Part shown: positions 1 to 64,000 of the stretch, one piece after another | Position numbering within the stretch: position 1 is the stretch's first letter | How the letters are laid out: each line of letters starts with the position of its first letter | Origin: Escherichia coli | GTDB taxonomy: Bacteria > Pseudomonadota > Gammaproteobacteria > Enterobacterales > Enterobacteriaceae | Assembly (NCBI RefSeq): GCF_011045215.1 | Contig: NZ_CP049201.1 | DNA: 64,000 bases | Reading direction: 5' to 3' (one strand) | The notes under the pieces: model-generated | Databases searched by the model: none | What the model was told of the DNA's origin: nothing | What the model saw: the letters and a program-made list of their open reading frames with translations, nothing else | Translations under genes and position numbers: made by a program

Positions 1-1048
1 TGGCCAGCGCTGGAGCGAAATCATCCCAGTAATACGCCAGAATCGTTGAGCCGATCACATTGCCCAGACCGACCCACCAGTAGTGCACCTGGCCTTCTAC
101 CGCGCGGTACATCCAGCCGGTTTCGCAGCCGCCAGCCAGCACGATGCCAAAACCAAACAGTAAACCACCAATTACCGCGTTTGGTCCCGCCCACATGATT
201 TTGGGTTCAACGCCTAACTGTACGTAACTGAAGATCCCGATGGCACTCACCGCCATACCGATAATGATTGCTTTCGCCATATGAGTACGTCCGGTGATCC
301 ACATATCGCGGAACGCCGAAGTAAAGCAGATTTGCGCACGTTCAATCAGTAAACCAAAGCCGACGCCAAACAGCATTGCCAGCCCCAGTTTGGGTTGGTT
401 CATCGCCGTGAGCAGCGCCCAGCCCAGCATGCCGAAAAAGACCAGCATCCCGAGACGAAAACGACGTCGCGCCTGATCCGGTTTTTGCGTCAGCGGTGAG
501 GCGGCAGAAACTTTCTGCATTTTCACGGGAATACGGAAGATGGGCAGCAGGGTAAAGCGCGCGCCAAACCATGAACCAATGGCAGTGGCGATGGCAAAGA
601 ACCAGGCATGCAGCGAGAACTGAGGAATACCGGTAAAGAACGCCGCCAGGTTACAGCCCATTGCCAGACGCGCGCCAAAACCGGCGATAATGCCGCCAAT
701 GATGGCCTGCATAATGCGGATACGGCTGCGCGGCATTCGCAGTTTGACATTGTTGGCCCACAGCGCTGCGGCAAAGCAGCCGCCAAACATACCGAGGATC
801 ATCATCCCGTCGATGCGGGTTAATGGCGATCCTTCCAGATGGATAATTTTAAAGTAACCCCACTCTTCAGCATGGACGCCGAACAGTTGCAGGAGCTGGC
901 CGCCCCAACGGGTAAATTCACCCGTGACAGCCCAAAAGGTGCCAGTAATGCCAAAATAGTAAGTGGAGAGAATACCCGCCGCGATGACCGCGGGGATGGG
1001 CGCCCAGAATTTAATCAACCAGGCGTGTTTGAATTGCTGCCATGACAT
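1..1048 (-). CDS. yedE: YedE/YeeE-family inner-membrane transporter (putative selenium/sulfur compound transport), partial: 3' end lies beyond window start
   Basis: Minus-strand translation from ATG at 1046-1048 gives MSWQQFKHAWLIKFWAPIPAV... and stays open to position 1 (C-terminal region ...IVLAGGCETGWMYRAVEGQVHYWWVGLGNVIGSTILAYYWDDFAPALA). Not in ORF track because no stop inside window. Synteny next to yedD/amyA. Confidence 0.85.
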   Translation of the reverse strand, partial: MSWQQFKHAWLIKFWAPIPAVIAAGILSTYYFGITGTFWAVTGEFTRWGGQLLQLFGVHAEEWGYFKIIHLEGSPLTRIDGMMILGMFGGCFAAALWANNVKLRMPRSRIRIMQAIIGGIIAGFGARLAMGCNLAAFFTGIPQFSLHAWFFAIATAIGSWFGARFTLLPIFRIPVKMQKVSAASPLTQKPDQARRRFRLGMLVFFGMLGWALLTAMNQPKLGLAMLFGVGFGLLIERAQICFTSAFRDMWITGRTHMAKAIIIGMAVSAIGIFSYVQLGVEPKIMWAGPNAVIGGLLFGFGIVLAGGCETGWMYRAVEGQVHYWWVGLGNVIGSTILAYYWDDFAPALA

Positions 1049-1234
1049 GAATGTAGCCTCTGAACTCAGAAGGTTTGAAACAAGAGTCGCGAATCATACA
1101 CCATGCAAATTTATTTTCGGGGTAATAATTCACAAAAATAATAGTTAGATCAAATTTCTCTCTGAACCTGGAAAGGCTGGCGACATCAGGGCTTTAATGC
1201 CACAATCCTCTTTTCTTCTCATGCAGGACGAATG

Positions 1235-1648
1235 ATGAAAAAACTCGCAATTGCAGGCGCGCTCATGTTGCTGGCGGGCTGTGCCGAAGTCGAAAACTAT
1301 AACAATGTCGTGAAAACCCCCGCGCCGGACTGGCTGGCGGGCTACTGGCAGACCAAAGGGCCGCAACGTGCGCTGGTCAGCCCGGAAGCGATAGGCAGCC
1401 TGATTGTCACTAAAGAGGGCGATACCCTGGATTGCCGTCAGTGGCAGCGGGTGATTGCTGTGCCGGGCAAGTTGACATTGATGTCTGATGATCTCACTAA
1501 CGTTACCGTAAAACGTGAGCTGTACGAGGTTGAGCGTGACGGTAACACCATTGAGTACGATGGTATGACGATGGAGCGTGTGGATCGCCCGACGGCAGAG
1601 TGTGCCGCCGCGCTGGATAAAGCGCCGTTACCGACGCCACTGCCGTAA
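1235..1648 (+). CDS. yedD: lipoprotein YedD
   Basis: ORF 1232..1648; lipoprotein signal MKKLAIAGALMLLAGC; synteny between yedE and amyA. Confidence 0.85.
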   Translation: MKKLAIAGALMLLAGCAEVENYNNVVKTPAPDWLAGYWQTKGPQRALVSPEAIGSLIVTKEGDTLDCRQWQRVIAVPGKLTLMSDDLTNVTVKRELYEVERDGNTIEYDGMTMERVDRPTAECAAALDKAPLPTPLP

Positions 1649-1681
1649 TGAAATCTCCCCGGCTTGCTGCCGGGGATGAAT

Positions 1682-3169
1682 TTAAATCACCTCTTCGATA
1701 ACCCACACGCTAACGCTGCCGCCGTTGCAAAAGAAGGTCGCTTCGCCGTTTTCGTCGGTTACTACACTCTCTTGCCGGTTCCCAAGAAAATCACGCCAGG
1801 TTTTATTGCCGTAATTCTCTCCCAGATGAATGGTTTTTTCGCCATCATCCCCGTTCGACATGACCACCACGCAGCCGGGATATTCGTCAGTGCCACTGCG
1901 GCTAAAGGCAATGCAGTTCGGATGGTCGAAAAATAACGTCTGTACACCGTGGGCGAAACGCTGACGGGCGAGAATTAACTCATCAAGCTGTTCGATTATT
2001 GGCATATCTATCGGATAGGTTTGCCCGTCACCACCGACATCTTCGTAATGCGCACCGTAGAGGTCCGGATAGAATACCGAAGGAACGCCATTTTCCCGCA
2101 ACAAAATTAAGGCGTACGCCAGCGGTTTAAACCACGGTTCGACCGGCGCTTCGAGGGCTTGCAACGGTTGGGTGTCATGGTTGGCAACGAGGGTTACGGC
2201 GTGAAAAGGATCGGCTTCCACCAGCGTCCCAGTGAAAATCTGCGTCATGTCGTAGTCGCGTCCCATGCGCGATGCTTCATGGAATTTCATCTGCAGCGGC
2301 GCATCAAACAGCATGGTTTTGCCTTCCACCTGATCAATATACGTTTGCAGTTTATCGACTTCATGCGACCAGTACTCTGCCACAATAAACAGCGGCTTTG
2401 GCGCAACTTCCTGTACGTGTTCGATCCACTCTTTATAAAACCACGCCGGAATATGTTTGACCGCATCAAGACGAAAACCGTCGCATTGTGTTTGTTCCAT
2501 CACCCAGCGCGCCCAGTATTTAATCTCTTCCGTCACGGCATGATTGCGGAAATCGATATTCTCACCCATCAGATAATCGAAATTACCTAATTCATCATCA
2601 ACCTGATCGTTCCAGCCTTCGCCGGTGTAGTCGTTAACAATTTTAAATATGCCATCTTCATCAGGGTTTTCGATATGGTCGATACCGCTAAAACATTTGA
2701 AATCCCAGATAAACTGTGAGTATTGCCCGGCACGGGCGGGGAAGGTGTAACGCGTCCAGCCTTCGCACTCAATGATTTCTTCATCAATTTGCGTACGGTC
2801 GTCAGCATTTACACGCTGCACGCGAATAGCTTCTTTTTCATCCGCGCCCATTTTGTGGTTGACTACCACGTCCAACAGCACCGCAATGTCATTACGTTTC
2901 AGGGCGTCAATGGCGGCCAGCAGTTGTACTTTATCGCCATATTTAGTAGGGATGCTGCCTTTCTGATCAAACTCACCTAAATCAAATAAATCATAGGAGT
3001 CGTAGCCGACCGAATACCCGCCCGATGCGCCTTTATAGGCGGGCGGCAACCAGACCATATTGATACCAATATCATTAAAACCGTCGGCGCGCTCGGCCAG
3101 TTCAGGCCAGAGCTTACCGCCTTCCGGGTAATACCAGTGAAAACATTGTAACAGCGTGGGATTACGCAT
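1682..3169 (-). CDS. amyA: cytoplasmic alpha-amylase
   Basis: 495-aa ORF, glycoside hydrolase family 13 motifs ([22 protein letters not shown]); flanks fliT as in E. coli. Confidence 0.95.
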
Positions 3170-3246
3170 TCTTCGACTCCATTCAAGGGGAACATTAGAA
3201 GCGTAGCCGTAATCGGATTATTCGCGAGCCATCGACTCATTCAGAT

Positions 3247-3612
3247 TCAAAAGAGGTTATCCTGCGGAGCCAGCACAAAGCCGCCCTGATCGCCATAGGC
3301 ACTTAACACCGATTTTTGCACCGATGACTGACCGACCAGTTTCGCCAGTTCATCCATCCGAATCTGTAATAACTGCTTTACCTTGCTTTCGTTGTCGAGA
3401 ATCAGGCGCAGCATCGGGCGGAGCTGCTCCTGCATCGTGGTGGACGGGTCTATTTCTTCAGTCAGATGTGCAATCTCCTGCACCGCATTCACATACGCCA
3501 TTTCGCTGGCGATGAGTTCGTCCCATTGTTCTTCCGTTGCCAGGCGTAACATGAGCTGGCTTTTTTCGACGAGTTGTTGCCAGGCGAAATACAAATGCGG
3601 TGCATGGTTCAT
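3247..3612 (-). CDS. fliT: flagellar export chaperone / FlhDC anti-activator FliT
   Basis: 121-aa ORF immediately downstream of fliS in the fliDST operon. Confidence 0.9.
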
Positions 3613-4022
3613 CAGACTGGGTCCTGAATCAAAGAAGGGGAGAGTAACGACTCTTTCCAGGCATCGGCAATATTGCGCATTAATGCTTCCACTTCTTCGA
3701 CTGCGGAGACATCGTTGCGTAAATTGGCTTGCAGCAAGCGCCTGACCATATAGCTATAAAGAGCAATCAAGTTTTGGGTTAATTCGTCTTTGCTCTCTTC
3801 ATCAAGACTCACCCGCAGTCCGTTCTCAATGATGTTGATCGCTTTTGACAAAGAGACGCCTTTGCCTTGCTGATTGTTGTCCTGCATAAACAGGCGCGCT
3901 CTAACCAGTGCGCTCAGCACTCCATCAAATAGCATGGTGACCAGCTGCTGCTGGCTGGCGCTCATTACGGCGCTTTCGACGCCAATTTGTGCATAGGCCT
4001 GGGTGCCTTTTGCCGCGTACAT
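3612..4022 (-). CDS. fliS: flagellin-specific export chaperone FliS
   Basis: 136-aa ORF, position between fliD and fliT. Confidence 0.9.
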
Positions 4023-4046
4023 GACCTGTCTCCCGATGAATAATGA

Positions 4047-5453
4047 TTACTTGGAATTACTGTTGTTTTCGAACTGCTGCGTTAAGTAGCTGCTTGTGCT
4101 GTTTAACGAGGTCATTAAAACGTCCAGTTGGGTAAATTGTTCTTTGTAGCGCGCGACCTGCGCATCAATGCGATCGCTGGCGGCGTTGTAGTCTTTAGTT
4201 AATTTATTCAGGGTCTTACTAACGCCATCGGTAGCGGCTTTAATAATGCCCGTTGTCGAAAGCCAACTGGTCAGGTTGCTGCCGATGGTGGTCGTGATGC
4301 CGGTTTTTTTACCATCGCCAACAATCAATGCACCTACGCCGCTGGCATCTTTTTTCAGTGCAGCGGTGAGTTTGTCGGCATCCAGTTCCAGTTTGCCATC
4401 GCTGGGATCGGTCGTGATATCAATCTGCGCCAACGTTTTATAGCTGGAAGAACTGACGGTATTACTCAGCATCGATTTCAACTGCGTCTGAATCGTCCGC
4501 AGCGTGGAGTCGCCGAGCAGTGCGCCATTGCTAGAACTCTGGCTATCAGCTCCTGCATCTACGGCGGTGTATTTGGTCAGGCTGCTGAAGGTATCTATTA
4601 GCGAGTTATAGGCATTCACCCAGTCTTTAATCGCCGTTTGCGCTTTGGAGGTGTCCTGAGTGATGGTCAGCGTCTGGTTGCCCGTGGTGACATCGTTCAG
4701 GTTCAGGGTGATGTTTTCCAGCGCGTCGCTGATGGTGTTGCTGCTGTTCTCAATGGCGACGTTGTTGACCGTCAGCTGCGCATTCTGGGCGGCGACCGAG
4801 ACTTCCATGCCGTTGCTGCTGGCACTGGCGTCATAGCCCATAAAACTTTGTAGCGCATCATCACCGCTGACCGAGAGTGTCATCGCATTGTCAAGGCCGG
4901 TGTCATTTGATGTGACTGACAGACGATATTCACCGTTACCCACGTTAATGATGCTCGCACTTACGCCCGCTTTTGCGTTGTTGATGGCATCACGGATCCC
5001 GCTTAACGACGAGTTAGCCGCGCTGATATCAATGGTAATCGGATCTTTGTCGCCGCCTTGTTGAATGGTGAGTTTACTGTCGCTGGTGGCGATCGCCGTT
5101 TTCGTCTCGTCTCTGGTGGTGCGCGTGGTCAGGGTTTGCGCCTGCGCCAGATGGGTGACGCTGATGGTGTATTTCCCGGCGATAGCGTTTCCCGCAGTGG
5201 TGGCACTGAACGCGGTGGTGCTGCTGGTGGTGCTGGTGGCGGAAAAAAGATCAGCTTTAGACAATGCAGTATTGGCGGTCTGGAAAGTCGTCAGCGCGCT
5301 TTTCAGCGTACCGTAGGCGCTAAGTTTAGCGGTAAACGACGATTGCTGATTTGATATAGGGGTTAGCGTCGCTTTTTGCGCGGCGGTGAGGCTATCGAGG
5401 ATTGAACTTAAATCCAGACCTGACCCGACTCCCAGCGATGAAATACTTGCCAT
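4047..5453 (-). CDS. fliD: flagellar filament capping protein FliD
   Basis: 468-aa ORF, Ser/Thr-rich, divergent from fliC. Confidence 0.95.
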   Translation of the reverse strand: MASISSLGVGSGLDLSSILDSLTAAQKATLTPISNQQSSFTAKLSAYGTLKSALTTFQTANTALSKADLFSATSTTSSTTAFSATTAGNAIAGKYTISVTHLAQAQTLTTRTTRDETKTAIATSDSKLTIQQGGDKDPITIDISAANSSLSGIRDAINNAKAGVSASIINVGNGEYRLSVTSNDTGLDNAMTLSVSGDDALQSFMGYDASASSNGMEVSVAAQNAQLTVNNVAIENSSNTISDALENITLNLNDVTTGNQTLTITQDTSKAQTAIKDWVNAYNSLIDTFSSLTKYTAVDAGADSQSSSNGALLGDSTLRTIQTQLKSMLSNTVSSSSYKTLAQIDITTDPSDGKLELDADKLTAALKKDASGVGALIVGDGKKTGITTTIGSNLTSWLSTTGIIKAATDGVSKTLNKLTKDYNAASDRIDAQVARYKEQFTQLDVLMTSLNSTSSYLTQQFENNSNSK

Positions 5454-5615
5454 GCGATTTCCTTTTATCTTTCGACACGTAAAACGAATACCGGGGTTAT
5501 CGGCCTGAATTGCGCAAAGTTTACGTTTAATTGTTTTTTTTAATAGCGGGAATAAGGGGCAGAGAAAAGAGTATTTCGGCGACTAACAAAAAATGGCTGT
5601 TTGTGAAAAAAATTC

Positions 5616-5642
5616 TAAAGGTTGTTTTACGACAGACGATAA
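5616..5642 (+). promoter_or_regulatory. sigma-28 (FliA) class 3 promoter of fliC
   Basis: TAAAGGTT (5616-5623) - 11 nt - GACGATAA (5635-5642), ~75 nt upstream of fliC ATG; matches the TAAAGTTT-N11-GCCGATAA consensus. Confidence 0.6.
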
Positions 5643-5718
5643 CAGGGTTGACGGCGATTGAGCCGACGGGTGGAAACCCAATACGTAATCAACGACTTGC
5701 AATATAGGATAACGAATC

Positions 5719-7536
5719 ATGGCACAAGTCATTAATACCAACAGCCTCTCGCTGATCACTCAAAATAATATCAACAAGAACCAGTCTGCGCTGTCGAGTT
5801 CTATCGAGCGTCTGTCTTCTGGCTTGCGTATTAACAGCGCGAAGGATGACGCAGCGGGTCAGGCGATTGCTAACCGTTTCACCTCTAACATTAAAGGCCT
5901 GACTCAGGCTGCACGTAACGCTAACGATGGTATCTCTCTGGCGCAGACCACTGAAGGCGCACTGTCTGAGATTAACAACAACTTACAACGTGTGCGTGAG
6001 TTGACTGTACAGGCGACCACCGGTACTAACTCTGATTCTGACCTGGCTTCTATTCAGGACGAAATCAAATCCCGTTTGTCTGAAATTGACCGCGTATCCG
6101 GGCAGACCCAGTTCAACGGCGTGAACGTATTGTCTAAAGATGGCTCCCTGAAAATTCAGGTTGGCGCAAATGATGGTCAGACTATCTCTATCGACCTGAA
6201 GAAAATTGACTCTGATACTCTGGGTTTGAATGGTTTCAACGTTAATGGTTCTGGTACCATTGCAAACAAAGCGGCCACAATCAGTGACTTGACTGCTCAG
6301 AAAGCCGTTGACAACGGTAATGGTACTTATAAAGTTACAACTAGCAACGCTGCACTTACTGCATCTCAGGCATTAAGTAAGCTGAGTGATGGCGATACTG
6401 TAGATATTGCAACCTATGCTGGTGGTACAAGTTCAACAGTTAGTTATAAATACGACGCAGATGCAGGTAACTTCAGTTATAACAATACTGCAAACAAAAC
6501 AAGTGCTGCGGCTGGAACTCTGGCAGATACTCTTCTCCCGGCAGCTGGCCAGACTAAAACCGGTACTTACAAGGCTGCTACTGGTGATGTTAACTTTAAT
6601 GTTGACGCAACTGGTAATCTGACAATTGGCGGACAGCAAGCCTACCTGACTACTGATGGTAACCTTACAACAAACAACTCCGGTGGTGCGGCTACTGCAA
6701 CTCTTAAAGAGCTGTTTACTCTTGCTGGCGATGGTAAATCTCTGGGGAACGGCGGTACTGCTACCGTTACTCTGGATAATACTACGTATAATTTCAAAGC
6801 TGCTGCGGACGTTACTGATGGTGCTGGTGTCATCGCTGCTGCTGGTGTAACTTATACAGCCACTGTTTCTAAAGATGTCATTCTGGCACAACTGCAATCT
6901 GCAAGTCAGGCAGCAGCAACCGCTACCGACGGTGATACTGTCGCAACGATCAACTATAAATCTGGTGTCATGATCGGTTCCGCTACCTTTACCAATGGTA
7001 AAGGTACTGCCGATGGTATGACTTCTGGTACAACTCCAGTCGTAGCTACAGGTGCTAAAGCTGTATATGTTGATGGCAACAATGAACTGACTTCCACTGC
7101 ATCTTACGATACGACTTACTCTGTCAACGCAGATACAGGCGCAGTAAAAGTGGTATCAGGTACTGGTACTGGTAAATTTGAAGCTGTTGCTGGTGCGGAT
7201 GCTTATGTAAGCAAAGATGGCAAATTAACGACAGAAACCACCAGTGCAGGCACTGCAACCAAAGATCCTTTGGCTGCCCTGGATGCTGCTATCAGCTCCA
7301 TCGACAAATTCCGTTCCTCCCTGGGTGCTATCCAGAACCGTCTGGATTCCGCAGTCACCAACCTGAACAACACCACTACTAACCTGTCTGAAGCGCAGTC
7401 CCGTATTCAGGACGCCGACTATGCGACCGAAGTGTCCAATATGTCGAAAGCGCAGATCATCCAGCAGGCCGGTAACTCCGTGTTGGCAAAAGCTAACCAG
7501 GTACCGCAGCAGGTTCTGTCTCTGCTGCAGGGTTAA
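5719..7536 (+). CDS. fliC: flagellin (605 aa; conserved N/C termini, long central variable domain)
   Basis: MAQVINTNSLSLITQNNINKNQSALSSSIERLSSGLRINSAKDDAAGQAIANRF... and C-terminal ...QVPQQVLSLLQG. Confidence 0.95.
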   Translation: MAQVINTNSLSLITQNNINKNQSALSSSIERLSSGLRINSAKDDAAGQAIANRFTSNIKGLTQAARNANDGISLAQTTEGALSEINNNLQRVRELTVQATTGTNSDSDLASIQDEIKSRLSEIDRVSGQTQFNGVNVLSKDGSLKIQVGANDGQTISIDLKKIDSDTLGLNGFNVNGSGTIANKAATISDLTAQKAVDNGNGTYKVTTSNAALTASQALSKLSDGDTVDIATYAGGTSSTVSYKYDADAGNFSYNNTANKTSAAAGTLADTLLPAAGQTKTGTYKAATGDVNFNVDATGNLTIGGQQAYLTTDGNLTTNNSGGAATATLKELFTLAGDGKSLGNGGTATVTLDNTTYNFKAAADVTDGAGVIAAAGVTYTATVSKDVILAQLQSASQAAATATDGDTVATINYKSGVMIGSATFTNGKGTADGMTSGTTPVVATGAKAVYVDGNNELTSTASYDTTYSVNADTGAVKVVSGTGTGKFEAVAGADAYVSKDGKLTTETTSAGTATKDPLAALDAAISSIDKFRSSLGAIQNRLDSAVTNLNNTTTNLSEAQSRIQDADYATEVSNMSKAQIIQQAGNSVLAKANQVPQQVLSLLQG

Positions 7537-7647
7537 TCGTTGTAACCTGATTAACTGAGACTGACGGCAACGCCAAATTGCCTGATGCGTTGCGCTTATC
7601 AGGCCTACAAGTTGAATTGCAATTTATTGAATTCGCACATTTTTGTA

Positions 7648-7678
<31 letters not shown>

Positions 7679-7710
7679 AACATGAATGGTAATTTGTCAG
7701 CAACGTGCTT

Positions 7711-7734
7711 CCCCGCCACCGGCGGGGTTTTTTC
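7711..7734 (+). terminator. rho-independent terminator after fliC, within a REP-containing intergenic region
   Basis: ccccgcc-acc-ggcgggg hairpin followed by T-run; preceded by REP-like palindromes (gcctgatgcg...cttatcaggcctac; tgtaggccggataaggcg...gcatccggca). Confidence 0.6.
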
Positions 7735-7855
7735 TGCCTGGAATTTACCGGTAACCCCCAAATAACCCCTCATTTCACCCACTAATCGTCCGATTAAAAA
7801 CCCTGCAGAAACGGATAATCATGCCGATAACTCATATAACGCAGGGCTGTTTATC

Positions 7856-8575
7856 GTGAATTCACTCTATACCGCTGAAGGTGTAATGGATAAACACTCG
7901 CTGTGGCAGCGTTATGTCCCGCTGGTGCGTCACGAAGCATTGCGCCTGCAGGTTCGACTGCCCGCGAGCGTGGAACTTGACGATCTGCTACAGGCGGGCG
8001 GCATTGGGTTACTTAATGCCGTCGAACGCTATGACGCCCTACAAGGAACGGCATTTACAACTTACGCAGTGCAGCGTATCCGTGGCGCTATGCTGGATGA
8101 ACTTCGCAGCCGTGACTGGGTGCCGCGCAGCGTGCGACGCAACGCGCGTGAAGTGGCACAGGCAATAGGGCAACTGGAGCAGGAACTTGGCCGCAACGCC
8201 ACGGAAACTGAGGTAGCGGAACGTTTAGGGATCGATATTGCCGATTATCGCCAAATGTTGCTCGACACCAATAACAGCCAGCTCTTCTCCTACGATGAGT
8301 GGCGCGAAGAGCACGGCGATAGCATCGAACTGGTTACTGATGATCATCAGCGAGAAAACCCGCTACAACAACTGCTGGACAGTAATCTGCGCCAGCGGGT
8401 GATGGAAGCTATCGAAACGTTGCCGGAGCGCGAAAAACTGGTATTAACCCTCTATTACCAGGAAGAGCTGAATCTCAAAGAGATTGGTGCAGTGCTGGAG
8501 GTCGGGGAATCGCGGGTCAGTCAGTTACACAGCCAGGCTATTAAACGGTTACGCACTAAACTGGGTAAGTTATAA
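7856..8575 (+). CDS. fliA: RNA polymerase sigma-28 factor FliA
   Basis: 239-aa ORF with GTG start; sigma-70 family regions; upstream of fliZ. Confidence 0.95.
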   Translation: MNSLYTAEGVMDKHSLWQRYVPLVRHEALRLQVRLPASVELDDLLQAGGIGLLNAVERYDALQGTAFTTYAVQRIRGAMLDELRSRDWVPRSVRRNAREVAQAIGQLEQELGRNATETEVAERLGIDIADYRQMLLDTNNSQLFSYDEWREEHGDSIELVTDDHQRENPLQQLLDSNLRQRVMEAIETLPEREKLVLTLYYQEELNLKEIGAVLEVGESRVSQLHSQAIKRLRTKLGKL

Positions 8576-8620
8576 CGTCAGTAAATGCCGCACTTTAACT
8601 TTGACTACCAGGAGTTCTTA

Positions 8621-9172
8621 ATGATGGTGCAGCACCTGAAAAGACGGCCATTAAGCCGCTATCTTAAAGACTTTAAACACAGCCAGACCCATTGCGCGCA
8701 TTGCCGTAAATTACTCGATCGCATTACCTTAGTTCGCGACGGCAAAATAGTGAATAAAATCGAGATTTCCCGCCTGGACACGCTGCTTGATGAAAATGGC
8801 TGGCAAACGGAACAAAAATCATGGGCGGCATTGTGCCGATTTTGCGGTGATTTACATTGCAAAACGCAGAGTGATTTTTTCGATATTATCGGCTTTAAGC
8901 AATTTCTTTTTGAGCAAACTGAAATGAGCCCAGGTACGGTGCGTGAATATGTCGTTCGTCTGCGCCGTTTGGGGAATCATCTACACGAGCAAAATATTTC
9001 CCTCGATCAGCTGCAGGACGGTTTCCTTGATGAAATCCTCGCCCCGTGGCTGCCCACCACCAGCACCAACAATTACCGCATCGCATTACGGAAGTATCAA
9101 CACTATCAGCGCCAAACCTGTACCGGACTTGTGCAGAAATCCTCCAGCCAGCCTGCTTCTGATATATATTAA
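8621..9172 (+). CDS. fliZ: flagellar regulator FliZ
   Basis: ORF 8585..9172; likely start at MMVQHLKRRPLSRYL (8621); immediately downstream of fliA. Confidence 0.85.
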   Translation: MMVQHLKRRPLSRYLKDFKHSQTHCAHCRKLLDRITLVRDGKIVNKIEISRLDTLLDENGWQTEQKSWAALCRFCGDLHCKTQSDFFDIIGFKQFLFEQTEMSPGTVREYVVRLRRLGNHLHEQNISLDQLQDGFLDEILAPWLPTTSTNNYRIALRKYQHYQRQTCTGLVQKSSSQPASDIY

Positions 9173-9259
9173 ATAAGAATAAGATGTAGCGGAGTTGTTT
9201 TTGTGTTTACAAACAATGGCTCTACACTGCAAACAGACATAACAACATTCGGGGTGAAT

Positions 9260-11151
<1,892 letters not shown>

Positions 11152-11165
11152 CTCCGGGAACGCTC

Positions 11166-11834
11166 ATGCAAGAAAGTATACAACTGGTTATTGATTCCTT
11201 GCCGTTCCTGCTGAAAGGGGCTGGGTATACGCTGCAACTCAGTATCGGCGGCATGTTTTTTGGCTTACTGCTCGGGTTTATTCTCGCGCTGATGCGCCTG
11301 TCGCCAATCTGGCCCGTGCGCTGGCTGGCGCGTTTTTATATCTCTATTTTTCGTGGTACACCGCTCATCGCACAACTGTTTATGATCTATTACGGCCTGC
11401 CGCAGTTTGGTATCGAATTAGATCCCATTCCGTCAGCAATGATTGGTCTGTCGCTCAACACTGCCGCCTATGCCGCCGAAACACTGCGCGCCGCCATTTC
11501 TTCTATTGATAAAGGTCAGTGGGAAGCAGCTGCCAGTATTGGTATGACGCCGTGGCAGACCATGCGTCGCGCGATTTTGCCACAGGCGGCGCGGGTGGCG
11601 TTGCCGCCGCTGTCGAACAGCTTTATCAGCCTGGTAAAAGATACGTCGCTGGCCGCGACAATCCAGGTGCCGGAGCTGTTCCGTCAGGCGCAGTTGATTA
11701 CCTCGCGCACGCTAGAGGTGTTCACCATGTACCTGGCGGCTTCGCTCATCTACTGGATCATGGCGACAGTATTATCGACGTTGCAGAACCATTTTGAGAA
11801 TCAACTTAATCGCCAGGAGAGAGAACCAAAATGA
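11166..11834 (+). CDS. tcyL: L-cystine ABC transporter permease
   Basis: 222-aa polar amino-acid ABC permease; overlaps start of the next gene (operon). Confidence 0.9.
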   Translation: MQESIQLVIDSLPFLLKGAGYTLQLSIGGMFFGLLLGFILALMRLSPIWPVRWLARFYISIFRGTPLIAQLFMIYYGLPQFGIELDPIPSAMIGLSLNTAAYAAETLRAAISSIDKGQWEAAASIGMTPWQTMRRAILPQAARVALPPLSNSFISLVKDTSLAATIQVPELFRQAQLITSRTLEVFTMYLAASLIYWIMATVLSTLQNHFENQLNRQEREPK

Positions 11835-12583
11835 GTGCCATTGAAGTTAAGAACCTGGTGAAAAAATTTCACGGTCAGACGGTGCTGCACGGTATCGACC
11901 TTGAGGTAAAGCCTGGCGAAGTGGTGGCAATTATCGGTCCGAGTGGTTCCGGCAAAACCACGTTGCTACGCAGCATAAATCTGCTGGAACAACCCGAAGC
12001 GGGAACGATCACCGTTGGCGATATCACTATTGATACTGCACGTTCATTAAGTCAGCAAAAATCGCTGATTCGCCAGTTGCGTCAGCACGTCGGGTTTGTC
12101 TTCCAGAACTTTAATTTGTTTCCGCATCGTACGGTGCTGGAAAACATTATTGAAGGGCCGGTGATCGTCAAAGGCGAACCGAAAGAAGAGGCCACGGCGC
12201 GCGCTCGCGAGCTACTGGCGAAAGTTGGGCTGGCCGGTAAAGAAACCAGCTATCCACGTCGTTTGTCTGGCGGTCAACAGCAACGTGTTGCGATTGCACG
12301 TGCGCTGGCAATGCGTCCTGAGGTGATTTTGTTTGACGAGCCAACGTCGGCGCTGGATCCAGAGCTGGTGGGCGAAGTCCTGAACACCATCCGTCAGCTG
12401 GCGCAGGAAAAGCGCACGATGGTGATTGTGACGCACGAAATGAGCTTTGCCCGGGATGTTGCGGACCGGGCGATCTTTATGGACCAGGGGCGGATAGTCG
12501 AGCAGGGGGCCGCAAAAGCGTTATTTGCCGATCCCGAGCAGCCTCGCACCCGCCAGTTCCTCGAGAAGTTTCTGCTGCAATAA
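11831..12583 (+). CDS. tcyN: L-cystine ABC transporter ATP-binding protein
   Basis: Walker A GPSGSGKTT, ABC signature LSGGQQQRVAIARAL, Walker B ILFDEPTSALD. Confidence 0.9.
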   Translation: MSAIEVKNLVKKFHGQTVLHGIDLEVKPGEVVAIIGPSGSGKTTLLRSINLLEQPEAGTITVGDITIDTARSLSQQKSLIRQLRQHVGFVFQNFNLFPHRTVLENIIEGPVIVKGEPKEEATARARELLAKVGLAGKETSYPRRLSGGQQQRVAIARALAMRPEVILFDEPTSALDPELVGEVLNTIRQLAQEKRTMVIVTHEMSFARDVADRAIFMDQGRIVEQGAAKALFADPEQPRTRQFLEKFLLQ

Positions 12584-12812
12584 TAAGAAAAAATCAGCCC
12601 CGACGATTCGACAGTCGGGGCGGAACGCCATTTCAAGCCTGATAAAACTGCTTAACAAATCAGCATAACTCATTAATAACATAAGAGAATGTGATGGCTT
12701 GCAAAAGTAATTCATTGCCTGAATAATATAAATTATATATAAATCTTATTTATGTGATAGTTTGAATTATCATTATAAATGATACTCACTCTCAGGGGCG
12801 TTGCGGTTTACT

Positions 12813-13535
12813 ATGCAGGATACGGATTTTTTCAGCTGGCGTCGCACGATGCTGTTGCGTTTTCAGAGGATGGAGGCCGCAGAAGAGGTCTACCATGAAA
12901 TAGAGCTTCAGGCTCAGCTGCTGGAGTACGATTACTATTCGTTATGTGTTCGCCACCCGGTACCATTCACTCGACCTAAAGTGGCTTTCTACACCAATTA
13001 CCCTGAGGCGTGGGTTAGTTATTATCAGGCAAAAAACTTTCTCGCAATTGATCCGGTACTGAACCCTGAAAACTTTAGTCAGGGCCATCTAATGTGGAAT
13101 GATGACTTATTCAACGAAGCACAGCCGTTATGGGAAGCCGCGCGCGCACATGGTTTACGCCGCGGTGTCACTCAGTATTTAATGCTGCCAAACCGGGCGC
13201 TGGGCTTTTTGTCCTTTTCCCGTTGCAGCGCGCGCGAAATACCCATTCTTAGTGATGAACTGCAATTAAAAATGCAGTTACTGGTGCGCGAAAGTCTGAT
13301 GGCTCTGATGCGTTTAAATGATGAAATAGTGATGACGCCAGAGATGAATTTCAGCAAGCGCGAAAAAGAAATTCTGAGGTGGACGGCGGAAGGGAAGACA
13401 TCAGCAGAGATAGCGATGATTTTGTCAATCTCTGAGAATACGGTCAATTTCCACCAGAAAAACATGCAGAAAAAAATTAATGCACCAAATAAGACCCAGG
13501 TTGCCTGTTACGCGGCCGCTACTGGCTTAATTTGA
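12813..13535 (+). CDS. sdiA: LuxR-family quorum-sensing regulator SdiA
   Basis: ORF 12801..13535; MQDTDFFSWRRTMLLRFQ...; C-terminal LuxR HTH (EKEILRWTAEGKTSAEIAMILSISENTVNFH). Confidence 0.9.
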   Translation: MQDTDFFSWRRTMLLRFQRMEAAEEVYHEIELQAQLLEYDYYSLCVRHPVPFTRPKVAFYTNYPEAWVSYYQAKNFLAIDPVLNPENFSQGHLMWNDDLFNEAQPLWEAARAHGLRRGVTQYLMLPNRALGFLSFSRCSAREIPILSDELQLKMQLLVRESLMALMRLNDEIVMTPEMNFSKREKEILRWTAEGKTSAEIAMILSISENTVNFHQKNMQKKINAPNKTQVACYAAATGLI

Positions 13536-13564
13536 TCTCTTTTCTGTCCTGCGTGCCAGATGCA

Positions 13565-13600
13565 AAAACCGGCTGAAAGGCACGCTATCAGCCGGTTTTA
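13565..13600. terminator. bidirectional hairpin terminator between convergent sdiA and yecF
   Basis: aaaaaccggctga...tcagccggtttta inverted repeat. Confidence 0.5.
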
Positions 13601-13602
13601 TA

Positions 13603-13827
13603 TTACTGACGGTAGGCTTGTTTAATTTGCTTAACCGTTTTGGAAAATACTGCAGCCTGGGTTTCGTCTTCGATCAGCGCAAGCTGTTTTTCCATCTTTA
13701 ACATCACGCGGCCCGCGTCAGCTTGTCCCATCGCCTGCAGCATCAGCGTCAGCATCGCTTTCAGGCAGGAGACTTCATTTGCCAGTTCTTGATTATTCTC
13801 GGCAGTAGAAAAATCAGGCGTACTCAT
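13603..13827 (-). CDS. yecF: DUF2594 family small protein YecF
   Basis: 74-aa ORF, synteny between sdiA and uvrY. Confidence 0.75.
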
Positions 13828-14285
13828 TTATTTTCCTCGTCATGTTGCAATGAAAATTTGCGGTGAAAAATGTTAAGGCGGCGGAGTATACCATAAGCTT
13901 TGCTAAAAATAGCAGTGGTTGTTTTTTGAGCGTGTCGTCAACGGTGCTATTAAATGCGTTAATATAATGACCAATAAATATTTTTATCATGAATGTTTTT
14001 TGCCCGTATTGTTCGGGTTAATTAATGTTACATATTCAGCGGGCTGATTTTCATTTTTGCTGAATAAAGGTAATTTTTGTCACATTTCGTCGCAGGGCTT
14101 ACTGTGAAACGATCCGGTAAGCCGTTGGTGACGGGCGTGACCATAACTGTGGACAATCGAATTGACAAAAACGAGAGAAAAATCGAATACCCACCATTTT
14201 TAACGTTTCAAAGTTGCAATAAAAACCGCTAATATACGAATGACTAACTATCAGTAGCGTTATCCCTATTTCTGGAGATATTCCT

Positions 14286-14942
14286 TTGATCAACGTTCTA
14301 CTTGTTGATGACCACGAACTGGTGCGCGCAGGGATACGACGCATTCTGGAAGATATAAAGGGTATAAAAGTCGTCGGTGAGGCATCGTGCGGTGAAGACG
14401 CCGTTAAGTGGTGCCGGGCAAATGCCGTTGACGTGGTGCTAATGGACATGAGTATGCCGGGCATTGGCGGTCTTGAGGCGACGCGTAAAATCGCGCGTTC
14501 CACAGCTGATGTAAAAATCATCATGCTTACCGTCCATACAGAAAACCCTTTACCAGCGAAAGTCATGCAGGCCGGTGCTGCGGGCTACCTCAGCAAAGGC
14601 GCGGCTCCGCAGGAAGTCGTGAGTGCGATCCGTTCTGTCTATTCTGGGCAGCGTTACATTGCTTCTGACATCGCTCAACAAATGGCATTAAGCCAGATCG
14701 AACCAGAAAAAACAGAAAGCCCATTTGCCAGTTTGTCTGAACGTGAATTGCAGATTATGCTGATGATCACCAAGGGCCAGAAGGTCAATGAGATCTCAGA
14801 ACAGCTCAATCTCAGTCCGAAAACGGTGAACAGCTACCGCTATCGTATGTTCAGCAAACTAAACATTCATGGCGATGTTGAGCTGACTCACCTGGCAATT
14901 CGCCATGGTCTGTGTAATGCGGAGACATTATCAAGTCAGTGA
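14286..14942 (+). CDS. uvrY: two-component response regulator UvrY (NarL/FixJ family)
   Basis: 218-aa ORF with TTG start; receiver domain ([10 protein letters not shown]...[11 protein letters not shown]) and LuxR-type HTH; overlaps uvrC start. Confidence 0.95.
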
Positions 14943-16771
14943 GTGATCAGTTTGACGCAAAAGCGTTTTTAAAAACCGTAACCAGCCAGCCTGGCGTTTA
15001 TCGCATGTACGATGCTGGTGGTACGGTTATCTATGTCGGCAAAGCGAAAGACCTGAAAAAACGGCTTTCCAGCTATTTCCGTAGCAACCTCGCTTCGCGC
15101 AAAACCGAAGCGCTGGTCGCCCAGATCCAGCAAATTGATGTAACGGTTACTCATACAGAAACCGAAGCGCTGTTGCTGGAACACAACTACATCAAACTCT
15201 ATCAGCCGCGTTACAACGTTTTGCTACGCGATGATAAATCATATCCTTTTATCTTCCTGAGTGGCGATACCCACCCGCGTCTGGCGATGCATCGTGGTGC
15301 AAAGCATGCCAAAGGTGAATATTTCGGCCCGTTCCCGAATGGCTATGCCGTACGTGAAACACTGGCGCTACTGCAAAAGATTTTCCCCATTCGCCAGTGC
15401 GAAAATAGTGTTTATCGCAATCGCTCGCGTCCATGTCTGCAATATCAGATAGGGCGCTGTCTGGGACCGTGCGTTGAAGGACTGGTGAGTGAAGAAGAAT
15501 ACGCTCAGCAGGTCGAGTATGTGCGCCTGTTTTTGTCTGGCAAAGATGATCAGGTGCTTACGCAACTGATTAGCCGTATGGAAACTGCCAGTCAGAATCT
15601 GGAGTTTGAAGAAGCGGCACGTATTCGCGACCAAATTCAGGCGGTGCGACGCGTCACCGAAAAACAGTTTGTTTCCAATACCGGCGACGACCTTGACGTT
15701 ATTGGTGTGGCGTTCGATGCGGGCATGGCTTGTGTCCACGTATTGTTCATTCGTCAGGGCAAAGTGCTTGGCAGCCGCAGCTATTTCCCGAAAGTGCCTG
15801 GCGGTACGGAACTGAGCGAGGTGGTGGAAACCTTCGTAGGACAGTTCTATTTACAAGGCAGCCAGATGCGCACCTTACCGGGTGAGATCCTGCTCGATTT
15901 TAATCTTAGCGATAAAACGCTGCTCGCCGATTCCCTTTCAGAACTGGCGGGACGCAAGATTAATGTTCAAACCAAACCTCGCGGCGATAGGGCGCGTTAT
16001 CTGAAACTCGCGCGCACCAATGCGGCGACGGCCTTAACCAGCAAACTTTCGCAGCAATCTACCGTTCACCAGCGGCTTACAGCACTTGCCAGCGTGTTGA
16101 AATTGCCGGAAGTGAAGCGGATGGAGTGCTTTGACATCAGCCATACCATGGGTGAACAAACCGTCGCTTCCTGTGTGGTGTTTGATGCTAACGGCCCGCT
16201 GCGTGCGGAGTATCGGCGCTATAACATTACTGGCATCACGCCGGGCGATGATTATGCGGCGATGAATCAGGTGCTGCGTCGGCGTTATGGTAAAGCCATC
16301 GACGACAGTAAGATCCCGGATGTGATACTTATCGACGGCGGCAAAGGCCAGCTTGTGCAGGCGAAAAATGTCTTCGCCGAACTGGATGTCTCATGGGATA
16401 AAAATCATCCGCTGCTACTTGGCGTTGCCAAAGGAGCAGATCGTAAGGCTGGGCTGGAAACGCTGTTCTTTGAGCCGGAAGGTGAGGGATTCAGTTTGCC
16501 GCCAGATTCTCCCGCGCTGCATGTTATCCAGCATATTCGCGATGAATCACATGATCACGCGATTGGCGGGCACCGTAAAAAACGGGCGAAGGTCAAAAAT
16601 ACCAGTTCCCTGGAAACCATTGAAGGCGTCGGGCCAAAACGCCGGCAAATGTTGTTGAAATATATGGGCGGTTTGCAAGGTTTACGTAACGCCAGCGTCG
16701 AGGAAATTGCAAAAGTGCCGGGTATTTCGCAAGGTCTGGCAGAAAAGATCTTCTGGTCGTTGAAACATTGA
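14939..16771 (+). CDS. uvrC: excinuclease ABC subunit C
   Basis: 610-aa ORF, GIY-YIG N-terminus ([24 protein letters not shown]), GTG start overlapping uvrY. Confidence 0.95.
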
Positions 16772-16827
16772 TGTCTCTGTAGCAACATAGGGGTAATCTT
16801 ACTGACAACAGATAGTTACCCGTCATT

Positions 16828-17376
16828 ATGCAATTTAATATCCCTACGTTGCTTACACTGTTCCGTGTCATCCTTATCCCATTCTTTGTATTGGTCTTTT
16901 ATCTGCCTGTCACCTGGTCGCCGTTTGCCGCCGCGCTCATTTTCTGCGTCGCGGCGGTGACTGACTGGTTCGATGGTTTTCTGGCACGCCGCTGGAACCA
17001 GAGTACCCGGTTTGGTGCTTTCCTTGACCCTGTAGCAGATAAAGTTCTCGTGGCTATCGCCATGGTGCTGGTAACCGAGCATTACCACAGCTGGTGGGTG
17101 ACCTTACCGGCGGCAACGATGATCGCCCGTGAAATTATTATTTCTGCGCTACGCGAATGGATGGCGGAGTTGGGTAAACGCAGTAGCGTGGCTGTCTCCT
17201 GGATTGGGAAAGTGAAAACCACTGCCCAGATGGTGGCGTTGGCATGGCTGCTGTGGCGTCCGAACATTTGGGTTGAGTACGCCGGTATTGCACTTTTCTT
17301 TGTGGCTGCGGTACTGACTCTGTGGTCAATGTTGCAATATTTGAGCGCTGCGCGTGCAGATTTGCTTGATCAGTGA
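16828..17376 (+). CDS. pgsA: CDP-diacylglycerol--glycerol-3-phosphate 3-phosphatidyltransferase
   Basis: 182-aa membrane ORF with CDP-alcohol phosphatidyltransferase motif ([27 protein letters not shown]). Confidence 0.95.
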
Positions 17377-17527
17377 TCGTTTCGGCGCAATTTTCAGCAA
17401 ACGATCAAAAGTGGTGAAAAATATCGTTGACTCATCGCGCCAGGTAAGTAGAATGCAACGCATCGAACGGCGGCACTGATTGCCAGACGATAATAAAATC
17501 AAGTGATTAACTGATTGCTTGATGAAT

Positions 17528-17603
<76 letters not shown>

Positions 17604-17656
17604 GTTTAAAAGGCATCGGCGTCAGCGGATGTCTGGCTGAAAGGCCTGAAGAATTT

Positions 17657-17730
17657 GGCGCGTTAACAAAGCGGTTATGTAGCGGATTGCAAATCCGTCT
17701 AGTCCGGTTCGACTCCGGAACGCGCCTCCA
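17657..17730 (+). tRNA. cysT: tRNA-Cys (anticodon GCA)
   Basis: GGCGCGTTAACAAAGCGGTTATGTAGCGGATTGCAAATCCGTCTAGTCCGGTTCGACTCCGGAACGCGCCTCCA. Confidence 0.95.
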
Positions 17731-17742
17731 CTTTCTTCCCGA

Positions 17743-17829
17743 GCCCGGATGGTGGAATCGGTAGACACAAGGGATTTAAAATCCCTCGGCGTTCGCGCTG
17801 TGCGGGTTCAAGTCCCGCTCCGGGTACCA
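17743..17829 (+). tRNA. leuZ: tRNA-Leu (anticodon TAA)
   Basis: GCCCGGATGGTGGAATCGGTAGACACAAGGGATTTAAAATCCC...GGGTTCAAGTCCCGCTCCGGGTACCA; long variable arm typical of tRNA-Leu; its 3' 55 nt are duplicated at 39473. Confidence 0.95.
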
Positions 17830-17898
17830 TGGGAAAGATAAGAATAAAATCAAAGCAATAAGCAGTGTCGTGAAACCACCTTCGGGTGGTTTTTTTGT
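17775..17898 (+). repeat. attL: 124-bp direct repeat (3' 55 nt of leuZ plus 69 nt downstream including terminator hairpin)
   Basis: Identical by eye to 39473..39596; sequence diverges immediately outside both copies. Confidence 0.85.
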
Positions 17899-18370
17899 AT
17901 TTGTATTTTGAGCAATGGCGGTAGAGTGGCGGTGGTGTGGCGATATGCAGAAACAACAATGGTAGTGCACGTGCTGTTTAAGCTCTAAGGATGAAGCAGA
18001 ATTCTCCTGCAGCTCCTCCGTATTTCGCATAGTGAACCAAGACTTCGGTTAAACAAAATTTTTCTGGGATTTTTCCACTCGACTTCATTTTTCCTCCAGT
18101 CATCCACCAAAGGTACCTGCGCTAATCTATCTTTTTTAATCTGACAACATCCTGAGAAAAGGCAAATTCGTCAGATTTACTGTTTTTTCTACTGCTTCGA
18201 ATGCCGATGTCTGCAGTACTGATAAGAGCTCTATCTCTTTGATATAGATCTTTTATTTGATGAATTGCTCGACATATTATCGTTATGACACCTTCTTGTT
18301 AAAGGTGTTGTACTCCACATCTCGATTTTATGATGTGGGTTATGATTGGTTAGTAATAGAGTGTATCGGT

Positions 18371-18652
18371 ATGCGATGTGGTTTATTAATGGCAATCTGC
18401 TTTTGTTTGGTATCTTTTAGTGGGTATGCAGCAACAGGAAAGTCTGATGTTCAGATCAAGAAAGAAATAATTAAAGAATCCATTGAATCATATCCAGGCA
18501 ATTGTGCGTGTCCTTATAATCATGCAAGGAATGGTAGTAGGTGTGGTGGACGCAGTGCATATAGCCGTACTGGAGGGTATGATGTGGTATGTTATGAGAG
18601 TGATGTTACTGATGAAATGATCCGGCAATGGAAGCAGGAGAATGCTGATTAA
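18371..18652 (+). CDS. small Cys-rich secreted protein of unknown function (prophage cargo)
   Basis: ORF 18257..18652; probable start MRCGLLMAICFCLVSFSGYA (signal peptide) followed by GNCACPYNHARNGSRCGGRSAYSRTGGYDVVCYESD; AT-rich; followed by hairpin terminator 18729..18761. Confidence 0.5.
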   Translation: MRCGLLMAICFCLVSFSGYAATGKSDVQIKKEIIKESIESYPGNCACPYNHARNGSRCGGRSAYSRTGGYDVVCYESDVTDEMIRQWKQENAD

Positions 18653-18843
18653 TTACTTTTGACTGGTTTGTTTTGCGAGCATTATGTGTGTTGTTAACGG
18701 TACCCTAGCTAAGTGAGAGTTCCAAAATAAAACCCGCAGTTTTTACGCTGCGGGTTTTATTGTTTCTGTCGATGGGATAGGGTGCCACTTCGGCCAGCCT
18801 TGGCAACCGATTGACGGGGGATTACTCCCCCGTCGCGGTTTCC

Positions 18844-18984
18844 TTACTGCTTACACTGTAAGAACGCCGCAAACTCCGCTCCCCAGAAGCTCATCCGTAT
18901 TTCACACAGCGAACCGTGCAGCATCCAGATGATGAGGATTACCGTCACGCAGAACGTGATGGCCGTAAGCGATTTTTGCGACAT
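18844..18984 (-). CDS. Hok/Gef-family type I toxin (46 aa)
   Basis: Manual translation MSQKSLTAITFCVTVILIIWMLHGSLCEIRMSFWGAEFAAFLQCKQ: single TM helix followed by SLCEIR and ...AAF motif as in Hok/Gef; AGGAG-like SD upstream; too short for the ORF track. Confidence 0.7.
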   Translation of the reverse strand: MSQKSLTAITFCVTVILIIWMLHGSLCEIRMSFWGAEFAAFLQCKQ

Positions 18985-19165
18985 AGCGCTTGCTCCTTTT
19001 TAGGGGAGGCGCTAACCTATCACTTGCTAAGGTTAGATGGTTAGGGCCTCGGTTAAACAGGGATGTTTTCCGGGGCCTTTCCACATCTGGCCTTCGGGCA
19101 TACCCTCCGACCATCAGCCGAAAGGCACCCGCGCGTAATCTATCGTTTTTTTGTTGCTTCGGCAA
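18902..19165 (-). other. mok-like overlapping reading frame upstream of and overlapping the hok-like gene
   Basis: 87-aa ORF in another frame that starts upstream of and runs across the hok start, the arrangement seen for mok in hok/sok loci; sequence itself not recognisable. Confidence 0.35.
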
Positions 19166-19174
19166 TTCTGCTCG

Positions 19175-19435
19175 TTAATTCTGAGGTAAAGGCAAACTCA
19201 TCTGATTGTTTCCCCTGTGTGACGTTGGCAGTTCATGCCACGGGATACCTTCTGAAGATCGAACGCCTGAGGTGTGTTTCGATGTGAATTTATGGAAAGC
19301 TTCCAGTGTTGAGAAGCATACGCCGCATTCCAGGTTGTTACACTGGTAATACTTTTGTCGGACGGTGTTTGAATCATTTTCCGGACGACTTGTGCGGATA
19401 CGGGCAGATGCGCCACAAAGCGGACAACGGAACAT
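19175..19435 (-). CDS. ogr: Ogr/Delta-family zinc-finger late-gene transcription activator
   Basis: MFRCPLCGASARIRTSRPENDSNTVRQKYYQCNNLECGVCF: CPLC...CxxxxC pattern and layout as in P2 Ogr (MFHCPLCQHAAHARTSR...YHQCQNVNCSATF). Confidence 0.8.
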   Translation of the reverse strand: MFRCPLCGASARIRTSRPENDSNTVRQKYYQCNNLECGVCFSTLEAFHKFTSKHTSGVRSSEGIPWHELPTSHRGNNQMSLPLPQN

Positions 19436-19678
19436 AGCAACCTCCCTTTAGGTGGTGCTATTCTAAATTTCATCAATGCAGATTCCAACTCCTTCCCACT
19501 TTAAGCGAAGGATGGTGATAAAGTCAGAAGATGTTAGATGAAATCTAAACGGGCGATAAGTTTTCCAATATTTGAATAACAACGTGGCAGGATTTTTGTT
19601 TATCAATTATCTTACACTTTTAAGTGTAATAAATTTGTTAGTGATGACAATATTGTGAGAGGAGATTATCAATTGAAG

Positions 19679-21077
19679 ATGGCAAAAAATAACAATGATA
19701 AAATGCGGGCAAAGTATAGGCCGTTCATAAATATATGGGAACATCTTCCTTCTGAGTTCAATGAACTCATCAAGACGTTAATGGTGCTGATACGGCAAGG
19801 GGAAAATGTGGGAGCTCAGCAAAGGGAGCTTGATTCCATCGAAAACTTCAAACACCTGTTAAGTGGATGGAAGCGGGCGCAAAGGATCATAGCTGATGAA
19901 CTCATTATCAGGCTTTCTCAAATCAAGGATCTGGAGTTAGAAAAGAATTGTGCCCATTCAAAAAAGGACTATGAAACAAAGAAGAAGTGTATACGCAATA
20001 TTGAAAGGACTAGACTAGAAATTAGGATTTTACGTAGGTGCATTGATTCAATTGTATGGGCGATATTCCGCAATGAACACTCGTCTATAAGACGTTTACC
20101 TATAAATAGAAATACTGACAATCTGACAATATTTAATATACATGATTCAATGGTGGTAGCAGATGAAATCAATGCTGATCCGATGGCTATAGCTGTTATC
20201 ACTGATATTACTACGTTTGTACATACTGGTGATTTACTTGCGTTAATACCTCAGCAAGGCATAACTTTAATTGAAATAAAAAGTGGTAAGAAAAATATAG
20301 AGTTTTCAAAGGCGGCTATGTTCTCAGTGCAAAGTAAATGTCTTCATTTTGATGAGATTTATAGAAAAGACCTTGATAAAAATGACTTGAAACACTATGA
20401 CAGAGCTAAGCGTCAACTTAAAAGAGCTCAAAATGTGATAGATGTCATTGAGACTGGTAAGGGATTTGATAACTTTTTTCAGTCTCAAGTAACAATTCAT
20501 GACAGAGATTTTTGTCCCGATTTTTATACAGATAAGATTATTGAGCTTTGGTATGAGATATATAACGGTAAAACTTGGGCGATTACTGACATTAATGATT
20601 GTTTATTCCTTGGGGCATATATTAATTCTAATATGGGTTTTTGCGGTTTTAATGGATGGATGGAGGTATCTAGAATATCGGGGAGAGTGGTTTAATATTC
20701 TTGATAGCTTTTCAGATGCTTTATCACGTCCATTTTTTAGTTTGAACCTACCTGATAAATTGCTTCTGGATATCATTAATGGCAATCTAATTGTTGTGCT
20801 GTGTTTCGATCATCGTCGTTTCGTAGAAAGAGCAAATAAAAAATACCCCGGGATTTATGAGTTATTGGATTTTCCATCTCCGAAGATTAATCCTATGAGT
20901 ATGCTTTCCATCAATGGGAAGGGGGTAGTTTCTAGTGTTGATGGACAGAGTGTTTTTATTGGAAATGGTTACGAAACTCGGATTATTTTTGATCAGCAAT
21001 ATCCAGATAGTCTGATTAAGTGGTCATACCATATGAGTGATCTCAAAAAAATATTGATAAAAAAAAGCGTAAAATGA
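19679..21077 (+). pseudogene. ~470-aa cargo protein with PD-(D/E)xK-like nuclease motif, interrupted by a frameshift near 20660-20690
   Basis: ORFs 19655..20695 and 20499..21077 overlap in different frames; protein-like sequence continues across frames around the direct repeat ggatggatgg; motif HTGDLLALIPQQGITLIEIKSGK (D ... E-x-K); AT-rich; upstream palindrome ttacacttt/taagtgtaa (19612..19629). Confidence 0.5.
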
Positions 21078-21272
21078 AAAAGGAAACGCAAAGAAAAATA
21101 AAAGAGAAAAGAAAACGTAGCAGAAAACAATGCTTAAACTAACACATCTAATGCTTTAATTTGCTTTACTGTTACAATGTCCGCTTACTGGTACAGGGCG
21201 GACTGCCATATTAGATTTGGTTCTATCTCGTAAGAGTGGCCGTTCAGGTCTGCACTAATACATCTGAATGGT

Positions 21273-22382
21273 TCACTCTGTTTCTGCTATCCATTCCGGG
21301 ATTTTTGCTTCAAGCTCAAGCTGCGTGGTAAAGCCGCTGTTATCAATGGTGTGCTCGGCTTTTGCAATAATCCAGTCCTGATTATCAATCTCGCTTTTAA
21401 ATCCTGTTACCGTGCCATGCATTTCGGGGTAGAGTTCTGCGCGTCCGCGTGCCAGTGTGATGGAGAATGATGCGGCTCCGCGTTGTAGTTGTTGCCACTT
21501 TGCCGCCGCTGCGCGTCTTGCTGCCTGCTCGTTCTGATAAGTCTTGCGTAACACAAACACATTGCCTTCCGCGCCTTCCATATAATCACCTTCACGGCTG
21601 CTGCTTTTCTCTTTTTTCGGTTTTGGCGGTTTGCGGCGTTTCACGCTGACTTTTTTCTTTTTCCCGTAATTAAGATCAAGCCAGTAAGCGCGTACCCCCG
21701 TATACGCCTCGCGGTCAGCAATGCGGAACTGATGGCGATCGCCGCTGCTGCGTGTGATGGCGAACGAGGGCAACGGCTGGCCCTGTGCGTTCACGCCACC
21801 GCCGGGCATGATGAATAACAGATTACCGCTTTTTACCGTGGTGATTGCGCCCAGCATTTCCGCCATGCGCGTAAGGAAGGACATGTCACTTTCTTCGGTC
21901 TGGTCGGCGTGGTCGATTTCGATATCCATCAGCATTTCGCTGATTTGCGGTTTCAGACCGTACCGATGAGCGATGGCGGATACCACACGCTCAACGGTCA
22001 CATCATGCCAGGACATCTCACGTTTAACGTTAAATTCATCCCGAAAATCTGCGCTTCTGGCTGAAACAGTCAGCCTGTCCGGCGGTCCTTCGTGTGCGAT
22101 TTCATCAACAATGTAAGAGCCTTTTTCTGTCAGCGGTTCGCCTTTCCAGCCAATGAGAACCGTCAGGCGCGCGCCCCGTGGCGGTAGCCGCAACTGACCA
22201 TCCGCATCATCCAGCGTGATGGTGAGCTGGTCTGCCTCAAATCCCCGGTTGTCGGTCAGCGACAGGCTCATCAGGCGCTCTGCCACGCCGGACAGCGTTT
22301 TACCCTCCGCGAGAATATCAAAATCCGGCATTTTTACGGGGTCTGTGCCCTGACTGAGCAATTGCATGGTGGTGTCGGTCAT
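21273..22382 (-). CDS. P2 gpD-like tail protein (late control gene D)
   Basis: ORF 21273..22514; probable start MTDTTMQLLSQGTDPV...; P2 D-family by recollection and by position next to the tail-gene block. Confidence 0.8.
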   Translation of the reverse strand: MTDTTMQLLSQGTDPVKMPDFDILAEGKTLSGVAERLMSLSLTDNRGFEADQLTITLDDADGQLRLPPRGARLTVLIGWKGEPLTEKGSYIVDEIAHEGPPDRLTVSARSADFRDEFNVKREMSWHDVTVERVVSAIAHRYGLKPQISEMLMDIEIDHADQTEESDMSFLTRMAEMLGAITTVKSGNLLFIMPGGGVNAQGQPLPSFAITRSSGDRHQFRIADREAYTGVRAYWLDLNYGKKKKVSVKRRKPPKPKKEKSSSREGDYMEGAEGNVFVLRKTYQNEQAARRAAAAKWQQLQRGAASFSITLARGRAELYPEMHGTVTGFKSEIDNQDWIIAKAEHTIDNSGFTTQLELEAKIPEWIAETE

Positions 22383-22539
22383 CTGTTCCCTCCCTGTGCG
22401 GCATGGTCGCATGTGCGTGCGGAGGGGGTTACTGCTTTTTGTTGTCGCCGGGTCGGGAGAACGGCGCAGGGGTGAGATTACGCGCGTGGTGGGTGATGAT
22501 TGTTGCCGAATCATTTAACGGATACAAGGGGCTGAAGCT

Positions 22540-23724
22540 ATGAGTGAAACTCGTTTTCATGGTGCCCGTGTTACGGAAAATACCGACCTGGTAACAGCGA
22601 TTAACGATGTTGATTCCAGCGTTATCGGTATCGTGGCAACGGCGGATGATGCGGACGCGAAGCTGTTCCCGCTGAACAAGCCCACACTGCTGACCCGCGT
22701 CAATGACGTGCTGGGAAAATGCGGGACAACGGGGACGCTTTATCGTGCGCTTAAGGCCATCGCAGACCAGGTGAGCACAAAGGTGATCGTCGTTCGCGTG
22801 GCTGAACACAAAGAAGAAGACGGAAAAACGCAGGATCAACTGGTTATCGGTGGTTCTGAATCTGACGGCAGCTATACGGGGATGTATGCGCTGCTTGTTG
22901 CAGAGCAGGATGAAAGCATCGGATACCGTCCGCGTATTCTGGCCGCGCCGGAGCTGGACACGGAGGCGGTAACAAAATCCCTGTGCGTGATTGCGGGTAA
23001 ACTGCGCGCGTTTGTGTATGCCTCATGTCACGGCTGTAACACGATGGCTGAGGCGATTACCTACCGCCAGAAATTCAACGAACGTGAGGTGATGCTCTTA
23101 TGGCCGGACTTCATCGCCTACAACCCGAAAAGTGGCAAAAACGAAACGTTCCCCGCGCCTGCCTATGCGTGCGGCCTTCGTGCGTACATTGACCATGAGC
23201 AGGGATGGCACAAATCACTGTCCAACGTTCCGGTTAAAAATGTGCTGGGGATGTCGAGGCATGTGTTCTGGTCGTTGCAGGCCGAAGACAGCGATGCCAA
23301 CAGCCTCAACAACAAAGAAATCACGACCATTATTCGTCGCAACGGGTTCCGCTTCTGGGGCAACCGCACACCGGAAACGAACGCCTACATCTTTGAGGTG
23401 TATACCCGAACCGCACAGGTGCTGGCTGATTCAATTGCGGAAGCGCAGTTTGAAACCATCGACAGTCCATTAACACCCGCGAACGTGAAGGATGTTATCA
23501 GTGCCATCAGGGCAAAACTGGATTCGCTGGTTACTGCCGGGAAACTGATAGGCGCGGAGTGCTGGTATGACGTGGTGGATAACAGCACCACGGATTTACG
23601 TCAGGGACGTGTGCGTATTCGCTACAAATATACGCCCGTTCCGCCACTGGAAGACATGGAGCTTTACCAGACGTTTACTGATGAATACTTTGAACCCGCA
23701 TTTGCGGTGCTGGGAGGTGCCTGA
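22540..23724 (+). CDS. contractile tail sheath protein (P2 FI-like)
   Basis: 394 aa; shares FPLNKP, KLRAF, WPDF, EQGWHKSLSNV, GFRFWGNRT, YTRTAQV, YTPVPPLE with P2 FI as recalled. Confidence 0.9.
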   Translation: MSETRFHGARVTENTDLVTAINDVDSSVIGIVATADDADAKLFPLNKPTLLTRVNDVLGKCGTTGTLYRALKAIADQVSTKVIVVRVAEHKEEDGKTQDQLVIGGSESDGSYTGMYALLVAEQDESIGYRPRILAAPELDTEAVTKSLCVIAGKLRAFVYASCHGCNTMAEAITYRQKFNEREVMLLWPDFIAYNPKSGKNETFPAPAYACGLRAYIDHEQGWHKSLSNVPVKNVLGMSRHVFWSLQAEDSDANSLNNKEITTIIRRNGFRFWGNRTPETNAYIFEVYTRTAQVLADSIAEAQFETIDSPLTPANVKDVISAIRAKLDSLVTAGKLIGAECWYDVVDNSTTDLRQGRVRIRYKYTPVPPLEDMELYQTFTDEYFEPAFAVLGGA

Positions 23725-24236
23725 TGGCTGTGCCAAAACATCTTCGCTTTTTTACGCTGTTTGTGGATGGTGAAAACGAAGTGGGTAAGGTGACGTCCGT
23801 CACTCTGCCTAAGCTGACGCGCAAAACCGACAGCTACCGGGGTGGCGGCATGATGGGTGCGGTAAGTATTGATCTCGGTCTGGACGACTCCGCGCTTGAT
23901 GCGAGCTTTGTCATGGGGGGCGCAGTTCGTGAGCTGTTCCTTAAGTATGGCGGCACGATTGACGGCACGCTGCTGCGTTTTGCGGGTGAATACTACACCG
24001 ATGCAGAAAGCGACCTGTATGAAGTCGAAATGCGCGGACGTGTGACGGAAATTGATATGGGGGAAGCCAAACAGGGCGAAGCCACATCACACACTTACGC
24101 CATTAAAAACACCTACTACAAGCTGAGTGTTAACGATCGCCCGTTGTGGGAGATTGACCTGCTGAACTTCATTTACCGGAAGGACGGCAAGGACATTGTG
24201 CCCGATCGCATCCGTTCCGCGCTTGGGCTTGGCTGA
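23724..24236 (+). CDS. tail tube protein (P2 FII-like)
   Basis: 170 aa; SVTLPKLTRK...YRGGGM...LGLDD pattern as in P2 FII; directly follows FI. Confidence 0.85.
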   Translation: MAVPKHLRFFTLFVDGENEVGKVTSVTLPKLTRKTDSYRGGGMMGAVSIDLGLDDSALDASFVMGGAVRELFLKYGGTIDGTLLRFAGEYYTDAESDLYEVEMRGRVTEIDMGEAKQGEATSHTYAIKNTYYKLSVNDRPLWEIDLLNFIYRKDGKDIVPDRIRSALGLG

Positions 24237-24290
24237 TAAGTAATATGCAGGCGGCGCAGTGCGTCGCCTCTGACTGAAAGGAGTTTCCTG

Positions 24291-24656
24291 ATGAAAGAGA
24301 CGAAAAACATCGATACCGAAAACACGGTAGTTACTGACACTGTGAAAGAAACCAGTGAGCGTGGCGTAAAACTTACCCAACCAATTGAGCGAGGCGGCGA
24401 AAAAATCACGTATGTGGAGATCACCGGGGCTATTGAGCAGGCTGGATCTCTGCGAGATTTGTCGCTGTCTGATGTGCTGAATCTGAAAGCGGAATCCATG
24501 TTTACGCTGCTGTCACGCGTGACATCACCGCGACTGGATGAAGTGACGATCAAAAAAATGGCATCCCGTGACTTTATTCAGTTATGTGTGGTTGCCGTAA
24601 ATTTTTTGAGCGGTGCGGACTCTGGCGGGAAGAACGAACAGGCGACGGAAGCCTGA
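24291..24656 (+). CDS. tail assembly chaperone (P2 gpE-like)
   Basis: 121-aa ORF between tube and tape-measure genes; contains the slippery site for E' frameshifting. Confidence 0.75.
   Translation: MKETKNIDTENTVVTDTVKETSERGVKLTQPIERGGEKITYVEITGAIEQAGSLRDLSLSDVLNLKAESMFTLLSRVTSPRLDEVTIKKMASRDFIQLCVVAVNFLSGADSGGKNEQATEA
24602..24608 (+). other. predicted -1 programmed ribosomal frameshift site (TTTTTTG) producing E+E' fusion
   Basis: T6G heptamer inside gpE-like ORF; the -1 frame (ORF 24584..24820) extends to the start of the tape-measure gene, as in P2 E/E'. Confidence 0.6.
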
Positions 24657-24770
24657 TCACGGTTGTGTGCTTTGAGCACATAGAAGACTTTGTGGCGGAT
24701 ATTGCCGCCATTTTTAACTGGTCGCCCGCCGAAATCTTCATGATGACGCCCGGCGAAGTGGTTAGCTGGC

Positions 24771-27614
24771 GTGAGCGGGCGGCACTTCGCAGCGGGAATG
24801 CAGACAATGAAGACTCTTGATATCCGGGTCGCTTTCAGCGCCGTTGACAGGCTGACCCGGCCTGCCGAAAACGCCCGCCGCCTGATGGGGCAGTTTGGTG
24901 ACTCCATCCAGCGAACGCAGGGGGCGATCAAAAATCTCGAGCGTCAGGCGCGTTCATTTGAGCGCGCCCGTGACGCTGTCAGTAAAGCGGATGCTGGCAT
25001 ATTGAAAGCACGACGCCAGCTTAACGCCCTTAATCAGTTACAACGCACGGGTACAGTGCTCAGCGAAAAACAACAAAAGCTGATGCAGCAGTTAAGCACC
25101 CGGCTTGAACGCCTGAATGAATCGCGCACACGTGAAATTCAGAAAATGCGGGAGCTTGGCGGAGAGCTGAAACGCCACGGCATTTCCCTGACAGGCAGCG
25201 ATAACACCATCCAGCAGGCCATCAGACGCACCGAACAGTACAACAACCAGCTTGAACGCGAACGGCAGGCGCTTGCGCGTGTAACGCGGGCGCGTGAGCG
25301 GTATTCGCGCGCGCAGGAAACCGCGGGAAAACTGAAAACAGGTGGTGCGCTGGCAATTGGTGCGGCAGCGGCTGGCGGCTATGCTGCCGGGCGTTTTTTG
25401 CAGCCTGCGATCGGGTTCGGCAAAGAGATGTCCCGCGTTCAGGCACTGACGCGAATCGACAAAAACAGCCCGCAGTTTAAGGCGCTGCGTGAGCAGGCGT
25501 TAAAACTTGGCTCTGAAACACAGTTTACTGCGAGTGATGCCGCCAGTGGGCAGAGCTTTCTGGCAATGGCTGGTTTTACTCCGCAGTCCATTCAGGCCGC
25601 ATTGCCCGGTGTTCTTAATATGGCGCTGGCAGGTGGCGTCGAACTCGGCGAGACGGCTGATATAGGCTCCAATATCCTCACACAGTTCAACCTGACAGCC
25701 GATCAAATGGGCCGTGTTGGCGATACGCTGACAGCAGCATTCACCCGGACCAATACTGATTTACGCGCGCTGGGCGAAACCATGAAGTATACCGGTCCGG
25801 TTGCCGCAAAACTTGGTATCAGTCTTGAAGAAGCGGCAGCCATGGCCGGGATGCTTGCCAATAATGGTCTTCGTGGAAGCGATGCTGGTACGGCCATTCG
25901 CGCAAGTCTGTCCCGCCTTGCATCACCGCCAAAAGCTGCGGCTGATGCGCTGAAAGAGCTGGGGGTGTCAGTTGCTGACGCCAGAGGCAAAATGCGCCCG
26001 ATGGAGGATGTGCAGCTTGATCTCTACAAGGCGACACAAAAATACGCACAGGTGGACCAGGTTTCCTTCTTCAAGGACATCGCCGGAGAAGAGGCGTTCG
26101 TTGGTTTGCAGACGCTTGTTGCGGCGTCTGGTTCAGGAGAGCTGCAAAAACTGACCAGAGAATTGCAGGGGGCAAGGGGAGAGGCCGATCGCGTTGCAAA
26201 AGTAATGGCCGATAATCTTGATGGGGACCTGAAAAATCTCGACAGCGCATGGGAAGGTCTTCGTATTCGCATCAGTGATCTGGTTGACGGTCCGCTGCGT
26301 TCTGTCACGCAGTGGCTCACGCGGGGGCTTGAAAAAATCACCTCGCTGGCGCAGGCCCATCCGGTACTGACGCGCCAGCTACTGATAGCAGGCGGTGCGT
26401 TGCTGGCAATGACTGTAACGATTGGCTCGTTGTCGCTGGTTATTGGGGGGCTTTACGGGAAGCTGGCTACCTTGCGTCTTGGTTTTGACATTCTTACCCG
26501 GTCAATGAATGTCGTCAGGGTGTTGCCTGCGCTGTGGGGAATGGTGACGGGTTCCGTTTCTTTACTGGGAGGCGCTATCGGGGCGCTGTTCAGTCCGGTT
26601 GGTCTTATCGTGGCTGCGCTTGCCGGAGCTGCCGTTCTTATCTGGAAATACTGGGATCCCATCAGGGCATTTTTTGCAGGGGTGTTCAGCGGGATTATGG
26701 AAAGGCTGACCCCGTTGCGCGAAACCTTTGAACGGTTTGGTCCTGTTTTTGACGCAATCGGAAGCGGGATCAGCCAGGTGTTTAACTGGTTTAAATTGCT
26801 GCTGTCACCGATGGAGTCCAGCAAGGAAACGCTGGATAAATGCACCAGTGCTGGCGAGGTATTCGGTAACGTTCTTGGTGGCGCGTTACAGCTTGTTCTG
26901 ACGCCTGCAAAAATGCTGCTGGATACGCTGGCGTGGATACTTGAAAAACTCGGTGTGCTTCCGGATGAGGCGGAAAGGGCGCGTAAGAAAATCGAAGACG
27001 CACAGCGTGCGGCCATTCTTCAGGACAAGGTTGCCTTGCTTCAGGGGGATCTGGCGAAAATCAATCCGCCGAAGCCTGTGGAAAATGGCAATGGCACCGG
27101 AGGTGATAAACCCAAAGACAACAAACCGCTCACAGACAGCAATACCGGGACGCTACGCAGACTCAGCAAAATTGCTGATAACACAGGTAAGCTGGTTGAT
27201 GAGACGAAAAAACGCATTGGCCCCGGCGATATTGTCTTTAAGAACCTGCCCCGCGCACTTGCTGTTCGTGGGGAGTGGCAGGAGCGGAAGATTGCGCAGG
27301 TCAGTAAGCCTGCCCCCGCAATTAATATCACACCTGTGGTCCCGGCTCCGCTGCCTCCGACGCTGGTCCCTGTTGTTGCGGCCAGCTCCCGCCCGGTGGC
27401 GGAGTCCATACGATCTCCAGTGGCATCAGTTCCTGCAACTTCCCGTAACCGGGAGCCTGTTGCCTCCGGATTTGGCGGTGAAATTCATGTTCATCTGCAT
27501 AACGTTGTTACGCAGAATCCCCGCGAACTGGCGAAACTGGTCGGCGAAATGGTCAGTGCAGAAATGGAACGGCGCGCCCGTGCCAGGCGTGGCAGTTTTT
27601 ACGATAAAGATTGA
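24771..27614 (+). CDS. tail tape-measure protein (P2 gpT-like)
   Basis: 947-aa ORF, coiled-coil N-terminus, Gly/Ala-rich hydrophobic central segments; position after E/E'. Confidence 0.9.
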   Translation: MSGRHFAAGMQTMKTLDIRVAFSAVDRLTRPAENARRLMGQFGDSIQRTQGAIKNLERQARSFERARDAVSKADAGILKARRQLNALNQLQRTGTVLSEKQQKLMQQLSTRLERLNESRTREIQKMRELGGELKRHGISLTGSDNTIQQAIRRTEQYNNQLERERQALARVTRARERYSRAQETAGKLKTGGALAIGAAAAGGYAAGRFLQPAIGFGKEMSRVQALTRIDKNSPQFKALREQALKLGSETQFTASDAASGQSFLAMAGFTPQSIQAALPGVLNMALAGGVELGETADIGSNILTQFNLTADQMGRVGDTLTAAFTRTNTDLRALGETMKYTGPVAAKLGISLEEAAAMAGMLANNGLRGSDAGTAIRASLSRLASPPKAAADALKELGVSVADARGKMRPMEDVQLDLYKATQKYAQVDQVSFFKDIAGEEAFVGLQTLVAASGSGELQKLTRELQGARGEADRVAKVMADNLDGDLKNLDSAWEGLRIRISDLVDGPLRSVTQWLTRGLEKITSLAQAHPVLTRQLLIAGGALLAMTVTIGSLSLVIGGLYGKLATLRLGFDILTRSMNVVRVLPALWGMVTGSVSLLGGAIGALFSPVGLIVAALAGAAVLIWKYWDPIRAFFAGVFSGIMERLTPLRETFERFGPVFDAIGSGISQVFNWFKLLLSPMESSKETLDKCTSAGEVFGNVLGGALQLVLTPAKMLLDTLAWILEKLGVLPDEAERARKKIEDAQRAAILQDKVALLQGDLAKINPPKPVENGNGTGGDKPKDNKPLTDSNTGTLRRLSKIADNTGKLVDETKKRIGPGDIVFKNLPRALAVRGEWQERKIAQVSKPAPAINITPVVPAPLPPTLVPVVAASSRPVAESIRSPVASVPATSRNREPVASGFGGEIHVHLHNVVTQNPRELAKLVGEMVSAEMERRARARRGSFYDKD

Positions 27615-27620
27615 GGAGTC

Positions 27621-28115
27621 ATGGCCATGATGATGATCTATGGCATGTTTGTTTTTGAGCTGCGCACACTGCCACATCAGCAGTTACAGCAAAACAAAAG
27701 CTGGCGGCATGTGAAAAATGAACGCGTTAACCGTTCAGCAAGCTGGCAGTATATCGGTGCAGGTGATGATCGCATCGTTCTTTCCGGCGTGCTTTATCCT
27801 GAAATTACAGGTGGTGAAGTGTCGCTGTCGCTGCTGACCACGCAGGCATATACAGGGCGGCCCTGGCCTCTGATTGATGGTGTCGGGCAGATTTACGGCA
27901 TGTATGTCCTGACCGGAACGAATACGACCCGCTCCGAGTTTGATCGCTACGGTAAGGCGAAAAAAATAGAATTTTCACTGACCCTTGAACGCTGTGATGA
28001 GGATTTGCGGGAGCGCCTGCAATCCTCATCGTTCAGCGATATGCTGTCCGGCTTCAAAGATAAGGTGACATCATCCCTTAACAGCGCGGCCAGTTCAGTT
28101 AAAGGACTGTTCTGA
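27621..28115 (+). CDS. tail protein (P2 gpU-like)
   Basis: 164-aa ORF directly after tape-measure gene; MMIYGMFVFELRTLPHQQLQ... P2 U-like. Confidence 0.8.
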   Translation: MAMMMIYGMFVFELRTLPHQQLQQNKSWRHVKNERVNRSASWQYIGAGDDRIVLSGVLYPEITGGEVSLSLLTTQAYTGRPWPLIDGVGQIYGMYVLTGTNTTRSEFDRYGKAKKIEFSLTLERCDEDLRERLQSSSFSDMLSGFKDKVTSSLNSAASSVKGLF

Positions 28116-28211
28116 TTTTACATTGCCGCCGATACCCTCATATTGGGTAATGGGCGGCTTGTTGTTATATAATATATCGTAGGTCCTGATAAAACTGTTG
28201 AGGTTTCTACT

Positions 28212-29450
28212 TTATAAAGAATTGCTACTTTCTAATTCTGGGTTTCTGGATCTATTTTTACAACCTAAATCCGAGTGGTAATTCGGTATATCGTTTGTCA
28301 AATCTTGTTTGATAGCATTAATTAAGATCATTATGTCGAATTTATGCATATCGTCGCCCCCTTCAGACCTTAGATGTTCGGATGTGGTGAGTTGAGTCGC
28401 TAATTTGCTGTTTGGCCCCCACACAATATTGTTTTCGAATTTTCCTTCATGCATTCTGTTATTATATATACAGTATTGTCTAATGTTTAATCCACTGGCT
28501 AAATGTACAATAGCAGTATCTACAGTTATAACAAAATCAGCATGGCGAACCAATGCAAATGAACATCCGGCATCAGAAAATGGAGATAGAGACACATTAT
28601 CCAATCCATTGTGATTAATCTGTTCTCCCATATTAAAAACTATTGTGTGATATCCCTTAAGGTTATTAAGGTAAGCTAGTACTTTGTTTATCTGTTCATC
28701 AGATAATGTTCTGCTATTCTGAGAACCATAAGGGTTAAATATAACTAATTTTTTGTTTTTCTTCCTGAATTCATTTGCAACAATATTTGCTGGTTCATAT
28801 ATTTTGTTGTCAAAATTAAGCGCTGCAGCATAATTATTATTTTTTATCTTTAGTAAAGATAAAACTTTTTTCATTCTTTCAGATGTGTGAATGGAACGAT
28901 TATCGATTATATTTGTATCAAAAATAGTTACGGCAGGATGATTAAAACAGATAGAGTGTTTAGGTCTAAGTAAATGTAGTGTTTGCAATCTGGTTATCGC
29001 TGTGTTATCAAAATTTGAGAAGTCAACAACAAGATCTACATTCAGTTTTTTTATCTTTGCTTTTAGTTCGTTAAATTTATTTTTCTCGTAAGATATAAAG
29101 GCATCCACGCCAACAATATCAGTAAAGAGGAATGATACTCTTGAAGGTGCTATCACATATACCACCATACCGGATTTTTGAAGTTGTTTAATAAACCCTG
29201 AGGTAACGATGCCGTCACCAATGGCTTGCATGTGCATGAAAATGCACACTGTTTTATAACTATCCGGCTGTAATGATGTTTTCCTTCTGTATCGCATTTT
29301 TAGAAATGCCAGTCTGGCCTTCGTCTTTATCTTTTTTGTTTTAATATTTCGCTCTCTGTTAAGCTGTTTTAATGATGAAATAACATTCATAATGGTACCC
29401 TGAAAATCCAAATCACACATGTCATCCGAAATGAGCAGGATACTATACAA
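28212..29450 (-). CDS. glycosyltransferase family 9 (LPS heptosyltransferase-like) cargo gene
   Basis: 412-aa ORF, very AT-rich; N-terminal ...MQAIGDGIVTSGFIKQL and C-terminal ...FVITVDTAIVHLASGLN resemble the GT9 motifs of WaaC/WaaF-type enzymes; start may be internal. Confidence 0.6.
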   Translation of the reverse strand: MYSILLISDDMCDLDFQGTIMNVISSLKQLNRERNIKTKKIKTKARLAFLKMRYRRKTSLQPDSYKTVCIFMHMQAIGDGIVTSGFIKQLQKSGMVVYVIAPSRVSFLFTDIVGVDAFISYEKNKFNELKAKIKKLNVDLVVDFSNFDNTAITRLQTLHLLRPKHSICFNHPAVTIFDTNIIDNRSIHTSERMKKVLSLLKIKNNNYAAALNFDNKIYEPANIVANEFRKKNKKLVIFNPYGSQNSRTLSDEQINKVLAYLNNLKGYHTIVFNMGEQINHNGLDNVSLSPFSDAGCSFALVRHADFVITVDTAIVHLASGLNIRQYCIYNNRMHEGKFENNIVWGPNSKLATQLTTSEHLRSEGGDDMHKFDIMILINAIKQDLTNDIPNYHSDLGCKNRSRNPELESSNSL

Positions 29451-29484
29451 AAAACTGGACTACAATGGTTTGAAATGAAAGCCT

Positions 29485-30084
29485 TTATGCTTGTTTACTC
29501 CTTGATTCCACTGGGGAAGCAGGCCACTCAATATCCGGTGCTCTTGATGTATCAACACGGTTCAGCAGCACTCGATACTTCTTCCATGCCACCAGTAACG
29601 ATGTTTCTTCCTCTGTTGCAATATTCAAATCTACGGCATCTTGAAGTGGCGAAATATGCTCACTGGCTACCTGCATGAGGCTGTTTTTTGTTTCTTCCGC
29701 CTCCCGTATCCGGAACACTTTTTCTGCTTCTGCATCTTTCACCCACGTTGTGCCGTTCCACTTCTGAAACTCCCCTTCCGGGGATAACCAGGTGACATTT
29801 TCCGGTAATGGACCGAGTTCAGAAATAAATAACGCGCCCCCTGATGCCACGTCATAAACCGTTTTACCACGATGATCTTCAACGAGATGCCAGGACGTCT
29901 TATCACTGTTGAAAATAGCCACGAAGCCAGCTGGAATATCTGGCGGAGAAATATCAGTACTATTTGCAGGTAGACCTGTATGAGGTGGAATGTATGCATC
30001 ACCTTCACCAATAAATTCATTGGTTCCGACCAGCAGATTATAAATTTTTATGGTTCGTGGTTGTTCACTCATTCTGAATGCCAT
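29485..30084 (-). CDS. tail fibre assembly chaperone (Tfa / P2 G-like)
   Basis: 199-aa ORF immediately downstream of the tail-fibre fragment; Tfa-like C-terminus (...[22 protein letters not shown]). Confidence 0.8.
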
Positions 30085-31259
30085 TATGCAAGCCTCACAA
30101 TATAGTTAAATGCGATGTTTTTTACGGTGTTTTCCGCGTTGCCATAAGCGGCAATGGTAATGGTGTGTGTGTGCGAACCAATAGCGAGCGTATGTGTATG
30201 CGCACCTATTGCTACTGTGTGAGTATGAGCTCCTGCGCTTAATACGCGATTACTTGCTGTCTTGCTTGTGTTAGTTGCATGCATTCCACCACCGGTACCG
30301 GGAGTTTCTGCGTATGCTGAAGTATTGTTGTAAGCAAAGTTGTGTGTATGTGCTCCGGTGTTATTTGTGGATTTAGTTCCGTAATCAAACGACGATGTGG
30401 TTTTCGTCCCCAAATCCGTACTGGATGCGCTGGCGCTGTGGGTGTGCGATTTAATGCCGTCCTGTTCCTGAGACAATACGGCTCGACCACTGGCTGGTTT
30501 GCCCTTAATCGTCCAGCCACGCATATCAGGGATCACGCCTGACGGATAAGCGGCTGCAAGTTTCGGGTATGCAGATTTGTCAAAAGTCTGCCCCTGCATC
30601 AGGGCATAACCAGACGGAACGGTATCTGATGGCCACGGGATTGGTGCGCCAGGCGGATAAAACTGCTCTGATGGCGTATAGAGTGAATAAACTGTACCGT
30701 CCGTTAACCCTTCCGGCTTATTAGCAGAATATGCTGGTGACGTATGAATCGTCACGCTGGCATTACTGGTATAATCCCATTGAATATTTACACCAGTCGC
30801 ATAATTTCCGATTGCAACGTAAATATCGTAAGTATCACCAGATGTATTGACCCAGGCAAAATTTGTAAACCCTGTCGATGTGCGCTGCCATAAAGCACCA
30901 GTAATCCCCTTCGGATTACCATTACCTGCACGCAAAACAAGTTCAGATATACCTGCCTGTTGAGGTGAACCGACGTTATATCCAGCCCCACCAATCAACG
31001 TAATTGAAACAACAGAACTCGCCTGCGGCATGGTTACCGTTGCTAATTTGAACCAACCAGCACCACCGCTAAATGACATAGTTGTTGAGTTAAGCGTACC
31101 AATATCTTTCGGTGTCAGTGTTATATCCGCTGAAAGCGCCTTACCATTCACCTTACGGGCAGAAGGTACGGTCTGGCAAGAGCCGCCCGGCAAACGTCCT
31201 GGCATCAGTCTGCGCTTTACTTTAAGCGCAATGTATTGCTCGGTTGCTACATCCCGCAC
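30084..31259 (-). pseudogene. tail fibre protein, C-terminal portion only (N-terminus deleted)
   Basis: 391-aa ORF with HTHT/His-x-His repeats ([24 protein letters not shown]) typical of fibre tips; reading frame runs into the portal fragment junction at ~31236-31259. Confidence 0.7.
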
Positions 31260-32030
31260 CCGCTGCTTTCCCGGCAGGATTTCTCGGCGCTGGCGCTGGA
31301 CTGGTTTGTGTTCGGTAACGCATTCCTTGAGCTTCGGAGCAATATGCTCGGCGAACCACTTAAATTACGGCACGCACTGGCGAAATACATGCGACGCGGA
31401 AGCGATCTTGAATCATGGTGGTATGTGCAGGATGGCAAGGACGCGTTTCAGTTTCGCCCTGGCAAAGTGTGCCACCTGATGAATCCGGACATTAACCAGG
31501 AAATTTACGGCATGCCGGAATATCTTGGAGCATTACTCTCGGCCAGCCTGTCTCATTCGGCGGACATGTTCAGAAAACTGTATTACGACAACGGATCCCA
31601 CGCCGGGTGCATCATCTACATCGGTGCAGCGCAGGTAAACCGCGAAAGCATGGACTCCCTGAAAGAAACGTTACAGGGTGCGCGTGGTGGTGGTGCGTTT
31701 AAAAACGTGCTCATCCACGCGCCCAACGGGGGCAAAGAGGGGGTGCAAATTTTGCCGTTCCAGCAGATCACCGCAAAGGATGAGTTCATGAATGTTAAGG
31801 CGGCATCCCGTGATGATGTGCTGGCTGCGCACCGCGTTCCGCCGCAACTGATGGGGGCGATGCCGGGCGAAAAAAGTGCGTTTGGTGATGTGGAGAAGGC
31901 CGCGCGGGTTTACGCAATTAACGAGCTGATGCCCGTCATGGAGGCTATGAAGCACATCAATGACTGGCTTGGCGAAGAGGTGATCCGCTTTAACCCTTAC
32001 GCACTGCTGGACACCCAGCCCACATCCTGA
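31236..32030 (+). pseudogene. portal protein fragment (P2 gpQ-like, C-terminal part)
   Basis: 264-aa ORF divergent from the tail-fibre fragment; portal-like sequence (…IYGMPEYLGALLSASLSHSADMFRKLYYDNGSHAG…); shorter than P2 Q (recalled ~344 aa); P,O,N,M,L and baseplate genes absent. Confidence 0.6.
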
Positions 32031-32560
32031 CGCGCTTCGCTTGTCTGCTGCTTCGCCGGGGCATAAAAAATTTATGCCCCGACTCTCCAGCTCCTGTATC
32101 AATCAGATAATTTCACGACGTCTTCCAGCTTATTGCCATCATCGACGGTCAGGCTCTTACGCAATCCCATCGCGCTGACTGCATGTTCTCGCCGCCTCAG
32201 TGCGATTTTGACGGCCTTATCTGCCACCCCATCAAATCAAAAGCCCTCACGTCTTTTTCACGCTCAGCGTGAGAAATACAGCCATTCTGTTGTGTTGCTG
32301 CGACATCGTTCAGGGGATGCTATTTATCCCCTGAAACGCGGGCTGTTCCCCCGTCACCTGCGCGCAGAAAAAACGCGTTTTTTTGTGCACGCACGGATCC
32401 TTGACGGATCCAGCCGCCACGGGGGCCGGAAGGGCAAAAAGTCGTTCAAAAAAATTGTGCAAATTTGTGCACTATCGTGCAGTGTGCATCGTGCTGTTTT
32501 CTGCGCAAAAAACGGATGGTAAATTTGTTCGTAGCAGGGAAATTTTAATGAGCGCAAGAC

Positions 32561-33091
32561 ATGAAGAAAGATTCATATCCTTATTTGATTTGCATGACTG
32601 TTTCAGTGCTAGGGATTATTTTCCTCTTTTACTGGTGGAGGGCAGATATCTACAGGATTACATATCTTAATTCGCGTATATCCAATTATTACATCTTGTG
32701 TAGTATGGGTATGTCCTTTTTCTTCTCCTTGTTTCTGGTGAAGAGGGGGGTAGTGAAGCAAAGTGGCTGGAAAGGACTGTCGGAATACCTGAAGGTTTAT
32801 GCTGGCTCTTGCATTCTTACAGGGATATTCCTGATTATTCCTCTTATGATGGTGACTTATTTTTTACCAGGAGTAACATCATCATATGTTGCACCGTATG
32901 AGTATACATCTGGTAGTTCAAGAAGCTGTTCCGGAGCGTTTGTTGATGATCCCGAACTGCATAAAAATATTCTTATTTGCTATCCGTATGGTAACTATGA
33001 ATATGACAATATTATCTATGTTGAAAAGAAAACTAATGCATTGGGCGTTGTTGTGACGTATGCACAGACTGCACGAGACGATGCTGAATAA
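32561..33091 (+). CDS. integral membrane protein of unknown function (hotspot cargo)
   Basis: 176 aa, about 3-4 hydrophobic helices then a soluble tail; AT-rich; preceded by TGTGCA-type repeats at 32455..32494. Confidence 0.55.
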   Translation: MKKDSYPYLICMTVSVLGIIFLFYWWRADIYRITYLNSRISNYYILCSMGMSFFFSLFLVKRGVVKQSGWKGLSEYLKVYAGSCILTGIFLIIPLMMVTYFLPGVTSSYVAPYEYTSGSSRSCSGAFVDDPELHKNILICYPYGNYEYDNIIYVEKKTNALGVVVTYAQTARDDAE

Positions 33092-33282
33092 GATACTACA
33101 GATATAGTCCACTTTTTTGTTTATTTGTCGGGATAAAAACAAATTACCCCGACTCACCATGTATTAATCTTCCGCTTTAAGTTAGTATTTTAGCTGCGCT
33201 GTCCTGCTATTCAGCAAAGCGGCGTACTTTAATGCGTCCTGTGCTTTCTGGAATTTAAGTGCATAGTCAGTGGCGATTTTTT

Positions 33283-33564
33283 CTAGTTCAGCGATTCGGT
33301 TGTTTTTGGTTTCCAGCCAATCAAGTAGCGCCAATACTTCAGGATCCCGACATCCAACACTGTTACGCGTGATTTTTCATAATGTTCGTCGGCAAGAGTT
33401 CGGCCAATTTTGAAATCTCCATCATCACCATAACCGGAGCAGGCATAAACAACCTGTGCTCCAGATATTCGCTGAATTGACATTTCCTCGCCGCAAATAG
33501 GGCATTTCGGTACTGGCACAGGTGAATAACGTTCACGTAATGCCTGATAGTTGATTTCGCTCAT
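33283..33564 (-). CDS. small zinc-ribbon protein (possibly frameshifted)
   Basis: MSEINYQALRERYSPVPVPKCPICGEEM...YACSGYGDD; an alternative frame downstream (to ~33182) reads as a coherent helical tail (DPEVLALLDWLETKNNRIAELEKIATDYALKFQKAQDALKY). Confidence 0.45.
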   Translation of the reverse strand: MSEINYQALRERYSPVPVPKCPICGEEMSIQRISGAQVVYACSGYGDDGDFKIGRTLADEHYEKSRVTVLDVGILKYWRYLIGWKPKTTESLN

Positions 33565-33627
33565 TAAGTCGTTCTCCTTGTTTATGTTCTGAGGTGGAGA
33601 GCAGGGCGAACTCGCCCTGATGTTGTG

Positions 33628-33929
33628 TTATTCAGGAAATAACGCCCGGATATTTCCGGCCATCTGACTGGTTATCTGTGCGGTTGATACTGGCTGTGAT
33701 GCGGGGCGTTCTGTCCTGGTTTGTGTCACTGATAACGCTTCATCATCAGCCCATGCAGCTAGTCGGTAAGCCTCTGCCGGATTCATTTTCAGAAGTGCCA
33801 GCCCGGCCAGAAAAGCCACACGTTGGCCGCTTTTGCGGGCTTCTGGTGTAAGGCTGTCCAGCCAGGCGCATGCTTCGCCTTCGTTCTTGACGGCGGCGGG
33901 CTTCAGATAGAAACTTATCCGTCTGGTTG
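33628..33929 (-). CDS. ParR/StbB-like partition adaptor protein
   Basis: From MTTPTRRISFYLKPAA...LDSLTPEARKSGQRVAFLAGLALL...NIRALFPE; resembles plasmid R1 ParR (RRTIAFKLNP...LDSIPQGERSRLNRAALTAGLAL...LRSLFPKE) from memory; lies directly downstream of the parM-like gene. Confidence 0.65.
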
Positions 33930-33943
33930 GTGTCGTCATTGGT

Positions 33944-34893
33944 TTACTCCTTGTCCATTGCGTACAGCCCATTAACCAGAGCAAACTGTGGCACCCCGTC
34001 CGCGATGAAAGTCGCATTAACTCCGCAGGCTTCGCGGATAGCGGGTGCCACAATCTCCGCCCCGCCACCGACAACCATCACCCGCCCGTAACCCGAAAAA
34101 ACCGCCAGCGCGCGGATCACGCGTTGTTTCAGTGTTTCTTCCTTTTCACGAATAACCGCCATCAGGCTGGCGTAATGCGCGTCATTGTGGATGTGTTGGC
34201 GCAACCAGGCTTCATCATGGCGATGTTCGATAATGGTATTGGCGATGTGGTGACTGGTACGCATACCGTTAGCGGCCATCACCGACAGCACGGCACCGGC
34301 CATCAGGGAGACGCCTACGTGTGGATCGCAAAACACCTGGCTGATACCTGCCAGTTGCCCCTGAACCTTTGCCACATCCAGCGTGGTTCCGCCTAAATCC
34401 ACAATCAGCAGGGATTCAAACGGACTCATGTCAGCCAGTGCTTTAAAGCCAGCCGGAATGGATTCAGGCATAACCCGCACGTTACGGATAGTGAATGCTT
34501 CGCCGTTCTGGTACTCCACCGGGCGCATAACGTTCGCTTTTTTGCGGTTGATGTTGGCCATGTCCGGCTGTGCGTTTGTGTCGAAATACTCGCTCAGTGG
34601 CAGGGTGACAACCACATCCACCTCCTGTGGCGTGATGCCTGATTTGACCAGCGTGTGATGAATGGCGATTACATTCACATCGCTGTACTGGTATTGCGTG
34701 TCGGTCGTCTGGACAAAGCGATCGCTGACCGGATCAAAACCATAGCGCACGCCATCAAGCATGTAGTTCGCGGGCTGCATGCCACCGAACGGCGCAGATC
34801 ATTCCGACTTGAAGCTGTTCGGGCTGATGGCGTTGCGGCGTTCGCCATTCTCAGTCCATGCCAGCTTGATGTTGGTGGAGCCGTCGTCGATAC
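33944..34893 (-). pseudogene. ParM/StbA-like actin-type ATPase with in-frame TGA nonsense codon
   Basis: MKICIDDGSTNIKLAWTENGERRNAISPNSFKSE-TGA(34799-34801)-SAPFGGMQPANY...; remainder matches ParM (VMPESIPAGF, IVDLGGTTLD, VMVVGGGAE); the stop replaces the Trp of R1 ParM KREWAVSFG. Confidence 0.75.
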
Positions 34894-34932
34894 AAATTTT
34901 CATGTCGCTTTTCCTTATGTTGATTAATTAAT

Positions 34933-35044
34933 CGTTTACGGGATTCTGAAATCCCGTTTTTGCCTGTTTTGTGTGCGCTTCATATATCGCGGCGCGTTTT
35001 TTGCTCATTTACGGGATTTGTGAATCCCGTTTCTGTCTGTTTTT
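34933..35044. repeat. two ~36-bp direct repeats, each with an internal dyad (acgggatt..aatcccgt), upstream of the parM-like gene
   Basis: tttacgggattctgaaatcccgtttttgcctgtttt (34933..34968) and tttacgggatttgtgaatcccgtttctgtctgtttt (35008..35044); candidate parC-like centromere/operator, or a remnant of a replication origin near the end of gene A. Confidence 0.5.
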
Positions 35045-36533
35045 TGTTTCCACTGGTCAGGCCACCCCGCAGCAGGTCTGCTTTGCGGCGGGCACGTTCA
35101 GTGGTTTCACTGATTCTCTGTGCGTGCTCTGCGTCGCGGATGGCGCGCAGCATGTCAGAAAGCACGGTAACGGGGGTTTTCATGGTGTTCTGGTCCTGCT
35201 GAAGTGTGGATGCCAGACGTGCGGCGGCTTCGAGGTCTGATGCCCCCAGCTGTTCCAGATAGCTGGCGACCGGGTTATGGCGGATCTCCGTGCTGCTTAC
35301 GCCGTGATTACGGCTCAGGCGCTGCCAGAGCTGCGTGATTCGGCTGTCCGGGCGGGTATCCGGTTTGCGTACAATTTCAAATCCCTGCGGTGCAATGATG
35401 CTGCCGTCAACGTACAGGCTGCCGCCCCGTAACAGGTGCTGCATCTGCTGTTCACCGATATGCATGCCGAGAGATTCGGCAGATTCCCGCCATTCTTTAG
35501 CGAGTAATTCGTGGTTATCAGGCAAAGGCCGCTGCTGTTTGCGGCTCTGTGTCCAGCTCTGCATTTCATCACTGCTGTTTTTTGCCTGTTTGTCACGCAG
35601 CGAACGCATCAGCGCCCGGCGTTCGTGCCGTTTCAGTGAGCGCACCCATTCATCCACATCAACGCCGTCAGGAAGCTGCGGCCACGGTGCTGGCCGTTCT
35701 TCCGGCTGTTCTGTCCCGTTGTTGTCCGTTTCCTGTACACGGGGACAGTTATTGCCACGAGTCCAAGGGGCGGCAGGGCCGCTCTGAAGGTCAAAACCAT
35801 TTTCGCGGGAGCTGTCTTCCGCTTCCGGTTTGCGTCTTACCAGCTTCCAGTTATCCGGATGCGTGCATACGCGGGAAGACTCCCCGATGAGCGGCGACCA
35901 GATCCCGTAAATCTGTACACTCTGCTCACCGTAATCGTTCAGTTCATCTGCGAGGTCGTAGGCGGTGCGAATCAGGTAGTCTTTGCGTGGAACAAGCACG
36001 CCACCCTGTTTTTCAATGTAGGTGGCAAAACACCCGGCATCAGCGGCAGCGAGTACCGCATCCATTGCGTCATCCTTCAGCCGTTGCGGGCCTTCCGGGT
36101 TGCGTGCCATCTGGCTGGCAAGGCGGCGCAGTTCACGCCACACCTGACGGGAGGGGATACCAAAGAACTGGAACTGGCGGACCCGGTGAAGGCGCGCCCA
36201 GCCGATGGCGCGTTCCACGCTCTCGGCCATTGATTTTCCGGTTTCGTGGTCAACGCGTGGCTTGCCCGTTTTCGGGTCGATGCCATCCACGGCGCGGCTG
36301 TCCAGGTTCTTTCCGATGTAGGTGGCGATGTAGCTGGTTGGCGTGCCTTTTGAGCCGTCGACGTACTCCGCCTTAAAACGCGGAGTTATGTCATCGCCCA
36401 GCTCGTGGCGGTCTTCCTGAATGGCAATATCGCAGACGTGGGACACGATGGTTTCAATCTCGTCCGGATGTGCAAAGACCATCATATGCCAGTGCACAGT
36501 GCCGTCATGGTGAGGCTCCAGCGGTGTATTCAC
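34980..36533 (-). pseudogene. replication initiation endonuclease gpA-like, N-terminally truncated
   Basis: 517-aa ORF begins within the region matching P2 A (LEPHHDGTVHWHMMVF vs P2 VEPHHDGTPHWHMMVF as recalled); the N-terminal part of a full-length A protein plus cox/B equivalents are missing. Confidence 0.7.
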
Positions 36534-36686
36534 TCAGCGAGGCACACCCGCCAGCAGTGTGATGCGCCAGCATTGCCGCAAATACGGAGGCCGGGGAGTC
36601 GTAATACGCCAGCAGTGATTCGCCATGCGGTGTCAGGCAGCGCAACGCCAGCCCGTGTGGTGTTAAGTCCACGCGGTAGCAGTCGT

Positions 36687-36836
36687 CTACTGTGAAATAA
36701 AGGGTGAGCGTTGTTCTTTAGCTGCCATTTCATCAATGACGGCTCGCTCTTCGAGGGACAGCCGAAGTGCCAGTCTTGGACCTGTGGCGGTGTTACGCGG
36801 AATGCGTGATCTGGTATCGTGAAGAACTTGTTTCAT
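36687..36836 (-). CDS. small ribbon-helix-helix-like ORF (49 aa), uncertain
   Basis: Manual translation MKQVLHDTRSRIPRNTATGPRLALRLSLEERAVIDEMAAKEQRSPFISQ: beta-strand/helix pattern of RHH proteins; lies between A fragment and the divergent repressor gene. Confidence 0.3.
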   Translation of the reverse strand: MKQVLHDTRSRIPRNTATGPRLALRLSLEERAVIDEMAAKEQRSPFISQ

Positions 36837-36911
36837 AGTGGTATATTGTGATCATCTAATAGCTCATGAAATCATTTTGGTATCAAAAAAGATACCTGTC
36901 AAGGTTTTTGT

Positions 36912-37316
36912 ATGAAAAATGATATTGGTCAGCGGTTGCGTGAGGAAAGGGAAAGATTGGGGCTTAGTCAAGTTGCTATGAGCGACATTGGTGGAGTCAA
37001 AAAGCTAACTCAGCTTAGATATGAGAAAGGAGATAGCTTTCCTGATGCTGCGTATTTGGCAGCGCTGTCTCGTTTTGGCCTTGATGTTCAGTATGTTGTG
37101 TTGGGAATTCACTCACCTGAAACTTATAACGATGATGAGCAGGAGTTGATTACTCGCTTTCGAGCAGCTTCGTTAGATGTAAAAAACGCGGTGATCGGGG
37201 CTTTAAAAGGTGCGGGCAGTGAAAAGGAAACTCAGCCATCAGGGCGTGAGTTAAATATTTCTGGTGGTAATAACCGTATCGCTGGTCGTGACTATAACGA
37301 AACTAAGGGTAGGTGA
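36912..37316 (+). CDS. XRE-family HTH repressor (P2 C-like immunity repressor) with C-terminal tail
   Basis: IGQRLREERERLGLSQVAMSDIGGVKKLTQLRYEKGDSFPDAAYLAALSRFGLD HTH; divergent from A, co-directional with int as for P2 C; C-terminal ...SGGNNRIAGRDYNE motif repeated in the next protein. Confidence 0.7.
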   Translation: MKNDIGQRLREERERLGLSQVAMSDIGGVKKLTQLRYEKGDSFPDAAYLAALSRFGLDVQYVVLGIHSPETYNDDEQELITRFRAASLDVKNAVIGALKGAGSEKETQPSGRELNISGGNNRIAGRDYNETKGR

Positions 37317-37331
37317 TAGTAGGGAGGTGAC

Positions 37332-37982
37332 ATGGCCGTCAACTCAAACGGTTCAAACAATCGCGTTGCTGGGCGTGATTTTCACGAAAAGAATATTCAG
37401 ATAGAGCGATATGATGGTTCTCATACCGTCAATATCGCAATCCCTTCGAATAATGATGATGACGCTCGCCCTTTGCTTAAGGCACAGCGTAAGGAGCTAA
37501 ATAGCTTGGTTGCTGCTATTGCAGAAGCTAGCAATACTGAAGCGTTTATTATTTGGCAAAAAGTACATGCGGAGATTGGTGTAGCTGGTATTGATGATAT
37601 GACAATAAATCAATATAAAACAGCGGAGAGTTTTCTGCATGCAATGCTTGAGCGATGTAAAGATCATGATGCCTGTAAGACTCTTGTAAGTTTATTACTA
37701 CGTAACAGTGAAGACTGTGGACTTCGACAAAAACTTCTGCGGTATTGCCATATCAATTTCGGTACAGGACGTTTAAACGATCTTACTCGTTCTCAGTTAC
37801 AGTCTGCATTGTCGTGGTTAGAGCAACAATCGGTATCAAGCCACTCAGAGAATTCGACCTTACCAGAAGTTCGCCTTCGTGCTTCAGAATTAATCCGATT
37901 TTATCCAAAAGAAATAATATTCTTTATCTGCGTAGGGGTTTTGGTAGGCGGAGCCATTTCTAGGATGTTTTTTAATTTGTAA
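37332..37982 (+). CDS. tail-anchored membrane protein of unknown function (lysogeny-operon cargo)
   Basis: 216 aa; N-terminal SNGSNNRVAGRDFHE repeat shared with the upstream repressor; single C-terminal TM helix (IIFFICVGVLVGGAISRMFF); strong SD (GGAGGTGA) after three consecutive in-frame stops. Confidence 0.6.
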   Translation: MAVNSNGSNNRVAGRDFHEKNIQIERYDGSHTVNIAIPSNNDDDARPLLKAQRKELNSLVAAIAEASNTEAFIIWQKVHAEIGVAGIDDMTINQYKTAESFLHAMLERCKDHDACKTLVSLLLRNSEDCGLRQKLLRYCHINFGTGRLNDLTRSQLQSALSWLEQQSVSSHSENSTLPEVRLRASELIRFYPKEIIFFICVGVLVGGAISRMFFNL

Positions 37983-38011
37983 TCTTACTTGAGCTAAATT
38001 GAGGCAATGAC

Positions 38012-38359
38012 ATGAAAGTAAAAAAGGTTCAACTATTAGTTGCTTTTTTATCTATGTTTTCTTTTTCCGCCGTCGCAATGCCTTTTAAAACTATTGAACG
38101 TGAGAGTTTCAATGGAGTATGGCCATTTAATACAGATGAGGTTCAATTGCAGTGTCTTGATGGTAATCCTTATGTGATGAATTTTGACGATAATAAGTTA
38201 TATGCGCTTACAGGTTTGGCTCGAATAAAAGGTAAAACATTTGGTGCGTTACCGTTAGATAACAATAATCCATTTTGGCTAGATAATGATGCCGCCCCAG
38301 GGTTAAAAAAGAATCTGGGGGACGTCACTAAGGCTGCATTTGATTTATGTGATAAGTAA
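38012..38359 (+). CDS. YebY-like (DUF2511) secreted/periplasmic protein
   Basis: 115 aa; signal peptide MKVKKVQLLVAFLSMFSFSAVA; ...WPFNTDEVQLQC... and C-terminal ...LC resemble E. coli YebY as recalled. Confidence 0.55.
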   Translation: MKVKKVQLLVAFLSMFSFSAVAMPFKTIERESFNGVWPFNTDEVQLQCLDGNPYVMNFDDNKLYALTGLARIKGKTFGALPLDNNNPFWLDNDAAPGLKKNLGDVTKAAFDLCDK

Positions 38360-38364
38360 CAAAA

Positions 38365-39366
38365 ATGTCGGTTCGTAAAACTCCATCAGGTAAATGGCTT
38401 TGCGAATGTTATCCCTACGGAGCATCGGGAAAACGCATTCGTAAACAGTTTGCGACAAAAAGTGAGGCGCTCTCTTATGAGCGCCGTTTAATGAATAGTA
38501 GAGTTGGAGACGAGTTTCAAGATGGTTCTGGTCCTCGTCTTTCTGAGTTGATTGCTCGTTGGTTTGAGATGTACGGAAAAACCTTGTCCTCTGGTGCAGA
38601 GCGCAAAGTCAAACTTGAGGCGATTTGTTCTAGGCTGGGAGATCCATTTGCTTCTCAGTTTGACAAAAATATGTTTGCTACTTATCGGGAAAGAAGGCTA
38701 TCAGGAGAATGGAATCCCAAGGGGAAGAAAAAACTTAGTGAAGCAACCGTTAATCGCGAGCAGTCATATCTACATGCTGTTTTTGCCGAACTGAAGCGCC
38801 TTGGGGAGTGGTCTGGTGAAAACCCCCTGACTGGAATTCGCAAGTTTCGTGAGGAAGAAAAGGAGCTGGCGTTTCTGTATGTAGATGAGATTGAACGCCT
38901 TTTGATTGCGTGTGATGATTCACGGAATAAAGATTTGGGGGTTGTTGTCCGTATTGGGCTTGCGACTGGTGCTCGGTGGAGTGAAGCAGAAGGATTAAAG
39001 CAATCTCAAGTACTGCCCGGTCGAATCACATTTGTTAAAACTAAAGGAAAGAAGAACCGCACTGTACCGATTTCACCTCAATTGCAGGCTATGCTTCCTA
39101 AAAAACGAGGAGCGCTATTTTCACCATGTTATGAGGCTTTTGACGCTGCAATTAAGAGAGCGAAGATAGAGCTCCCTGATGGGCAATTAACTCATGTGCT
39201 ACGTCACACGTTTGCTAGTCATTTTATGATGCGGGGCGGAAATATTCTTGTGTTGCAAAAAATACTGGGGCATAGCGATATAAAAATGACTATGCGTTAT
39301 GCGCATTTTGCTCCGGGTCATTTAGAGGCTGCTGTTGAATTAAACCCTTTTGACAATAGAGGGTAA
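38365..39366 (+). CDS. int: phage tyrosine integrase
   Basis: 333 aa; C-terminal catalytic region HVLRHTFASHFMMRGGNILVLQKILGHSDIKMTMRYAHF (R...HxxR...Y); ~110 bp from attR. Confidence 0.9.
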   Translation: MSVRKTPSGKWLCECYPYGASGKRIRKQFATKSEALSYERRLMNSRVGDEFQDGSGPRLSELIARWFEMYGKTLSSGAERKVKLEAICSRLGDPFASQFDKNMFATYRERRLSGEWNPKGKKKLSEATVNREQSYLHAVFAELKRLGEWSGENPLTGIRKFREEEKELAFLYVDEIERLLIACDDSRNKDLGVVVRIGLATGARWSEAEGLKQSQVLPGRITFVKTKGKKNRTVPISPQLQAMLPKKRGALFSPCYEAFDAAIKRAKIELPDGQLTHVLRHTFASHFMMRGGNILVLQKILGHSDIKMTMRYAHFAPGHLEAAVELNPFDNRG

Positions 39367-39472
39367 AAAGTGGCGATAAAAAGTGACAATAGATTCAAAT
39401 GGCGTCGTATAGAGCTATTTGCAAAGTTAATAAAATCATAAGGTTATGATTTATAAATGGTGGTTGATAGTT

Positions 39473-39596
39473 TTTAAAATCCCTCGGCGTTCGCGCTGTG
39501 CGGGTTCAAGTCCCGCTCCGGGTACCATGGGAAAGATAAGAATAAAATCAAAGCAATAAGCAGTGTCGTGAAACCACCTTCGGGTGGTTTTTTTGT
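39473..39596 (+). repeat. attR: second copy of the 124-bp repeat (partial leuZ 3' end 39473..39527 plus downstream terminator)
   Basis: Identical to 17775..17898. Confidence 0.85.
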
Positions 39597-39722
39597 GCCT
39601 GCAACTTGTCGTTACACCCTCCTTAATTTTTAATCACCGGCAAAGCCACTCAAAAAGTATCTCTGATACGGACCGGCATGTAAGATAGGTGCTGGCGAGT
39701 TGAGATCCACAAGGAAAAGCGT

Positions 39723-40388
39723 ATGAAAACGGGACCGTTAAACGAAAGTGAGTTGGAATGGCTGGACGATATTCTGACCAAATACAACACTGACCACGCC
39801 ATCCTTGATGTGGCGGAGCTGGACGGTTTATTGACGGCAGTGTTGAGTTCTCCGCAAGAGATTGAACCGGCACAGTGGCTGGTTGCCGTGTGGGGTGGGG
39901 CTGACTATGTGCCGCGCTGGGCGTCAGAGAAAGAGATGACGCGCTTTATGAACCTGGCTTTTCAACATATGGCCGATACCGCAGAGCGTCTGAACGAATT
40001 CCCGGAGCAGTTTGAGCCGTTATTCGGCTTGCGAGAAGTTGATGGCAGCGAGCTGACGATTGTTGAGGAGTGGTGCTTTGGCTATATGCGGGGCGTGGCA
40101 CTTTCTGACTGGTCAACATTGCCCGATTCGTTAAAACCAGCGCTGGAGGCGATAGCGCTGCACGGTACTGAGGAAAACTTCGAGCGGGTAGAGAAGATGT
40201 CGCCAGAAGCGTTTGAAGAGAGCGTAGATGCCATTCGACTGGCGGCGCTTGATTTACATGCATACTGGATGGCGCATCCGCAGGAAAAAGCTGTTCAGCA
40301 ACCGATCAAAGCAGAAGAGAAACCGGGGCGTAACGATCCTTGTCCGTGCGGCAGTGGTAAGAAATTTAAGCAGTGCTGCCTGCATTAA
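39723..40388 (+). CDS. yecA: UPF0149 family protein with SEC-C metal-binding motif
   Basis: 221 aa; C-terminal [13 protein letters not shown]; synteny with tyrP. Confidence 0.9.
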
Positions 40389-40449
40389 GAAGTCAAATTG
40401 GGTGTCAGCGTTAATTCTGGCACCCAATAAGGAATTTGAGGCTATCTAA

Positions 40450-41661
40450 TCACCCCACTTCTGGTAACAACCCTGCCGCAATCAAAAATTGCACGCCAAT
40501 CACAGCAATACCACAGAGAAACACCACCACCAGCGCCGGACGACCACCTTTGACCCGGTAACCCGCTTGAGGATTGTGCCTTCTGCTTTGCCAGGTCAAC
40601 AGCGAAGGGATAATCAATGCCAGTACCGCCAGCGCCACACCGGCGTAACCCAGCGCCATCACAAATCCTCGTGGATAAAACAGTGCAAACGCCAACGGCG
40701 GCAGAAAGGTAATTGCTCCAGTTTGCAATCGTCCACCAACGGTATTTGAACGCTGAAACAAATCAGCCAGATAATCAAATAAGCCTAACGCAACGCCGAG
40801 AAATGACGTGGCGAGGGCTAAATCAGCAAATAAATGCACTGCCAGCTCAACATGCGGAGAGGCCACCATTTCGCGTAACGCCTGTAACAGCCCGTTTAAT
40901 CCGGCATGATTAGCCAGCAATCCCATAAAGGTTGTTGAATCAATGCTGCCAAGCGTCGCCACCTGCCAGAAAATATATGCCACCAGGGGGATCGCACTAC
41001 CGATTATAAACACCCAGCGTAGCTTACGAATGTTGCCATCCATATAGCTGACAATACTCGGCACGCTACCGTGAAAACCAAACGACGTAAAAATCACCGG
41101 GATTGCAGACAGTGCCAGCCCCTGTTGCAACGGCAGGGTTAAAAGATTCACTTTGTGAATATGCGGTAGCAGCAATACCAACATCACCACCAAAAAAATA
41201 ATTTTGGCGCTGAACAGAAAACGGTTAAATAAATCGACCAGCGATGTTCCAACACAAACCACGCCACCGGCAACAAAAGTGAACAACAGCACGCCAGCGG
41301 TTGCCGACATTGAAATACCTGTCCAGTCGCTGATGCTGGAGGCCAACAATTCACCGGCACCGCTGATGTATGCCGCAGTCAGAGCATACATTAAGAACAT
41401 CATACTGAAGCCCGTCAGCCATTGACCGTAGCGTCCCAGATAGCGTTTTGCCAGCGTGCCCAGACCGGTATCTGCCGGAACATGCTGGTACACCTCCAGC
41501 AGTAATAGCGCCGTGTAGCACATCAACGCCCAAAGCCCAATCAACAAGATTAACGTAACGCTAAAACCAACACCGGCCGCAGCCAGCGGCATTGCCAGCA
41601 TGCCTGCGCCAATTGTGGTTCCCGCCACGATAAAAACACTTCCCAGGGTTCTGTTTTTCAC
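40450..41661 (-). CDS. tyrP: tyrosine-specific transport protein
   Basis: 403-aa polytopic membrane ORF; synteny. Confidence 0.9.
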
Positions 41662-41852
41662 GCTTTCTTCTGTCCTGACGATCTTTATGAGTGATATCTG
41701 CGGCGCAGGTTAAGGCATAACGGCTGCTTCGTCAAACCGACGTTACATATGGTGTAAATATAAATGTACAATAAAAAGCATTCAGTCCTGCGCTGGCGCA
41801 AAGTCTTCATAAGCGGCAATCGCTACGCTAGGCTTTTTTTTGAGGAGGAACG

Positions 41853-42092
41853 ATGGACTCTATTCACGGTCATGAAGTGTTAAATATGATGATTGAATCA
41901 GGCGAGCAATATACGCATGCCAGTCTGGAAGCTGCGATTAAAGCGCGTTTTGGTGAACAGGCACGTTTTCACACTTGCTCGGCAGAAGGGATGACAGCGG
42001 GAGAGCTGGTAGCGTTTCTGGCAGCAAAAGGCAAATTGATAGCTTCAGAAGAAGGTTTTTCGACCGATCAGAGTAAGATTTGCCGTCACTGA
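41853..42092 (+). CDS. yecH: DUF2492 family protein YecH
   Basis: 79-aa ORF between tyrP and ftnA. Confidence 0.8.
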   Translation: MDSIHGHEVLNMMIESGEQYTHASLEAAIKARFGEQARFHTCSAEGMTAGELVAFLAAKGKLIASEEGFSTDQSKICRH

Positions 42093-42129
42093 TTTGAAAC
42101 GGCGGCAGAAAACCTGCCGCCTGAGAGCA

Positions 42130-42627
42130 TTAGTTTTGTGTGTCGAGGGTAGAGAGTTCTTTGTCGATAAAATACAGACCTTCGCCGCTTTTGCCTGCCA
42201 GGCTTAATTTATCAATAATCGATTTGAACAGTTTCTCTTCTTCATGCTGCTCAGAAACATACCATTGCAGGAAATTAAATGTTGGGTAGTCCTGATTGGT
42301 CATTGCAGCATGAGCCAGTTCGTTAATTTTCTGGGTGATTAATTGTTCGTGTTTATAGGTTTCCTGGAATAATTCATCAAGTGAGGAATATTCAGCAAAC
42401 GGAGATTCAACGGTATTAATACGCGGTAAATTGCCGGTATCAGTCAGGTAATCAAACAGACGCTGCATATGCGTCATCTCTTCCTGGGCGTGACGGCGCA
42501 GGAACGCGGCAGCACCTTCGAAGGTATGATAGCTGCACCAGGCGCTCATTTGCTGATAAAGCAGTGAAGAGTACAGTTCCAGGTTCATCTGCTCATTAAG
42601 TTTTTCAATCATTTCTGGTTTCAGCAT
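42130..42627 (-). CDS. ftnA: ferritin (non-haem iron storage)
   Basis: ORF 42130..42642; start [31 protein letters not shown]...; ferritin di-iron site residues. Confidence 0.9.
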
Positions 42628-42797
42628 GATAGTGCTCCACAAAGGTTATATTTGTTGCTGTGGCGTCACTATAATTTGTTATTTTATTATTTGCAAAAGG
42701 TAAAATATAAACTTCAATTATTAAAAATACGAATGGGAATAAAACGCATTACCGCTATTTCTTTAATCAGCGAAGATCCCCTCGCTGATTAAAATAT

Positions 42798-43121
42798 TTA
42801 GAGAAAGACAGGGAAGGCGGAATGATGGCACTGATATGACAAAGTGAATTCCGTATTCAAACATAAGGAACCCGCAAAAAGGCTACAGTTGCCTACTGGC
42901 TGACCAAAGGGGATCGCGTGGGTATAGCCTTCCTGCTGGCATGCGCGATCGGCGATCCCGCGACTGACATAACGATCGGTATGGGCATGCTGCAAAAAAG
43001 CCTGGTCATAAACCAACCGTACAATACCTGTTGCCGCGTCAACTTCGCTCACATGGGCCTGGCGAGTAACTGTACACCCCGCCAGCGTTATTAATGAAAG
43101 AGTCAGAATCAGAAGTCTCAT
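42798..43121 (-). CDS. yecR: lipoprotein YecR
   Basis: 107 aa; lipobox MRLLILTLSLITLAGC. Confidence 0.8.
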   Translation of the reverse strand: MRLLILTLSLITLAGCTVTRQAHVSEVDAATGIVRLVYDQAFLQHAHTDRYVSRGIADRACQQEGYTHAIPFGQPVGNCSLFAGSLCLNTEFTLSYQCHHSAFPVFL

Positions 43122-43383
43122 GGTCCAGCCAGAAGAGTAAGAGAAAGCACTATTTTACGCGTTACAGCGCTGCGACAATGGCCGGAAAAGACGCCTGGCA
43201 GGCGCTATTTCTTGCCATCTGTAGGTGTCAGAAATAGGGGGGCTGTTTTTGGATTATCATTTTTATAACATTAAAGGGGTATTTATGTGATTTGTATCAC
43301 ATAAAGATTGATTTTTGTGATGGTTGTCATATTATAAGCGCAAAGACAATAACACCTGTATAACAAATGGTCGGAGTGCCGCG

Positions 43384-43470
43384 ATGAAACTGCGCAAAAT
43401 CCTGAAAAGTATGTTCAATAACTATTGCAAGACGTTCAAAGACGTACCGCCAGGCAATATGTTCCGATAA
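43384..43470 (+). CDS. azuC: small protein AzuC (28 aa)
   Basis: Manual translation MKLRKILKSMFNNYCKTFKDVPPGNMFR, followed by hairpin terminator 43473..43499. Confidence 0.7.
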   Translation: MKLRKILKSMFNNYCKTFKDVPPGNMFR

Positions 43471-43472
43471 CA

Positions 43473-43499
43473 AAAAACCTGCTCCGGCAGGTTTTTTTG
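43473..43499 (+). terminator. rho-independent terminator after azuC
   Basis: aaaaaacctgctccggcaggttttttt. Confidence 0.6.
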
Positions 43500-43584
43500 T
43501 GTCCTGATGACGGTGGATGTGACTATCGTTGAAGATGTGAAGCCGCTACTATAACGGTTTTCAAAATGCTATCAGGAGTTTACG

Positions 43585-43836
43585 ATGTCCCAGCCGCTGA
43601 ATGCCGATCAGGAACTGGTTTCTGATGTGGTTGCTTGCCAGTTGGTTATCAAACAAATTCTGGATGTTCTCGATGTAATCGCGCCCGTTGAAGTTCGCGA
43701 AAAAATGTCCAGCCAGCTGAAGAATATCGACTTTACTAACCATCCCGCCGCCGCAGACCCGGTCACCATGCGGGCAATCCAAAAAGCCATCGCGCTGATT
43801 GAACTCAAGTTTACCCCACAGGGCGAATCCCATTAA
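43585..43836 (+). CDS. yecJ: DUF2766 family protein YecJ
   Basis: 83-aa ORF, synteny. Confidence 0.8.
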
Positions 43837-43914
43837 AAAACCGCTGCTTCAAAAAGATGAGGCAGCGGTTTCTCAAAAACTTCATCGGCGCAATGCATTA
43901 GCGCCGATGTATGA

Positions 43915-44418
43915 TCAATGCAGCTGATGCGACACGACATTCAGAACATGTTGGTCGGTCTGCACTGGGCACATACCCGCAAGTTTCGCACTGCGCACTT
44001 CATCAAGAATGGTTTGCAGCAACAGGCCATCATGCTGCTGTTCTTTTTCCAGATCGCGCAGGAAATTGACGGTTGAATCATCATTCAGTTCTTTCGCTTC
44101 ATCGGCTAACTGCGCCAGCGTGCTTGAACGTTGCTCGTATTCTTCCATCGTTTTTTGGAACAGTTCTTCCAGAGAGTTCAGTTTTTCACCAGGAACATCA
44201 ATGGCTTTAACGATGGGGGTAGCGCCGACACTCTTCATAAAGTTAAACATGCGCATCATTTGGGTCACATTACTCTGTGCCTGGGCGCGAAGGAAAGTGG
44301 CGGTGCCGTTCAGACTCTGTTCAGAACACCAGTTACTCAGGTGAAGGTAGAGATTGGATGCGTAAAACTCGCGGTTCATTTGAGAGTTGAGTTTGAGAAG
44401 CATTCCAGCGGTTGCCAT
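43915..44418 (-). CDS. ftnB: ferritin-like protein
   Basis: 167-aa ferritin-like ORF, synteny. Confidence 0.85.
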
Positions 44419-45214
44419 ACCTAATATCCTTATATCCAGAAGTGGAGAGGTGCAAGATAAATCAAAACACCATAATTACTGTTTGCAGAATAATTCCTTT
44501 CTGCCGGTCCGAAATGTGATCGTGGAGTCAATTCTGACGATGATCTGAAATAAGAATAACGTCTGAACGGGTATAAGAAAATGCTTAAATCATCAAGTTT
44601 ATATATTTTTACATTTCATTGATGAAATCAATGTAACTGCAATGAATTTTAATGATAGTGCTTTTTGTATCTTGTTGATATTAATCGATGAATTTGAATT
44701 CATGATGAAGTGATGATTTTATAAAACGTTTTTTCATTTTTGCGAGATGGCTCTCATTATACGTGTTCTGTTAATTAATGAGCACAGTGATAATTAATGG
44801 CGAAATGAATGACGCGCATTTTCCACATCTTTGAGTTGTGGTTATTACACCATTTCAAAAACTCAACGCCAGGTAATGCGGCCTATTGACTGGTTAAAAA
44901 GAAGACATCCCGCATGGGTACCAAAGACAACAAGGATTTCCAGGCTAATCTTATGGATTAATCTGCTGTGCATTCGACAATTTGTCTGACAAATTGGCTT
45001 TCCCTTATGTCTTTTCCCGCTAAATTTATGCACGTTCTCACTGTAATTCTGCGATGTGATATTGCTCTCCTATGGAGAATTAATTTCTCGCTAAAACTAT
45101 GTCAACACGGTCACTTATCTTTTAGTTAAAAGGTAATGCTTTGTTTTCCGATTAATTTAACGAATGTCATTCGTTTTTGCCCTACACAAAACGACACTAA
45201 AGCTGGAGAGAACC

Positions 45215-46204
45215 ATGCACAAATTTACTAAAGCCCTGGCAGCCATTGGTCTGGCAGCCGTTATGTCACAATCCGCTATGGCGGAGAACCTGAAGCTCGG
45301 TTTTCTGGTGAAGCAACCGGAAGAGCCGTGGTTCCAGACCGAATGGAAGTTTGCCGATAAAGCCGGGAAGGATTTAGGGTTTGAGGTTATTAAGATTGCC
45401 GTGCCGGATGGCGAAAAAACATTGAACGCGATCGACAGCCTGGCTGCCAGTGGCGCAAAAGGTTTCGTTATTTGTACTCCGGACCCCAAACTCGGCTCTG
45501 CCATCGTCGCGAAAGCGCGTGGCTACGATATGAAAGTCATTGCCGTGGATGACCAGTTTGTTAATGCCAAAGGTAAGCCAATGGATACCGTTCCGCTGGT
45601 GATGATGGCGGCGACTAAAATTGGCGAACGTCAGGGCCAGGAACTGTATAAAGAGATGCAGAAACGGGGTTGGGATGTCAAAGAAAGCGCGGTGATGGCG
45701 ATTACCGCCAACGAACTGGATACCGCCCGCCGCCGTACAACGGGTTCTATGGACGCACTGAAAGCGGCCGGATTCCCGGAAAAACAAATTTATCAGGTAC
45801 CTACCAAATCTAACGACATCCCGGGGGCATTTGACGCTGCCAACTCAATGCTGGTTCAACATCCGGAAGTTAAACATTGGCTGATCGTCGGTATGAACGA
45901 CAGCACCGTACTTGGCGGCGTACGTGCAACCGAAGGTCAGGGCTTTAAAGCAGCCGATATCATCGGTATTGGTATTAACGGTGTGGATGCCGTAAGCGAA
46001 CTGTCTAAAGCACAGGCAACCGGCTTCTACGGTTCCCTGCTGCCAAGCCCGGATGTTCATGGCTATAAATCCAGCGAAATGCTTTACAACTGGATAGCAA
46101 AAGACGTTGAACCGCCAAAATTTACCGAAGTTACCGACGTGGTACTGATCACGCGTGACAACTTTAAAGAAGAACTGGAGAAAAAAGGTTTAGGCGGTAA
46201 GTAA
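45215..46204 (+). CDS. araF: L-arabinose ABC transporter periplasmic binding protein
   Basis: ORF 45164..46204; start MHKFTKALAAIGLAAVMSQSAMA (signal peptide). Confidence 0.9.
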   Translation: MHKFTKALAAIGLAAVMSQSAMAENLKLGFLVKQPEEPWFQTEWKFADKAGKDLGFEVIKIAVPDGEKTLNAIDSLAASGAKGFVICTPDPKLGSAIVAKARGYDMKVIAVDDQFVNAKGKPMDTVPLVMMAATKIGERQGQELYKEMQKRGWDVKESAVMAITANELDTARRRTTGSMDALKAAGFPEKQIYQVPTKSNDIPGAFDAANSMLVQHPEVKHWLIVGMNDSTVLGGVRATEGQGFKAADIIGIGINGVDAVSELSKAQATGFYGSLLPSPDVHGYKSSEMLYNWIAKDVEPPKFTEVTDVVLITRDNFKEELEKKGLGGK

Positions 46205-46273
46205 TTTGCCGGAAAAATTCCCCTCTGCATGATGCAGAGGGGGTGTGAACGACCAGTGATTCACGGAGACGTT

Positions 46274-47788
46274 ATGCAACAGTCTACCCCGTATCTCTCA
46301 TTTCGCGGCATCGGTAAAACGTTTCCCGGCGTTAAGGCGCTGACGGATATTAGTTTTGACTGCTATGCCGGTCAGGTTCATGCGTTGATGGGTGAAAATG
46401 GCGCAGGAAAATCAACTCTCTTAAAAATCCTCAGCGGCAACTATGCGCCAACCACGGGTTCTGTAGTGATTAATGGGCAGGAAATGTCCTTTTCCGACAC
46501 GACCGCAGCACTTAACGCGGGTGTGGCGATTATTTACCAGGAACTGCATCTCGTGCCGGAAATGACCGTCGCGGAAAACATCTATCTCGGCCAGCTGCCG
46601 CATAAAGGCGGCATTGTGAATCGCTCATTGCTGAATTATGAGGCGGGTTTACAACTTAAACATCTTGGTATGGATATTGACCCGGACACGCCGCTGAAAT
46701 ATCTCTCCATTGGTCAGTGGCAGATGGTTGAAATTGCCAAAGCCCTGGCGCGTAATGCCAAAATTATCGCCTTTGATGAGCCAACCAGCTCCCTCTCTGC
46801 CCGTGAAATCGACAATCTTTTCCGCGTTATTCGTGAACTGCGAAAAGAGGGGCGGGTGATCTTATACGTTTCTCACCGTATGGAAGAAATATTTGCCCTC
46901 AGCGATGCCATCACCGTCTTTAAAGATGGGCGTTATGTCAAAACCTTTACCGATATGCAGCAGGTTGACCACGACGCGCTGGTGCAGGCGATGGTCGGGC
47001 GCGACATTGGCGATATCTACGGCTGGCAACCGCGTAGTTATGGCGAGGAGCGCCTGCGTCTTGATGCTGTGAAAGCACCAGGCGTGCGTACGCCAATAAA
47101 TCTGGCGGTTCGCAGTGGTGAAATTGTTGGGCTGTTTGGTCTGGTAGGGGCGGGGCGTAGCGAATTAATGAAAGGCTTGTTTGGCGGGACGCAAATCACC
47201 GCCGGTCAGGTTTATATCGACCAACAGCCGATCGATATTCGTAAACCGAGCCACGCCATTGCCGCAGGCATGATGCTCTGCCCGGAAGATCGCAAAGCGG
47301 AAGGCATTATTCCCGTGCACTCCGTTCGCGACAATATCAACATCAGCGCCAGACGTAAACATGTGCTCGGCGGTTGTGTAATCAACAACGGTTGGGAAGA
47401 AAACAATGCCGATCACCACATTCGTTCGCTCAATATCAAAACGCCGGGCGCGGAGCAACTGATCATGAATCTCTCAGGCGGAAATCAGCAAAAAGCCATT
47501 CTGGGCCGCTGGTTATCGGAAGAGATGAAGGTCATTTTGCTGGATGAACCTACGCGCGGTATTGATGTTGGCGCTAAGCACGAAATATATAACGTAATTT
47601 ATGCGCTGGCGGCGCAGGGCGTGGCGGTGCTGTTTGCCTCCAGCGACTTACCTGAAGTCCTCGGCGTTGCCGACCGGATTGTGGTGATGCGGGAAGGTGA
47701 AATCGCCGGTGAATTGTTACACGAGCAGGCAGATGAGCGTCAGGCACTGAGCCTTGCGATGCCTAAAGTCAGCCAGGCTGTTGCCTGA
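46274..47788 (+). CDS. araG: L-arabinose ABC transporter ATP-binding protein (duplicated ABC domains)
   Basis: ORF 46229..47788; start [15 protein letters not shown]; two Walker A/ABC signature sets. Confidence 0.9.
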
Positions 47789-47802
47789 GTAAGGAGAGTA
47801 TG

Positions 47803-51155
<3,353 letters not shown>

Positions 51156-51161
51156 GAGCGG

Positions 51162-51590
51162 TTAATCTCCCGTAAGTGGAACTAACAGCACATCGACCTC
51201 ACTTGAGGCAATAACTCTTTTCGCCGAGCAGGATGCTCGCGAAAAGAAACTGTGATTGTGATTACCGCAAATCACCAAATCGAAATGATGTTTGTGACAT
51301 ACTTCCAGAATATGTTCGCTTAACTCACCGTAGGCAATAAACGTCTTGTCAACGGGATACCCCGCATCCTGAATTAACTTATCAAGAAAGCTTTGCGTTT
51401 CTTCCTGCATCACGCTGCGTAAATCTTCAAGCATCGGCGCAGCTAATTGATTGTACATTTCCGGGTCGGAAGCGAGAGTAATTAAACTGATGTGTCCCTT
51501 TACTGGCCTGGCGATAGATACCGCTTTTGCCAGCAGTTGCTGACTTTCCGGTGTAACCGCAACAGCGACAAGAATATTGCTATAGCTCAT
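51162..51590 (-). CDS. uspC: universal stress protein C
   Basis: 142-aa UspA-family ORF; synteny between otsA and flhD. Confidence 0.85.
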   Translation of the reverse strand: MSYSNILVAVAVTPESQQLLAKAVSIARPVKGHISLITLASDPEMYNQLAAPMLEDLRSVMQEETQSFLDKLIQDAGYPVDKTFIAYGELSEHILEVCHKHHFDLVICGNHNHSFFSRASCSAKRVIASSEVDVLLVPLTGD

Positions 51591-52360
51591 AACCTGTTCC
51601 TTATTCTGTGAACTTCAGGTGACATTAAAGCTTTACTCCTAATGGAGAAACGACGCAATCCCAACTCGGTCAAACAGGTAAATATTAGTCTGATTATTAG
51701 TAAAGACAATTAATCAATCACTCCCGGTGATCATATAATTTCAAATGTAATTATAAGAAAATAGTGTACTGATTCTCCGCATTAAACAAGTGGTTAATAT
51801 ATGTAAAACATTTCATTAACATTAAGTTGATTGTTGCCTTTCTTTGTATTTAATTAGTTTGTTGTGCGGTAAGTGTCTGTTTAAAAATAGCTTATCTGGT
51901 ATTGCATGAAAGTGATTATTTATAGCAGATGATTATTTACGGTGAGTTATTTTAACTGTGCGCAACATCCCATTTCGATTATTCCTGTTTCATTTTTGCT
52001 TGCTAGCGTAGCGAAAAACTTTTTAACAGATTGAAATACACCCAAAACAAAAGTATGACTTATACATTTATGTTAAGTAATTGAGTGTTTTGTGTGATCT
52101 GCATCACACATTATTGAAAATCGCAGCCCCCCTCCGTTGTATGTGCGTGTAGTGACGAGTACAGTTGCGTCGATTTAGGAAAAATCTTAGATAAGTGTAA
52201 AGACCCATTTCTATTTGTAAGGACATATTAAACCAAAAAGGTGGTTCTGCTTATTGCAGATTATCGCAACTATTCTAATGCTAATTATTTTTTACCGGGG
52301 CTTCCCGGCGACATCACGGGGTGCGGTGAAACCGCATAAAAATAAAGTTGGTTATTCTGG

Positions 52361-52720
52361 GTGGGAATAATGCATACCTCCGAGTTGCTGAAACACATTT
52401 ATGACATCAACTTGTCATATTTACTACTTGCACAGCGTTTGATTGTTCAGGACAAAGCGTCCGCTATGTTTCGTCTCGGCATAAATGAAGAAATGGCGAC
52501 AACGTTAGCGGCACTGACTCTTCCGCAAATGGTTAAGCTGGCAGAAACCAATCAACTGGTTTGTCACTTCCGTTTTGACAGCCACCAGACGATTACTCAG
52601 TTGACGCAAGATTCCCGCGTTGACGATCTCCAGCAAATTCATACCGGCATCATGCTCTCAACACGCTTGCTGAATGATGTTAATCAGCCTGAAGAAGCGC
52701 TGCGCAAGAAAAGGGCCTGA
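52361..52720 (+). CDS. flhD: flagellar master regulator subunit FlhD
   Basis: 119-aa ORF ([28 protein letters not shown]...); preceded by ~770 bp AT-rich regulatory region with no IS insertion. Confidence 0.9.
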
Positions 52721-52722
52721 TC

Positions 52723-53301
52723 ATGAGTGAAAAAAGCATTGTTCAGGAAGCACGGGATATTCAGCTGGCAATGGAATTGATCACCCTGGGCGCTCGTTTG
52801 CAGATGCTGGAAAGCGAAACACAGTTAAGTCGCGGACGCCTGATAAAACTTTATAAAGAACTGCGCGGAAGCCCACCGCCGAAAGGCATGCTGCCATTCT
52901 CAACCGACTGGTTTATGACCTGGGAACAAAACGTTCATGCTTCGATGTTCTGTAATGTATGGCAGTTTTTACTGAAAACCGGTTTGTGTAATGGCGTCGA
53001 TGCGGTGATCAAAGCCTACCGTTTATACCTTGAACAGTGCCCACAAGCAGAAGAAGGACCACTGCTGGCATTAACCCGTGCCTGGACATTGGTGCGGTTT
53101 GTTGAAAGTGGATTACTGCAACTTTCCAGCTGCAACTGCTGCGGCGGCAATTTTATTACCCACGCTCACCAGCCTGTTGGCAGCTTTGCCTGCAGCTTAT
53201 GCCAACCGCCATCCCGGGCAGTAAAAAGACGTAAACTTTCCCAGAATCCTGCCGATATTATCCCACAACTGCTGGATGAACAGAGAGTACAGGCTGTTTA
53301 A
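52723..53301 (+). CDS. flhC: flagellar master regulator subunit FlhC
   Basis: 192-aa ORF with Zn-binding Cys cluster (CNCCGGNF...CSLCQPP). Confidence 0.95.
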
Positions 53302-53427
53302 CTGATACGGTGAGGCGCAACATTCCAGCAGCGGTAACGACGTACCGCTGCTTTTTTTTGCCCCAATCGCGCGTTAACGCCTGACGACTGAACATCCTGT
53401 CATGGTCAACAGTGGAAGGATGATGTC

Positions 53428-54311
53428 GTGCTTATCTTATTAGGTTACCTGGTTGTTCTCGGTACAGTTTTCGGCGGTTATTTGATGACCGGTGGAAGCC
53501 TTGGAGCACTCTATCAACCCGCTGAACTGGTGATTATTGCCGGTGCAGGGATTGGGTCGTTTATCGTCGGCAATAATGGCAAAGCGATTAAAGGCACGCT
53601 GAAGGCGCTGCCGTTGCTGTTTCGTCGCTCCAAATACACCAAAGCAATGTATATGGATCTGCTGGCTCTGCTTTATCGGTTGATGGCGAAATCGCGGCAG
53701 ATGGGGATGTTTTCGCTGGAACGTGATATTGAAAATCCCCGTGAGAGCGAGATCTTCGCCAGCTACCCACGCATCATCGCGGATAGCGTCATGCTTGATT
53801 TTATCGTCGATTATCTGCGCCTGATTATCAGCGGTCACATGAACACCTTCGAAATCGAAGCCCTGATGGATGAAGAGATTGAGACGCACGAAAGCGAGGC
53901 AGAAGTCCCGGCGAACAGTCTGGCGCTGGTCGGGGACTCACTTCCGGCGTTTGGTATTGTCGCGGCTGTAATGGGGGTCGTTCACGCGTTAGGTTCAGCC
54001 GATCGTCCTGCCGCCGAGCTGGGGGCGCTTATCGCACATGCGATGGTGGGGACTTTCCTCGGCATTTTATTGGCTTACGGATTTATTTCCCCATTAGCGA
54101 GTGTTTTACGTCAGAAAAGCGCCGAAACCAGCAAAATGATGCAGTGCGTCAAAGTCACACTGCTTTCTAATCTGAACGGTTACGCACCGCCTATCGCCGT
54201 TGAGTTTGGTCGCAAAACGCTCTATTCCAGCGAACGTCCGTCGTTTATTGAACTGGAAGAGCATGTGCGTGCGGTGAAAAATCCGCAACAACAGACGACA
54301 ACCGAGGAAGC

Positions 54312-54315
<4 letters not shown>
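53428..54315 (+). CDS. motA: flagellar motor stator protein MotA
   Basis: 295 aa, GTG start, membrane protein. Confidence 0.95.
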
Positions 54316-57207
<2,892 letters not shown>

Positions 57208-57227
57208 ATGAGTAAAAAGGTAACAAT

Positions 57228-57731
57228 ATGACCGGTATGACGAATGTAACAAAGCTGGCCAGCGAGCCGTCAGGCCAGGAATTTCTGGTATTTACCCTTG
57301 GTGATGAAGAGTACGGTATTGATATCCTGAAAGTGCAGGAGATCCGTGGCTACGATCAGGTAACACGGATTGCGAACACGCCGGCGTTTATCAAAGGCGT
57401 CACGAATCTGCGCGGCGTTATTGTGCCGATTGTTGACTTACGAATTAAGTTCAGCCAGGTGGATGTGGACTATAACGACAACACGGTAGTTATCGTCCTG
57501 AATCTCGGACAGCGGGTGGTCGGCATCGTGGTTGACGGCGTTTCAGACGTGCTTTCATTGACGGCGGAGCAAATTCGTCCGGCACCAGAGTTTGCCGTGA
57601 CGCTTTCAACAGAATATCTCACTGGACTGGGCGCACTGGGCGACCGTATGTTGATTCTGGTGAACATCGAAAAACTGCTGAACAGCGAAGAGATGGCGCT
57701 GTTAGATAGCGCGGCGTCAGAAGTGGCGTAA
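57228..57731 (+). CDS. cheW: chemotaxis coupling protein CheW
   Basis: 167 aa. Confidence 0.95.
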
Positions 57732-57817
57732 TTCTCCCGATTTCCTCAATTGAAATAAACCCGATGATCTGCGCATCGGGTTTTTTATTTCAATTTCGCG
57801 GCGGGTGGCATCAGCAA

Positions 57818-57844
57818 TAAAGTTTCCCCCCTTCTTGCCGATAA
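57818..57844 (+). promoter_or_regulatory. sigma-28 promoter of the tar-tap-cheRBYZ operon
   Basis: TAAAGTTT (57818-57825) - 11 nt - GCCGATAA (57837-57844). Confidence 0.7.
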
Positions 57845-57875
57845 TGAGATCAACTTGTTTTCAGGAAGGTGCCTT

Positions 57876-59537
57876 ATGATTAACCGTATCCGCGTAGTCA
57901 CGCTGTTGGTAATGGTGCTGGGGGTATTCGCACTGTTACAGCTTATTTCCGGCAGTCTGTTTTTTTCTTCCCTTCACCATAGCCAGAAGAGCTTTGTGGT
58001 TTCCAATCAATTACGGGAACAGCAGGGCGAGCTGACGTCAACCTGGGATTTAATGCTGCAAACGCGCATTAACCTGAGTCGTTCAGCGGTGCGGATGATG
58101 ATGGATTCCTCCAATCAACAAAGTAACGCCAAAGTTGAATTGCTCGATAGCGCCAGGAAAACATTGGCCCAGGCCGCGACTCATTATAAAAAATTCAAAA
58201 GCATGGCACCGTTACCTGAAATGGTCGCTACCAGTCGTAATATTGATGAAAAATATAAAAACTATCACACAGCGTTAACTGAACTGATTGATTATCTTGA
58301 TTATGGCAATACTGGAGCTTATTTCGCTCAGCCAACCCAGGGAATGCAAAATGCAATGGGCGAAGCGTTTGCTCAGTACGCCCTCAGCAGTGAAAAACTG
58401 TATCGCGATATCGTCACTGACAACGCAGATGATTACCGATTTGCCCAGTGGCAACTGGCGGTTATCGCACTGGTGGTGGTATTGATTCTGCTGGTGGCGT
58501 GGTACGGCATTCGCCGTATGTTGCTTACACCGCTGGCAAAAATTATTGCTCACATTCGCGAAATCGCCGGTGGTAACCTGGCGAATACCCTGACCATTGA
58601 CGGGCACAGTGAAATGGGCGACCTGGCGCAGAGCGTTTCACATATGCAACGCTCTTTGACTGACACCGTCACTCATGTCCGCGAAGGTTCAGATGCCATC
58701 TATGCCGGTACCCGTGAAATTGCGGCGGGCAACACCGATCTTTCCTCCCGTACTGAACAGCAGGCATCCGCGCTGGAAGAAACTGCCGCCAGCATGGAGC
58801 AGCTCACCGCGACAGTGAAGCAAAACGCCGATAACGCCCGCCAGGCCTCGCAACTGGCGCAAAGTGCCTCCGACACCGCCCAGCACGGCGGCAAAGTGGT
58901 GGATGGCGTAGTGAAAACGATGCATGAGATCGCCGATAGTTCGAAGAAAATTGCCGACATTATCAGCGTTATCGACGGTATTGCCTTCCAGACTAATATC
59001 CTCGCGCTGAATGCCGCGGTTGAAGCCGCGCGAGCGGGTGAACAGGGCCGTGGTTTTGCCGTGGTGGCGGGCGAAGTGCGTAATCTTGCCAGTCGTAGCG
59101 CCCAGGCGGCAAAAGAGATCAAAGCTCTCATTGAAGACTCCGTCTCGCGCGTTGATACCGGTTCGGTGCTGGTCGAAAGCGCCGGGGAAACAATGAACAA
59201 TATCGTCAATGCTGTCACTCGCGTGACTGACATTATGGGCGAGATTGCATCGGCATCGGATGAACAGAGCCGTGGCATCGATCAAGTCGCATTGGCGGTT
59301 TCGGAAATGGATCGCGTCACGCAACAGAACGCATCGCTGGTGCAGGAATCAGCTGCCGCCGCAGCTGCGCTGGAAGAACAGGCGAGTCGTTTAACGCAAG
59401 CGGTTTCCGCGTTTCGTCTGGCAGCCAGCCCACTCACCAATAAACCGCAAACACCATCCCGTCCTGCCAGTGAGCAACCACCGGCACAGCCACGACTGCG
59501 AATTGCTGAACAAGATCCAAACTGGGAAACATTTTGA
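57876..59537 (+). CDS. tar: methyl-accepting chemotaxis protein II (aspartate/maltose receptor)
   Basis: ORF 57855..59537; start [11 protein letters not shown]; HAMP and highly conserved MCP signalling domain; C-terminal NWETF pentapeptide. Confidence 0.9.
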
Positions 59538-59582
59538 CGAGTATTTACTAACGCGGTCATTGCCGCCTGATGGGGAGCGTTG

Positions 59583-61184
59583 ATGTTTAATCGTATTCGA
59601 ATTTCGACCACGCTGTTTTTAATTTTGATTCTCTGCGGGATCTTGCAGATTGGCAGTAACGGCATGTCTTTTTGGGCATTTCGCGACGATTTGCAACGAC
59701 TGAATCAGGTCGAGCAGAGCAATCAGCAACGTGCGGCATTAGCGCAAACTCGGGCGGTAATGTTACAGGCCAGTACCGCGCTGAACAAAGCAGGCACTCT
59801 GACAGCGCTTAGCTATCCGGCGGATGACATTAAAACGTTGATGACGACGGCGCGCGCCAGTCTGACGCAATCCACCACGCTGTTTAAAAGTTTTATGGCG
59901 ATGACTGCGGGTAACGAGCACGTCAGGGCATTGCAAAAAGAGACGGAGAAAAGTTTTGCCCGCTGGCACAACGATCTCGAACATCAGGCGACCTGGCTTG
60001 AAAGTAATCAACTTTCGGATTTCCTCACTGCGCCGGTGCAGGGATCACAGAATGCGTTTGACGTTAACTTTGAGGCCTGGCAGCTGGAGATCAACCATGT
60101 GCTGGAAGCTGCCAGTGCGCAAAGCCAGCGTAACTATCAGATTTCGGCGCTGGTGTTTATCAGCATGATTATTGTTGCGGCGATCTACATCAGCAGTGCG
60201 CTGTGGTGGACGCGCAAGATGATTGTTCAACCACTGGCCATTATCGGTAGCCATTTTGACAGCATTGCTGCGGGTAATCTGGCGCGTCCGATTGCGGTAT
60301 ATGGTCGTAATGAGATCACCGCCATTTTTGCCAGCCTGAAGACCATGCAGCAGGCTTTGCGTGGGACGGTGAGTGATGTGCGTAAGGGAAGCCATGAGAT
60401 GCACATTGGGATCGCGGAGATTGTCGCAGGCAATAACGATCTCTCAAGTCGTACCGAACAGCAGGCGGCATCGCTGGCACAAACGGCCGCCAGTATGGAG
60501 CAATTAACCGCCACGGTAGGGCAAAACGCCGATAACGCACGACAGGCGTCGGAACTGGCAAAAAATGCCGCGACAACGGCGCAGGCGGGCGGTGTTCAGG
60601 TCAGTACCATGACTCACACCATGCAGGAGATCGCCACCAGCTCGCAAAAAATTGGCGACATTATCAGCGTTATCGACGGAATTGCTTTTCAGACCAATAT
60701 TCTGGCCCTGAATGCGGCAGTGGAAGCGGCTCGCGCCGGAGAGCAGGGGCGTGGTTTTGCGGTAGTGGCAGGTGAAGTGCGCAATCTTGCCAGCCGTAGC
60801 GCGCAGGCAGCAAAAGAGATCAAAGGGCTGATCGAAGAGTCAGTCAATCGTGTCCAGCAGGGTTCGAAACTGGTGAATAACGCCGCCGCGACCATGACCG
60901 ATATTGTCAGTTCGGTGACCCGCGTGAACGACATTATGGGAGAAATTGCTTCGGCGTCGGAAGAACAACGGCGGGGGATTGAGCAGGTTGCACAGGCTGT
61001 CAGCCAGATGGATCAGGTGACTCAGCAGAACGCCTCGCTGGTAGAAGAAGCGGCGGTGGCAACGGAACAACTGGCGAATCAGGCCGACCATCTTTCGTCG
61101 CGTGTGGCGGTATTTACCCTTGAAGAACATGAAGTAGCACGACATGAGTCGGCGCAGTTACAAATTGCGCCAGTGGTATCCTGA
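59583..61184 (+). CDS. tap: methyl-accepting chemotaxis protein IV (dipeptide receptor)
   Basis: ORF 59580..61184; MFNRIRISTTLFL; MCP signalling domain; no NWETF tail. Confidence 0.9.
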   Translation: MFNRIRISTTLFLILILCGILQIGSNGMSFWAFRDDLQRLNQVEQSNQQRAALAQTRAVMLQASTALNKAGTLTALSYPADDIKTLMTTARASLTQSTTLFKSFMAMTAGNEHVRALQKETEKSFARWHNDLEHQATWLESNQLSDFLTAPVQGSQNAFDVNFEAWQLEINHVLEAASAQSQRNYQISALVFISMIIVAAIYISSALWWTRKMIVQPLAIIGSHFDSIAAGNLARPIAVYGRNEITAIFASLKTMQQALRGTVSDVRKGSHEMHIGIAEIVAGNNDLSSRTEQQAASLAQTAASMEQLTATVGQNADNARQASELAKNAATTAQAGGVQVSTMTHTMQEIATSSQKIGDIISVIDGIAFQTNILALNAAVEAARAGEQGRGFAVVAGEVRNLASRSAQAAKEIKGLIEESVNRVQQGSKLVNNAAATMTDIVSSVTRVNDIMGEIASASEEQRRGIEQVAQAVSQMDQVTQQNASLVEEAAVATEQLANQADHLSSRVAVFTLEEHEVARHESAQLQIAPVVS

Positions 61185-61202
61185 AGTGATTGAGAAGGCG
61201 CT

Positions 61203-62063
61203 ATGACTTCATCTCTGCCCTGTGGGCAAACGTCTTTATTGTTACAGATGACCGAGCGCCTGGCGCTTTCCGACGCGCATTTTCGTCGGATAAGTCAATT
61301 GATCTATCAACGAGCCGGGATCGTTCTGGCTGACCATAAACGCGACATGGTTTACAACCGACTGGTTCGTCGTTTGCGTTCGCTGGGACTGACGGATTTC
61401 GGTCATTATCTGAACTTGCTGGAATCTAATCAGCACAGCGGTGAGTGGCAGGCGTTTATCAATTCGCTGACCACGAATCTGACGGCATTTTTCCGTGAGG
61501 CACATCATTTCCCTCTGCTCGCGGATCACGCACGTCGCCGTTCTGGCGAGTATCGCGTATGGAGCGCGGCGGCTTCGACCGGCGAAGAGCCGTACAGCAT
61601 TGCGATGACGCTGGCTGACACATTGGGCACCGCGCCCGGACGCTGGAAAGTGTTTGCCAGTGATATCGACACCGAAGTGCTGGAAAAAGCCAGAAGCGGT
61701 ATCTATCGCCATGAAGAGTTGAAAAACCTGACGCCGCAGCAACTGCAACGGTATTTCATGCGAGGGACGGGACCGCATGAAGGGCTGGTACGCGTGCGTC
61801 AGGAGCTGGCGAACTATGTTGATTTTGCCCCGCTGAATTTACTGGCGAAACAGTACACCGTGCCGGGGCCGTTTGATGCGATCTTCTGTCGTAACGTCAT
61901 GATCTACTTCGATCAAACTACCCAGCAGGAGATTTTGCGCCGCTTTGTTCCGCTCCTTAAACCCGACGGATTGCTGTTTGCGGGTCACTCTGAAAACTTT
62001 AGCCACCTCGAGCGCCGCTTCACGCTGCGTGGTCAGACGGTGTATGCGCTAAGTAAGGATTAA
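61203..62063 (+). CDS. cheR: chemotaxis protein methyltransferase CheR
   Basis: 286 aa. Confidence 0.95.
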
Positions 62064-62065
62064 CG

Positions 62066-63519
<1,454 letters not shown>

Positions 63520-63529
63520 GGATGCGACT

Positions 63530-64000
63530 ATGATGCAACCATCAATCAAACCTGCTGACGAGCATTCAGCTGGCGATATCATTGCGCGCATCGGCAGCCT
63601 GACGCGTATGCTGCGCGACAGTTTGCGGGAACTGGGGCTGGATCAGGCCATTGCCGAAGCGGCGGAAGCCATCCCGGATGCGCGCGATCGTTTGTACTAT
63701 GTTGTGCAGATGACCGCCCAGGCTGCGGAGCGGGCGCTGAACAGTGTTGAGGCGTCACAACCGCATCAGGATCAAATGGAGAAATCAGCAAAAGCGTTAA
63801 CCCAACGTTGGGATGACTGGTTTGCCGATCCGATTGACCTTGCCGACGCCCGTGAACTGGTAACAGACACGCGGCAATTTCTGGGAGATGTACCCGCGCA
63901 TACCAGCTTTACTAACGCGCAACTGCTGGAAATCATGATGGCGCAGGATTTTCAGGATCTCACCGGGCAGGTCATTAAGCGGATGATGGATGTCATTCAG
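63530..64000 (+). CDS. cheZ: CheY-P phosphatase CheZ (partial, 3' end beyond window)
   Basis: Manual translation from ATG 63530: [40 protein letters not shown]...; runs open to window end. Confidence 0.9.

What the first reader, a model, noticed from the sequence alone, without database searches (positions are those of the whole stretch)
24584..24820. Conserved E/E' programmed -1 frameshift signal retained in a decayed prophage
A TTTTTTG slippery heptamer (24602..24608) lies in the gpE-like gene with the -1 frame open up to the tape-measure start, the same mechanism as P2 E/E' and analogous to lambda G/GT. Its retention, together with intact FI, FII, T, U and D, suggests ongoing selection on the tail module (for example tailocin-like or domesticated use), although no baseplate genes are present.
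Basis: partly seen in the sequence, partly recalled or inferred. Interest (0 to 1): 0.3.

Follow-up and report, generated by a model that had tools for sequence, protein, structure and literature searches.

The report
P2-type tail chaperone frameshift site
This is the well-known ribosome "slip" site that P2-like phages use to make two versions of a tail-assembly helper protein; it sits in a broken prophage of E. coli, and nothing shows it is kept there by selection rather than simply not yet decayed.

Summary
TTTTTTG lies at 24602-24608 in phase (T_TTT_TTG) with the gpE-like gene (24291-24656). The -1 frame stays open to 24820 and overlaps the tape-measure ATG (24807) by 14 nt. The predicted products are E (121 aa) and E+E' (176 aa). 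E aligns to P2 gpE up to the slip site (VNFLS vs VGFLS). E' matches Pfam Phage_P2_GpE. The -1 frame shows strong purifying selection (omega 0.06). The module belongs to a P88-like (Xuanwuvirus) P2-family prophage at leuZ (17775-39596). Around the slip site it is nucleotide-identical to the plaque-forming phage P88.

One refinement: the site is a 10-nt tract, AAATTTTTTG, holding two overlapping in-phase heptamers. A second allele in complete E. coli prophages (AAATTTTATG) keeps only A_AAT_TTT.

The "ongoing selection / tailocin" interpretation is not supported.
- Baseplate wedge, spike, head and lysis genes are absent.
- This remnant's deletion junction occurs in none of 5,426 complete E. coli genomes.
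- Only two small inactivating mutations exist in about 14 kb of retained coding sequence, so the tail block escaping both has a chance of about 0.28.
- The tape-measure gene shows an excess of lineage-private nonsynonymous changes (15N:7S, p=0.002).

Ordinary and already known; low interest.

The parts
24291..24656 (+). gpE-like tail assembly chaperone gene (E, 121 aa), zero frame; AAGGAG Shine-Dalgarno upstream
   Evidence: ORF. PHROG 103 tail protein, 2e-35. BLASTP to P2 gpE: 32% identity over 85 aa, E=6e-12, ending at the slip site. Pfam PF10109 Phage_TAC_7 is sub-threshold at 17.2 bits.
24599..24608 (+). Slippery tract AAATTTTTTG, made of two overlapping in-phase heptamers: A_AAT_TTT (24599-24605) and T_TTT_TTG (24602-24608)
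   Evidence: T_TTT_TTG is identical to, and positionally homologous with, the P2 site. A_AAT_TTT is the only heptamer kept in the second allele (MSHS133, TOK-001, Shae_phiSM).
24605..24820 (+). E' : the -1 frame extension read after the slip (about 70 codons plus TGA). Together with E residues 1-106 it gives E+E' of 176 aa.
   Evidence: Pfam PF06528 Phage_P2_GpE, 2e-12. PHROG 1756, 4.5e-39. 45% identity to P2 E'. dN/dS is 0.06 in the -1 frame against 1.1 and 3.4 in the other two frames.
24807..27614 (+). Tape measure gene T (935 aa); its ATG overlaps the end of E' by 14 nt
   Evidence: Pfam PF10145, 5.7e-55. Intact and the same length as 11 relatives. Shows an excess of private nonsynonymous changes.
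22540..23724 (+). Tail sheath gene FI (394 aa), intact
   Evidence: Pfam PF04984, PF22671 and PF17482. 98.9% identity to P88.
23724..24236 (+). Tail tube gene FII (170 aa), intact
   Evidence: Pfam PF04985, 7.5e-47.
27621..28115 (+). gpU-like tail gene (164 aa ORF; RefSeq relatives start 6 nt later), intact
   Evidence: Pfam PF06995, 1.5e-38.
21273..22382 (-). gpD-like baseplate hub gene (369 aa), transcribed divergently from FI. The 413-aa ORF running to 22514 is over-extended.
   Evidence: Pfam PF05954. ATG at 22382 is preceded by GGGAGGG. VG35A2 has a 1-bp deletion in the upstream extension but an intact 369-aa ORF. The same divergent layout is seen in phage P88.
22383..22539 (.). D/FI divergent intergenic region (presumed late promoters), 98.5% identical to P88
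   Evidence: Alignment of 9 sequences. Promoter function is inferred, not shown.
19175..19435 (-). ogr/Delta-like late-gene activator, intact
   Evidence: 99.6% identity to the annotated ogr of MSHS133, full-length ORF.
17775..39596 (.). Decayed Xuanwuvirus-like prophage at leuZ (tRNA-Leu UAA, 17743-17829), bounded by 124-bp direct repeats at 17775-17898 and 39473-39596
   Evidence: A complete 36-kb relative occupies the same site in E. coli MSHS 133.
31165..31169 (.). Deletion junction (5-bp microhomology) joining the interior of tail-fibre gene H to the interior of portal gene Q. About 11.4 kb is lost: I, J, W, V, S, R, the lysis genes, X, L, M, N, O, P.
   Evidence: blastn against MSHS133. 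tblastn of the missing proteins finds nothing in the window.

Best explanation
The feature is the programmed -1 ribosomal frameshift cassette of the P2-family tail assembly chaperone genes E/E+E'. It was inherited as part of the FI-FII-E-E'-T-U tail operon of a P88-like (Xuanwuvirus, Peduoviridae) prophage integrated at leuZ.

Most ribosomes translating E (24291-24656) terminate at TGA 24654-24656 and make the 121-aa gpE. A minority slip back one base on the tract AAATTTTTTG (24599-24608). The slip occurs either at T_TTT_TTG, as in P2, or at the overlapping A_AAT_TTT. These ribosomes continue in the -1 frame to 24820 and make a 176-aa E+E' fusion whose C-terminal domain is the conserved GpE' domain.

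By analogy with P2 E/E+E' and lambda G/GT, both proteins would chaperone the tape measure protein T and recruit tube subunits during tail assembly. The end of E' overlaps the T start codon, which suggests translational coupling.

In this window the cassette is intact because the prophage decayed by a few recent large deletions that happened to spare the tail operon. There is no demonstrated selection for a host function.

Shown: the geometry, the homology, the frame-specific constraint, and the decay state of the prophage. Inferred: that frameshifting actually occurs, its efficiency, the chaperone role, and whether the operon is still expressed.
For: - In-phase heptamer and open -1 frame ending 14 nt into T.
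- E aligns to P2 gpE (E=6e-12), with the alignment ending at the homologous VNFLS/VGFLS slip codons. E' is 45% identical to P2 E' and passes the Pfam PF06528 threshold.
- The same two-frame arrangement, with a slippery heptamer at the equivalent place, occurs in P2, P88, 500465-2, Chuche, KSP20, SEN4, Yersinia YenM_201.16, Burkholderia ST79 and Mannheimia 1127AP1. tblastn of the fused protein returns two-piece (two-frame) hits across Peduoviridae.
- dN/dS between the two E. coli alleles is 0.06 (unique part) and 0.14 (overlap) in the -1 frame, against 0.57-3.4 in the other frames. Constraint on the -1 frame therefore begins right after the slip site.
- Literature: P2 shifts at TTTTTTG to give the 91-aa E and the 142-aa E+E', without a stimulatory hairpin (PMC3091744, citing Christie 2002 and Xu 2004). 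The lambda G/GT chaperone model is described in PMC5009743.
- The slip-site region is nucleotide-identical to that of P88, a plaque-forming phage (PMC5285337).
- No significant downstream RNA structure is predicted (z=-1.41), as in P2.
- Decay and recency.
Against: - No direct evidence of the frameshift product in this lineage. RefSeq and GenBank records annotate E' as a free-standing 51-aa ORF.
- Pfam's gpE chaperone model PF10109 is only sub-threshold for E (17.2 bits against a cut-off of 25).
- A second allele lacks TTTTTTG, so the exact slip codon in this lineage is uncertain.
- FI, FII, E and U carry no private nonsynonymous changes (0 N against 11 S). This is compatible with some continued constraint, so selection is not excluded.
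Confidence: 0.9

Rival explanations
1. The tail module (ogr, D, FI, FII, E/E', T, U) is maintained by selection in the host as a domesticated or tailocin-like device, or as a supplier of tail parts in trans.
For: - All six tail genes and ogr are intact, while a cargo gene and parM carry inactivating point mutations and three deletions hit other modules.
- FI, FII, E and U have 0 private nonsynonymous against 11 synonymous changes.
- A second, independent remnant (TOK-001) also keeps exactly hok-ogr-cargo-D-FI..U.
Against: - No V, W, J, I, R, S, X, lysis or head genes anywhere in the window, and tail fibre H is truncated. A functional contractile particle cannot be encoded here.
- Both remnant forms are singletons among 5,426 genomes. 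TOK-001's alleles are identical to those of a complete prophage, which indicates very recent events.
- The chance that two small hits both miss the tail block is about 0.28.
- T has a private N:S of 15:7, against 92:195 elsewhere (p=0.002).
- Tail operons of relatives are disrupted by IS100 or IS1 in other strains.
Confidence: 0.06
2. Frameshifting does occur, but in this lineage the operative site is A_AAT_TTT (24599-24605) rather than the P2-type T_TTT_TTG. The junction peptide would then be ..VNF-F-ER.. instead of ..VNF-L-ER...
For: - The second allele found in complete prophages (MSHS133), in TOK-001 and in the Citrobacter phage Shae_phiSM reads GTA AAT TTT ATG. It keeps only A_AAT_TTT in phase while preserving the full E' frame.
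- Klebsiella Kp4847-1 likewise has its only in-phase heptamer (C_CCT_TTC) one codon upstream of the P2 position.
Against: - The window allele carries the exact P2 heptamer at the position homologous to P2's experimentally defined site.
- Both heptamers may be used. No efficiency data are available here.
Confidence: 0.35
3. The long product arises by transcriptional slippage: RNA polymerase adds one U on the T6 run. Ribosomal frameshifting is not involved.
For: A homopolymeric T6 run is present. Insertion of one U in the mRNA would give the same fusion frame.
Against: - Six residues is short for efficient polymerase slippage (general knowledge; known cases use runs of about 8-9 or more).
- The second allele has only T4 yet conserves the two-frame arrangement.
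- Other family members use heteropolymeric heptamers such as G_GGA_AAG.
Confidence: 0.04
4. E' is an independent small gene started at its own codon: GTG 24665, as in RefSeq annotation of relatives, or ATG 24584. No recoding is involved.
For: PGAP and GenBank annotate a separate 51-aa 'GpE family phage tail protein' in all relatives examined.
Against: - The annotated start is ATG in relatives but GTG here, and ATG 24584 is GTG in the other allele.
- No Shine-Dalgarno sequence is visible in the sequence upstream of either candidate start.
- Purifying selection on the -1 frame extends upstream of 24665, right to the slip site (omega 0.14 in the overlap).
- In P2 the -1 ORF opens only 9 nt before the heptamer, so no independent start exists there, and the P2 record annotates the joined product.
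Confidence: 0.03

Closest known systems
Bacteriophage P2 E / E+E' programmed -1 frameshift in the FETUD tail operon (Christie et al. 2002; cited in PMC3091744)
   Same: - Position between tube gene FII and tape measure gene T.
- T_TTT_TTG heptamer at the homologous codons (V-x-F-L-S).
- -1 ORF ending a few nt inside T.
- E' domain 45% identical, E 32% identical.
- No predicted stimulatory hairpin.
   Different: - E is 121 aa rather than 91, with a longer N-terminus.
- E+E' is 176 aa rather than 142.
- The E/E' overlap is 85 nt rather than 37.
- An extra overlapping heptamer A_AAT_TTT is present.
- The operon lacks D at its end: D is transcribed divergently upstream of FI.
- Here the operon lies in a defective prophage.
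Escherichia phage P88 and relatives (Xuanwuvirus; also Gemsvirus 500465-2, phage Chuche)
   Same: - 94.5-97.7% nucleotide identity over FI-U.
- Identical slip-site region.
- The same divergent D / FI-U layout, and hok and ogr at the prophage end.
   Different: - P88 is complete and forms plaques. The window element has lost H (5' part), I, J, W, V, S, R, the lysis genes, X, L, M, N, O, P, Q (5' part), A (5' part) and the early genes.
- It carries a GT9 glycosyltransferase where P88 has a DNA invertase and an invertible fibre segment.
Phage lambda G/GT tail assembly chaperone frameshift (Levin 1993; Xu, Hendrix and Duda 2004, 2013, 2014; summarised in PMC5009743)
   Same: The same logic: two chaperone forms from one start by -1 slippage, encoded immediately upstream of the tape measure gene.
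   Different: - No sequence similarity was tested or expected.
- Lambda uses G_GGA_AAG.
- Siphovirus rather than myovirus tail.
R-type tailocins (P2-related contractile bacteriocins such as R-pyocins)
   Same: They contain homologous sheath, tube, E/E'-like chaperone, tape measure, U and D genes.
   Different: Tailocin loci also keep the baseplate wedge, spike, fibres and a lysis cassette, and are conserved across strains. None of these holds here.

Membership tests
P2-type E/E+E' tail-chaperone -1 frameshift cassette | Located between the tail tube gene and the tape measure gene | tested here: met
   FII 23724-24236, E 24291-24656, T 24807-27614.
P2-type E/E+E' tail-chaperone -1 frameshift cassette | Second ORF in the -1 frame overlapping the 3' end of the first and running to the tape measure start | tested here: met
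   -1 frame open 24572-24820, an 85-nt overlap with E, ending 14 nt inside T.
P2-type E/E+E' tail-chaperone -1 frameshift cassette | In-phase X_XXY_YYZ slippery heptamer inside the overlap, at the position homologous to P2's TTTTTTG | tested here: met
   T_TTT_TTG at 24602-24608. The alignment with P2 ends at VNFLS/VGFLS.
P2-type E/E+E' tail-chaperone -1 frameshift cassette | E' homologous to GpE' (Pfam PF06528) | tested here: met
   46.8 bits against a cut-off of 23, E=2e-12. 45% identity to P2 E'.
P2-type E/E+E' tail-chaperone -1 frameshift cassette | E homologous to the gpE chaperone (Pfam PF10109 Phage_TAC_7) | tested here: inconclusive
   Pfam gives 17.2 bits, below the cut-off of 25. However, pairwise BLASTP to P2 gpE gives E=6e-12 over 85 aa, and PHROG 103 gives 2e-35.
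P2-type E/E+E' tail-chaperone -1 frameshift cassette | -1 frame under purifying selection from the slip site onward | tested here: met
   omega is 0.14 (overlap) and 0.06 (unique part) in the -1 frame, against 0.57-3.4 in the other frames.
P2-type E/E+E' tail-chaperone -1 frameshift cassette | Frameshift fusion protein actually produced | not testable with these tools
   Needs protein expression, mass spectrometry or ribosome profiling.
R-type tailocin / domesticated contractile tail | Baseplate wedge and spike genes (V, W, J, I) and tail completion genes (R, S, X) | tested here: not met
   tblastn of the MSHS133 proteins against the whole window finds no hits at 1e-3.
R-type tailocin / domesticated contractile tail | Complete tail fibre and a lysis cassette for release | tested here: not met
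   H is truncated at 31169 (only part of the 730-codon gene remains). Holin and endolysin are absent.
R-type tailocin / domesticated contractile tail | The same defective locus conserved across strains | tested here: not met
   0 of 5,426 complete E. coli genomes span the H'/Q' junction. The exact T protein is not on record.
Xuanwuvirus (P88-like Peduoviridae) prophage | High nucleotide identity and the characteristic gene order (hok, ogr, D divergent from FI-U) | tested here: met
   94.5% identity to P88 over FI-U. Gene order as.
Xuanwuvirus (P88-like Peduoviridae) prophage | Complete, potentially inducible genome | tested here: not met
   Three deletions, plus frameshift and nonsense mutations.

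The most novel reading that the evidence does not exclude
The partial tail block (ogr, D, sheath, tube, E/E+E', tape measure, U) is kept by selection in a prophage that has lost its baseplate, head and lysis genes. One possibility is that it supplies tail components in trans to a co-resident P2-like phage or satellite. Another is that it forms sheath/tube assemblies with a host function. The absence of private nonsynonymous changes in FI, FII, E and U (0 N against 11 S) would be its footprint.
Probability: 0.05. Interest if true: 0.45.

Novelty: already known. Interest (0 to 1): 0.08.

Why it matters
It matters little beyond annotation. The E/E+E' frameshift is a textbook feature of P2-family tails and is conserved across tailed phages.

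Two modest practical points follow.
- Public records of P88-like phages and prophages annotate E' as a free-standing 51-aa gene instead of a joined frameshift product. About a quarter of complete E. coli genomes (1,375 of 5,426) carry this tape-measure/tail operon type, so the misannotation is widespread.
- Natural alleles with AAATTTTTTG and AAATTTTATG provide a ready-made comparison for asking which heptamer is used.

The case also shows that intact genes in a decayed prophage are not in themselves evidence of domestication.

Tried and rejected
- I first took the opposite orientation of FI-U relative to D, G and H to be an inversion in the remnant. This was rejected: functional phage P88 and complete prophages have the same layout.
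- I looked for a stimulatory RNA structure downstream of the slip site. The MFE was not significant (z=-1.41). A 9-bp hairpin lies about 47 nt downstream, which is too far.
- I searched for the P2 Ogr-site consensus TGT-N12-ACA in the D/FI intergenic region. There is no exact match there, and 18 matches in the window is at the chance level. A one-mismatch candidate exists, but promoter function was not established.
- I looked for other strains with the same remnant. The junction is not spanned in any complete E. coli genome, and the exact T protein is not on record. A within-remnant population dN/dS was therefore impossible.
- I tried PADLOC on the cargo ORFs and found no defence-system hits.
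- The Christie 2002 paper (PMC135442) is not held. P2 facts were taken from PMC3091744 and from the P2 GenBank annotation.
- I initially counted VG35A2 D as frameshifted. This was withdrawn: its 1-bp deletion lies upstream of the real D start.
Full report
OBSERVATION

The sequence at 24580-24620 reads ...GTT GCC GTA AAT TTT TTG AGC GGT... in the frame of the ORF 24291-24656. TTTTTTG therefore occupies 24602-24608 in the canonical X_XXY_YYZ phase: T, then TTT at 24603, then TTG at 24606.

The -1 frame is open from 24572 to the TGA at 24818-24820. The tape-measure ATG is at 24807, so the -1 ORF overlaps it by 14 nt.

The predicted products are E (121 aa) and E+E' (176 aa). E+E' consists of residues 1-106 of E plus 70 residues from the -1 frame.

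The heptamer by itself is common: 44 copies in the window against about 26 expected. The whole geometry is not. Of 123 ORFs of at least 90 aa, three have an in-phase XXXYYYZ near the 3' end followed by at least 60 open -1 codons. Two of those lie inside or antisense to other ORFs, which leaves E as the only standalone case.

WHAT IT IS

- Neighbouring genes, from Pfam: sheath FI 22540-23724, tube FII 23724-24236, tape measure T 24807-27614, gpU 27621-28115, and gpD on the opposite strand.
- E': the -1 peptide passes Pfam PF06528 (Phage_P2_GpE; 46.8 bits, 2e-12). It matches PHROG 1756 and is 45% identical to P2 E'.
- E: it matches PHROG 103. It aligns to P2 gpE at 32% identity over 85 aa (E=6e-12), and the alignment ends exactly at the slip codons, VNFLS against VGFLS. 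Pfam's gpE chaperone model PF10109 is only sub-threshold at 17.2 bits.
- P2 reference: the P2 GenBank record annotates the joined E+E' product and the slip position. PMC3091744 states that P2 shifts -1 at TTTTTTG to give a 91-aa E and a 142-aa E+E', without a stimulatory hairpin.
- RNA structure: no significant structure is predicted downstream here either (z=-1.41).

RELATIVES

The FI-U block is 94.5% identical to Escherichia phage P88 (Xuanwuvirus) and 97.7% identical to phage 500465-2. P88 is mitomycin-inducible and forms plaques (PMC5285337). Around the slip site the window is nucleotide-identical to P88, 500465-2 and Chuche.

I first suspected that the opposite orientation of FI-U relative to D and the fibre genes was an inversion. 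It is the native layout of P88 and of complete prophages.

Across Peduoviridae the two-frame arrangement is conserved, with a slippery heptamer at the equivalent place:
- TTTTTTG in P2, KSP20, SEN4 and Yersinia YenM_201.16
- TTTTTTT in Burkholderia ST79
- G_GGA_AAG in Mannheimia 1127AP1

tblastn of the fused protein gives two-piece, two-frame hits in many genera.

A REFINEMENT OF THE SLIP SITE

The window's site is really the 10-nt tract AAATTTTTTG (24599-24608). It contains a second in-phase heptamer, A_AAT_TTT.

A second E allele reads GTA AAT TTT ATG. It occurs in the complete prophage of E. coli MSHS 133, in TOK-001 and in Citrobacter phage Shae_phiSM. The P2-type heptamer is gone and only A_AAT_TTT remains, yet the E' frame is fully preserved. 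Klebsiella Kp4847-1 similarly has its only in-phase heptamer one codon upstream. So in this lineage the slip may occur at either heptamer. The products differ only at one junction residue.

Between the two alleles, substitutions give these dN/dS values:

| Region | -1 frame | Zero frame | +1 frame |
|---|---|---|---|
| Unique part of E' | 0.06 | 1.1 | 3.4 |
| E/E' overlap | 0.14 | 0.57 | 3.1 |

The -1 frame is therefore constrained right from the slip site. This argues against the free-standing 51-aa E' ORF that RefSeq and GenBank annotate in all relatives. The start of that ORF is not even conserved: it is GTG here and ATG elsewhere.

THE PROPHAGE

The element spans 17775-39596. It is bounded by 124-bp direct repeats, and the left one includes the 3' part of leuZ tRNA-Leu(UAA). 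It lies between pgsA and the tRNA genes on one side and yecA on the other.

E. coli MSHS 133 has a complete 36-kb relative at the same site. Compared with it, the window has lost:
1. About 11.4 kb at a junction with 5-bp microhomology at 31165-31169. This runs from inside fibre gene H to inside portal gene Q and removes I, J, W, V, S, R, the lysis genes, X, L, M, N, O and P.
2. The 5' part of replication gene A, at 36519/36520.
3. About 2 kb of early genes near 36700.

There are also two small inactivating mutations:
- The cargo gene between ogr and D (19679-21077) has a +1 G at 20689.
- parM has TGG changed to TGA at 34799-34801.

tblastn with the MSHS133 baseplate, tail-completion, head and lysis proteins finds nothing anywhere in the 64-kb window.

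D, FI, FII, E/E', T, U and ogr are full-length. D is 21273-22382 (369 aa), with a GGGAGGG Shine-Dalgarno sequence. The 413-aa ORF is over-extended. 'Decayed prophage with intact tail operon' is therefore correct. 'No baseplate genes' is correct for the wedge and spike genes, although D and U are hub-type proteins by their Pfam families.

IS THE TAIL MODULE UNDER ONGOING SELECTION?

Evidence that looks favourable:
- Pairwise dN/dS of 0.04-0.2 for all tail genes.
- No private nonsynonymous changes in FI, FII, E or U (0 N against 11 S).

The pairwise values mostly reflect history as a functional phage. E is 100% identical, and FI and FII are 98.9-99.4% identical, to alleles in complete prophages or phages.

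Evidence against:
- The locus cannot encode a contractile particle, as shown above.
- The H'/Q' junction is spanned in 0 of 5,426 complete E. coli genomes, and the exact T protein is not on record in the large assembly collection.
- A second, independent remnant that keeps hok-ogr-cargo-D-FI..U, followed by a defence island, occurs in TOK-001. It is also a singleton (1 of 5,426). Its FI, FII, T and U alleles are identical to those of the complete MSHS133 prophage, so it is very recent.
- Only two small inactivating mutations lie in about 14.2 kb of retained coding sequence. The 6.65-kb tail block escapes both with probability of about 0.28.
- T carries 15 nonsynonymous and 7 synonymous lineage-private substitutions, against 92 and 195 in ten other alleles (Fisher p=0.002). 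This gives omega of about 0.7 against about 0.16. D has 2 N and 0 S. This suggests relaxed constraint on at least part of the module.
- Related tail operons are interrupted by IS100 (phages 520873 and 503458) or IS1 (STEC409) in other strains.

The heterogeneity (T relaxed, FI/FII/E/U clean) is not fully explained. The mosaic pattern of best matches per gene suggests that recent recombination brought in the FI-E segment. I conclude that retention of the frameshift signal needs no special explanation beyond recency. Selection is not excluded, but it is unsupported.

MECHANISM (INFERRED)

When the late operon is transcribed, ribosomes initiating at ATG 24291 mostly terminate at 24654-24656 and give gpE. 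The promoter is presumably in the 157-bp D/FI intergenic region, which is 98.5% identical to that of P88, and is presumably activated by the intact Ogr.

A minority of ribosomes slip -1 on AAAUUUUUUG and read on to 24820, giving E+E'. By analogy with P2 and with lambda G/GT (PMC5009743), E and the E part of E+E' coat the tape measure protein. The E' domain recruits tube subunits, and neither protein ends up in the virion.

Not shown here: expression, efficiency, and the exact slip codon.

Rivals:
- Polymerase slippage on the T6 run. This is unlikely, because the second allele has only T4.
- Independent initiation of E'. This is unlikely, for the reasons given above.

VERDICT

This is a correct identification of a well-known recoding signal in a P2-family prophage remnant. 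The added inference of domestication is not supported. Novelty: already known. Interest: low.

Noticed in passing
window 19679-21077 (+): The cargo gene in the variable slot between ogr and D is a pseudogene here. A single extra G at 20689 splits a 465-487-aa hypothetical protein that is intact in MSHS133 and TOK-001. Other strains carry different cargo in this slot: a PIN-domain protein in M19, and ComF-like plus hypothetical proteins in VG35A2. No PADLOC or Pfam hit.
   Followed up: partly
window 33944-34903 (-), stop at 34799-34801: The plasmid-type partition gene parM of the prophage carries a nonsense mutation (TGG to TGA at codon 35). The adjacent stbB-like gene (33628-33939) is intact.
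   Followed up: yes
window 28212-29390 (-): An intact family-9 glycosyltransferase (LPS heptosyltransferase-like; weak Pfam hit of 22.6 bits; PHROG 36326) sits between U and the fibre-assembly gene. P88 has a DNA invertase and an invertible fibre segment at this position. It is a candidate lysogenic-conversion gene, found with complete prophages in A8, M19, 94-3024 and VG35A2.
   Followed up: partly
window 31165-31169; ORF 30084-31259 (-): The 11.4-kb deletion junction has 5-bp microhomology. It fuses the 3' part of tail-fibre gene H to antisense portal sequence, creating a chimeric 391-aa ORF. The portal fragment is 31165-32030 (+).
   Followed up: yes
window 24665-24820 and 21273-22514; loci L001, L002, L003, L014-L017: There are annotation problems in public records of this phage group. 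E' is annotated as a free-standing 51-aa gene rather than a joined frameshift product. D is called as a 266-aa protein plus a spurious pseudo-fragment (PGAP) or as 413 aa. The start at 22382, preceded by GGGAGGG, fits best.
   Followed up: partly
L004 (TOK-001) 26746-49802 and L018: This is an independent singleton remnant at the same leuZ site. It keeps hok-ogr-cargo-D-FI-FII-E-E'-T-U, followed directly by a defence island (type I restriction fragment, M48 peptidase, DUF262, PD-(D/E)XK, restriction endonuclease, MZA system mzaA-E) and then yecA. No integrase or other phage genes are present.
   Followed up: partly
window 24807-27614 (+): The tape measure gene has 15 nonsynonymous and 7 synonymous substitutions not seen in any of 10 other distinct alleles (from 11 relatives); the pooled figure for the others is 92:195 (p=0.002). 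The flanking FI, FII, E and U have 0 nonsynonymous and 11 synonymous private changes. The cause of this heterogeneity is unresolved; candidates are relaxed constraint on T, mosaic recombination, or something else.
   Followed up: partly
L017 (MSHS133) 8397-8935; L007 (Shae_phiSM): A second E allele in E. coli and Citrobacter P88-like prophages reads AAATTTTATG at the slip site. It lacks the P2 heptamer and keeps only A_AAT_TTT. It is about 85% identical to the window allele over the 3' 296 nt, with a divergent N-terminus.
   Followed up: yes
window 17743-17829: The prophage is integrated in leuZ, the gene for tRNA-Leu(UAA). By standard wobble rules (general knowledge, not tested here) this tRNA can read UUG, which is the A-site codon of the T_TTT_TTG slip site. 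Noted as a curiosity only.
   Followed up: no
window 24692-24711 (+): A terminator-like hairpin (GTGGCGGATATTGCCGCCAT followed by a TTTTAAC T-run) lies inside the conserved E' coding region (ADIAAIF motif). It is probably a by-product of the coding sequence.
   Followed up: no

Follow-up and report, generated by a model that had tools for sequence, protein, structure and literature searches.

A gene of 392 codons plus stop, situated behind the tail-fibre genes of a defective prophage, encodes a divergent GT9/GT-B enzyme, as judged from its structural model and from alignments. Its closest characterised relative by sequence is WaaU of Escherichia coli K-12, and it belongs to the WaaU-like branch of GT9. 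The gene lies on the minus strand (28212..29390) of a window of 64,000 nucleotides from E. coli, the whole stretch of DNA that was analysed. Based on homology, on the location of its relatives and on its own placement, we propose with a probability of roughly 0.6 that it is accessory cargo (a 'moron') of a P88-like temperate myovirus and that its product would be an LPS glycosyltransferase for lysogenic conversion or receptor masking.

Gene call, composition and conservation

The mechanical open reading frame runs on the minus strand from a TTG start (28212..29450) and translates into 412 aa. An earlier note on this DNA had described such a frame with the motifs QAIGDGIVTSGF and ITVDTAIVHLASGLN, and both were found in it. 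An internal ATG at 29390 is the start in all 30 homologue clusters and in the RefSeq annotation. The RefSeq protein WP_001100987.1, the annotation of 99%-identical copies, has 392 aa and the product name 'glycosyltransferase family 9 protein'. Because the homologue clusters and RefSeq begin at this ATG, the start was moved there, and the gene is likely best set at 28212-29390 (minus strand, 392 aa). The 60 nt of the mechanical frame that lie 5' of the ATG are intergenic.

The gene has a GC content of 0.33 and a GC3 of 0.29, compared with 0.49 for the whole window. Sliding GC drops to 0.29-0.36 over the gene versus 0.50-0.59 in the tail genes, and the lower GC relative to the flanking phage genes that had been noticed before was thereby confirmed. 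A copy conserved at 95-99% was detected in 48 of 5426 complete E. coli genomes. Among the strains that carry it are clinical carbapenem-resistant and Shiga-toxin-producing ones; STEC2018-607 and strain 165 are examples of native carriers.

Pairwise comparison of the gene copies gave dN/dS values of 0.20-0.39 over 4-48 substitutions, and by this measure the gene is under purifying selection. Conservation and dN/dS, together with an open frame of 1.2 kb in DNA of 33% GC, argue that the ORF is no chance feature. The gene is intact.

Fold, active site and closest characterised relative

The earlier note had suggested a Pfam scan, and a match to PF01075 (Glyco_transf_9) does exist at residues 229-332 of the 412-aa translation. 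Taken alone this match is marginal (E 1.9e-4, 21.3 bits); precomputed PF01075 matches are present in 19 of the 30 homologue clusters. The NCBIfam models for inner-core heptosyltransferases scored 19-22 bits against cut-offs of 185-467. As the Pfam and NCBIfam scores are far under the family cut-offs, donor specificity is not readable from homology. PHROG 36326, the phage family of the gene, is annotated as 'unknown function'.

The AF2 model is confident (pLDDT 89, pTM 0.85). In a Foldseek search its best PDB matches were GT9 structures, namely 3tov, WaaC (2h1h/6dfe) and WaaF (1psw), with TM values of 0.6-0.73. Apart from a single plant NDH subunit, the top ten PDB matches (TM 0.56-0.73) were all 3tov, WaaC or WaaF, and the top AFDB50 matches were all GT9 or LPS heptosyltransferase family proteins. 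In the alignment, G58-D59 correspond to WaaC G12-D13, D291 to WaaC D261 and H296 to WaaC H266; the HMM alignment likewise places D291 on WaaC D261. These four residues (G58, D59, D291, H296) are invariant across the family of the gene and in WaaU, WaaQ, WaaC and WaaF. A further family-invariant residue, R227, is aligned with WaaC K192. From the WaaC structures, we take D13 to be the catalytic aspartate of the GD motif and D261/H266 to form the D-T/S-x-x-x-H donor-binding motif. The fold match, the conserved catalytic and donor-site residues of WaaC and the clear homology to K-12 WaaU thus uphold the GT9 identity that had been claimed from sequence motifs.

Comparison with individual heptosyltransferases pointed to WaaU. 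E. coli K-12 WaaU was matched in BLASTP with E 5e-16, at 23% identity over 334 aa. With the family profile, WaaU scored 115 bits over the full length, including an N-terminal basic helix, in contrast to 24 bits for WaaQ, 15 for WaaC and 9 for WaaF. WaaS, which was considered because of the position of the relative in E. fergusonii, showed no similarity to the family profile, and kinship with it was ruled out. By sequence, K-12 WaaU is the closest characterised relative, and not WaaC, WaaF, WaaQ, WaaS or TibC.

WaaU (formerly RfaK), a putative ADP-heptose:LPS heptosyltransferase IV, has in common with the prophage protein the GD and DTxxxH motifs, the N-terminal basic helix and a similar length (357 aa versus 392 aa). 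In the AF2 model this helix spans residues 2-33 and carries the conserved motif NRxRNIKTKKIK; the N-terminus of WaaU can be aligned to it, and WaaC, WaaF and WaaQ have no such helix. The two proteins differ in that WaaU is encoded in the waa locus while the gene studied here is prophage cargo, at about 23% identity. In the outer core of K-12, WaaU transfers HepIV onto GlcIII, the site where O-antigen is attached (PMC13293308). The assignment of its donor is based on genetics and homology (PMC13293308).

WaaC, WaaF and WaaQ share the GT-B fold, and the equivalents of WaaC D13, K192, D261 and H266 are conserved. They lack the N-terminal helix of about 45 residues, and sequence similarity to them is very weak. 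The autotransporter heptosyltransferases TibC and Aah have a distant GT9-like fold in common with the prophage protein. Structural likeness is lower here: in the PDB structure search TibC ranked 27th with a TMq of 0.47, versus 0.59-0.65 for WaaC, WaaF and 3tov. In contrast to TibC/Aah, the family has just two near-invariant cysteines, and no autotransporter gene was found in the neighbourhood of the gene.

The prophage slot and the spread of homologues

The gene resides in a defective prophage of the P88-like (Xuanwuvirus) type, which is 97% identical to P88 over T-U. Directly upstream of the glycosyltransferase gene, and likewise on the minus strand, lies the gene for a P2 G-like tail-fibre assembly protein of 199 aa (29485-30084; PHROG 105, E 8e-98). 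Co-orientation with the tail-fibre genes, as described earlier, was thus seen. The assembly protein is 93-97% identical to annotated fibre-assembly proteins in two homologous loci, L001 and L019, the latter a near-complete sibling prophage. Next follows a C-terminal remnant of the tail-fibre gene H (minus strand, 30084 to 31169-31259), which was identified by PHROG 295 and by blastn against L019. The same blastn comparison revealed that the N-terminal part of H is gone via an 11.2-kb deletion with its joint at 31165-31169.

On the other side, with its 3' end towards the glycosyltransferase gene, lies the convergent gene for tail protein U (27621-28115, plus strand; PHROG 76 and annotation of homologous loci), which closes the FI-FII-E-T-U block. 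The order of G and convergent U is native in P88-like phages, a lineage in which the FI-U block naturally faces the fibre genes. An inversion of the FI-U block in a damaged prophage was considered and ruled out, as intact and near-intact siblings and P88 have the same order.

Both intergenic regions were read directly. The 94-bp gap that separates the glycosyltransferase gene from the fibre-assembly gene (29391..29484, minus strand) includes the TTG start of the mechanical frame (29450-29448) as well as a -10-like TATAGT (29447-29442). A promoter and terminator scan of the minus strand found no -35 element, consensus sigma-70 promoter or terminator in this gap. When the gap was aligned across genera, conservation was limited to loosely similar, -10-like A/T-rich motifs. 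The gene may depend on transcription of the late fibre operon alone; the upstream part of this operon is deleted in the window. The convergent intergenic region (28116..28211) contains an inverted repeat, GCCGCC...GGCGGC (28125-28158), followed by a T-rich run on the plus strand. Going by its sequence, this repeat is likely the terminator of the tail operon; its long loop is the probable reason why the simple terminator scan did not report it.

The slot between G and U was compared among sibling prophages. The GT9 gene occupies it in the window and in L019, an acetyltransferase-like gene for a hexapeptide-repeat transferase in the sibling prophage 22AR0750, and a DNA invertase with alternative fibre and fibre-assembly genes in P88. 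On this comparison the slot is naturally variable and holds other receptor-related cargo in sibling phages. The earlier note had placed the gene at a site of variable cargo between G and FI, by analogy to the Z/fun locus of P2. A cargo slot that varies after G was indeed found, but it is bounded by the convergent U, and the element is P88-like (Xuanwuvirus) and not P2 itself. The P2 Z/fun locus is likewise a variable accessory slot directly after the tail-fibre assembly gene, and at least three alternative cargos occur in the present slot among sibling phages. In contrast, Z/fun has no sequence relation to the glycosyltransferase gene, and here the slot ends at U and not at FI.

The gene is intact at three chromosomal sites, in prophages that are differently decayed. 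In one remnant, only a fragment of U is left and the gene for fibre assembly is a pseudogene, while the glycosyltransferase gene is still intact. Joint movement of fibre tip, chaperone and glycosyltransferase as one cassette was also considered, and the identities did not support it. The fibre-assembly proteins of glycosyltransferase-bearing Providencia and E. coli prophages are 43-45% identical, compared with 41% to a sibling that lacks the glycosyltransferase gene, and the fibre tip is 68-100% identical beside a glycosyltransferase of 97-99% identity.

Relatives at 44-57% identity were found in chromosomal waa core loci, in O-antigen clusters and after fibre or fibre-assembly genes. One of them (P0011, 54% identical) stands in the position of WaaU, as the last gene of a waaQ-G-P-GT4-GT8-GT8 operon. 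A relative from E. fergusonii (P0213) lies inside a waa locus, one from Gilliamella (P0199) in a GT9 tandem adjoining hldE, and two others (P0026 and P0027, 46-47% identical) in wzx/wzy polysaccharide clusters. In a neighbour-joining tree the prophage copies are interspersed among the chromosomal copies. P88-like, E217-like and Mu-like prophages, at least three myovirus types, have the gene directly behind a gene for the fibre or for its assembly. In IMG/VR all 17 loci with the gene have it after fibre genes; about 15 of these, 94-99% identical, belong to one and the same E. coli prophage, and two copies are apparently frameshifted. Among isolated phages, tblastn against 50,697 phage records returned only two Campylobacter phages at 23% identity. 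At E up to 1e-3 the WaaU-like clade as a whole comprises 2954 representative clusters; 108 family representatives have E up to 1e-30.

As relatives sit in waa and O-antigen loci, LPS is a more likely target than a surface protein of the TibC/Aah type. The target had earlier been called not inferable from the letters; the contexts of the relatives narrow it and point to LPS.

Proposed function, alternatives and significance

LPS is the receptor for P2/P88-type phages, and ADP-heptose is available in every enterobacterial host. In the preferred reading, an LPS glycosyltransferase of lysogenic conversion or receptor masking, the product would be a cytoplasmic, membrane-associated GT-B enzyme of the WaaU-like branch. 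Its donor would be a housekeeping nucleotide sugar, probably ADP-L-glycero-D-manno-heptose. This sugar is proposed because the named GT9 relatives have been assigned it as donor and because Enterobacterales always contain it; the position of P0199 next to hldE is a circumstantial hint in the same direction. When expressed in a lysogen, the enzyme would add one extra residue onto the host LPS during assembly at the inner face of the inner membrane, most likely onto the outer core and less likely onto the O-unit. The surface glycan bound by P2/P88-type fibres and by many other phages would thus be changed. Adsorption may be affected in consequence, and the outcome would be receptor masking, superinfection exclusion or serotype conversion. 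Such a benefit to the host would outlast decay of the prophage. In the literature we found no paper or experiment that ties the family to any LPS phenotype, and no phage-encoded GT9 or heptosyltransferase in such a role.

Expression might also be confined to the late phase, with the gene read as the last of the tail-fibre operon and the LPS change sparing progeny from debris and sister cells. The gene lies 94 bp behind H-G and in the same orientation, with no terminator-like site or consensus promoter between, and its tight placement after fibre genes recurs in each phage context examined. We consider late-only expression rather unlikely, as LPS made in the final minutes would replace little of the surface LPS. 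In addition, the gene is kept intact, with dN/dS <0.4, in remnants unable to make virions or fibres, which argues for a benefit during lysogeny. Retention of the intact gene in four independent contexts where neighbouring structural genes are deleted or pseudogenes also speaks against the idea of an inert passenger that was acquired horizontally, is silenced or inactive and has not yet decayed. Foreign AT-rich genes are often silenced in E. coli, and a GC content of 33%, the lack of a recognisable promoter, the presence in only 48 of 5426 E. coli genomes and the two apparently frameshifted IMG/VR copies would fit this idea. It is nevertheless distinctly unlikely, given the dN/dS of 0.20-0.39 and the retention of all equivalents of the WaaC catalytic and donor-binding residues.

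Glycosylation of a protein, be it the phage tail fibre, the chaperone or, in the TibC/Aah manner, a host surface protein, would suit the adjacency to fibre or fibre-assembly genes, which is conserved in three unrelated tail modules, and TibC is a detectable structural relative. However, TibC comes only 27th (TMq 0.47), the sequence is far nearer to WaaU, and close relatives sit in waa/O-antigen loci with no fibre nearby. Moreover, the glycosyltransferase remains 97-99% identical while the fibre tip spans 68-100%, the gene persists next to a truncated fibre or a pseudogenised chaperone, and no autotransporter gene is nearby. A protein target is therefore quite improbable. We regard as very improbable an anti-phage defence other than receptor change, for instance by consumption of ADP-heptose or modification of an incoming phage component. 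P2-type phages do carry defence cargo in variable loci (PMC9122126). Against this, the defence hotspot described for P2 is not the G-U slot but the old/tin locus beside the portal gene (PMC9122126), a PADLOC search up to E 0.01 gave no match, and the evidence from homology and context all points toward LPS assembly. Identity with a defence system was rejected on the PADLOC result and on the two P2-hotspot papers, in which no glycosyltransferase appears.

Lysogenic conversion by an LPS glycosyltransferase would place the gene beside known systems. GtrABC, Oac, NeuO of prophage CUS-3 and S. aureus TarP are temperate-phage cargo that alters a receptor glycan, and they often adjoin tailspike or tail-fibre genes. 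TarP, which acts on teichoic acid, is encoded by a prophage and is a paralogue of a cytoplasmic housekeeping glycosyltransferase of the envelope. The gene studied here resembles these systems as prophage cargo by fibre genes, and TarP also as a paralogue of a housekeeping enzyme. None of the Gtr components (GtrA flippase, GtrB bactoprenol glucosyltransferase, serotype-specific GtrC) was found in the prophage. In contrast to the Gtr type, a single soluble GT-B/GT9 protein is present, and it is predicted to act at the cytoplasmic face and not in the periplasm.

More tentatively, and at somewhat less than even odds, the gene and its phage-borne WaaU-like kin may represent a distinct, undescribed conversion route. 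A single cytoplasmic GT9 enzyme would use host ADP-heptose to cap or branch the outer core of LPS, possibly at the site of O-antigen ligation or near it, and would block adsorption of core-binding phages including the kin of the prophage. In this proposal the gene would have been swapped repeatedly between LPS loci and the fibre-distal slot of at least three myovirus lineages and kept after the death of the prophage.

If the enzyme is active, about 1% of sequenced E. coli would have their LPS core or O-antigen altered by one small prophage gene. Phage host range, and with it the design of phage therapy, would then be affected, as would core typing that relies solely on waa loci and, possibly, resistance to serum or bile. 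A cytoplasmic GT9 enzyme would join the known tools of phage seroconversion, and the slot after the fibre genes would be illustrated as a collector of receptor-related cargo. The gene also offers a functional lead for the sizeable, uncharacterised WaaU-like clade with its 2954 clusters.

Gene boundaries, fold and active site

The earlier note had described a 412-aa ORF with two GT9-like motifs. This ORF, opening with TTG, was recovered with both motifs at 28212..29450 on the minus strand. In a protein alignment of 30 homologue clusters (A1), an internal methionine (ATG 29390) formed the common N-terminus of all homologues, and RefSeq annotates E. coli copies with 99% identity from the same ATG, under the name 'glycosyltransferase family 9 protein' and with a length of 392 aa. 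Since both starts coincide, the glycosyltransferase (GT) gene was assigned to 28212-29390. Its low GC content relative to the flanking phage genes was borne out, with a sliding GC of 0.29-0.36 over the gene versus 0.50-0.59 in the tail genes; the gene has a GC of 0.33 and a GC3 of 0.29, and the window a GC of 0.49. The co-orientation with tail-fibre genes was likewise found. Upstream, also on the minus strand, lie the tail-fibre assembly gene G (29485-30084, PHROG 105) and the C-terminal part of the tail-fibre gene H (PHROG 295). Tail gene U (27621-28115, plus strand, PHROG 76) is located downstream and is convergent. A promoter/terminator scan of the 94-bp gap between G and the GT gene revealed neither a sigma-70 consensus promoter nor a terminator. 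A -10-like TATAGT at 29447-29442 was the sole promoter-like feature, and alignment of the gap across genera was uninformative. The GT gene may be transcribed late, together with H and G; in the window the upstream part of this operon is deleted.

The Pfam Glyco_transf_9 scan proposed earlier gave a match, albeit a weak one (E 1.9e-4, 21 bits, ~100 residues). NCBIfam RfaQ and HepI scored 19-22 bits versus cut-offs of 185-467. When all PDB sequences were searched with the family profile, WaaC alone was matched (E 0.04), and the WaaC-profile alignment falls precisely on the ...vDTGLSHLTAAL... signature. Structure comparison of a predicted model settles the fold as GT9-like. The AlphaFold2 model, made from A1 (pLDDT 89, pTM 0.85), had a long N-terminal helix (residues 2-33) followed by two Rossmann-like halves. 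Its best PDB matches were the GT9 structures 3tov, WaaC (2h1h, 6dfe, 2gt1) and WaaF (1psw), with TM 0.56-0.73; TibC reached a TMq of just 0.47. All top AFDB50 matches were annotated as GT9 or LPS heptosyltransferase.

In the alignment with K-12 WaaU, WaaQ, WaaC and WaaF, G58-D59 (WaaC G12-D13), D291 (D261) and H296 (H266) were invariant. R227, the counterpart of WaaC K192, was invariant within the family (A1). In WaaC structures these residues are the catalytic base and the ADP-heptose binding residues. Because they are conserved, the protein looks catalytically competent.

WaaU-like relatives in LPS loci and prophages

Among the K-12 waa-locus proteins, the nearest by sequence was clearly WaaU (BLASTP E 5e-16, 334 aa aligned at 23% identity). 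With the family profile, WaaU reached 115 bits (residues 14 to 334), WaaQ 24, WaaC 15 and WaaF 9, and WaaS did not score. A basic N-terminal helix is common to the GT protein and WaaU, whereas WaaC, WaaF and WaaQ lack it. Together with the model's PDB matches and the conserved WaaC residues, this homology upheld the GT9 assignment; the nearest relative was WaaU rather than WaaC, WaaF or WaaQ, with which, besides TibC, a comparison had been suggested. WaaU is described as a heptosyltransferase adding HepIV to GlcIII of the K-12 outer core, where the O-antigen is attached (PMC13293308).

Among 1.84 billion representatives, a profile search yielded 2954 relatives at E <=1e-3 and 108 at E <=1e-30. 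Named relatives came from Gilliamella, Orbus, E. fergusonii and Succinivibrio and were annotated as GT9 or hypothetical, nothing more. The phage family of the protein, PHROG 36326, is annotated 'unknown function', and PADLOC returned no match for it.

Several relatives reside in chromosomal LPS loci. A 54% identical protein (P0011) ends a waaQ-waaG-waaP-GT4-GT8-GT8 operon beside waaA-coaD in a Symbiopectobacterium-like genome, which is the WaaU position. In E. fergusonii a relative (P0213) is flanked by waaP and a waaB-like gene, and in Gilliamella another (P0199) is part of a tandem of three GT9 genes beside hldE, an ADP-heptose synthesis gene. In a Citrobacter-like organism, two relatives with 46-47% identity (P0026, P0027) are located at or within wzx/wzy polysaccharide clusters that follow udk-dcd-asmA. 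The waa locus of some E. fergusonii genomes has a WaaU-like GT9 gene in both the WaaS and the WaaU slot (locus L013, 14915-15988), and in other genomes of the species a GT4 gene occupies the WaaU slot. These differences point to a core type that varies within the species.

In the contexts examined, prophage members always lay directly after a tail-fibre or fibre-assembly gene. These included E217-like tail modules of Providencia stuartii and Providencia sp. and a Mu-like module of P. rettgeri. In IMG/VR this placement was seen in 17/17 loci, of which ~15 represent one E. coli prophage (94-99% identity) and two (L032, L035) are diverged (50-54%). On a Proteus/Providencia-type phage contig (L046) the gene follows a protein with a Gp10_C fibre-like domain. 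Two IMG/VR copies (L031 2526-3699, L033 6001-7174) had a gene match 1 nt short and a protein match that breaks at residue 213, which suggests a frameshift, due either to genuine inactivation or to an error in an old assembly. In two further loci (L028, L030) ~900 bp are inserted between the fibre and fibre-assembly genes. A P. rettgeri prophage (L003, 11144-12118) carries a 324-aa GT2 gene directly after the GT9 homologue, convergent with it and beside dinI and an integrase; the pair may form a two-enzyme LPS-modifying module. The sole isolated-phage records with a detectable homologue were Campylobacter phages A11a (MG065691.1, 142249-143205) and A18a (MG065686.1), which matched 81% of the protein length at 23% identity (E 5e-10); these records are unannotated, and the phage origin of the region is putative.

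In a neighbour-joining tree, prophage and chromosomal copies were interspersed, and a Mu-like prophage copy (P0016) grouped with O-antigen-cluster copies (56-57% identity). This interspersion suggests that the gene has moved repeatedly between prophages and LPS loci. Our literature search found no description of a phage GT9, and two published surveys of P2 hotspots mention none.

The host prophage and its variable slot

The GT gene resides in a defective P88-like (Xuanwuvirus) prophage at 17743-39366, between tRNA-Leu(taa) (17743-17829) and an integrase (38365-39366) followed by yecA. In the tail genes it shares 97% identity with phage P88 (genus Xuanwuvirus, Peduoviridae). The prophage was compared with an intact sibling, E. 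coli 22AR0750, and with STEC2018-607, which is near-complete, GT-bearing and at the same site. Since both siblings and P88 itself have the convergent FI-U order, this order is native to the lineage, and an inversion as its origin was rejected.

The G-U slot is variable. It holds the GT9 gene in the window, a DNA invertase plus an alternative pair of fibre and chaperone genes in P88 (L044 7652-9800), and a 181-aa hexapeptide-repeat (acetyltransferase-like) 'transferase' in 22AR0750 (L018 13906-14451). Plausibly all three cargos concern receptors or host range, and the slot after the fibre-assembly gene seems to collect such functions. The variable-cargo position proposed by analogy with P2 stood as a slot after G, bounded by U rather than FI. 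The element is P88-like, with a tail block that natively faces the fibre genes, and is not a canonical P2.

Relative to STEC2018-607, the window prophage carries an 11.2-kb deletion from mid-H to the middle of portal gene Q (joint 31165-31169, 5-bp overlap) and a 4.9-kb deletion in the replication/early region (joint ~36520/36698). An AT-rich segment (32483-33600, GC 0.37-0.42) lies between the portal fragment and a ParM-like gene, at the position of the P2 old/tin defence hotspot. It was mostly unmatched in STEC2018-607, and 32483-33194 had no match in 22AR0750. Its 176-aa ORF (32561-33091) matched PHROG 1416 (unknown function) alone and nothing in PADLOC; the segment is a possible uncharacterised defence cargo. 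Another segment between ogr and gene D (19460-21272) is absent from STEC2018-607 and encodes one 487-aa hypothetical protein in 22AR0750. The window copy is broken into two overlapping ORFs (19655-20695 and 20499-21077) and is therefore probably frameshifted; the ORFs had no NCBIfam, PHROG or PADLOC match.

Retention and proposed role

The GT gene was carried by 48/5426 complete E. coli genomes, at no fewer than three chromosomal sites. At leuZ-yecA it occurs in the window and STEC2018-607, and at ihfA-btuC in strain 165, where the capsid-to-baseplate genes are deleted. At yfhH-yfhL in E. coli L6-21 (L017 19706-23191) an intact GT gene remains with a U fragment, a fibre-assembly pseudogene and an IS903B-interrupted fibre scrap. 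There it has outlasted all surrounding prophage genes, and the remnant is joined to another integrative element (DUF2800, DUF2815, Nmad5, DNA polymerase, TIR-domain protein, VRR-NUC). Pairwise dN/dS among four alleles was 0.20-0.39 (Nei-Gojobori). Because the gene stays intact in decayed prophages under such dN/dS values, its retention fits a host benefit independent of virion production and argues against a modification of the phage's own fibre.

The results establish the fold, the conserved active site, the subfamily, the relatives in LPS loci, the placement in phages and the selective retention, and from here on donor, acceptor, expression and phenotype are inferred. The proposed product is a peripheral inner-membrane GT-B enzyme that is probably associated with the membrane through its basic N-terminal helix and would add one sugar to nascent LPS. 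Most plausibly this sugar is heptose; as the ADP-heptose pool is ubiquitous, one gene would suffice. The acceptor would most plausibly be the outer core, as with WaaU. Of the two targets considered earlier, LPS is likelier than a surface protein, given the WaaU-like branch and the LPS-locus relatives. The earlier observation was confirmed and its interpretation essentially supported. LPS is the receptor of P2-type fibres, and the outcome would be an altered glycan receptor for these and many other phages. The GT gene probably joins, as an uncharacterised member, a known kind of temperate-phage cargo that remodels the surface-glycan receptor.

Follow-up and report, generated by a model that had tools for sequence, protein, structure and literature searches.

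A defective P88-like prophage at leuZ of Escherichia coli and the recurrent fibre-gene endpoint of its largest deletion

The window analysed here, a 64,000-nt stretch of Escherichia coli DNA, carries a 21.6-kb element (17899-39472; an intact relative at the same site measures ~37 kb) inserted at the tRNA-Leu gene leuZ between 124-bp att repeats. It is very probably a defective P88-like prophage (Peduoviridae, Xuanwuvirus) produced by a large deletion from the tail fibre gene H to the portal gene Q and by two small deletions, the large one, as proposed below, having begun at a fixed end in the fibre gene. As a deletion scar, the H-Q junction is ordinary, the routine outcome of prophage decay. 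The unexpected part of the finding, and one that is not ordinary, is that the H-side endpoint recurs with nucleotide precision: the sequence …CAGAAGG-TA-CC (hereafter the H-site) is common to at least eight junctions, all within 3 nt and with different partners, and the remnants that bear them are both P2-like and lambdoid.

The element lies between the tRNA genes glyW-cysT-leuZ (17528-17829) and the genes yecA and tyrP (39723-41661), and by DNA comparison the flanks of the window are 99% identical to E. coli genomes. The left att repeat covers the 3' part of leuZ (17743-17829) and the leuZ terminator. Pfam and PHROG searches recognised P2-family genes for D, sheath, tube, E, tape measure, U and tfa, with further matches to tail-fibre and portal fragments, ParM/StbB, a fragment of A, an HTH repressor and a tyrosine integrase; when tblastn is included, the P2-type families represented are FI, FII, E, T, U, D, ogr, G, H, Q and A. 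The nearest phages by DNA search were P88 and its relatives (Xuanwuvirus), with 93-97% identity (93.5-97% over the three retained blocks). P2-type gene families, P88-type gene order and identity, and a tyrosine integrase accompanied by att repeats all identify the element as a P88-like prophage, and the gene set of an inducible prophage is incomplete, with Q, H and A all truncated in tblastn comparison with the intact relative. Considered as a possible P4-type satellite, the element still has cos-side DNA; the non-coding stretch 3' of Q is, by position and homology, probably the cos region, and a search for the P2 cos 19-mer found it absent.

Two intact prophages served as reference maps. The first, of ~37 kb in strain SMN152SH1, is also located at leuZ and shares the integrase, DUF2511 protein, membrane protein and repressor with the window (96-99% protein identity); these four, the repressor being of the HTH type and the tyrosine integrase lying at 38365-39366, make up the immunity and integration module. 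The sheath and tube proteins are 100% identical to those of SMN152SH1 (tblastn). The second, in strain M19 at flk-pdxB (L008 coordinates below), has the same module of a glycosyltransferase family 9 (GT9) gene, tfa and H as the window, the two being 98.8% identical across 3 kb. The GT9 moron occupies the position that in P88 holds the DNA invertase and alternative fibre genes. The earlier note had proposed alignment to P2-like genomes, and alignment to intact relatives did map the deletion endpoints, but the right reference is P88-like and P2 was dropped, since the opposed orientation of sheath-U and G-H is native to P88-like phages. The sheath-tube-E-T-U block of P88 is natively opposed to the G-H…O block, after which come P-Q on the other strand, so that the strand layout of the window needs no inversion. 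The features of the element are collected in the table.

Table. Features of the leuZ element in window coordinates
Feature	Position	Strand	Description and evidence
attL	17775-17898	+	124-bp direct repeat, exact copy of 39473-39596
hok/gef-type toxin gene	18847-18984	-	Full length; 46/46 aa identical to SMN152SH1 (tblastn)
ogr late activator	19178-19435	-	Full length; 96.5% identical over 1-86 to SMN152SH1
ogr-D hotspot moron, putative	19655-21077	+	Two overlapping ORFs, 346 + 192 aa
gpD-like tail/baseplate hub gene	21273-22382	-	~369 open codons; Pfam Phage_GPD, tblastn
Tail block: sheath FI, tube FII, E/E', tape measure T, U	22540-28115	+	Full-length tblastn, Pfam
GT9 moron	28212-29390	-	Weak Pfam Glyco_transf_9; phrog_36326; GT9 annotation in relatives
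Tail fibre assembly gene G/tfa	29485-30084	-	Full length; Pfam Caudo_TAP; tblastn 1-191
H'	30084-31169	-	Last 1,086 nt of H, codons 343-703; collinear with M19 H to L008 23020
Junction 1, GGTAC	31165-31169		Scar of 11,374-bp deletion (estimated size); three-way alignments
Recurrent crossover TA	31167-31168		Inside junction 1 GGTAC
Q'	31170-32030	+	Portal gene without first 181 nt; blastn to P88, SMN152SH1, M19
Non-coding stretch 3' of Q	32031-32482		P88-like homology; candidate cos region
Segment not in reference prophages	32483-33194	+	ORF 32561-33091 (phrog_1416)
ead/Ea22-like remnant	33194-33564	-	Frameshifted, truncated
stbB	33631-33939	-	Intact
parM	33944-34903	-	In-frame stop at codon 35 (34799-34801)
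A', replication endonuclease remnant	34980-36523	-	~433 N-terminal codons gone
Junction 2	36519-36520		2-bp exact overlap CA; ~1.36-kb deletion scar
Island from ORF upstream of A	about 36519-36706	-	~188 bp
Junction 3	36705-36706		2-bp exact overlap TG; ~2.06-kb deletion scar
Immunity and integration module	36912-39366	+	96-99% identical to SMN152SH1; all genes full length
attR	39473-39596	+	Second 124-bp repeat copy

At junction 1 two divergent ORFs meet, one with a tail-fibre C-terminal part (30084-31259, minus strand; Pfam Collar; PHROG match 438-794 of 794) and one with a portal C-terminal part (31236-32030, plus strand; Pfam Phage_portal; PHROG match 82-342 of 344), a divergent fusion of fragments that the earlier note had described and that these matches bear out. 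That note had placed the junction at ~31236-31259, where the ORFs overlap; the DNA joint lies 67-90 nt to the left. Tail-fibre DNA homology, both to M19 H and to a lambdoid stf gene, extends to 31169, and portal homology to P88, SMN152SH1 and M19 begins at 31165, so the two share GGTAC, and the 24-nt ORF overlap arises because each ORF stays open beyond the true joint. Residues 1-32 of the H ORF are encoded by antisense portal DNA, and on these alignments the two ORFs are artefacts, pseudogene fragments that owe their form to read-through of the joint. QIF16227.1 is the 373-aa, ATG-start form of the H' junction ORF, which is 391 aa in its longer version. Mapped to M19, in which H is the CDS at L008 21935-24046 (2,112 nt), H is cut after nt 1026 (it joins from nt ~1027) and Q before nt 182; Q' is missing only 60 codons, and over residues 62-348 its product matches an intact portal at 100% identity. 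The window is collinear with M19 on both sides of a deletion of 11,374 bp with a 5-bp overlap, though the references are relatives and not the direct ancestor, so that deletion size and microhomology length are estimates; an overlap of at least 5 bp was computed to have a probability of ~0.005 at a random joint.

Lost with this deletion were the 5' part of H, I, J, W, V, S, R, the lysis cassette, X, L, M, N, O, P and the 5' part of Q, in agreement with the proposal that one deletion had removed the Q 5' part, head genes, lysis and baseplate genes and the H 5' part. The sequence passes straight from H to Q, with no IS, IS terminal repeat or foreign DNA at the junction, and the microhomology check that had been suggested returned the GGTAC shared by H and Q; short overlaps of the kind associated with illegitimate deletion occur at junctions 1 (GGTAC), 2 (CA) and 3 (TG) alike. 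The joint of H to Q nt 182 was absent among 5,426 complete E. coli genomes and among GTDB species representatives, and is thus specific to the strain or to a narrow lineage. It has to be considered whether the junction ORFs are instead true full-length genes of other families, or the joint an assembly artefact, given that both ORFs are long, with possible start codons, and that QIF16227.1 is annotated as a tail fibre protein. They match only the C-terminal parts of their families, however, the first 32 codons of the H ORF being antisense portal, and the joint sits within a source contig of 5.41 Mb (5,409,430 bp), with similar joints present in independent complete genomes. Such a reading is extremely improbable, and alignment with the intact H and Q genes refutes it, showing fragments where the earlier note had allowed for full-length genes of other families.

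The right-hand side of the element has a more complicated structure than the single second deletion that had been envisaged. The cox side and the N-terminus of A are indeed lost, but by two deletions (~1.36 and ~2.06 kb) rather than one, and the stretch 36534-36911, taken as a single remnant, instead has to be read as two junctions around a 188-bp island. Homology of A to SMN152SH1 ends at 36523, confirming that ~433 N-terminal codons are missing, and A' matches only 245-321 of the 321 positions of the Pfam Phage_GPA profile. Beyond the island, homology restarts at 36698 within a small ORF adjoining the repressor. The deletion at junction 2 took the 5' part of A and the 3' end of the ORF that lies upstream of it, and the one at junction 3 took a cox-like gene and five small early genes; between them the two removed most of that upstream ORF, for an early-gene loss of ~3.4 kb in total.

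By tblastn the window has no matches for P, O, N, M, L, X, holin, endolysin, R, S, V, W, J or I. With the head genes absent, the element cannot build capsids, as the earlier note had stated. Read in its sequence, A' keeps the HUH motif (HWH) and the YxxxY tyrosines and is without a native start or promoter; the truncated A and the deleted early operon argue against autonomous replication. Of the supposedly intact cargo and tail genes, sheath, tube, tape measure and GT9 are indeed whole, as are hok, ogr, D, E/E', U, tfa, stbB, the repressor module and the integrase, but parM has a nonsense codon and ead a frameshift, point decay that is in progress, and the ogr-D moron is split. Relatives of that moron in a 90% cluster are 465-489 aa long, versus the split ORFs of the window, where the gene is probably frameshifted; it had no match in Pfam or PADLOC, and a PADLOC scan of the cargo ORFs returned no matches at all. 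The decay of the element looks recent. An R-type tailocin was also considered and rejected: baseplate, fibre N-terminus and lysis genes are deleted and only sheath, tube, E, T, U, D and tfa are left, so the element is not a domesticated tail.

The recurrence of the H endpoint emerged from comparison with other remnants; the 40 nt to the left of the H-site read …CCTTACCATTCACCTTACGGGCAGAAGG. In ET791, at another att site, H ends at the equivalent of window position 31166 and is joined to Q nt 561. Five draft-assembly loci taken from the 90%-identity protein cluster of the window H' ORF (L014, L016, L017, L018 and L019) end H at L008 23017-23022 in the M19 mapping and have four further partners: H's own nt 9 (L019), the A 3' end (L018), the ORF upstream of A (L016 and L017) and a cox-like gene, with an in-frame cox-H' fusion ORF (L014). 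Because a 90% protein cluster favours ORFs of similar length, the observable window for the endpoints of these loci is ~80 nt, a bias that narrows the coincidence but does not explain it away. An unbiased test used a 241-nt query centred on the H-site against all complete E. coli genomes and found 1,500 matching records, ~106 of them partial. Five partial matches were sampled, and two stop exactly at the H-site (L024 and L025), both in lambdoid remnants: one joins the H-site to the 5' end of lom, with ~2.2 kb lost, and the other, in Qin, joins it to the tail gene K, with ~7.4 kb lost. A third has an IS903B insertion 14 bp from the H-site. The stfQ-nohA locus of K-12 Qin was examined as a further case and set aside, its truncation being at a different position.

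These joints have separate histories. ET791, L016-L019 and strain 165, the last with an intact H, have one and the same H' haplotype; that of L014 differs by 1 nt from the intact gene of VG35A2; and that of the window forms a lineage of its own, 7-14 nt from all others, with VG35A2 as its nearest intact relative (8 differences). Intact-H relatives are thus available for two of the junction-bearing lineages (strain 165 and VG35A2), and the pattern implies that intact fibres gave rise to the joints in three lineages or more, eight distinct partners being involved. Common inheritance of the window and ET791 joints was rejected, star-like SNP counts near the joint (12, 14 and 16) and the haplotype matrix both separating the two.

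The joints also share an architecture. The retained side is always the 3' part of the fibre gene and the partner always lies on its 5' side; the microhomologies are GGTA(C), GGTA, GTA, TA(C) and TA, all adjoining the same TA, and the partner has a TA in matching register in nearly all cases (CA in ET791). The 13.3-kb H-to-Q interval of M19 contains only seven copies of GGTAC, four of which have been used as endpoints (23016, 24038, 33963 and 34390). Taken as a whole, the shared H endpoint suggests that DNA is broken or joined there by a site-specific process acting on one side only; none of the literature searched describes a hot spot of such a kind. Neither a promoter nor a DNA hairpin was found at the H-site (fold z-scores -0.7 and -0.9), and a pseudo-origin for the A protein was rejected, there being no H-site-like sequence within the A gene.

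Junction 1 formed by a single illegitimate recombination between H (after nt ~1026) and Q (from nt 182) via GGTAC. In the mechanism proposed here, the big deletion would have started not at a random place but at a fixed and reused DNA end in the fibre gene. That end would be top strand …CAGAAGGTA-3', within the palindrome GGTACC, and would then have been joined rightwards, by template switching or end joining, to a site with terminal microhomology (GGTA/C in Q); candidate sources of the end are a nick, a recombinase or a stall. A fixed …AAGGTA-3' end, microhomology of 0-4 nt and a one-sided, variable and distant partner are consistent with a site-specific nick or stall that is resolved by template switching or end joining, and also with a recombinase whose strand exchange with secondary sites takes place at a 2-nt TA core. 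It is a tentative but real possibility that the H-site is a novel, nucleotide-precise break or join site at which some activity repeatedly makes a fixed 3' end that is joined to variable sites at a distance of 1-20 kb, to the 5' side of the fibre gene. Candidates for that activity, acting on a fibre module that P2-like and lambdoid prophages share, would be a nickase, a recombinase or a replication block.

Random decay would be one alternative, with an ordinary microhomology deletion at junction 1 and an H endpoint that matches others by chance and through selection for tfa and GT9. Junctions 2 and 3 of the same element do resemble everyday deletions across 2-bp microhomologies, H is broken off at other points in XJ34, FLI21 and H1 and is interrupted by an IS in A8, and selection could account for the constant retention of the sheath-to-tfa block. 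An explanation of this type is nonetheless unlikely when the joins to eight different partners all fall inside one 3-nt interval, across P2-like and lambdoid elements and at least three haplotype lineages, and with a partner that is antisense or out of frame selection is unable to fix the endpoint to the nucleotide. Conservative recombination by a serine-type recombinase, cutting with a 2-nt stagger at the TA of GG-TA-CC, using secondary TA sites and excising a circle, is a minor possibility: all of the junctions can be written left-TA-right, joints away from the H-site also cross at TA (in XJ34 and within the stf gene of L025), and in P88 as in lambdoid prophages, recombinase genes of the Pin family are neighbours of these fibre modules. 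The H-site is, however, unlike cix, gix, hix or pix, with no such site at the H-site or elsewhere in the window and no match to the P88 cix within 3 mismatches, and no paired copy of the H-site was found near pin or tfa. Further, elements of the GT9 type carry no invertase, the reciprocal class in which the right flank is kept was not seen among the sampled matches, and wild-type invertases disfavour deletion. The cix site of P88 itself lies elsewhere in H.

Insertion sequences offer another route, in which each lineage once had an IS at the H-site that was removed, with one flank, by transposase and IEE-type strand switching. Excision promoted by IEE is microhomology-based and can also produce larger flanking deletions (10.1101/2023.06.07.543989), and several deletions in or near H are bounded by IS elements (IS1203/IS629 in Sp13, IS903B in FLI21, IS1 in H1 and an IS3-family element in A8). 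Against this, none of the genomes inspected has an IS at the H-site, the closest being the IS903B 14 bp away, and the same insertion would be needed in at least three lineages as well as in lambdoid fibres, which makes a past IS decidedly unlikely. Self-targeting by a type I-E CRISPR system next to the H-site, with one-directional degradation by Cas3 and end joining, would suit deletions that run in one direction, and a bottom-strand AAG PAM does lie 32 nt to the right of the H-site such that the PAM-distal end of the protospacer falls on the site (L008 23015-23049). A suitably spaced PAM is expected by chance ~15% of the time, however, and a repeat-spacer-repeat query of complete E. coli genomes found no type I-E array with that spacer, leaving CRISPR self-targeting very improbable.

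Prophage decay is usually modelled as random deletions that are then filtered by selection. If the proposal of a recurrent break or join site at the H-site is true, its repeated use in two unrelated families of phage, fixed to the nucleotide and with many partners, would make part of this decay mechanistically directed, and there would be a directed route for losing morphogenesis genes and keeping the receptor-binding module, tfa and adjacent morons. It would further provide a cloneable sequence of 30-60 bp as a handle on the responsible activity. The remnants also indicate which parts are retained in the host, the sheath-to-U block, a moron and tfa surviving in all those examined.

Deletions with a fixed endpoint are known from lambda, where they are promoted by Int at attP, and from replication nicks of the M13 or pC194 type. 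There, as at the H-site, one endpoint is fixed to the nucleotide and the other is variable with short similarity, though at the H-site no att-, ori- or recombinase-like site was recognised and the likeness is one of pattern only. The intact Xuanwuvirus members P88, SMN152SH1 and M19 share the gene order of the window and 93-99% DNA identity in all retained modules, in comparison with which the window is without 11.4 kb of late genes and ~3.4 kb of early ones, and has cargo inactivated by point changes. Other GT9 remnants (ET791, XJ34, FLI21, H1 and L014-L019) have the same left arm as the window (D to U, GT9, tfa, H') and most share its H endpoint, but the right-hand partner differs each time, as does the att site often, and the H-to-Q182 joint of the window occurs in none of them.

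The closest parallel at the same location is Sp13/CP-933T of E. coli O157:H7, which has the same leuZ-yecA site and the same module of integrase, repressor and DUF2511 protein. Sp13 and the window both keep sheath, tube, E, T, U, a moron and tfa, and both have lost head, baseplate and lysis genes. The deletion in Sp13 is bounded by IS1203/IS629, unlike the IS-free joint of the window, and it took all of H and Q together with the cos side, where the window keeps H' and Q'; in addition, A and the early operon are intact in Sp13 and A is truncated in the window, and the moron is an O-acetyltransferase in Sp13 instead of GT9. Sp13 is described as short of most morphogenetic genes, yet still able to excise and replicate (PMC2669165). 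The element in the window thus adds a further case of a P88-like prophage that has decayed at leuZ, with the O157 prophage Sp13/CP-933T as its counterpart.

The glycosyltransferase family 9 (GT9) moron, a cargo gene of the decayed P88-like prophage in the window, is also present at loci L001, L003, L008, L011–L014, and L016–L023. Retention of the moron together with the tail fibre assembly gene (tfa) and the block of tail genes from sheath to U in all of the decayed relatives examined suggests that it is the selected cargo of these elements. The promoter of the GT9 moron was not located, and the gap between the moron and tfa is only 95 nt.

Location of the cargo, variable-slot and hub genes in the window and its relatives
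Feature	Location	Strand	Context
GT9 moron	window 28212–29390	(-)	slot holds a DNA invertase and alternative fibre genes in phage P88
Overlapping ORF pair, 346 aa and 192 aa	window 19655–21077		ogr-D variable slot
176-aa ORF, phrog_1416	within window 32483–33194		variable slot with cos/Q on one side and ead-stbB on the other
gpD as annotated in relatives	L008 13124–13977; equivalents in L001, L003, L007		

A widespread GT9-carrying element, of the type found in strain 165 (L020; see also L019), has a separate deletion that fuses the capsid gene N to the tail gene I (L020 6549–7523), with the tail fibre gene H still full length. The haplotype of H' (the 3' part of H retained in remnants) in strain 165 is common to ET791 and L016–L019, and its GT9-tfa sequence is also common to ET791 and L019. 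Decay at the fibre site, the recurrent endpoint in H, therefore seems to occur within already defective prophages, i.e., in the chromosome. The remnant in XJ34 has an 11.9-kb H-to-P deletion (L003 14208–14212) with endpoints that differ from the fibre site (22062 and 33965 in L008, the locus of the intact prophage in strain M19). Its right partner is again a GGTAC, with the crossover at TA. All three deletions, those of the window, ET791, and XJ34, measure 11.4–11.9 kb.

The end of the element nearest attL carries a hok/gef-type toxin gene (window 18847–18984), whose protein is 100% identical to its counterpart in intact relatives. Post-segregational killing from this position could partly account for the left arm never being lost. 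Codon 35 of parM (window 34799–34801) is an in-frame stop, with the remainder 97.8% identical and the adjoining stbB intact. The tail hub gene D is a single open ORF of ~369 codons in the window (21273–22382) and gpD of P88 has 366 aa, while in apparently intact relatives RefSeq annotates a 266-aa 'VgrG/Pvc8' protein and a small pseudogene. The shorter gpD of these relatives represents either a disruption or a mis-called start.

Beyond the element, uvrC, pgsA, and tRNAs were identified in the left flank (window 1–17000 side) by collinear DNA matches to SMN152SH1, which has an intact prophage at the same leuZ site, and relatives, and yecA, tyrP, ftnA, and araFGH in the right flank (window 42000–64000 side) from annotations of relatives.

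Window positions 32483–33194 are absent from P88, SMN152SH1, and M19. The phrog_1416 ORF located there, named a membrane or transmembrane protein by some sources, is widespread in E. coli, with 172 members in its cluster and about 1,000 contigs. Neither ORF of the ogr-D slot had a match in Pfam or PADLOC. The 90% cluster to which they belong contains relatives of 465–489 aa, so the pair is probably one frameshifted gene of unassigned function. In SMN152SH1 and O157, this slot is instead filled by a 'YecA family protein'.

What the first reader, a model, noticed from the sequence alone, without database searches (positions are those of the whole stretch)
32455..33564. A-Q hotspot cargo: AT-rich membrane protein with upstream TGTGCA operator-like repeats, and a convergent Zn-ribbon protein that appears frameshifted
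Between the portal fragment and the parMR-like genes is the interval where P2 carries tin/old-type accessory genes, by recollection. It holds a 176-aa polytopic membrane protein (32561..33091) preceded by ttgtgcaaatttgtgcactatcgtgcagtgtgcatcgtgc (32455..32494, four TGTGCA-like half sites). Convergent to it is a CPICGEEM...YACSG zinc-ribbon ORF whose downstream alternative frame encodes a well-formed helical tail, suggesting a frameshift. Small membrane proteins here are classical exclusion or abortive-infection candidates.
Basis: partly seen in the sequence, partly recalled or inferred. Interest (0 to 1): 0.55.

Follow-up and report, generated by a model that had tools for sequence, protein, structure and literature searches.

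The report
Prophage membrane-protein moron beside cos repeats
A degraded P2-family prophage carries an intact, conserved membrane-protein gene of unknown function at the known cargo hotspot, while the "operator" repeats upstream belong to the phage's conserved DNA-end region and the zinc-ribbon neighbour is a dead gene.

Summary
All three sequence features are present at the stated coordinates.

**Membrane ORF (32561..33091).** It is a real gene: dN/dS is about 0.1. It encodes three transmembrane helices plus a small C-terminal beta-barrel with two invariant cysteines. Its family is small and uncharacterised, with no Pfam, PADLOC, NCBIfam or PDB match.
- Divergent homologues occupy the same portal-to-gpA slot of Salmonella and Enterobacter P2-like prophages.
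- A 79%-identical copy sits in lambdoid phages 434, 2B8 and mEp332, and in O157:H7.
- 998 of 5426 complete E. coli genomes carry a homologue.
- Its likely promoter is a conserved extended -10, TGGTAAATT (32517..32525).

**TTGTGCA repeats.** They are not a gene-specific operator.
- The same triplet lies 107 nt from a cos-like motif in more than 90 viral contigs, which carry 49 different cargoes. Only 4 of 120 contigs have this gene.
- The TGCA cores sit at +28/+100/+110/+120 from the cos-like 19-mer. In P2, 186, PSP3 and the satellite P4 they sit at about +26/+98/+108/+120.
- They are most likely part of the packaging region.

**Zn-ribbon ORF.** It is an ead/Ea22-like pseudogene, with a 1-base deletion and a replaced 3' end. 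RefSeq already annotates it this way.

The protein's function is unknown. Superinfection exclusion at the inner membrane is the best guess, held weakly.

The parts
31236..32030 (+). 3' fragment of the portal gene gpQ (264 of about 348 codons), abutting a tail-fibre ORF on the other strand
   Evidence: homology to the intact prophage L001 begins at window 31165
32057..32081 (+). Perfect 11-bp-stem hairpin after the portal stop codon (tQ-like)
   Evidence: I7; -22.2 kcal/mol, z -5.1
32340..32358 (-). cos-like 19-mer (GGTGACGGGGGAACAGCCC on the - strand; position +/-2 nt). It matches the P2 cohesive end at 13 of 19 positions, in the expected orientation
   Evidence: Read directly. CTGTTCCCCCGTCACC is conserved at a fixed distance in 93 of 115 contigs. 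It is followed by the same TGCA architecture as P2, 186, PSP3 and P4. Cleavage at this site has not been shown
32380..32389 (+). cos-proximal TGCA copy (TTTTTGTGCA), positional equivalent of TTTTAATGCA inside the 55-bp P2/P4 cos core
   Evidence: +28 here, +26 in P2, P4, 186 and PSP3; for the 55-bp core
32455..32481 (+). Three phased direct repeats, TTGTGCA / TTGTGCA / TCGTGCA, at 10-bp spacing and preceded by CAAAAAAA. This is a conserved backbone element at the edge of the cargo region
32482..32495 (+). Two further degenerate copies (GTGTGCA, TCGTGCT), specific to this allele lineage and not conserved in 434, Salmonella or Enterobacter loci
   Evidence: 57% identity to 434 in this block
32517..32525 (+). 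Conserved extended -10 element TGGTAAATT (TGnTAAnTT in all gene-bearing loci). It is the inferred promoter of the membrane gene, with a predicted transcription start near 32532
   Evidence: The surrounding 65 nt are 82% identical to 434, while 60% of synonymous sites differ. Not mapped experimentally
32561..33091 (+). 176-aa membrane protein (WP_000711113.1): three TM helices plus a C-terminal 5-strand OB-like beta-barrel with invariant C123 and C140
33127..33153 (+). Weak hairpin downstream of the gene, conserved in position with phage 434 and carrying a compensatory change. Probably the degenerate terminator of the cassette
   Evidence: window z -1.0; 434 z -2.8
33182..33564 (-). ead/Ea22-like Zn-ribbon pseudogene. 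It has a 1-base deletion at 33346..33348, and its 3' part is replaced to the left of about 33195 by the cassette
33628..33941 (-). ParR-like 'plasmid partitioning/stability' gene (backbone-side neighbour)
33944..34903 (-). parM-like gene with an in-frame stop (W35 to stop) in this window

Best explanation
The interval is the cos-proximal cargo slot of a degraded P88-like (P2-family) prophage. It holds three unrelated things. (1) The TTGTGCA triplet, with one more copy at 32380..32389, belongs to the conserved flank of the phage cohesive-end site. It sits about 100-120 nt from the cos-like 19-mer, as the ATGCA triplets do in P2, 186, PSP3 and P4. It most likely serves packaging, as a recognition site for the small terminase subunit (inferred), and it marks the last backbone base before the variable cargo. 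(2) Immediately after it lies a self-contained moron of about 0.7 kb, from about 32484 to about 33195; the piece shared with phage 434 starts earlier, at 32424, and so includes about 60 nt of backbone. The moron has its own conserved extended -10 promoter (inferred), a 176-aa gene and a weak hairpin. The protein is an inner-membrane protein, N-terminus in, with three TM helices. It presents a small disulfide-bonded OB-like barrel to the periplasm (inferred from the positive-inside rule and two invariant cysteines). The most likely role is a prophage-expressed envelope factor that blocks genome entry by superinfecting phages. This is an analogy only, and it is the weakest step. (3) Insertion of the moron replaced the 3' end of an ead/Ea22-like Zn-ribbon gene, which also carries a 1-base deletion and is dead.
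For: Context: P88-like prophage, with cargo between portal and gpA. Rousset 2022 lists this very protein, WP_000711113, in P2-hotspot arrangements as 'hypothetical'. Repeats are backbone: phiT5282H, from another genus and with S8-peptidase/AAA cargo, has the identical block. At least 120 IMG/VR contigs carry the motif; 93 of 115 have the cos-like motif 107+/-1 nt upstream. The downstream 300 nt fall into 49 clusters, only 4 contigs carry the gene, and the first large ORF downstream is on the minus strand in 69 loci against 25. TGCA cores lie at +26/98/108/120 (P2), +26/32/72/98/108/121 (P4), +26/32/98/108/117/121 (186) and +28/100/110/120 (window, P88, phiT5282H and the Salmonella and Enterobacter loci). 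P2 against P4 is 28/32 identical at +1..32, 11/60 at +33..92 and 17/34 at +93..126. The small terminase subunits are only 37% identical, in line with the different repeat word. Gene: dN/dS 0.08-0.15. Homologues at 55-65% identity sit in the same slot and orientation in Salmonella and Enterobacter P2-like prophages. A 79% homologue, with homologous flanks from 32424 to about 33200, sits in 434, mEp332, 2B8 and O157:H7. TGnTAAnTT is conserved in all gene-bearing loci. Protein: three TM segments and family-wide loop charges; models with pLDDT 77 and 91.5; invariant C123, C140 and G162 in 28 members. Pseudogene.
Against: No experiment or transcript supports the promoter, and the sigma-70 consensus scan finds none in 32000..33700. 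The cos assignment rests on similarity and architecture only. The one linear P88-like record (P88_4B11) ends elsewhere, at a position equivalent to window 32437/32438. The triplet lies outside the 55-bp core that the literature defines as the shared P2/P4 cos, so a packaging role is an inference. The proximal repeat is kept upstream of the gene even where the array is reduced to one copy, and in 434, so some role in expression is not excluded. For function there is no homology to any known exclusion or defence protein. Distant family members sit among ordinary chromosomal genes, which argues against an exclusively anti-phage role.
Confidence: 0.6

Rival explanations
1. The TGTGCA repeats are an operator for the membrane gene, bound by the prophage C-type repressor or by the neighbouring Zn-ribbon protein, so that the gene is regulated with immunity.
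For: The repeats lie 66-106 nt upstream of the ATG, phased at 10 bp. The proximal copy is invariant in all gene-bearing loci, including 434 and the loci with a single copy. In phage 434 the curators annotated two of the repeats as a CII-type TTGY-N6-TTGY site.
Against: The array is kept perfectly in phages without the gene, next to 49 other cargo types, mostly on the opposite strand. It keeps a fixed distance to the cos-like motif and mirrors the repeats of P2, 186, PSP3 and P4. It lies upstream of the -35 position of the conserved -10, about -77 to -51, not over the promoter. The Zn-ribbon gene is dead here. P2-family phages have no CII.
Confidence: 0.07
2. The membrane protein is an abortive-infection effector. 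It would be a stand-alone relative of the membrane-plus-beta-domain effectors of CBASS (S-2TM-beta type) that permeabilises the inner membrane when triggered by infection.
For: Foldseek against AFDB50 gives weak whole-chain matches (TM 0.55-0.65, E about 1e-8) to roughly 190-aa uncharacterised proteins, one of them annotated as a SMODS-associating 2TM beta-strand-rich effector. The P2 hotspot is rich in intracellular defence systems. One distant homologue lies beside DUF4062-TPR (NLR-like) genes and an Apyc1-like gene.
Against: No member matches the Pfam family, and there is no PADLOC hit. No cyclase or sensor gene lies nearby. Three TM helices and an invariant cysteine pair point to a periplasmic domain, not a cytoplasmic one. 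The gene is tolerated in 18% of E. coli genomes as a single gene with an apparently constitutive promoter.
Confidence: 0.15
3. The membrane protein is an envelope or lysogenic-conversion factor unrelated to phage resistance. Examples would be immunity to a pore-forming bacteriocin or to a periplasm-acting T6SS/CDI toxin, or a stress or colonisation factor. It would simply ride in phage accessory slots.
For: Distant homologues are single genes among metabolic or regulatory chromosomal genes, with no phage genes nearby. The size and TM count resemble small inner-membrane immunity proteins (own knowledge). The gene stays intact, with an identical protein, in a prophage that has lost its portal N-terminus, parM and the gpA N-terminus, which suggests benefit to the host.
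Against: There is no cognate toxin gene in any context examined and no homology to known immunity families. The closer homologues (51-79% identical) whose contexts were examined all sit in prophage accessory slots.
Confidence: 0.25
4. The repeat triplet is conserved backbone but does not serve packaging. It could be a bent-DNA/UP-type element or outward promoter for whatever cargo follows, a weak terminator for cargo transcribed towards cos, or a preferred recombination joint.
For: In P2 the annotated old-tin mRNA starts lie just beyond the third repeat, and a TTGAAT -35-like hexamer sits in that repeat. On the minus strand, repeats 1-2 form a 5-bp hairpin followed by a T-run. Cargo diverges immediately after repeat 3. 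The A-tracts are phased.
Against: The satellite P4 depends on P2's terminase for packaging. Apart from the 55-bp cos core, the TGCA positions are the only thing it shares with P2 in the cos flank examined here. Most cargo is on the opposite strand, so an outward promoter is not generally needed. The hairpin is very weak.
Confidence: 0.2

Closest known systems
P2 old/tin locus and the P2-like cos-proximal defence hotspot (Rousset et al. 2022, PMC9122126)
   Same: Same genomic slot, between portal/cos and gpA. The cargo is variable, AT-rich and transcribed away from cos. This exact protein accession appears in their Table S5A arrangements.
   Different: The protein is listed only as 'hypothetical'. 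It was not found among the systems they describe testing (main text) or in the stored part of their tables, and it has no similarity to Old, Tin or any PADLOC model.
Phage 434 CPT_434_36 'putative membrane protein' (also mEp332, 2B8, and O157:H7 WP_000120056)
   Same: 79% identical protein of the same length. The upstream region (77% identical from 32424), the extended -10 and the downstream hairpin are all homologous.
   Different: It sits in a lambdoid early-left region, between xis and exo, not next to a P2 cos. The two distal repeats have decayed there (TTTACGCA, TTTGTGTA). The 434 copy carries about 60 nt of P88-type backbone at its 5' end, which suggests capture from a P2-like phage.
P22 SieA (inner-membrane superinfection exclusion protein; PMC10461980)
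   Same: A single prophage gene with its own promoter. Its product is an inner-membrane protein of about 164 aa with three predicted TM helices.
   Different: No detectable sequence relationship (hhalign probability 0.2%). The layout also differs: SieA has a soluble loop between TM1 and TM2 and no C-terminal beta-barrel.
The 55-bp P2/P4 cos core (Ziermann and Calendar 1990, as cited in PMC5694545) and lambda cosB as a functional analogue
   Same: A cos-like 19-mer followed at +26/+28 by a T-run-TGCA word, as in the core. The phased repeats lie on one side of the cleavage site, as the terminase-binding R sites do in lambda cosB (own knowledge).
   Different: The +98..+124 triplet lies outside the defined 55-bp core. 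I found no description of it, and no binding data exist. The repeat word here is GTGCA rather than ATGCA.
SMODS-associating 2TM beta-strand-rich effectors of CBASS
   Same: N-terminal TM helices plus a small all-beta C-terminal domain, with a weak Foldseek match.
   Different: Three TM helices rather than two, no Pfam match, no cyclase partner, and a domain predicted to be periplasmic.
ead/Ea22-like family (phrog_368), for the Zn-ribbon ORF
   Same: The N-terminal CxxC...C Zn-ribbon and coiled-coil region match. The intact 196-aa orthologue is gp56 of P88_4B11.
   Different: Here the gene is frameshifted and lacks about the last 70 codons. PGAP already flags it as a pseudogene.

Membership tests
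P2-like cos-proximal hotspot cargo | Located between portal gpQ/cos and replication gene gpA of a P2-family prophage | tested here: met
P2-like cos-proximal hotspot cargo | Content varies between otherwise similar phages | tested here: met
   49 downstream clusters among 115 contigs; P88, P88_4B11 and phiT5282H carry other cargo
P2-like cos-proximal hotspot cargo | Confers anti-phage activity | not testable with these tools
   Needs a phage challenge
Moron (independent transcription unit in a prophage) | Composition differs from the flanks, and the unit is present or absent between relatives | tested here: met
   38% GC against 52-55%; absent from P88 and P88_4B11
Moron (independent transcription unit in a prophage) | Own promoter and terminator | tested here: inconclusive
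   Conserved extended -10, but the consensus scan finds no promoter. The hairpin is conserved in position but weak here
SieA-type inner-membrane exclusion proteins | Sequence homology to P22 SieA | tested here: not met
SieA-type inner-membrane exclusion proteins | Small polytopic inner-membrane protein encoded by a single prophage gene | tested here: met
   (prediction only)
SieA-type inner-membrane exclusion proteins | Blocks DNA entry of superinfecting phage | not testable with these tools
   -
CBASS S-2TM-beta effector | Match to the family profile | tested here: not met
   No Pfam hit in any of 28 members; only a weak Foldseek hit
CBASS S-2TM-beta effector | Adjacent CD-NTase (SMODS) gene | tested here: not met
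   None in any context
Operator of the membrane gene | Repeats co-occur with the gene they control | tested here: not met
   Only 4 of 120 repeat-bearing contigs have the gene
Lambda CII-dependent promoter (annotation in phage 434) | TTGY-N6-TTGY straddling a -35, with a -10 about 12-14 nt downstream, in a phage that has cII | tested here: inconclusive
   The TTGT-N6-TTGT pattern is present. No conserved -10 lies at that spacing, and P2-family phages lack cII (own knowledge)
P2-family cos region | 19-nt G+C-rich cohesive-end sequence related to GGCGAGGCGGGGAAAGCAC, on the portal side of the cargo | tested here: met
   13/19 at 32340..32358; conserved in 93 of 115 contigs
P2-family cos region | Flank architecture: a TGCA word at about +26 and three phased TGCA words at about +98/+108/+120 | tested here: met
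   This is a feature I derived here from P2, P4, 186 and PSP3, not a published definition
P2-family cos region | Cleavage by terminase at this site | not testable with these tools
   The P88_4B11 record termini fall elsewhere
ead/Ea22-like family | Profile match and an intact reading frame | tested here: not met
   phrog_368 matches the N-terminal part, but the frame is broken and the 3' end is missing: a pseudogene

The most novel reading that the evidence does not exclude
The 3TM-plus-periplasmic-OB-barrel protein founds a new family of single-gene superinfection-exclusion (or other anti-phage) determinants. It would be shared by P2-like and lambdoid prophages, including classical phage 434 and O157:H7 prophages, and present in about 18% of E. 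coli genomes. Alongside this, the TGCA triplet at +98/+108/+120 would be the so far undescribed terminase-recognition element of the P2 family. That would explain why the defence hotspot begins at exactly that base.
Probability: 0.25. Interest if true: 0.6.

Novelty: new member of a known kind. Interest (0 to 1): 0.38.

Why it matters
If the protein blocks phage entry, it would be a very common, unrecognised resistance determinant in E. coli, Shigella and Salmonella prophages. It would also assign a function to an unannotated gene of the classical phage 434.

The repeat result matters to people who mine the P2/P4 hotspot. The conserved triplet gives a base-precise left boundary for cargo. It also suggests that the packaging signal of P2-family phages extends about 125 nt from cos, which bears on helper-satellite specificity and on designing cos-based transducing vectors.

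None of this overturns current understanding.

Tried and rejected
**Protein searches with no result**
- Pfam found nothing significant, for the window protein or for any of 28 family members.
- NCBIfam and PADLOC found nothing.
- PHROGs gives only phrog_1416, 'unknown function'.
- Homology to P22 SieA is rejected.

**DNA-level ideas**
- Rfam shows only a sub-threshold gyrA-RNA hit on the portal hairpin.
- The canonical sigma-70 scan finds no site in 32000..33700.
- An Ogr/Delta-type TGT-N12-ACA late-promoter site is not present in the repeats (read).
- The repeats as the parC centromere of the adjacent ParMR genes: dropped, because phiT5282H, P2, 186 and P4 keep the same architecture at the same distance from cos, and no ParMR gene is seen in their regions examined.
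- Programmed frameshift in the Zn-ribbon gene: rejected, because the intact relative simply has one more C, and the 3' end is replaced as well.
- The P88_4B11 record termini as the true cos: not adopted. That placement would put the repeats at +19/+29/+39, unlike any defined P2-family cos.
- Direct alignment to the P2 cos junction gave only a short match plus an unexpected inverted 52-nt similarity.

**Literature**
- No characterisation of the gene was found.
- The sequence was not found in the stored part of Rousset Table S5B.
Full report
**Observation.**
- The 40-nt string is at 32455..32494.
- The 176-aa ORF is at 32561..33091.
- The convergent CPICGEEM ORF is at 33283..33564 (-), and a 50-aa alternative-frame continuation lies at 33182..33334 (-).
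- TGTGCA occurs four times in 105 nt on one strand. The whole window has 23 occurrences on both strands, fewer than the 54 expected from shuffles. The cluster is not chance.

**Context.** The region is 98% identical to P88-like (Xuanwuvirus, P2-family) prophages of many E. coli strains. There the gene order is terminase, portal, [hypothetical], ead/Ea22-like pseudogene, ParR-like, ParM, gpA. Sequenced P88-like phages share the first ~440 nt after the portal (up to about 32483) and the ead/ParR side (from about 33195), but not the part between.

This is the portal-to-gpA hotspot described by Rousset et al. 2022. Their Table S5A lists this exact protein, WP_000711113, as 'hypothetical'.

The prophage in the window is a wreck:
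- homology to an intact relative starts inside the portal gene, at 31165;
- a 1361-bp deletion removes the 5' part of gpA;
- parM has a W35 stop.

Even so, the membrane protein is identical to that of the intact relative. The ORF has 1 synonymous difference in 531 nt, while the flanks differ by 1.9-3.9%.

**The Zn-ribbon ORF.** Alignment with the intact 196-aa gene of phage P88_4B11 shows one missing C in a C-run (window 33346..33348). Homology is lost to the left of about 33195, so roughly the last 70 codons are replaced. PGAP already annotates the orthologous locus as 'ead/Ea22-like, frameshifted, missing C-terminus'. It is a pseudogene, not a programmed frameshift.

**The membrane gene is real and mobile.** dN/dS against four homologues is 0.08-0.15, with synonymous sites near saturation. 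Homologues were found in three settings.
1. Homologues 65%, 55% and 56% identical in Salmonella and Enterobacter all sit between the portal and gpA of different P2-like prophages, in the same orientation.
2. A 79%-identical copy lies in lambdoid phages 434, mEp332 and 2B8 and in an O157:H7 prophage at att-lambda, between xis and exo. It is annotated 'putative membrane protein'.
3. More distant members are single chromosomal genes. One lies beside NLR-like DUF4062-TPR genes, the others among ordinary genes.

In all, 998 of 5426 complete E. coli genomes carry a homologue: 76 have this allele and 918 have the 434-type allele. An exhaustive profile search of 1.84 billion representatives finds only 57 related clusters. 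Foldseek hits extend the family to Pseudomonas.

**The protein.** It has three hydrophobic segments. Across 28 members, the loop between TM2 and TM3 has a net charge of +3.6 and the N-terminus +1.4. This gives an N-in topology with the C-terminal ~72 residues outside.

AlphaFold gives three helices plus a five-strand barrel (pLDDT 77 for the whole chain, 91.5 for the domain alone). C123 and C140 are invariant. They flank the beta2-beta3 hairpin, which fits a periplasmic disulfide (inference).

**The repeats are not the gene's operator.**
- Enterobacter phage phiT5282H belongs to another genus and carries an S8-peptidase/AAA cargo on the opposite strand. Its repeat block, CAAAAAAATTGTGCAAATTTGTGCACTATCGTGCA, is identical to the window's, while the surrounding region is only 76% identical.
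In 93 of 115 of them a conserved CTGTTCCCCCGTCACC lies 107+/-1 nt upstream.
- Sequence diverges immediately after the third repeat into 49 clusters. Only 4 loci carry the membrane gene. The first large ORF is more often on the minus strand, 69 against 25.

**Relation to the cos site.** The conserved upstream motif matches the P2 cohesive end at 13 of 19 positions, in the orientation expected from the portal gene. I measured TGCA cores from the inner edge of the cos 19-mer.

| Phage or locus | TGCA core positions |
|---|---|
| P2 | +26, 98, 108, 120 |
| P4 | +26, 32, 72, 98, 108, 121 |
| 186 | +26, 32, 98, 108, 117, 121 |
| PSP3 | +26, 32, 98, 108, 117 |
| Window, P88, phiT5282H, Salmonella and Enterobacter loci | +28, 100, 110, 120 |

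P4 depends on P2's terminase for packaging. P2 against P4 is 28/32 identical at +1..32, unrelated at +33..92 (11/60), and similar again at +93..126 (17/34).

The first word lies inside the published 55-bp P2/P4 cos core. The triplet lies outside it. The small terminase subunits of P2 and the P88-like phage are only 37% identical, in line with a changed word (ATGCA to GTGCA).

I infer that the triplet is part of the extended packaging signal. This has not been shown, and I did not find it described. Two caveats apply. The only linear P88-like record ends at a position equivalent to 32437/32438, not at the cos-like motif. In P2 the old-tin transcript starts just beyond the third repeat, so a promoter-context role is possible.

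**What drives the gene.** All gene-bearing loci share TGnTAAnTT, 35-41 nt upstream of the ATG (window 32517..32525, TGGTAAATT), plus an SD-like GAG/GGAG about 8-9 nt before the start. This holds for 434 and for Salmonella loci that retain only one repeat. A stop codon at 32549..32551 fixes the ATG at 32561 as the start.

The 65 nt from 32496 to 32560 are 82% identical to 434, although 60% of synonymous sites differ. This non-coding stretch is therefore constrained. The two extra 'half sites' at 32482..32495 are lineage-specific (57% identity to 434). The consensus sigma-70 scan finds nothing, as expected for a promoter with a poor -35.

**Origin of the 434 copy.** Homology between the window and 434 runs from 32424 to about 33200. 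The first ~60 nt of that stretch are P88-type backbone, also present in phiT5282H and P88 without the gene. In 434 the two distal repeats have decayed. This suggests that the lambdoid cassette was captured from a P2-like hotspot, not the reverse (inference).

**Verdict.** The finding combines a conserved but uncharacterised prophage membrane-protein moron, a piece of the phage's cos flank, and a known pseudogene.
- The operator reading fails.
- The hotspot-cargo reading holds.
- The exclusion function is plausible by analogy only; I put it at roughly one in three.

Interest is moderate. The gene is common and untested and sits in a famous phage, and the repeat architecture is a tidy, testable observation about P2-family packaging.

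Noticed in passing
window 31165..36706: The P88-like prophage is a remnant. Homology to an intact relative starts inside the portal gene, next to a tail-fibre ORF on the other strand. A 1361-bp deletion removes the 5' part of gpA, and parM carries a W35 stop. The membrane ORF differs from the intact relative by a single synonymous base, while the flanks differ by 1.9-3.9%.
   Followed up: partly
window 32437/32438 (equivalent to the ends of NC_049391.1): The linear record of phage P88_4B11 begins and ends between GGAAGGGCA and AAAA, about 80 nt to the right of the cos-like 19-mer. I could not tell whether these are real termini or an arbitrary linearisation.
   Followed up: partly
window 32174..32225: A 52-nt stretch is about 77% identical to P2 positions 37..90 (between cosL and the Q terminator), but in the inverted orientation relative to the portal gene. 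It overlaps a 42-aa minus-strand ORF (32099..32227) that is annotated as a hypothetical protein in P88 and P88_4B11.
   Followed up: no
window 32060..32089 and 33130..33159: The hairpin after the portal gene and the hairpin after the membrane gene are 73% identical direct repeats sharing CCCCGACTC. By my rough estimate this is borderline for chance (E about 0.4).
   Followed up: partly
window 33628..34903; Rousset 2022 Table S5B: The ParM/ParR-like pair next to the cargo is listed there as 'system 1', the most frequent content of the P2 hotspot (4592 occurrences). A plasmid-type segregation module is thus near-universal in these integrated phages, and its centromere was not located.
   Followed up: no
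L018, L020-L023, L025 (Salmonella P2-like prophages), about 4100..4890: In several Salmonella loci two further small same-strand ORFs (81 or 123 aa, and 119 aa, no Pfam) lie between the portal and the membrane gene. In these loci the repeat array is reduced to two copies or one.
   Followed up: no
L010-L013 (metagenome contigs): A 42%-identical family member lies next to two large DUF4062-AAA-TPR (NLR-like) genes. In some contigs there is also a metallo-beta-lactamase with an Anti-Pycsar Apyc1 hit. This looks like a defence-island setting.
   Followed up: no
protein P0102 (3074 aa): A giant repetitive surface-type protein matches residues 125-166 of the family profile in 11 repeats (CDGVVCTLPITNW...). 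This may be a distant relative of the cysteine-bracketed hairpin, or an effect of the repetitive composition.
   Followed up: no
L006 2392..2562 (phage 434): Phage 434 has an annotated 56-aa 'putative membrane protein' ORF just upstream of the cassette, on the same strand and overlapping the P88-type backbone stub. It has no counterpart in the window.
   Followed up: no

Follow-up and report, generated by a model that had tools for sequence, protein, structure and literature searches.

Organization and identity of the cassette

The window, by which we mean the whole 64,000-nucleotide stretch of Escherichia coli DNA analyzed here, carries a parM pseudogene and an intact parR gene inside the remnant of a P2-like prophage. 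Read along the minus strand, the order is the 3' part of replication gene A, two 43-nt repeats, a Shine-Dalgarno-like AAGGA, parM, parR and a GC-rich hairpin. The features are positioned as follows:

34980..36523, minus strand: replication endonuclease gene A, 3' part, approximately 514 of 946 codons
35005..35047, minus strand: parC-like repeat 1, 43 nt, with the dyad ACGGGATT-caca-AATCCCGT at 35011-35030
34932..34974, minus strand: parC-like repeat 2, 43 nt, with the dyad ACGGGATT-tcag-AATCCCGT at 34938-34957
34903..33944, minus strand: parM pseudogene, 319 codons, actin-like ATPase, ATG at 34903
33939..33628, minus strand: parR, 103 aa, intact, Plasmid_stab_B/StbB-type adaptor
33602..33619, no strand: GC-rich hairpin directly after parR, at the right edge of the conserved cassette

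The parR gene starts 4 nt past the parM stop, and alignments to relatives mostly stop at approximately 33600, next to the hairpin.

With its premature stop codon read as tryptophan, the parM frame encodes a protein that aligns with ParM of plasmid R1 (PDB 1mwk) over residues 2-316 (E=2.8e-92) and that matches the Pfam families StbA_N (2e-81) and ParM_N (1e-67) (PF06406, PF21523). The DDGSTNIK, MPESIPAG, DLGGTTLD and GGGAE motifs are conserved between this frame and R1 ParM. The motifs of the actin-fold ATPases (phosphate-1, connect, phosphate-2 and adenosine) are thus all present in the reading frame, though the frame is interrupted at codon 35, and those downstream of the interruption are unbroken.

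The ParR protein matches Pfam Plasmid_stab_B (PF10784) at 2e-24, and a PDB sequence search with ParR returned no match. Its sequence is identical to that of five IMG/VR relatives. The N-terminal RRISFYLKP strand does not vary among the relatives, whose first 65 residues fall into two main variants, whereas residues 66-92, the linker, are hypervariable. The tail is conserved as (K/G)NI(R/Q)xxFPE, and its counterpart in the ParR of an IncL/M plasmid reads RKNVQHLFPD. ParR is predicted to be an adaptor with a ribbon-helix-helix fold. A small gene directly after parM, a conserved N-terminus, a variable linker and a C-terminal tail of the ParM-binding type make up the layout that would be expected for a working adaptor.

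The initial annotation of this DNA had described ParM and ParR homologues in the parMR arrangement of R1, and had proposed formal HMM alignment as a check. Such alignment gave the StbA_N, ParM_N and Plasmid_stab_B matches above, and the coordinates and the homology to 1mwk and Pfam families agree with that description. PGAP calls the two genes 'plasmid segregation protein ParM' and 'plasmid partitioning/stability family protein', always following a 'replication endonuclease', and PHROGs places both ParM and ParR in the category 'partition protein'. An NCBIfam search with ParM, ParR and their neighbours gave no useful match.

Over the cassette, which is found at positions 8699-10157 of phage P88, the window is 97.6% identical to P88, and it is syntenic with the related loci L001, L002 and L003, which places the prophage in the P88-like group. 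The partition genes of P88 were noted by Pfeifer et al. 2021. The original P88 paper makes no mention of partition genes, and the paper on Citrobacter phage phiSM merely lists the product as a 'fitness' factor. The parMR module of P88-like phages is therefore already known and named. Taking the identification together with the inactivation of parM and the mechanism proposed below, we are highly confident that the locus is a plasmid-type parC-parM-parR segregation cassette (R1-type, type II ParMRC) that is standard in P88-like phages (genus Xuanwuvirus, P2 family).

Candidate ParR sites upstream of parM

The two 43-nt direct repeats are 81% identical and lie 73 bp apart, and each contains a perfect 8+4+8 dyad of 20 bp, ACGGGATT-N4-AATCCCGT. 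Allowing up to 2 mismatches, this pattern occurs at two places only in the 64 kb, against 0.02 expected by chance. The initial annotation had reported two direct repeats of approximately 36 bp, each with a dyad, ahead of parM; the repeats and their dyads are real, but the repeats are 43 nt long and the upstream one is inside the A frame. Repeat 1 is not intergenic, as it falls in the final ~22 codons of the truncated A frame, whose stop is at 34980-34982. Repeat 2, in the spacer between A and parM, covers part of what is presumed to be the -35 region of a weak promoter. A strict sigma-70 scan found no consensus promoter in the cassette. A conserved ATTAAT box at 34932-34927, invariant in an alignment of three lineages, may mark a weak parMR promoter.

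The dyads are conserved in relatives. In E. coli, Plesiomonas and Hafnia parM is preceded by two GGG-N10-CCC dyads that are spaced by 72-73 bp and, counted from the parM ATG, are located at about -125 to -131 and -52 to -59, while the DNA between the dyads and the ATTAAT box has diverged among the three. In Plesiomonas and Hafnia just the GGG and the CCC, 10 nt apart, are kept and the inner arms no longer pair. Because the inner arms of the Plesiomonas copy are unpaired, the conserved unit appears to be two half-sites approximately one helical turn apart rather than a hairpin, and this half-site pattern would suit a dimer of ribbon-helix-helix dimers better than a terminator.

In one relative (L063) the 3' part of A has been replaced and homology to the window restarts exactly at 35044, the start of repeat 1, so repeat 1 belongs to the par cassette rather than to A. 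In another (L027) one dyad alone is left after recombination between the repeats. The prophages of Serratia and Enterobacter are laid out differently, and in them GGGAAC and GTTCCC, separated by approximately 60 bp, sit inside a larger inverted repeat. The plasmid relatives have tandem 10-bp iterons.

The rarity of the dyads and their conservation in three lineages support them as the best candidates for the centromere or operator bound by ParR, in keeping with the parC-like role that the initial annotation had suggested for the repeats. The parC site of R1 has ten iterons, arranged as two blocks of five 11-bp direct iterons. As two dyads are far fewer than these ten, or than the tandem 10-bp iterons of the IncL/M plasmid, the phage site could be an operator only.

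We consider it unlikely that the dyads serve some purpose other than ParR binding, either as hairpins or terminators or as sites for gpA or a host factor. Each dyad was flagged as terminator-like, having a T-rich run behind it on the plus strand, and the upstream dyad is inside the A coding sequence. In the sense orientation, however, neither dyad is followed by a U-run, and a stable hairpin is not what Plesiomonas and Hafnia have conserved, since they keep only the GGG and CCC. The spacing of the dyads and their distance to the parM start are conserved as well, and in L063 the repeat has stayed with parMR despite the replacement of the A 3' part.

Distribution and selection in relatives

Of 5426 complete E. 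coli genomes, 1307 contain the 1461-bp cassette, with identities of 90-99%. It is also present in P88 and other members of Xuanwuvirus (Peduoviridae) and in phiSM, and both P88 and phiSM can be induced. In a set of 50,697 phage records, a ParM of the R1-like type occurs only in the P88-like group and in the phage-plasmid D6 (47.5% identity). The initial annotation had suggested looking for intact homologues in P2-like phages; these are present in P88, in phiSM and at 79 of 79 IMG/VR loci, the latter being those relatives with a locatable parM start.

Over 65 distinct parM alleles the mean dN/dS is 0.057, and the segregating variants comprise 156 synonymous versus 52 non-synonymous changes. Given such strong purifying selection in intact relatives, the parMR family is not decaying. 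This runs against the earlier suggestion that the module is the decaying relic of a plasmid-prophage ancestor, as do the open reading frames at all 79 IMG/VR loci, the inducible carriers and the synteny in four further genera described below. By these sequence comparisons the module is conserved and selected in P88-like phages, and the window copy alone has decayed, together with the rest of its prophage.

Synteny in other genera and probable exchange with plasmids

Outside Escherichia, the genera with the closest ParMs are Hafnia, Plesiomonas, Serratia and Enterobacter, with identities of 54-62%. In all four genera parMR is located in P2-like prophages with the order gpA, parM, parR, a few variable genes, portal and terminase. 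The variable genes downstream of parR include HicAB (Serratia), a KAP NTPase (Enterobacter) and an ead-like fragment. The parMR genes are the constant pair adjoining gpA in five lineages, and the variable hotspot starts after parR.

The Serratia and Enterobacter ParMs are 58-60% identical to the ParM of the IncL/M plasmid versus 54-58% to that of the E. coli phages. A phage-specific ParM clade was considered and rejected, as these proteins are equally close to the plasmid ParM. Since the phage ParMs form no clean clade, exchange with plasmids has probably taken place more than once.

The same synteny bears on whether parMR in the P2-like group is hotspot cargo, acting for example to exclude plasmids or phages with related ParMRC systems (incompatibility) or in some other form of defence. 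The genes do lie between A and Q, where P2 has tin and old, both of them non-essential; genes of the stabilization or defence type (HicAB, KAP NTPase) adjoin them in relatives; and nearly all copies are integrated, where partition is unneeded. Yet the position and composition of the pair next to gpA are constant over five genera as the downstream genes vary, and this disfavours a reading as cargo. PADLOC found no defence-system match for the parMR pair or the neighbouring ORFs, and every part of a ParMRC system is still there, down to its own candidate cis sites and the tail through which ParR would bind ParM. The initial annotation had offered ParM/ParR-like variable cargo of the A-Q hotspot as an alternative; it fits these observations poorly, and we regard it as improbable.

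About equally improbable is that the P88-like phages are true phage-plasmids in which parMR maintains a stable plasmid prophage. The passage in Pfeifer et al. counts in favour of this reading, and one complete P88-like genome of 34.5 kb was submitted as a circular plasmid from an E. coli strain, so the free circular form can be abundant. That record still encodes an integrase, however, and may represent an excised or induced form, and in the complete E. coli genomes 1452 of 1454 places with the cassette are chromosomal. With so nearly all copies in the chromosome, any episomal phase would be transient.

Inactivation of parM in the window

The parM frame is open over 319 codons save for a TGA at 34801..34799, codon 35, which aligns with the tryptophan of KREWAVSFG in R1 ParM. 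The next in-frame ATG after the TGA is at 34780, and a product started there would have 278 aa and would be without the DDGSTNIK phosphate-1 loop. Codon 35 is TGG in an O103-type E. coli prophage (L001) and in phage P88, and all 79 IMG/VR relatives have TGG at this codon and an uninterrupted 319-codon parM. The tryptophan is invariant across 8 ParMs from phages and plasmids, and the more distant ParMs (Hafnia, Plesiomonas, Serratia and Enterobacter prophages, D6, the IncL/M plasmid and R1) all have it at this position. A 61-mer containing the TGA had 0 exact matches among 1394 places in complete E. coli genomes, the exact 38-mer with the TGA was absent from IMG/VR, GTDB species representatives and JGI metagenomes, and an exact-sequence look-up of the 278-aa truncated ParM found nothing.

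Compared with the 79 relatives, the window parM has just three private changes, namely W35*, A84T and one synonymous change, so few that the inactivation must be recent. The initial annotation had attributed the loss of parM to a single in-frame TGA in place of a conserved tryptophan, which is confirmed by comparison with the O103-type prophage, P88 and the 79 IMG/VR loci; it had also proposed checking the codon in related strains, and every relative examined has TGG. An intact, translatable parM is thus found in relatives, with TGG at codon 35, and not in the window, with TGA. Judged from its sequence, parM in the window is a pseudogene that owes its inactivation to a single private TGG-to-TGA stop, and no working system is expected here.

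Programmed readthrough or recoding of the TGA was considered and rejected, because no relative has TGA at codon 35.

Low-level readthrough of UGA by tRNA-Trp would give back the wild-type residue. Given the critical concentration of ParM, such readthrough would probably yield too little protein for filaments.

Disrupted parM alleles occur elsewhere, as frameshifted or fused products (P0009, P0034 and P0011) and as a parM match split into four pieces in phage 503458, from which it follows that loss of parM in single prophages is recurrent.

The prophage remnant

The remnant lies between a tRNA Gly-Cys-Leu cluster (17528-17829) and yecA, and extends from just past the tRNA genes to an integrase at 38365-39366. 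The 'A fragment' of the initial annotation is an apt term, for the first ~432 codons of A are deleted along with the early operon upstream. In terms of the intact O103-type prophage at the same yecA-side site, the missing early-region blocks are its positions 5624-8991 and 9180-10537 (cox-side early genes and the A 5' part). The portal gene is cut at window position 31165 and fused to tail-fibre sequence, and the terminase, capsid, lysis and baseplate genes are missing. The prophage is a deletion remnant, unable to replicate or excise productively, and parM could therefore be lost without cost. With several large deletions in the same prophage, the nonsense change in parM is one lesion among several.

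None of the complete E. coli genomes in the collection shares the deletion junctions, and the nearest chromosomal flank among the collections is only ~99% identical, so that these collections hold no close relative of the source genome. IS-mediated decay, which would have pointed to a Shigella-like genome, was rejected as an explanation, as the window has no long repeats indicating IS elements.

It is very improbable that the TGA is a sequencing or assembly error and the cassette intact as in its relatives: the TGA is a single-base change, unique among the ~1400 E. coli copies and three further collections, in an ORF that is otherwise nearly unchanged, but the 5.4-kb stretch with the cassette aligns to a relative gap-free and so does not suggest poor assembly, the three large real deletions in the surrounding prophage imply that selection on parM had already lapsed, the private changes (one nonsense, one missense, one synonymous) are what neutral drift would give, and other disrupted parM alleles are known, as listed above. 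The initial annotation had allowed for a sequencing error in a pair widely conserved as core P2 genes; the wide conservation is borne out for the P88-like group, the error is not. The correct annotation of the locus is 'parM, pseudogene; parR; P88-like prophage remnant'. For the source genome this is of little importance, being one more pseudogene in a decaying prophage.

Comparison with characterized systems

The cassette shares with R1 parMRC (stbAB) the order of cis site, parM and parR, and its repeats too are found ahead of parM, in overlap with the putative promoter. The ParM frame aligns with R1 ParM over its full length at 46-50% identity and has all the ATPase motifs, and the ParRs belong to the same Pfam family. 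The systems differ in that R1 parMRC is plasmid-borne whereas the cassette belongs to an integrating P2-family phage, with parM a pseudogene in the window, and in that the phage cis site consists of two 20-bp dyads 73 bp apart and has no iteron blocks such as those of R1 parC. The nearest counterparts are the pairs in P88 and other Xuanwuvirus phages and those annotated by PGAP in E. coli prophages, which are 94-99% identical in DNA sequence and likewise follow the replication endonuclease gene. Unlike these, the window copy has W35*, and its prophage is without the early operon, the A 5' part and most structural genes. The StbA-type genes of phage-plasmid D6 include the ParM homologue mentioned above, but D6, a plasmid prophage, is P1-like, and several iterons of the TCTCA type are found upstream of its genes.

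Two more distant systems show that normally chromosomal elements can use such machines. The srpMRC system of the SXT/R391 ICEs stabilizes the excised circular form of the element and has four repeats, which SrpR binds pairwise (Carraro et al. 2015, PMC4489591). Like the phage cassette, it is an actin-type partition system with few cis repeats on a normally chromosomal element; SrpM and SrpR are distant from ParM and ParR, however, and the element is conjugative and no phage. In the Corynebacterium prophage CGP3, AlpAC connects the excised phage DNA with actin-like filaments, and efficient replication depends on it (Donovan et al. 2015, PMC4446434). Here too an integrated prophage encodes an actin-like protein and a DNA-binding adaptor that binds upstream of the operon, but AlpC is a distant actin-like protein, the host and phage type are different, and the role demonstrated is efficient lytic replication and not partition.

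Proposed mechanism and biological role

For intact phages we propose the following mechanism. ParR, as dimers of dimers, would bind both dyads, which at 73 bp (approximately 7 helical turns) apart would present the bound ParR on the same face of the helix. The promoter-proximal (downstream) dyad overlaps the putative parMR promoter, so that ParR bound there would act as the repressor of its own operon. ParM filaments would be captured by the conserved C-terminal tail of ParR and would push or place the circular phage genomes during the extrachromosomal phase, either after infection and before integration or after excision. In the window ParM cannot be made and the replicon is defective, and the most that may go on there is binding of ParR to its own candidate sites.

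Roughly estimated, partition or retention of a transient episome is the leading candidate for the role of the family, held tentatively and at somewhat less than even probability. Organization of lytic replication is possible but doubtful. What is left goes to stable plasmid lysogeny or to exclusion of the incompatibility type. For the broader proposal, that ParMRC is a selected part of the life cycle of P2-family phages in several genera of the Enterobacterales, with a minimal two-dyad centromere through which the circular genome is moved or partitioned, and that it is no plasmid relic, we see the chances as evenly balanced.

At the level of the family the finding poses a puzzle, in that strong purifying selection maintains a segregation machine of the R1 actin type in an integrating phage that is present in approximately one quarter of complete E. 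coli genomes. For binding and deletion work the conserved pair of dyads offers a concrete target, and P88 and phiSM, being inducible, are phages in which such work could be done. If the proposal is true, P2-family phages with ParMRC would be integrating viruses with active DNA segregation, and the window copy would be a recently killed example.

Organization of the prophage remnant

Between a tRNA Gly-Cys-Leu cluster and yecA lies a P88-like prophage remnant of ~21 kb. It differs from intact relatives by deletion junctions at ~36701-36706 and 36519-36523, and its tail-fibre sequence directly abuts the portal gene, which is cut at 31165. The deletion junctions of the remnant were found in no complete E. 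coli genome.

Features of the remnant and its chromosomal flanks (window coordinates)
7601-7642 (-), sRNA ES036, chromosomal flank
17528-39366, P88-like prophage remnant
19460-21272, ~1.8-kb segment between the ogr-side and tail-gene blocks
19655-20695, largest ORF of that segment, 346 aa, GTG start
29543-29741 (-), IS009 RNA, within the tail-fibre region of the prophage
32561-33091 (+), small gene, 176-aa predicted membrane protein (phrog_1416, a family without functional annotation)
33283-33564 (-), small gene, 93-aa fragment of an ead/Ea22-like gene
36912-38359 (+), genes adjoining the integrase, products of 134, 216 and 115 aa
57751-57828 (-), sRNA C0465, chromosomal flank

The three RNAs are Rfam matches, all of which exceed the gathering score. 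The ~1.8-kb segment is missing from the complete P88-like genome L003, and its largest ORF had no match in Pfam, NCBIfam or PADLOC; the segment may be uncharacterised cargo or non-coding. On the integrase side, the 134-aa product is HTH repressor-like, the 216-aa product weakly resembles the flagellar regulator Flk (6e-15, far under the curated cut-off), and the 115-aa product carries the annotation DUF2511 in relatives. These genes may be expressed in the lysogen.

The interval following parR

Within the A-Q interval, the variable part is the stretch that holds the two small genes, from parR to the portal fragment. The predicted membrane protein encoded there had no match in PADLOC or NCBIfam. 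P2-like prophages of two other genera carry these genes directly behind parR:

L086 (Serratia), 7450-8084, HicAB toxin-antitoxin pair
L087 (Enterobacter), 7411-8757, KAP-family NTPase

Their gene content is consistent with a cargo or defence hotspot that would start directly after parR.

The parMR cassette in related phages

Over its whole length, record NZ_CP148288.1 (L003) represents one complete P88-like phage genome of 34.5 kb, which encodes an integrase, parMR and the full set of morphogenesis genes; the deposited entry describes it as a circular 'plasmid' from E. coli strain Z1323PEC0009. Two other relatives differ from the window at or next to the parC-like repeats. In L027 (about 3930-3970) a single dyad is left and the 73 bp separating the two repeats are gone, and in L063 (3457-3924) the gene A 3' end differs, and a separate 155-codon ORF continues across repeat 1, the exact point at which homology to the window restarts.

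Among the IMG/VR loci L004-L083, phages that share 95-99% identity elsewhere have two main variants of the first 65 ParR residues and very different linkers (residues 66-92). The RRISFYLKP strand and the NIxxxFPE tail are constant. Such a mosaic suggests recombination or diversifying selection acting on the linker.

Disrupted parM alleles were also found in public data, in protein clusters P0009, P0034 and P0011 and in phage 503458 (NC_049341.1, 25872-26815). Among them are alleles with a frameshifted tail, one fused to unrelated sequence and one that matches in four pieces. These alleles show that parM loss recurs in individual prophages.

Follow-up and report, generated by a model that had tools for sequence, protein, structure and literature searches.

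A truncated Arc-like ribbon-helix-helix gene opposite the immunity repressor of a P2-like prophage remnant in Escherichia coli

The short open reading frame on the minus strand at positions 36687..36836 of the window, the stretch of 64,000 nucleotides of the Escherichia coli contig NZ_CP049201.1 that was analysed here, is best explained, with a probability of about 0.9, as a pseudogene fragment: the first 44 of the 68 codons of an Arc-like ribbon-helix-helix (RHH) early gene of a P2-like prophage, cut by a 2.07-kb deletion. In the history that we propose, an intact P2-like prophage of the Xuanwuvirus type at the leuZ/yecA site would have carried the RHH gene at the head of its early lytic operon, a 2.07-kb deletion at a microhomology would have fused codon 44 to out-of-frame sequence of a downstream gene, and a second deletion would have stripped gene A of its 433 N-terminal codons.

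The ORF begins with ATG and encodes the 49 amino acids MKQVLHDTRSRIPRNTATGPRLALRLSLEERAVIDEMAAKEQRSPFISQ, in agreement with the location, strand and sequence given in the original prediction. On one side it is flanked by a truncated replication gene A, on the other by the XRE-type HTH repressor gene, which is intact. Since dozens of ORFs of 30–90 amino acids occur within the same 8 kb of the window, its length alone means little; the PHROG 3431 profile ("Arc-like repressor"), by contrast, matches it with an E-value of 3.3e-16, over profile positions 1–43 of 67 only, and judged by this match the sequence is far from chance. A Pfam search with the 49-residue fragment alone gave no match. Codons 1–44 encode a protein identical to the start of a 68-amino acid ORF, MKQVLHDTRSRIPRNTATGPRLALRLSLEERAVIDEMAAKEQRSSSNMARMIFLRGLELTQKEQNKSS, opened by the same start codon in E. 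coli 14EC001, whose prophage (locus L001) is the best relative of the remnant and served as the intact reference. These authentic codons cover the N-terminal basic arm, the β-strand LALRLS and helix A. Inspection of the junction at the base level revealed that codon 44 is followed by five foreign, out-of-frame codons (PFISQ) and a stop, the ORF ending exactly before helix B. The RHH character originally proposed for this mini-ORF is borne out by PHROG 3431, by Pfam RHH_5 and by structural comparisons described below, but the gene is not intact: measured against the RHH topology of strand, helix A and helix B over ~45 residues, it has PFISQ and a stop in place of helix B, and it does not reach a full-length match to the 67-position PHROG 3431 profile. 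By these comparisons the window copy is a fragment of a PHROG 3431 member.

The break is equally apparent at the DNA level. When 5,426 complete E. coli genomes were searched by megablast, other prophages at the same site proved homologous only up to a point inside the ORF, and in pairwise alignment the window is essentially identical to L001 through codon 44 and unrelated to it beyond. A blastn comparison of the window with L001 resolved three collinear blocks, pairing window 39500-36698 with L001 3501-6303 (99.6% identity), window 36706-36519 with L001 8368-8555 (99.5%) and window 36523-35080 with L001 9914-11357 (94.9%). The first deletion junction, J1 (36704..36706, minus strand; junction string AAAGAACAACGCTCACCCTTTATTTCACAGTAGACG), joins L001 up to ~6296 to L001 from ~8370 across a 2-bp CA microhomology, with the loss of ~2.07 kb. 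The lost segment contained the last 24 RHH codons, which include helix B, then the Cox-like gene and, directly after it, six more annotated early genes; DUF4761, DUF4754 and several further small ones are among the losses. The right end of J1 falls inside a phrog_3237 gene, of which an internal fragment with both start and end lost persists at 36521..36703 (minus strand; L001 8370-8555, 99.5% identity). The other end of this fragment is formed by J2 (36519..36523, ~36521, minus strand), a second, independent deletion at a TG microhomology, which removed ~1.36 kb (L001 8556-9913), so that the phrog_3237 gene lost its end and replication gene A its codons 1–433. What survives of the latter is a C-terminal fragment of a P2-type replication endonuclease A at 34980..36518 (minus strand), corresponding to residues 434–927 of 927 amino acids with 93.7% identity; the gene A ORF at 34980..36533 (minus strand) matches Pfam Phage_GPA (E-value of 2.6e-28) at profile positions 245–321 only. 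Because J1 is absent from the 5,426 complete E. coli genomes, an exact search for it in the GTDB species representatives returned 0 matches, and the exact 49-residue sequence is absent from a collection of ~15 billion proteins, the deletion is private or rare, and nothing points to selection acting on the truncated ORF.

The fragment lies within a larger prophage remnant. A direct repeat of at least 40 bp, derived from the 3' part of tRNA-Leu (leuZ), is present at 17775-17829 and 39473-39527, marking attL and attR of a remnant of ~21.7 kb that sits between the glyW-cysT-leuZ cluster and yecA and whose tail genes resemble those of Xuanwuvirus/P88-type P2-like phages. Downstream of the repressor, on the plus strand, follow a phrog_5825/Flk_N-like ORF, an ORF with DUF2511 and, at 38365..39366, a tyrosine integrase, then yecA and tyrP. 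As the A fragment is 94.9% identical to L001, compared to 99.6% for the lysogeny module, the remnant is a mosaic relative to the L001 prophage. Beyond gene A, as in Escherichia phage 520873, the minus strand at 33628-34903 encodes a ParM/StbA-like actin segregation protein and a partition protein (phrog_2515, Pfam Plasmid_stab_B); in the window, ParM appears to be split into a 34-amino acid N-terminal ORF (34799-34903) and a 278-amino acid ORF (33944-34780), which suggests a frameshift or a stop. A full-length match to Rfam IS009 (188 bits) was found inside the prophage region at 29543-29741 (minus strand), and elsewhere in the window the C0465 sRNA lies at 57751-57828 and a borderline match to ES036 at 7601-7642.

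The intact gene from which the fragment derives is well conserved. Its 68-amino acid product matches PHROG 3431 over positions 1–67 with an E-value of 9.8e-29. Compared with its counterparts in loci L003, L007 and L009 (76–78% protein and 74% DNA identity), the full-length gene has a dN/dS ratio of 0.08, with 31 of the 53 differences at third codon positions. In the two remaining sense frames the ratios are 1 or higher, and the stops in the antisense frames vary from one relative to the next. By this pattern of substitution, the full-length gene is real and under strong purifying selection. The original prediction had looked to conservation and a ribosome-binding site: the former is found for the full-length gene across lineages, the latter, in the form of a recognisable Shine-Dalgarno sequence before the RHH ATG, in none of them. 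Conserved relatives and RHH matches were both found, the opposite of the outcome that the prediction had named as speaking against it.

At least 1,000 contigs carry the exact 68-residue sequence, with E. coli O157:H7 represented among them, and UniRef names for the protein family are "Ribbon-helix-helix protein, CopG family" or "Arc family DNA-binding protein". The homologue in Escherichia phage 520873 (Peduoviridae, Xuanwuvirus) is annotated as "Arc-like repressor" (YP_009965283.1, gp05). This phage also shares its gene neighbours with the window, namely the integrase, DUF2511, phrog_5825 and HTH repressor genes on one side and gpA with the ParM/partition cargo on the other; the window copy matches the E. 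coli prophage protein exactly up to residue 44 but differs from the PHROG 3431 members in that it stops there with the five foreign residues and has lost its Cox-like neighbour. The PHROG 3431 family is already annotated in databases and experimentally uncharacterised: a literature search on P2-like RHH/Arc-like genes and Xuanwuvirus found no experimental study of it, and no RHH gene is mentioned by Nilsson & Haggard-Ljungquist (2011; PMC3448106).

The RefSeq/PGAP annotation of 14EC001 omits the 68-amino acid RHH gene and calls instead an antisense "hypothetical protein" of 45 amino acids (WP_001673482.1; L001 6179-6316, minus strand, equivalent to window ~36698-36822, plus strand). We rejected this ORF as a real gene, since it has extra stops in relatives and no synonymous excess. 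The call looks like a recurrent mis-annotation, and at least one RefSeq genome misses the RHH gene in favour of a non-conserved antisense ORF.

Assignment to the RHH fold was examined at the level of the family, for which an exhaustive HMMER search yielded 18 representative clusters; 17 members were aligned. Common to them are a basic arm at the N-terminus (H-D-x-R-S-R-x-P-R-G), a strand with the pattern x-L-R-L-S/T, helix A, and a helix B that opens with R-S-x-S-x-M-A-R-L-I-F-L-R-G-L and is present in all 17. The core region around R43/M48/A49 is nearly invariant across the family, and so are the residues predicted to face DNA, namely R25, S/T27 and those of the N-terminal arm. Pfam RHH_5 matches 14 of the 17 members (best E-value of 2.5e-6) and RHH_1 matches four, with further matches to NikA-like, RHH_7, Arc and, in ten members, DUF6290. 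The E. coli 68-residue protein alone remains below the Pfam threshold (E-value of 0.075), and a phmmer search with it against PDB sequences gave no match. Significant profile similarity to established RHH families was found at the family level: searched against the PDB, the family profile matches HP0222 (5.7e-4), Arc (0.017) and CopG (0.36), as well as CopG-family and DUF1778 antitoxins. The AlphaFold2 monomer model of the 68-residue protein (mean pLDDT of 83.7, and above 90 over approximately residues 21–60) consists of an extended segment followed by helices at residues 28–40 and 45–67, a layout that satisfies the strand, helix A and helix B topology. Almost all of its top Foldseek matches in the PDB are RHH proteins (CopA_SO, TacA, AtaR, KacA, ParG, Arc, ORF56, CopG and PutA), and superposition on CopA_SO, TacA and ORF56 gives an rmsd of 1.3–1.5 Å over 42–46 residues, the E-values being weak, as expected of a domain of this size.

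In the RHH fold, as known from the Arc and CopG structures, helix B forms half of the dimer core; RHH proteins are obligate homodimers that place their paired β-strands in the major groove of DNA. The truncated product, if made, would be unable to form an RHH dimer and is almost certainly without function. Three members of the family (P0016, P0021 and P0026) are natural tandem duplications of 120–153 amino acids with two RHH units per chain; these would effectively be single-chain dimers, consistent with a pairing of two units.

In contrast to the fragment, the control region next to it has been preserved in the window, with promoter, operator, conserved element and repressor gene all intact. 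The XRE-type HTH immunity repressor (134 amino acids; 36912..37316, plus strand; Pfam HTH_31/HTH_3) is divergent from the RHH ORF and differs from the L001 repressor by one residue. A consensus scan identified a putative early (Pe-like) sigma-70 promoter, TTGACA-17-CAAAAT, at 36874..36902 (minus strand), and within its spacer lies an inverted repeat, GGTATC-N6-GATACC (36879-36896), the presumed repressor operator. In diverged relatives, too, a similar promoter precedes the RHH ATG at this distance, its second hexamer ending 37–38 nt upstream, and each related phage has a different inverted repeat in the promoter spacer; in L009, where the RHH protein is the same, the different spacer repeat goes together with a repressor of unrelated sequence. 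We infer that the repeats follow the pattern expected of immunity-specific repressor operators. Because the promoter of the fragment carries the operator of a still-intact repressor, transcription into the fragment is probably repressed and the fragment silent. The C-terminal tail of the repressor, ISGGNNRIAGRDYNETKGR (37255-37316, plus strand), and the N-terminus of the next ORF, MAVNSNGSNNRVAGRDFHEK (37332-37400, plus strand), which is the start of the phrog_5825/Flk_N-like ORF, share the motif NNR(I/V)AGRD(Y/F)xE, and five of six other repressors examined, one of them with an unrelated HTH region, end in G-S-G-x-R-V-A-G-R/H-D-Y/F-x-E, that of L013 being the one that does not.

Directly abutting the RHH start codon is a conserved 20-bp element, GATGATCACAATATACCACT (also written GGATCACAATATAYCAYT), at 36837..36856 (minus strand), with counterparts at 6145-6164 in L001 and 4981-5000 in L010, L012 and L013. 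It contains an ATCAC-N5-AYCAY direct repeat and a GATC site, and its opposite strand reads as an extended -10-like sequence, TGGTATATT (36839-36847, plus strand), pointing toward the repressor gene. Between deep lineages the element is 75–90% identical, compared to 28–45% for the upstream intergenic DNA and 29–64% for the first 45 coding bases. It is a candidate for the promoter of the repressor gene (Pc), for an operator of the RHH protein, or for both, and could equally be just a promoter, a binding site of the Cox-like protein or a translation signal. In the annotated record of phage K139, exactly this relative position is taken by the lysogenic promoter and its mapped start, which lie on the strand opposite to the first lytic gene and a short way upstream of it. 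Three phages that lack the RHH gene, K139, vB_YenM_31.17 and vB_EcoM-813R9, were used to ask whether the element belongs to Cox; it is absent upstream of cox in all three, although with Cox proteins that are only ~45% identical this comparison is a weak one. An Rfam search over 36400-37100 found no RNA family.

These intact control sequences, within a region 99.6% identical to a working prophage, would also suit a reading in which the ORF is a functional mini-regulator, that is, a short RHH or arm-only DNA-binding peptide still controlling the switch of the remnant. Start codon, Pe-like promoter, operator and upstream element are all in place, and the N-terminal arm and β-strand, predicted to contact DNA, are retained; the 49-residue peptide may be made and may have residual activity, for example through its basic arm. 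However, what would be residues 45–67 in the model, helix B with its nearly invariant core region, is missing from a family in which every aligned member keeps it, the last five codons are out-of-frame junk from another gene, and the exact sequence was encountered in none of the collections searched. We consider such a mini-regulator very unlikely.

The original prediction had also raised the possibilities of an antitoxin remnant or of an alternative excisionase, and on these the gene order of the relatives is informative. The position was correctly recognised, where cox and B would be expected: in intact relatives that occupy this leuZ/yecA site (14EC001 and phage 520873), the 68-codon RHH gene is the first of the early operon, opposite the repressor. 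The order int, accessory genes, HTH repressor, divergent RHH gene (64–69 amino acids), Cox-like gene (67–70 amino acids) and eventually gpA is conserved, and its int/repressor/RHH/Cox-like/gpA core holds at 40–78% protein identity, including lineages in Salmonella and other hosts whose RHH proteins are only 40–50% identical. As for an antitoxin of a type II toxin-antitoxin pair on the prophage, the DNA-binding domains of the RHH antitoxins CopA_SO, TacA, AtaR and KacA are among the best structural neighbours, DUF6290 recurs among the family members, and NCBIfam RelB gives a weak match (E-value of 0.044), the only one in that collection and, at 14 bits against a 50-bit cutoff, below threshold. 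Yet no toxin gene follows the RHH gene in any intact relative examined, the next gene in every enterobacterial one being Cox-like, the protein has no C-terminal toxin-binding extension, and from E. coli to Burkholderia the gene keeps its place at the front of the early genes, facing the immunity repressor. With no toxin partner anywhere among the relatives, the antitoxin reading is largely refuted by synteny, and we regard it as highly improbable. The excisionase reading, under which the protein would have replaced Cox as the recombination directionality factor of the lineage, draws on the location of the RHH gene in the cox position next to the switch and on Burkholderia phage phi52237, in which no Cox-like gene was found beside the RHH gene and no cox or apl analogue was identified previously (PMC3448106). 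Against it, the E. coli, Salmonella and other enterobacterial relatives carry both genes, the Cox-like one directly downstream of the RHH gene, which rules out a replacement of the excisionase in the enterobacterial lineage. The 67-residue neighbour matches PHROG 575 (Cox/Apl) with an E-value of 1.2e-27 and is similar to Cox of HP2/S2, of K139 and of P2-like phages of Yersinia and Klebsiella, which lack the RHH gene, whereas the RHH ORF has no match to PHROG 575; its dissimilarity to P2 Cox had already been noted by eye. To our knowledge, no RHH-fold recombination directionality factor is known in P2-like phages, and a literature search for one found nothing; we hold this reading to be no more probable than the antitoxin. 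In phi52237 (L018 2450-3228), the RHH gene (gp22) is divergent from a homologous HTH repressor gene (gp23) and fills the cox slot itself, the repressor/RHH pair being kept as a module.

A pseudogene fragment therefore remains the preferred reading of the ORF, and a separate question is what its intact relatives do. We propose that the 68-residue protein would be a Cro-like early regulator that, as a dimer or tetramer on the 20-bp element, would shut off the face-to-face repressor promoter, leaving excision to the Cox-like protein; the element would then represent Pc, overlapping with an operator for a conserved protein. Given that its predicted DNA-facing residues are nearly invariant, the RHH protein is hypothesised to be the most likely binder of the element. 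We infer the Cro-like role and the operator assignment from position, from the habits of the family and from the conservation of the element. That the intact RHH protein is the Cro equivalent of a widespread subgroup of P2-like phages, in E. coli, Salmonella, other enterobacteria and Burkholderia, binding the 20-bp element and repressing the repressor promoter, is possible, though on balance doubtful.

Among known systems, phage P22 provides a parallel in fold with Arc and Mnt, the archetypes of phage RHH repressors. Arc (and Mnt) has the same order of N-terminal arm, β-strand, helix A and helix B in a small phage DNA-binding regulator, and the family profile aligns over Arc residues 2–49, although an E-value of 0.017 makes for no more than a marginal relationship in sequence. 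Within P22, Arc belongs to the immI region and controls the antirepressor, whereas the RHH gene heads a P2-like early operon, and operator binding by its product is only predicted. The parallel in position is provided by P2 Cox, 186 Apl and the Cox proteins of K139 and HP2, encoded by the first early gene of P2-like phages and acting as both switch repressor and excisionase. They occupy the same slot, first after the early promoter and face to face with the repressor promoter, but Cox and Apl are HTH-type proteins and the RHH gene product belongs to a different fold and family. As a Cox-like gene follows the RHH gene in intact relatives, the RHH lineage would have two small early proteins predicted to bind DNA, compared to one in P2.

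In the window itself, the ORF is an ordinary dead remnant and matters little there; with cox and half of gene A gone, the prophage remnant can no longer excise or replicate. The intact family is mildly interesting: in many P2-like prophages it supplies the first early gene, which is conserved, under strong selection and tied to a 20-bp element more conserved than the surrounding sequence. If the proposed role is correct, the RHH and Cox-like proteins would divide between them what P2 Cox does alone as switch repressor and excisionase, and the window would hold a dead copy of an uncharacterised switch component. Such a role for the RHH family would refine the model of the P2/186 lysis-lysogeny switch for this subgroup of phages.
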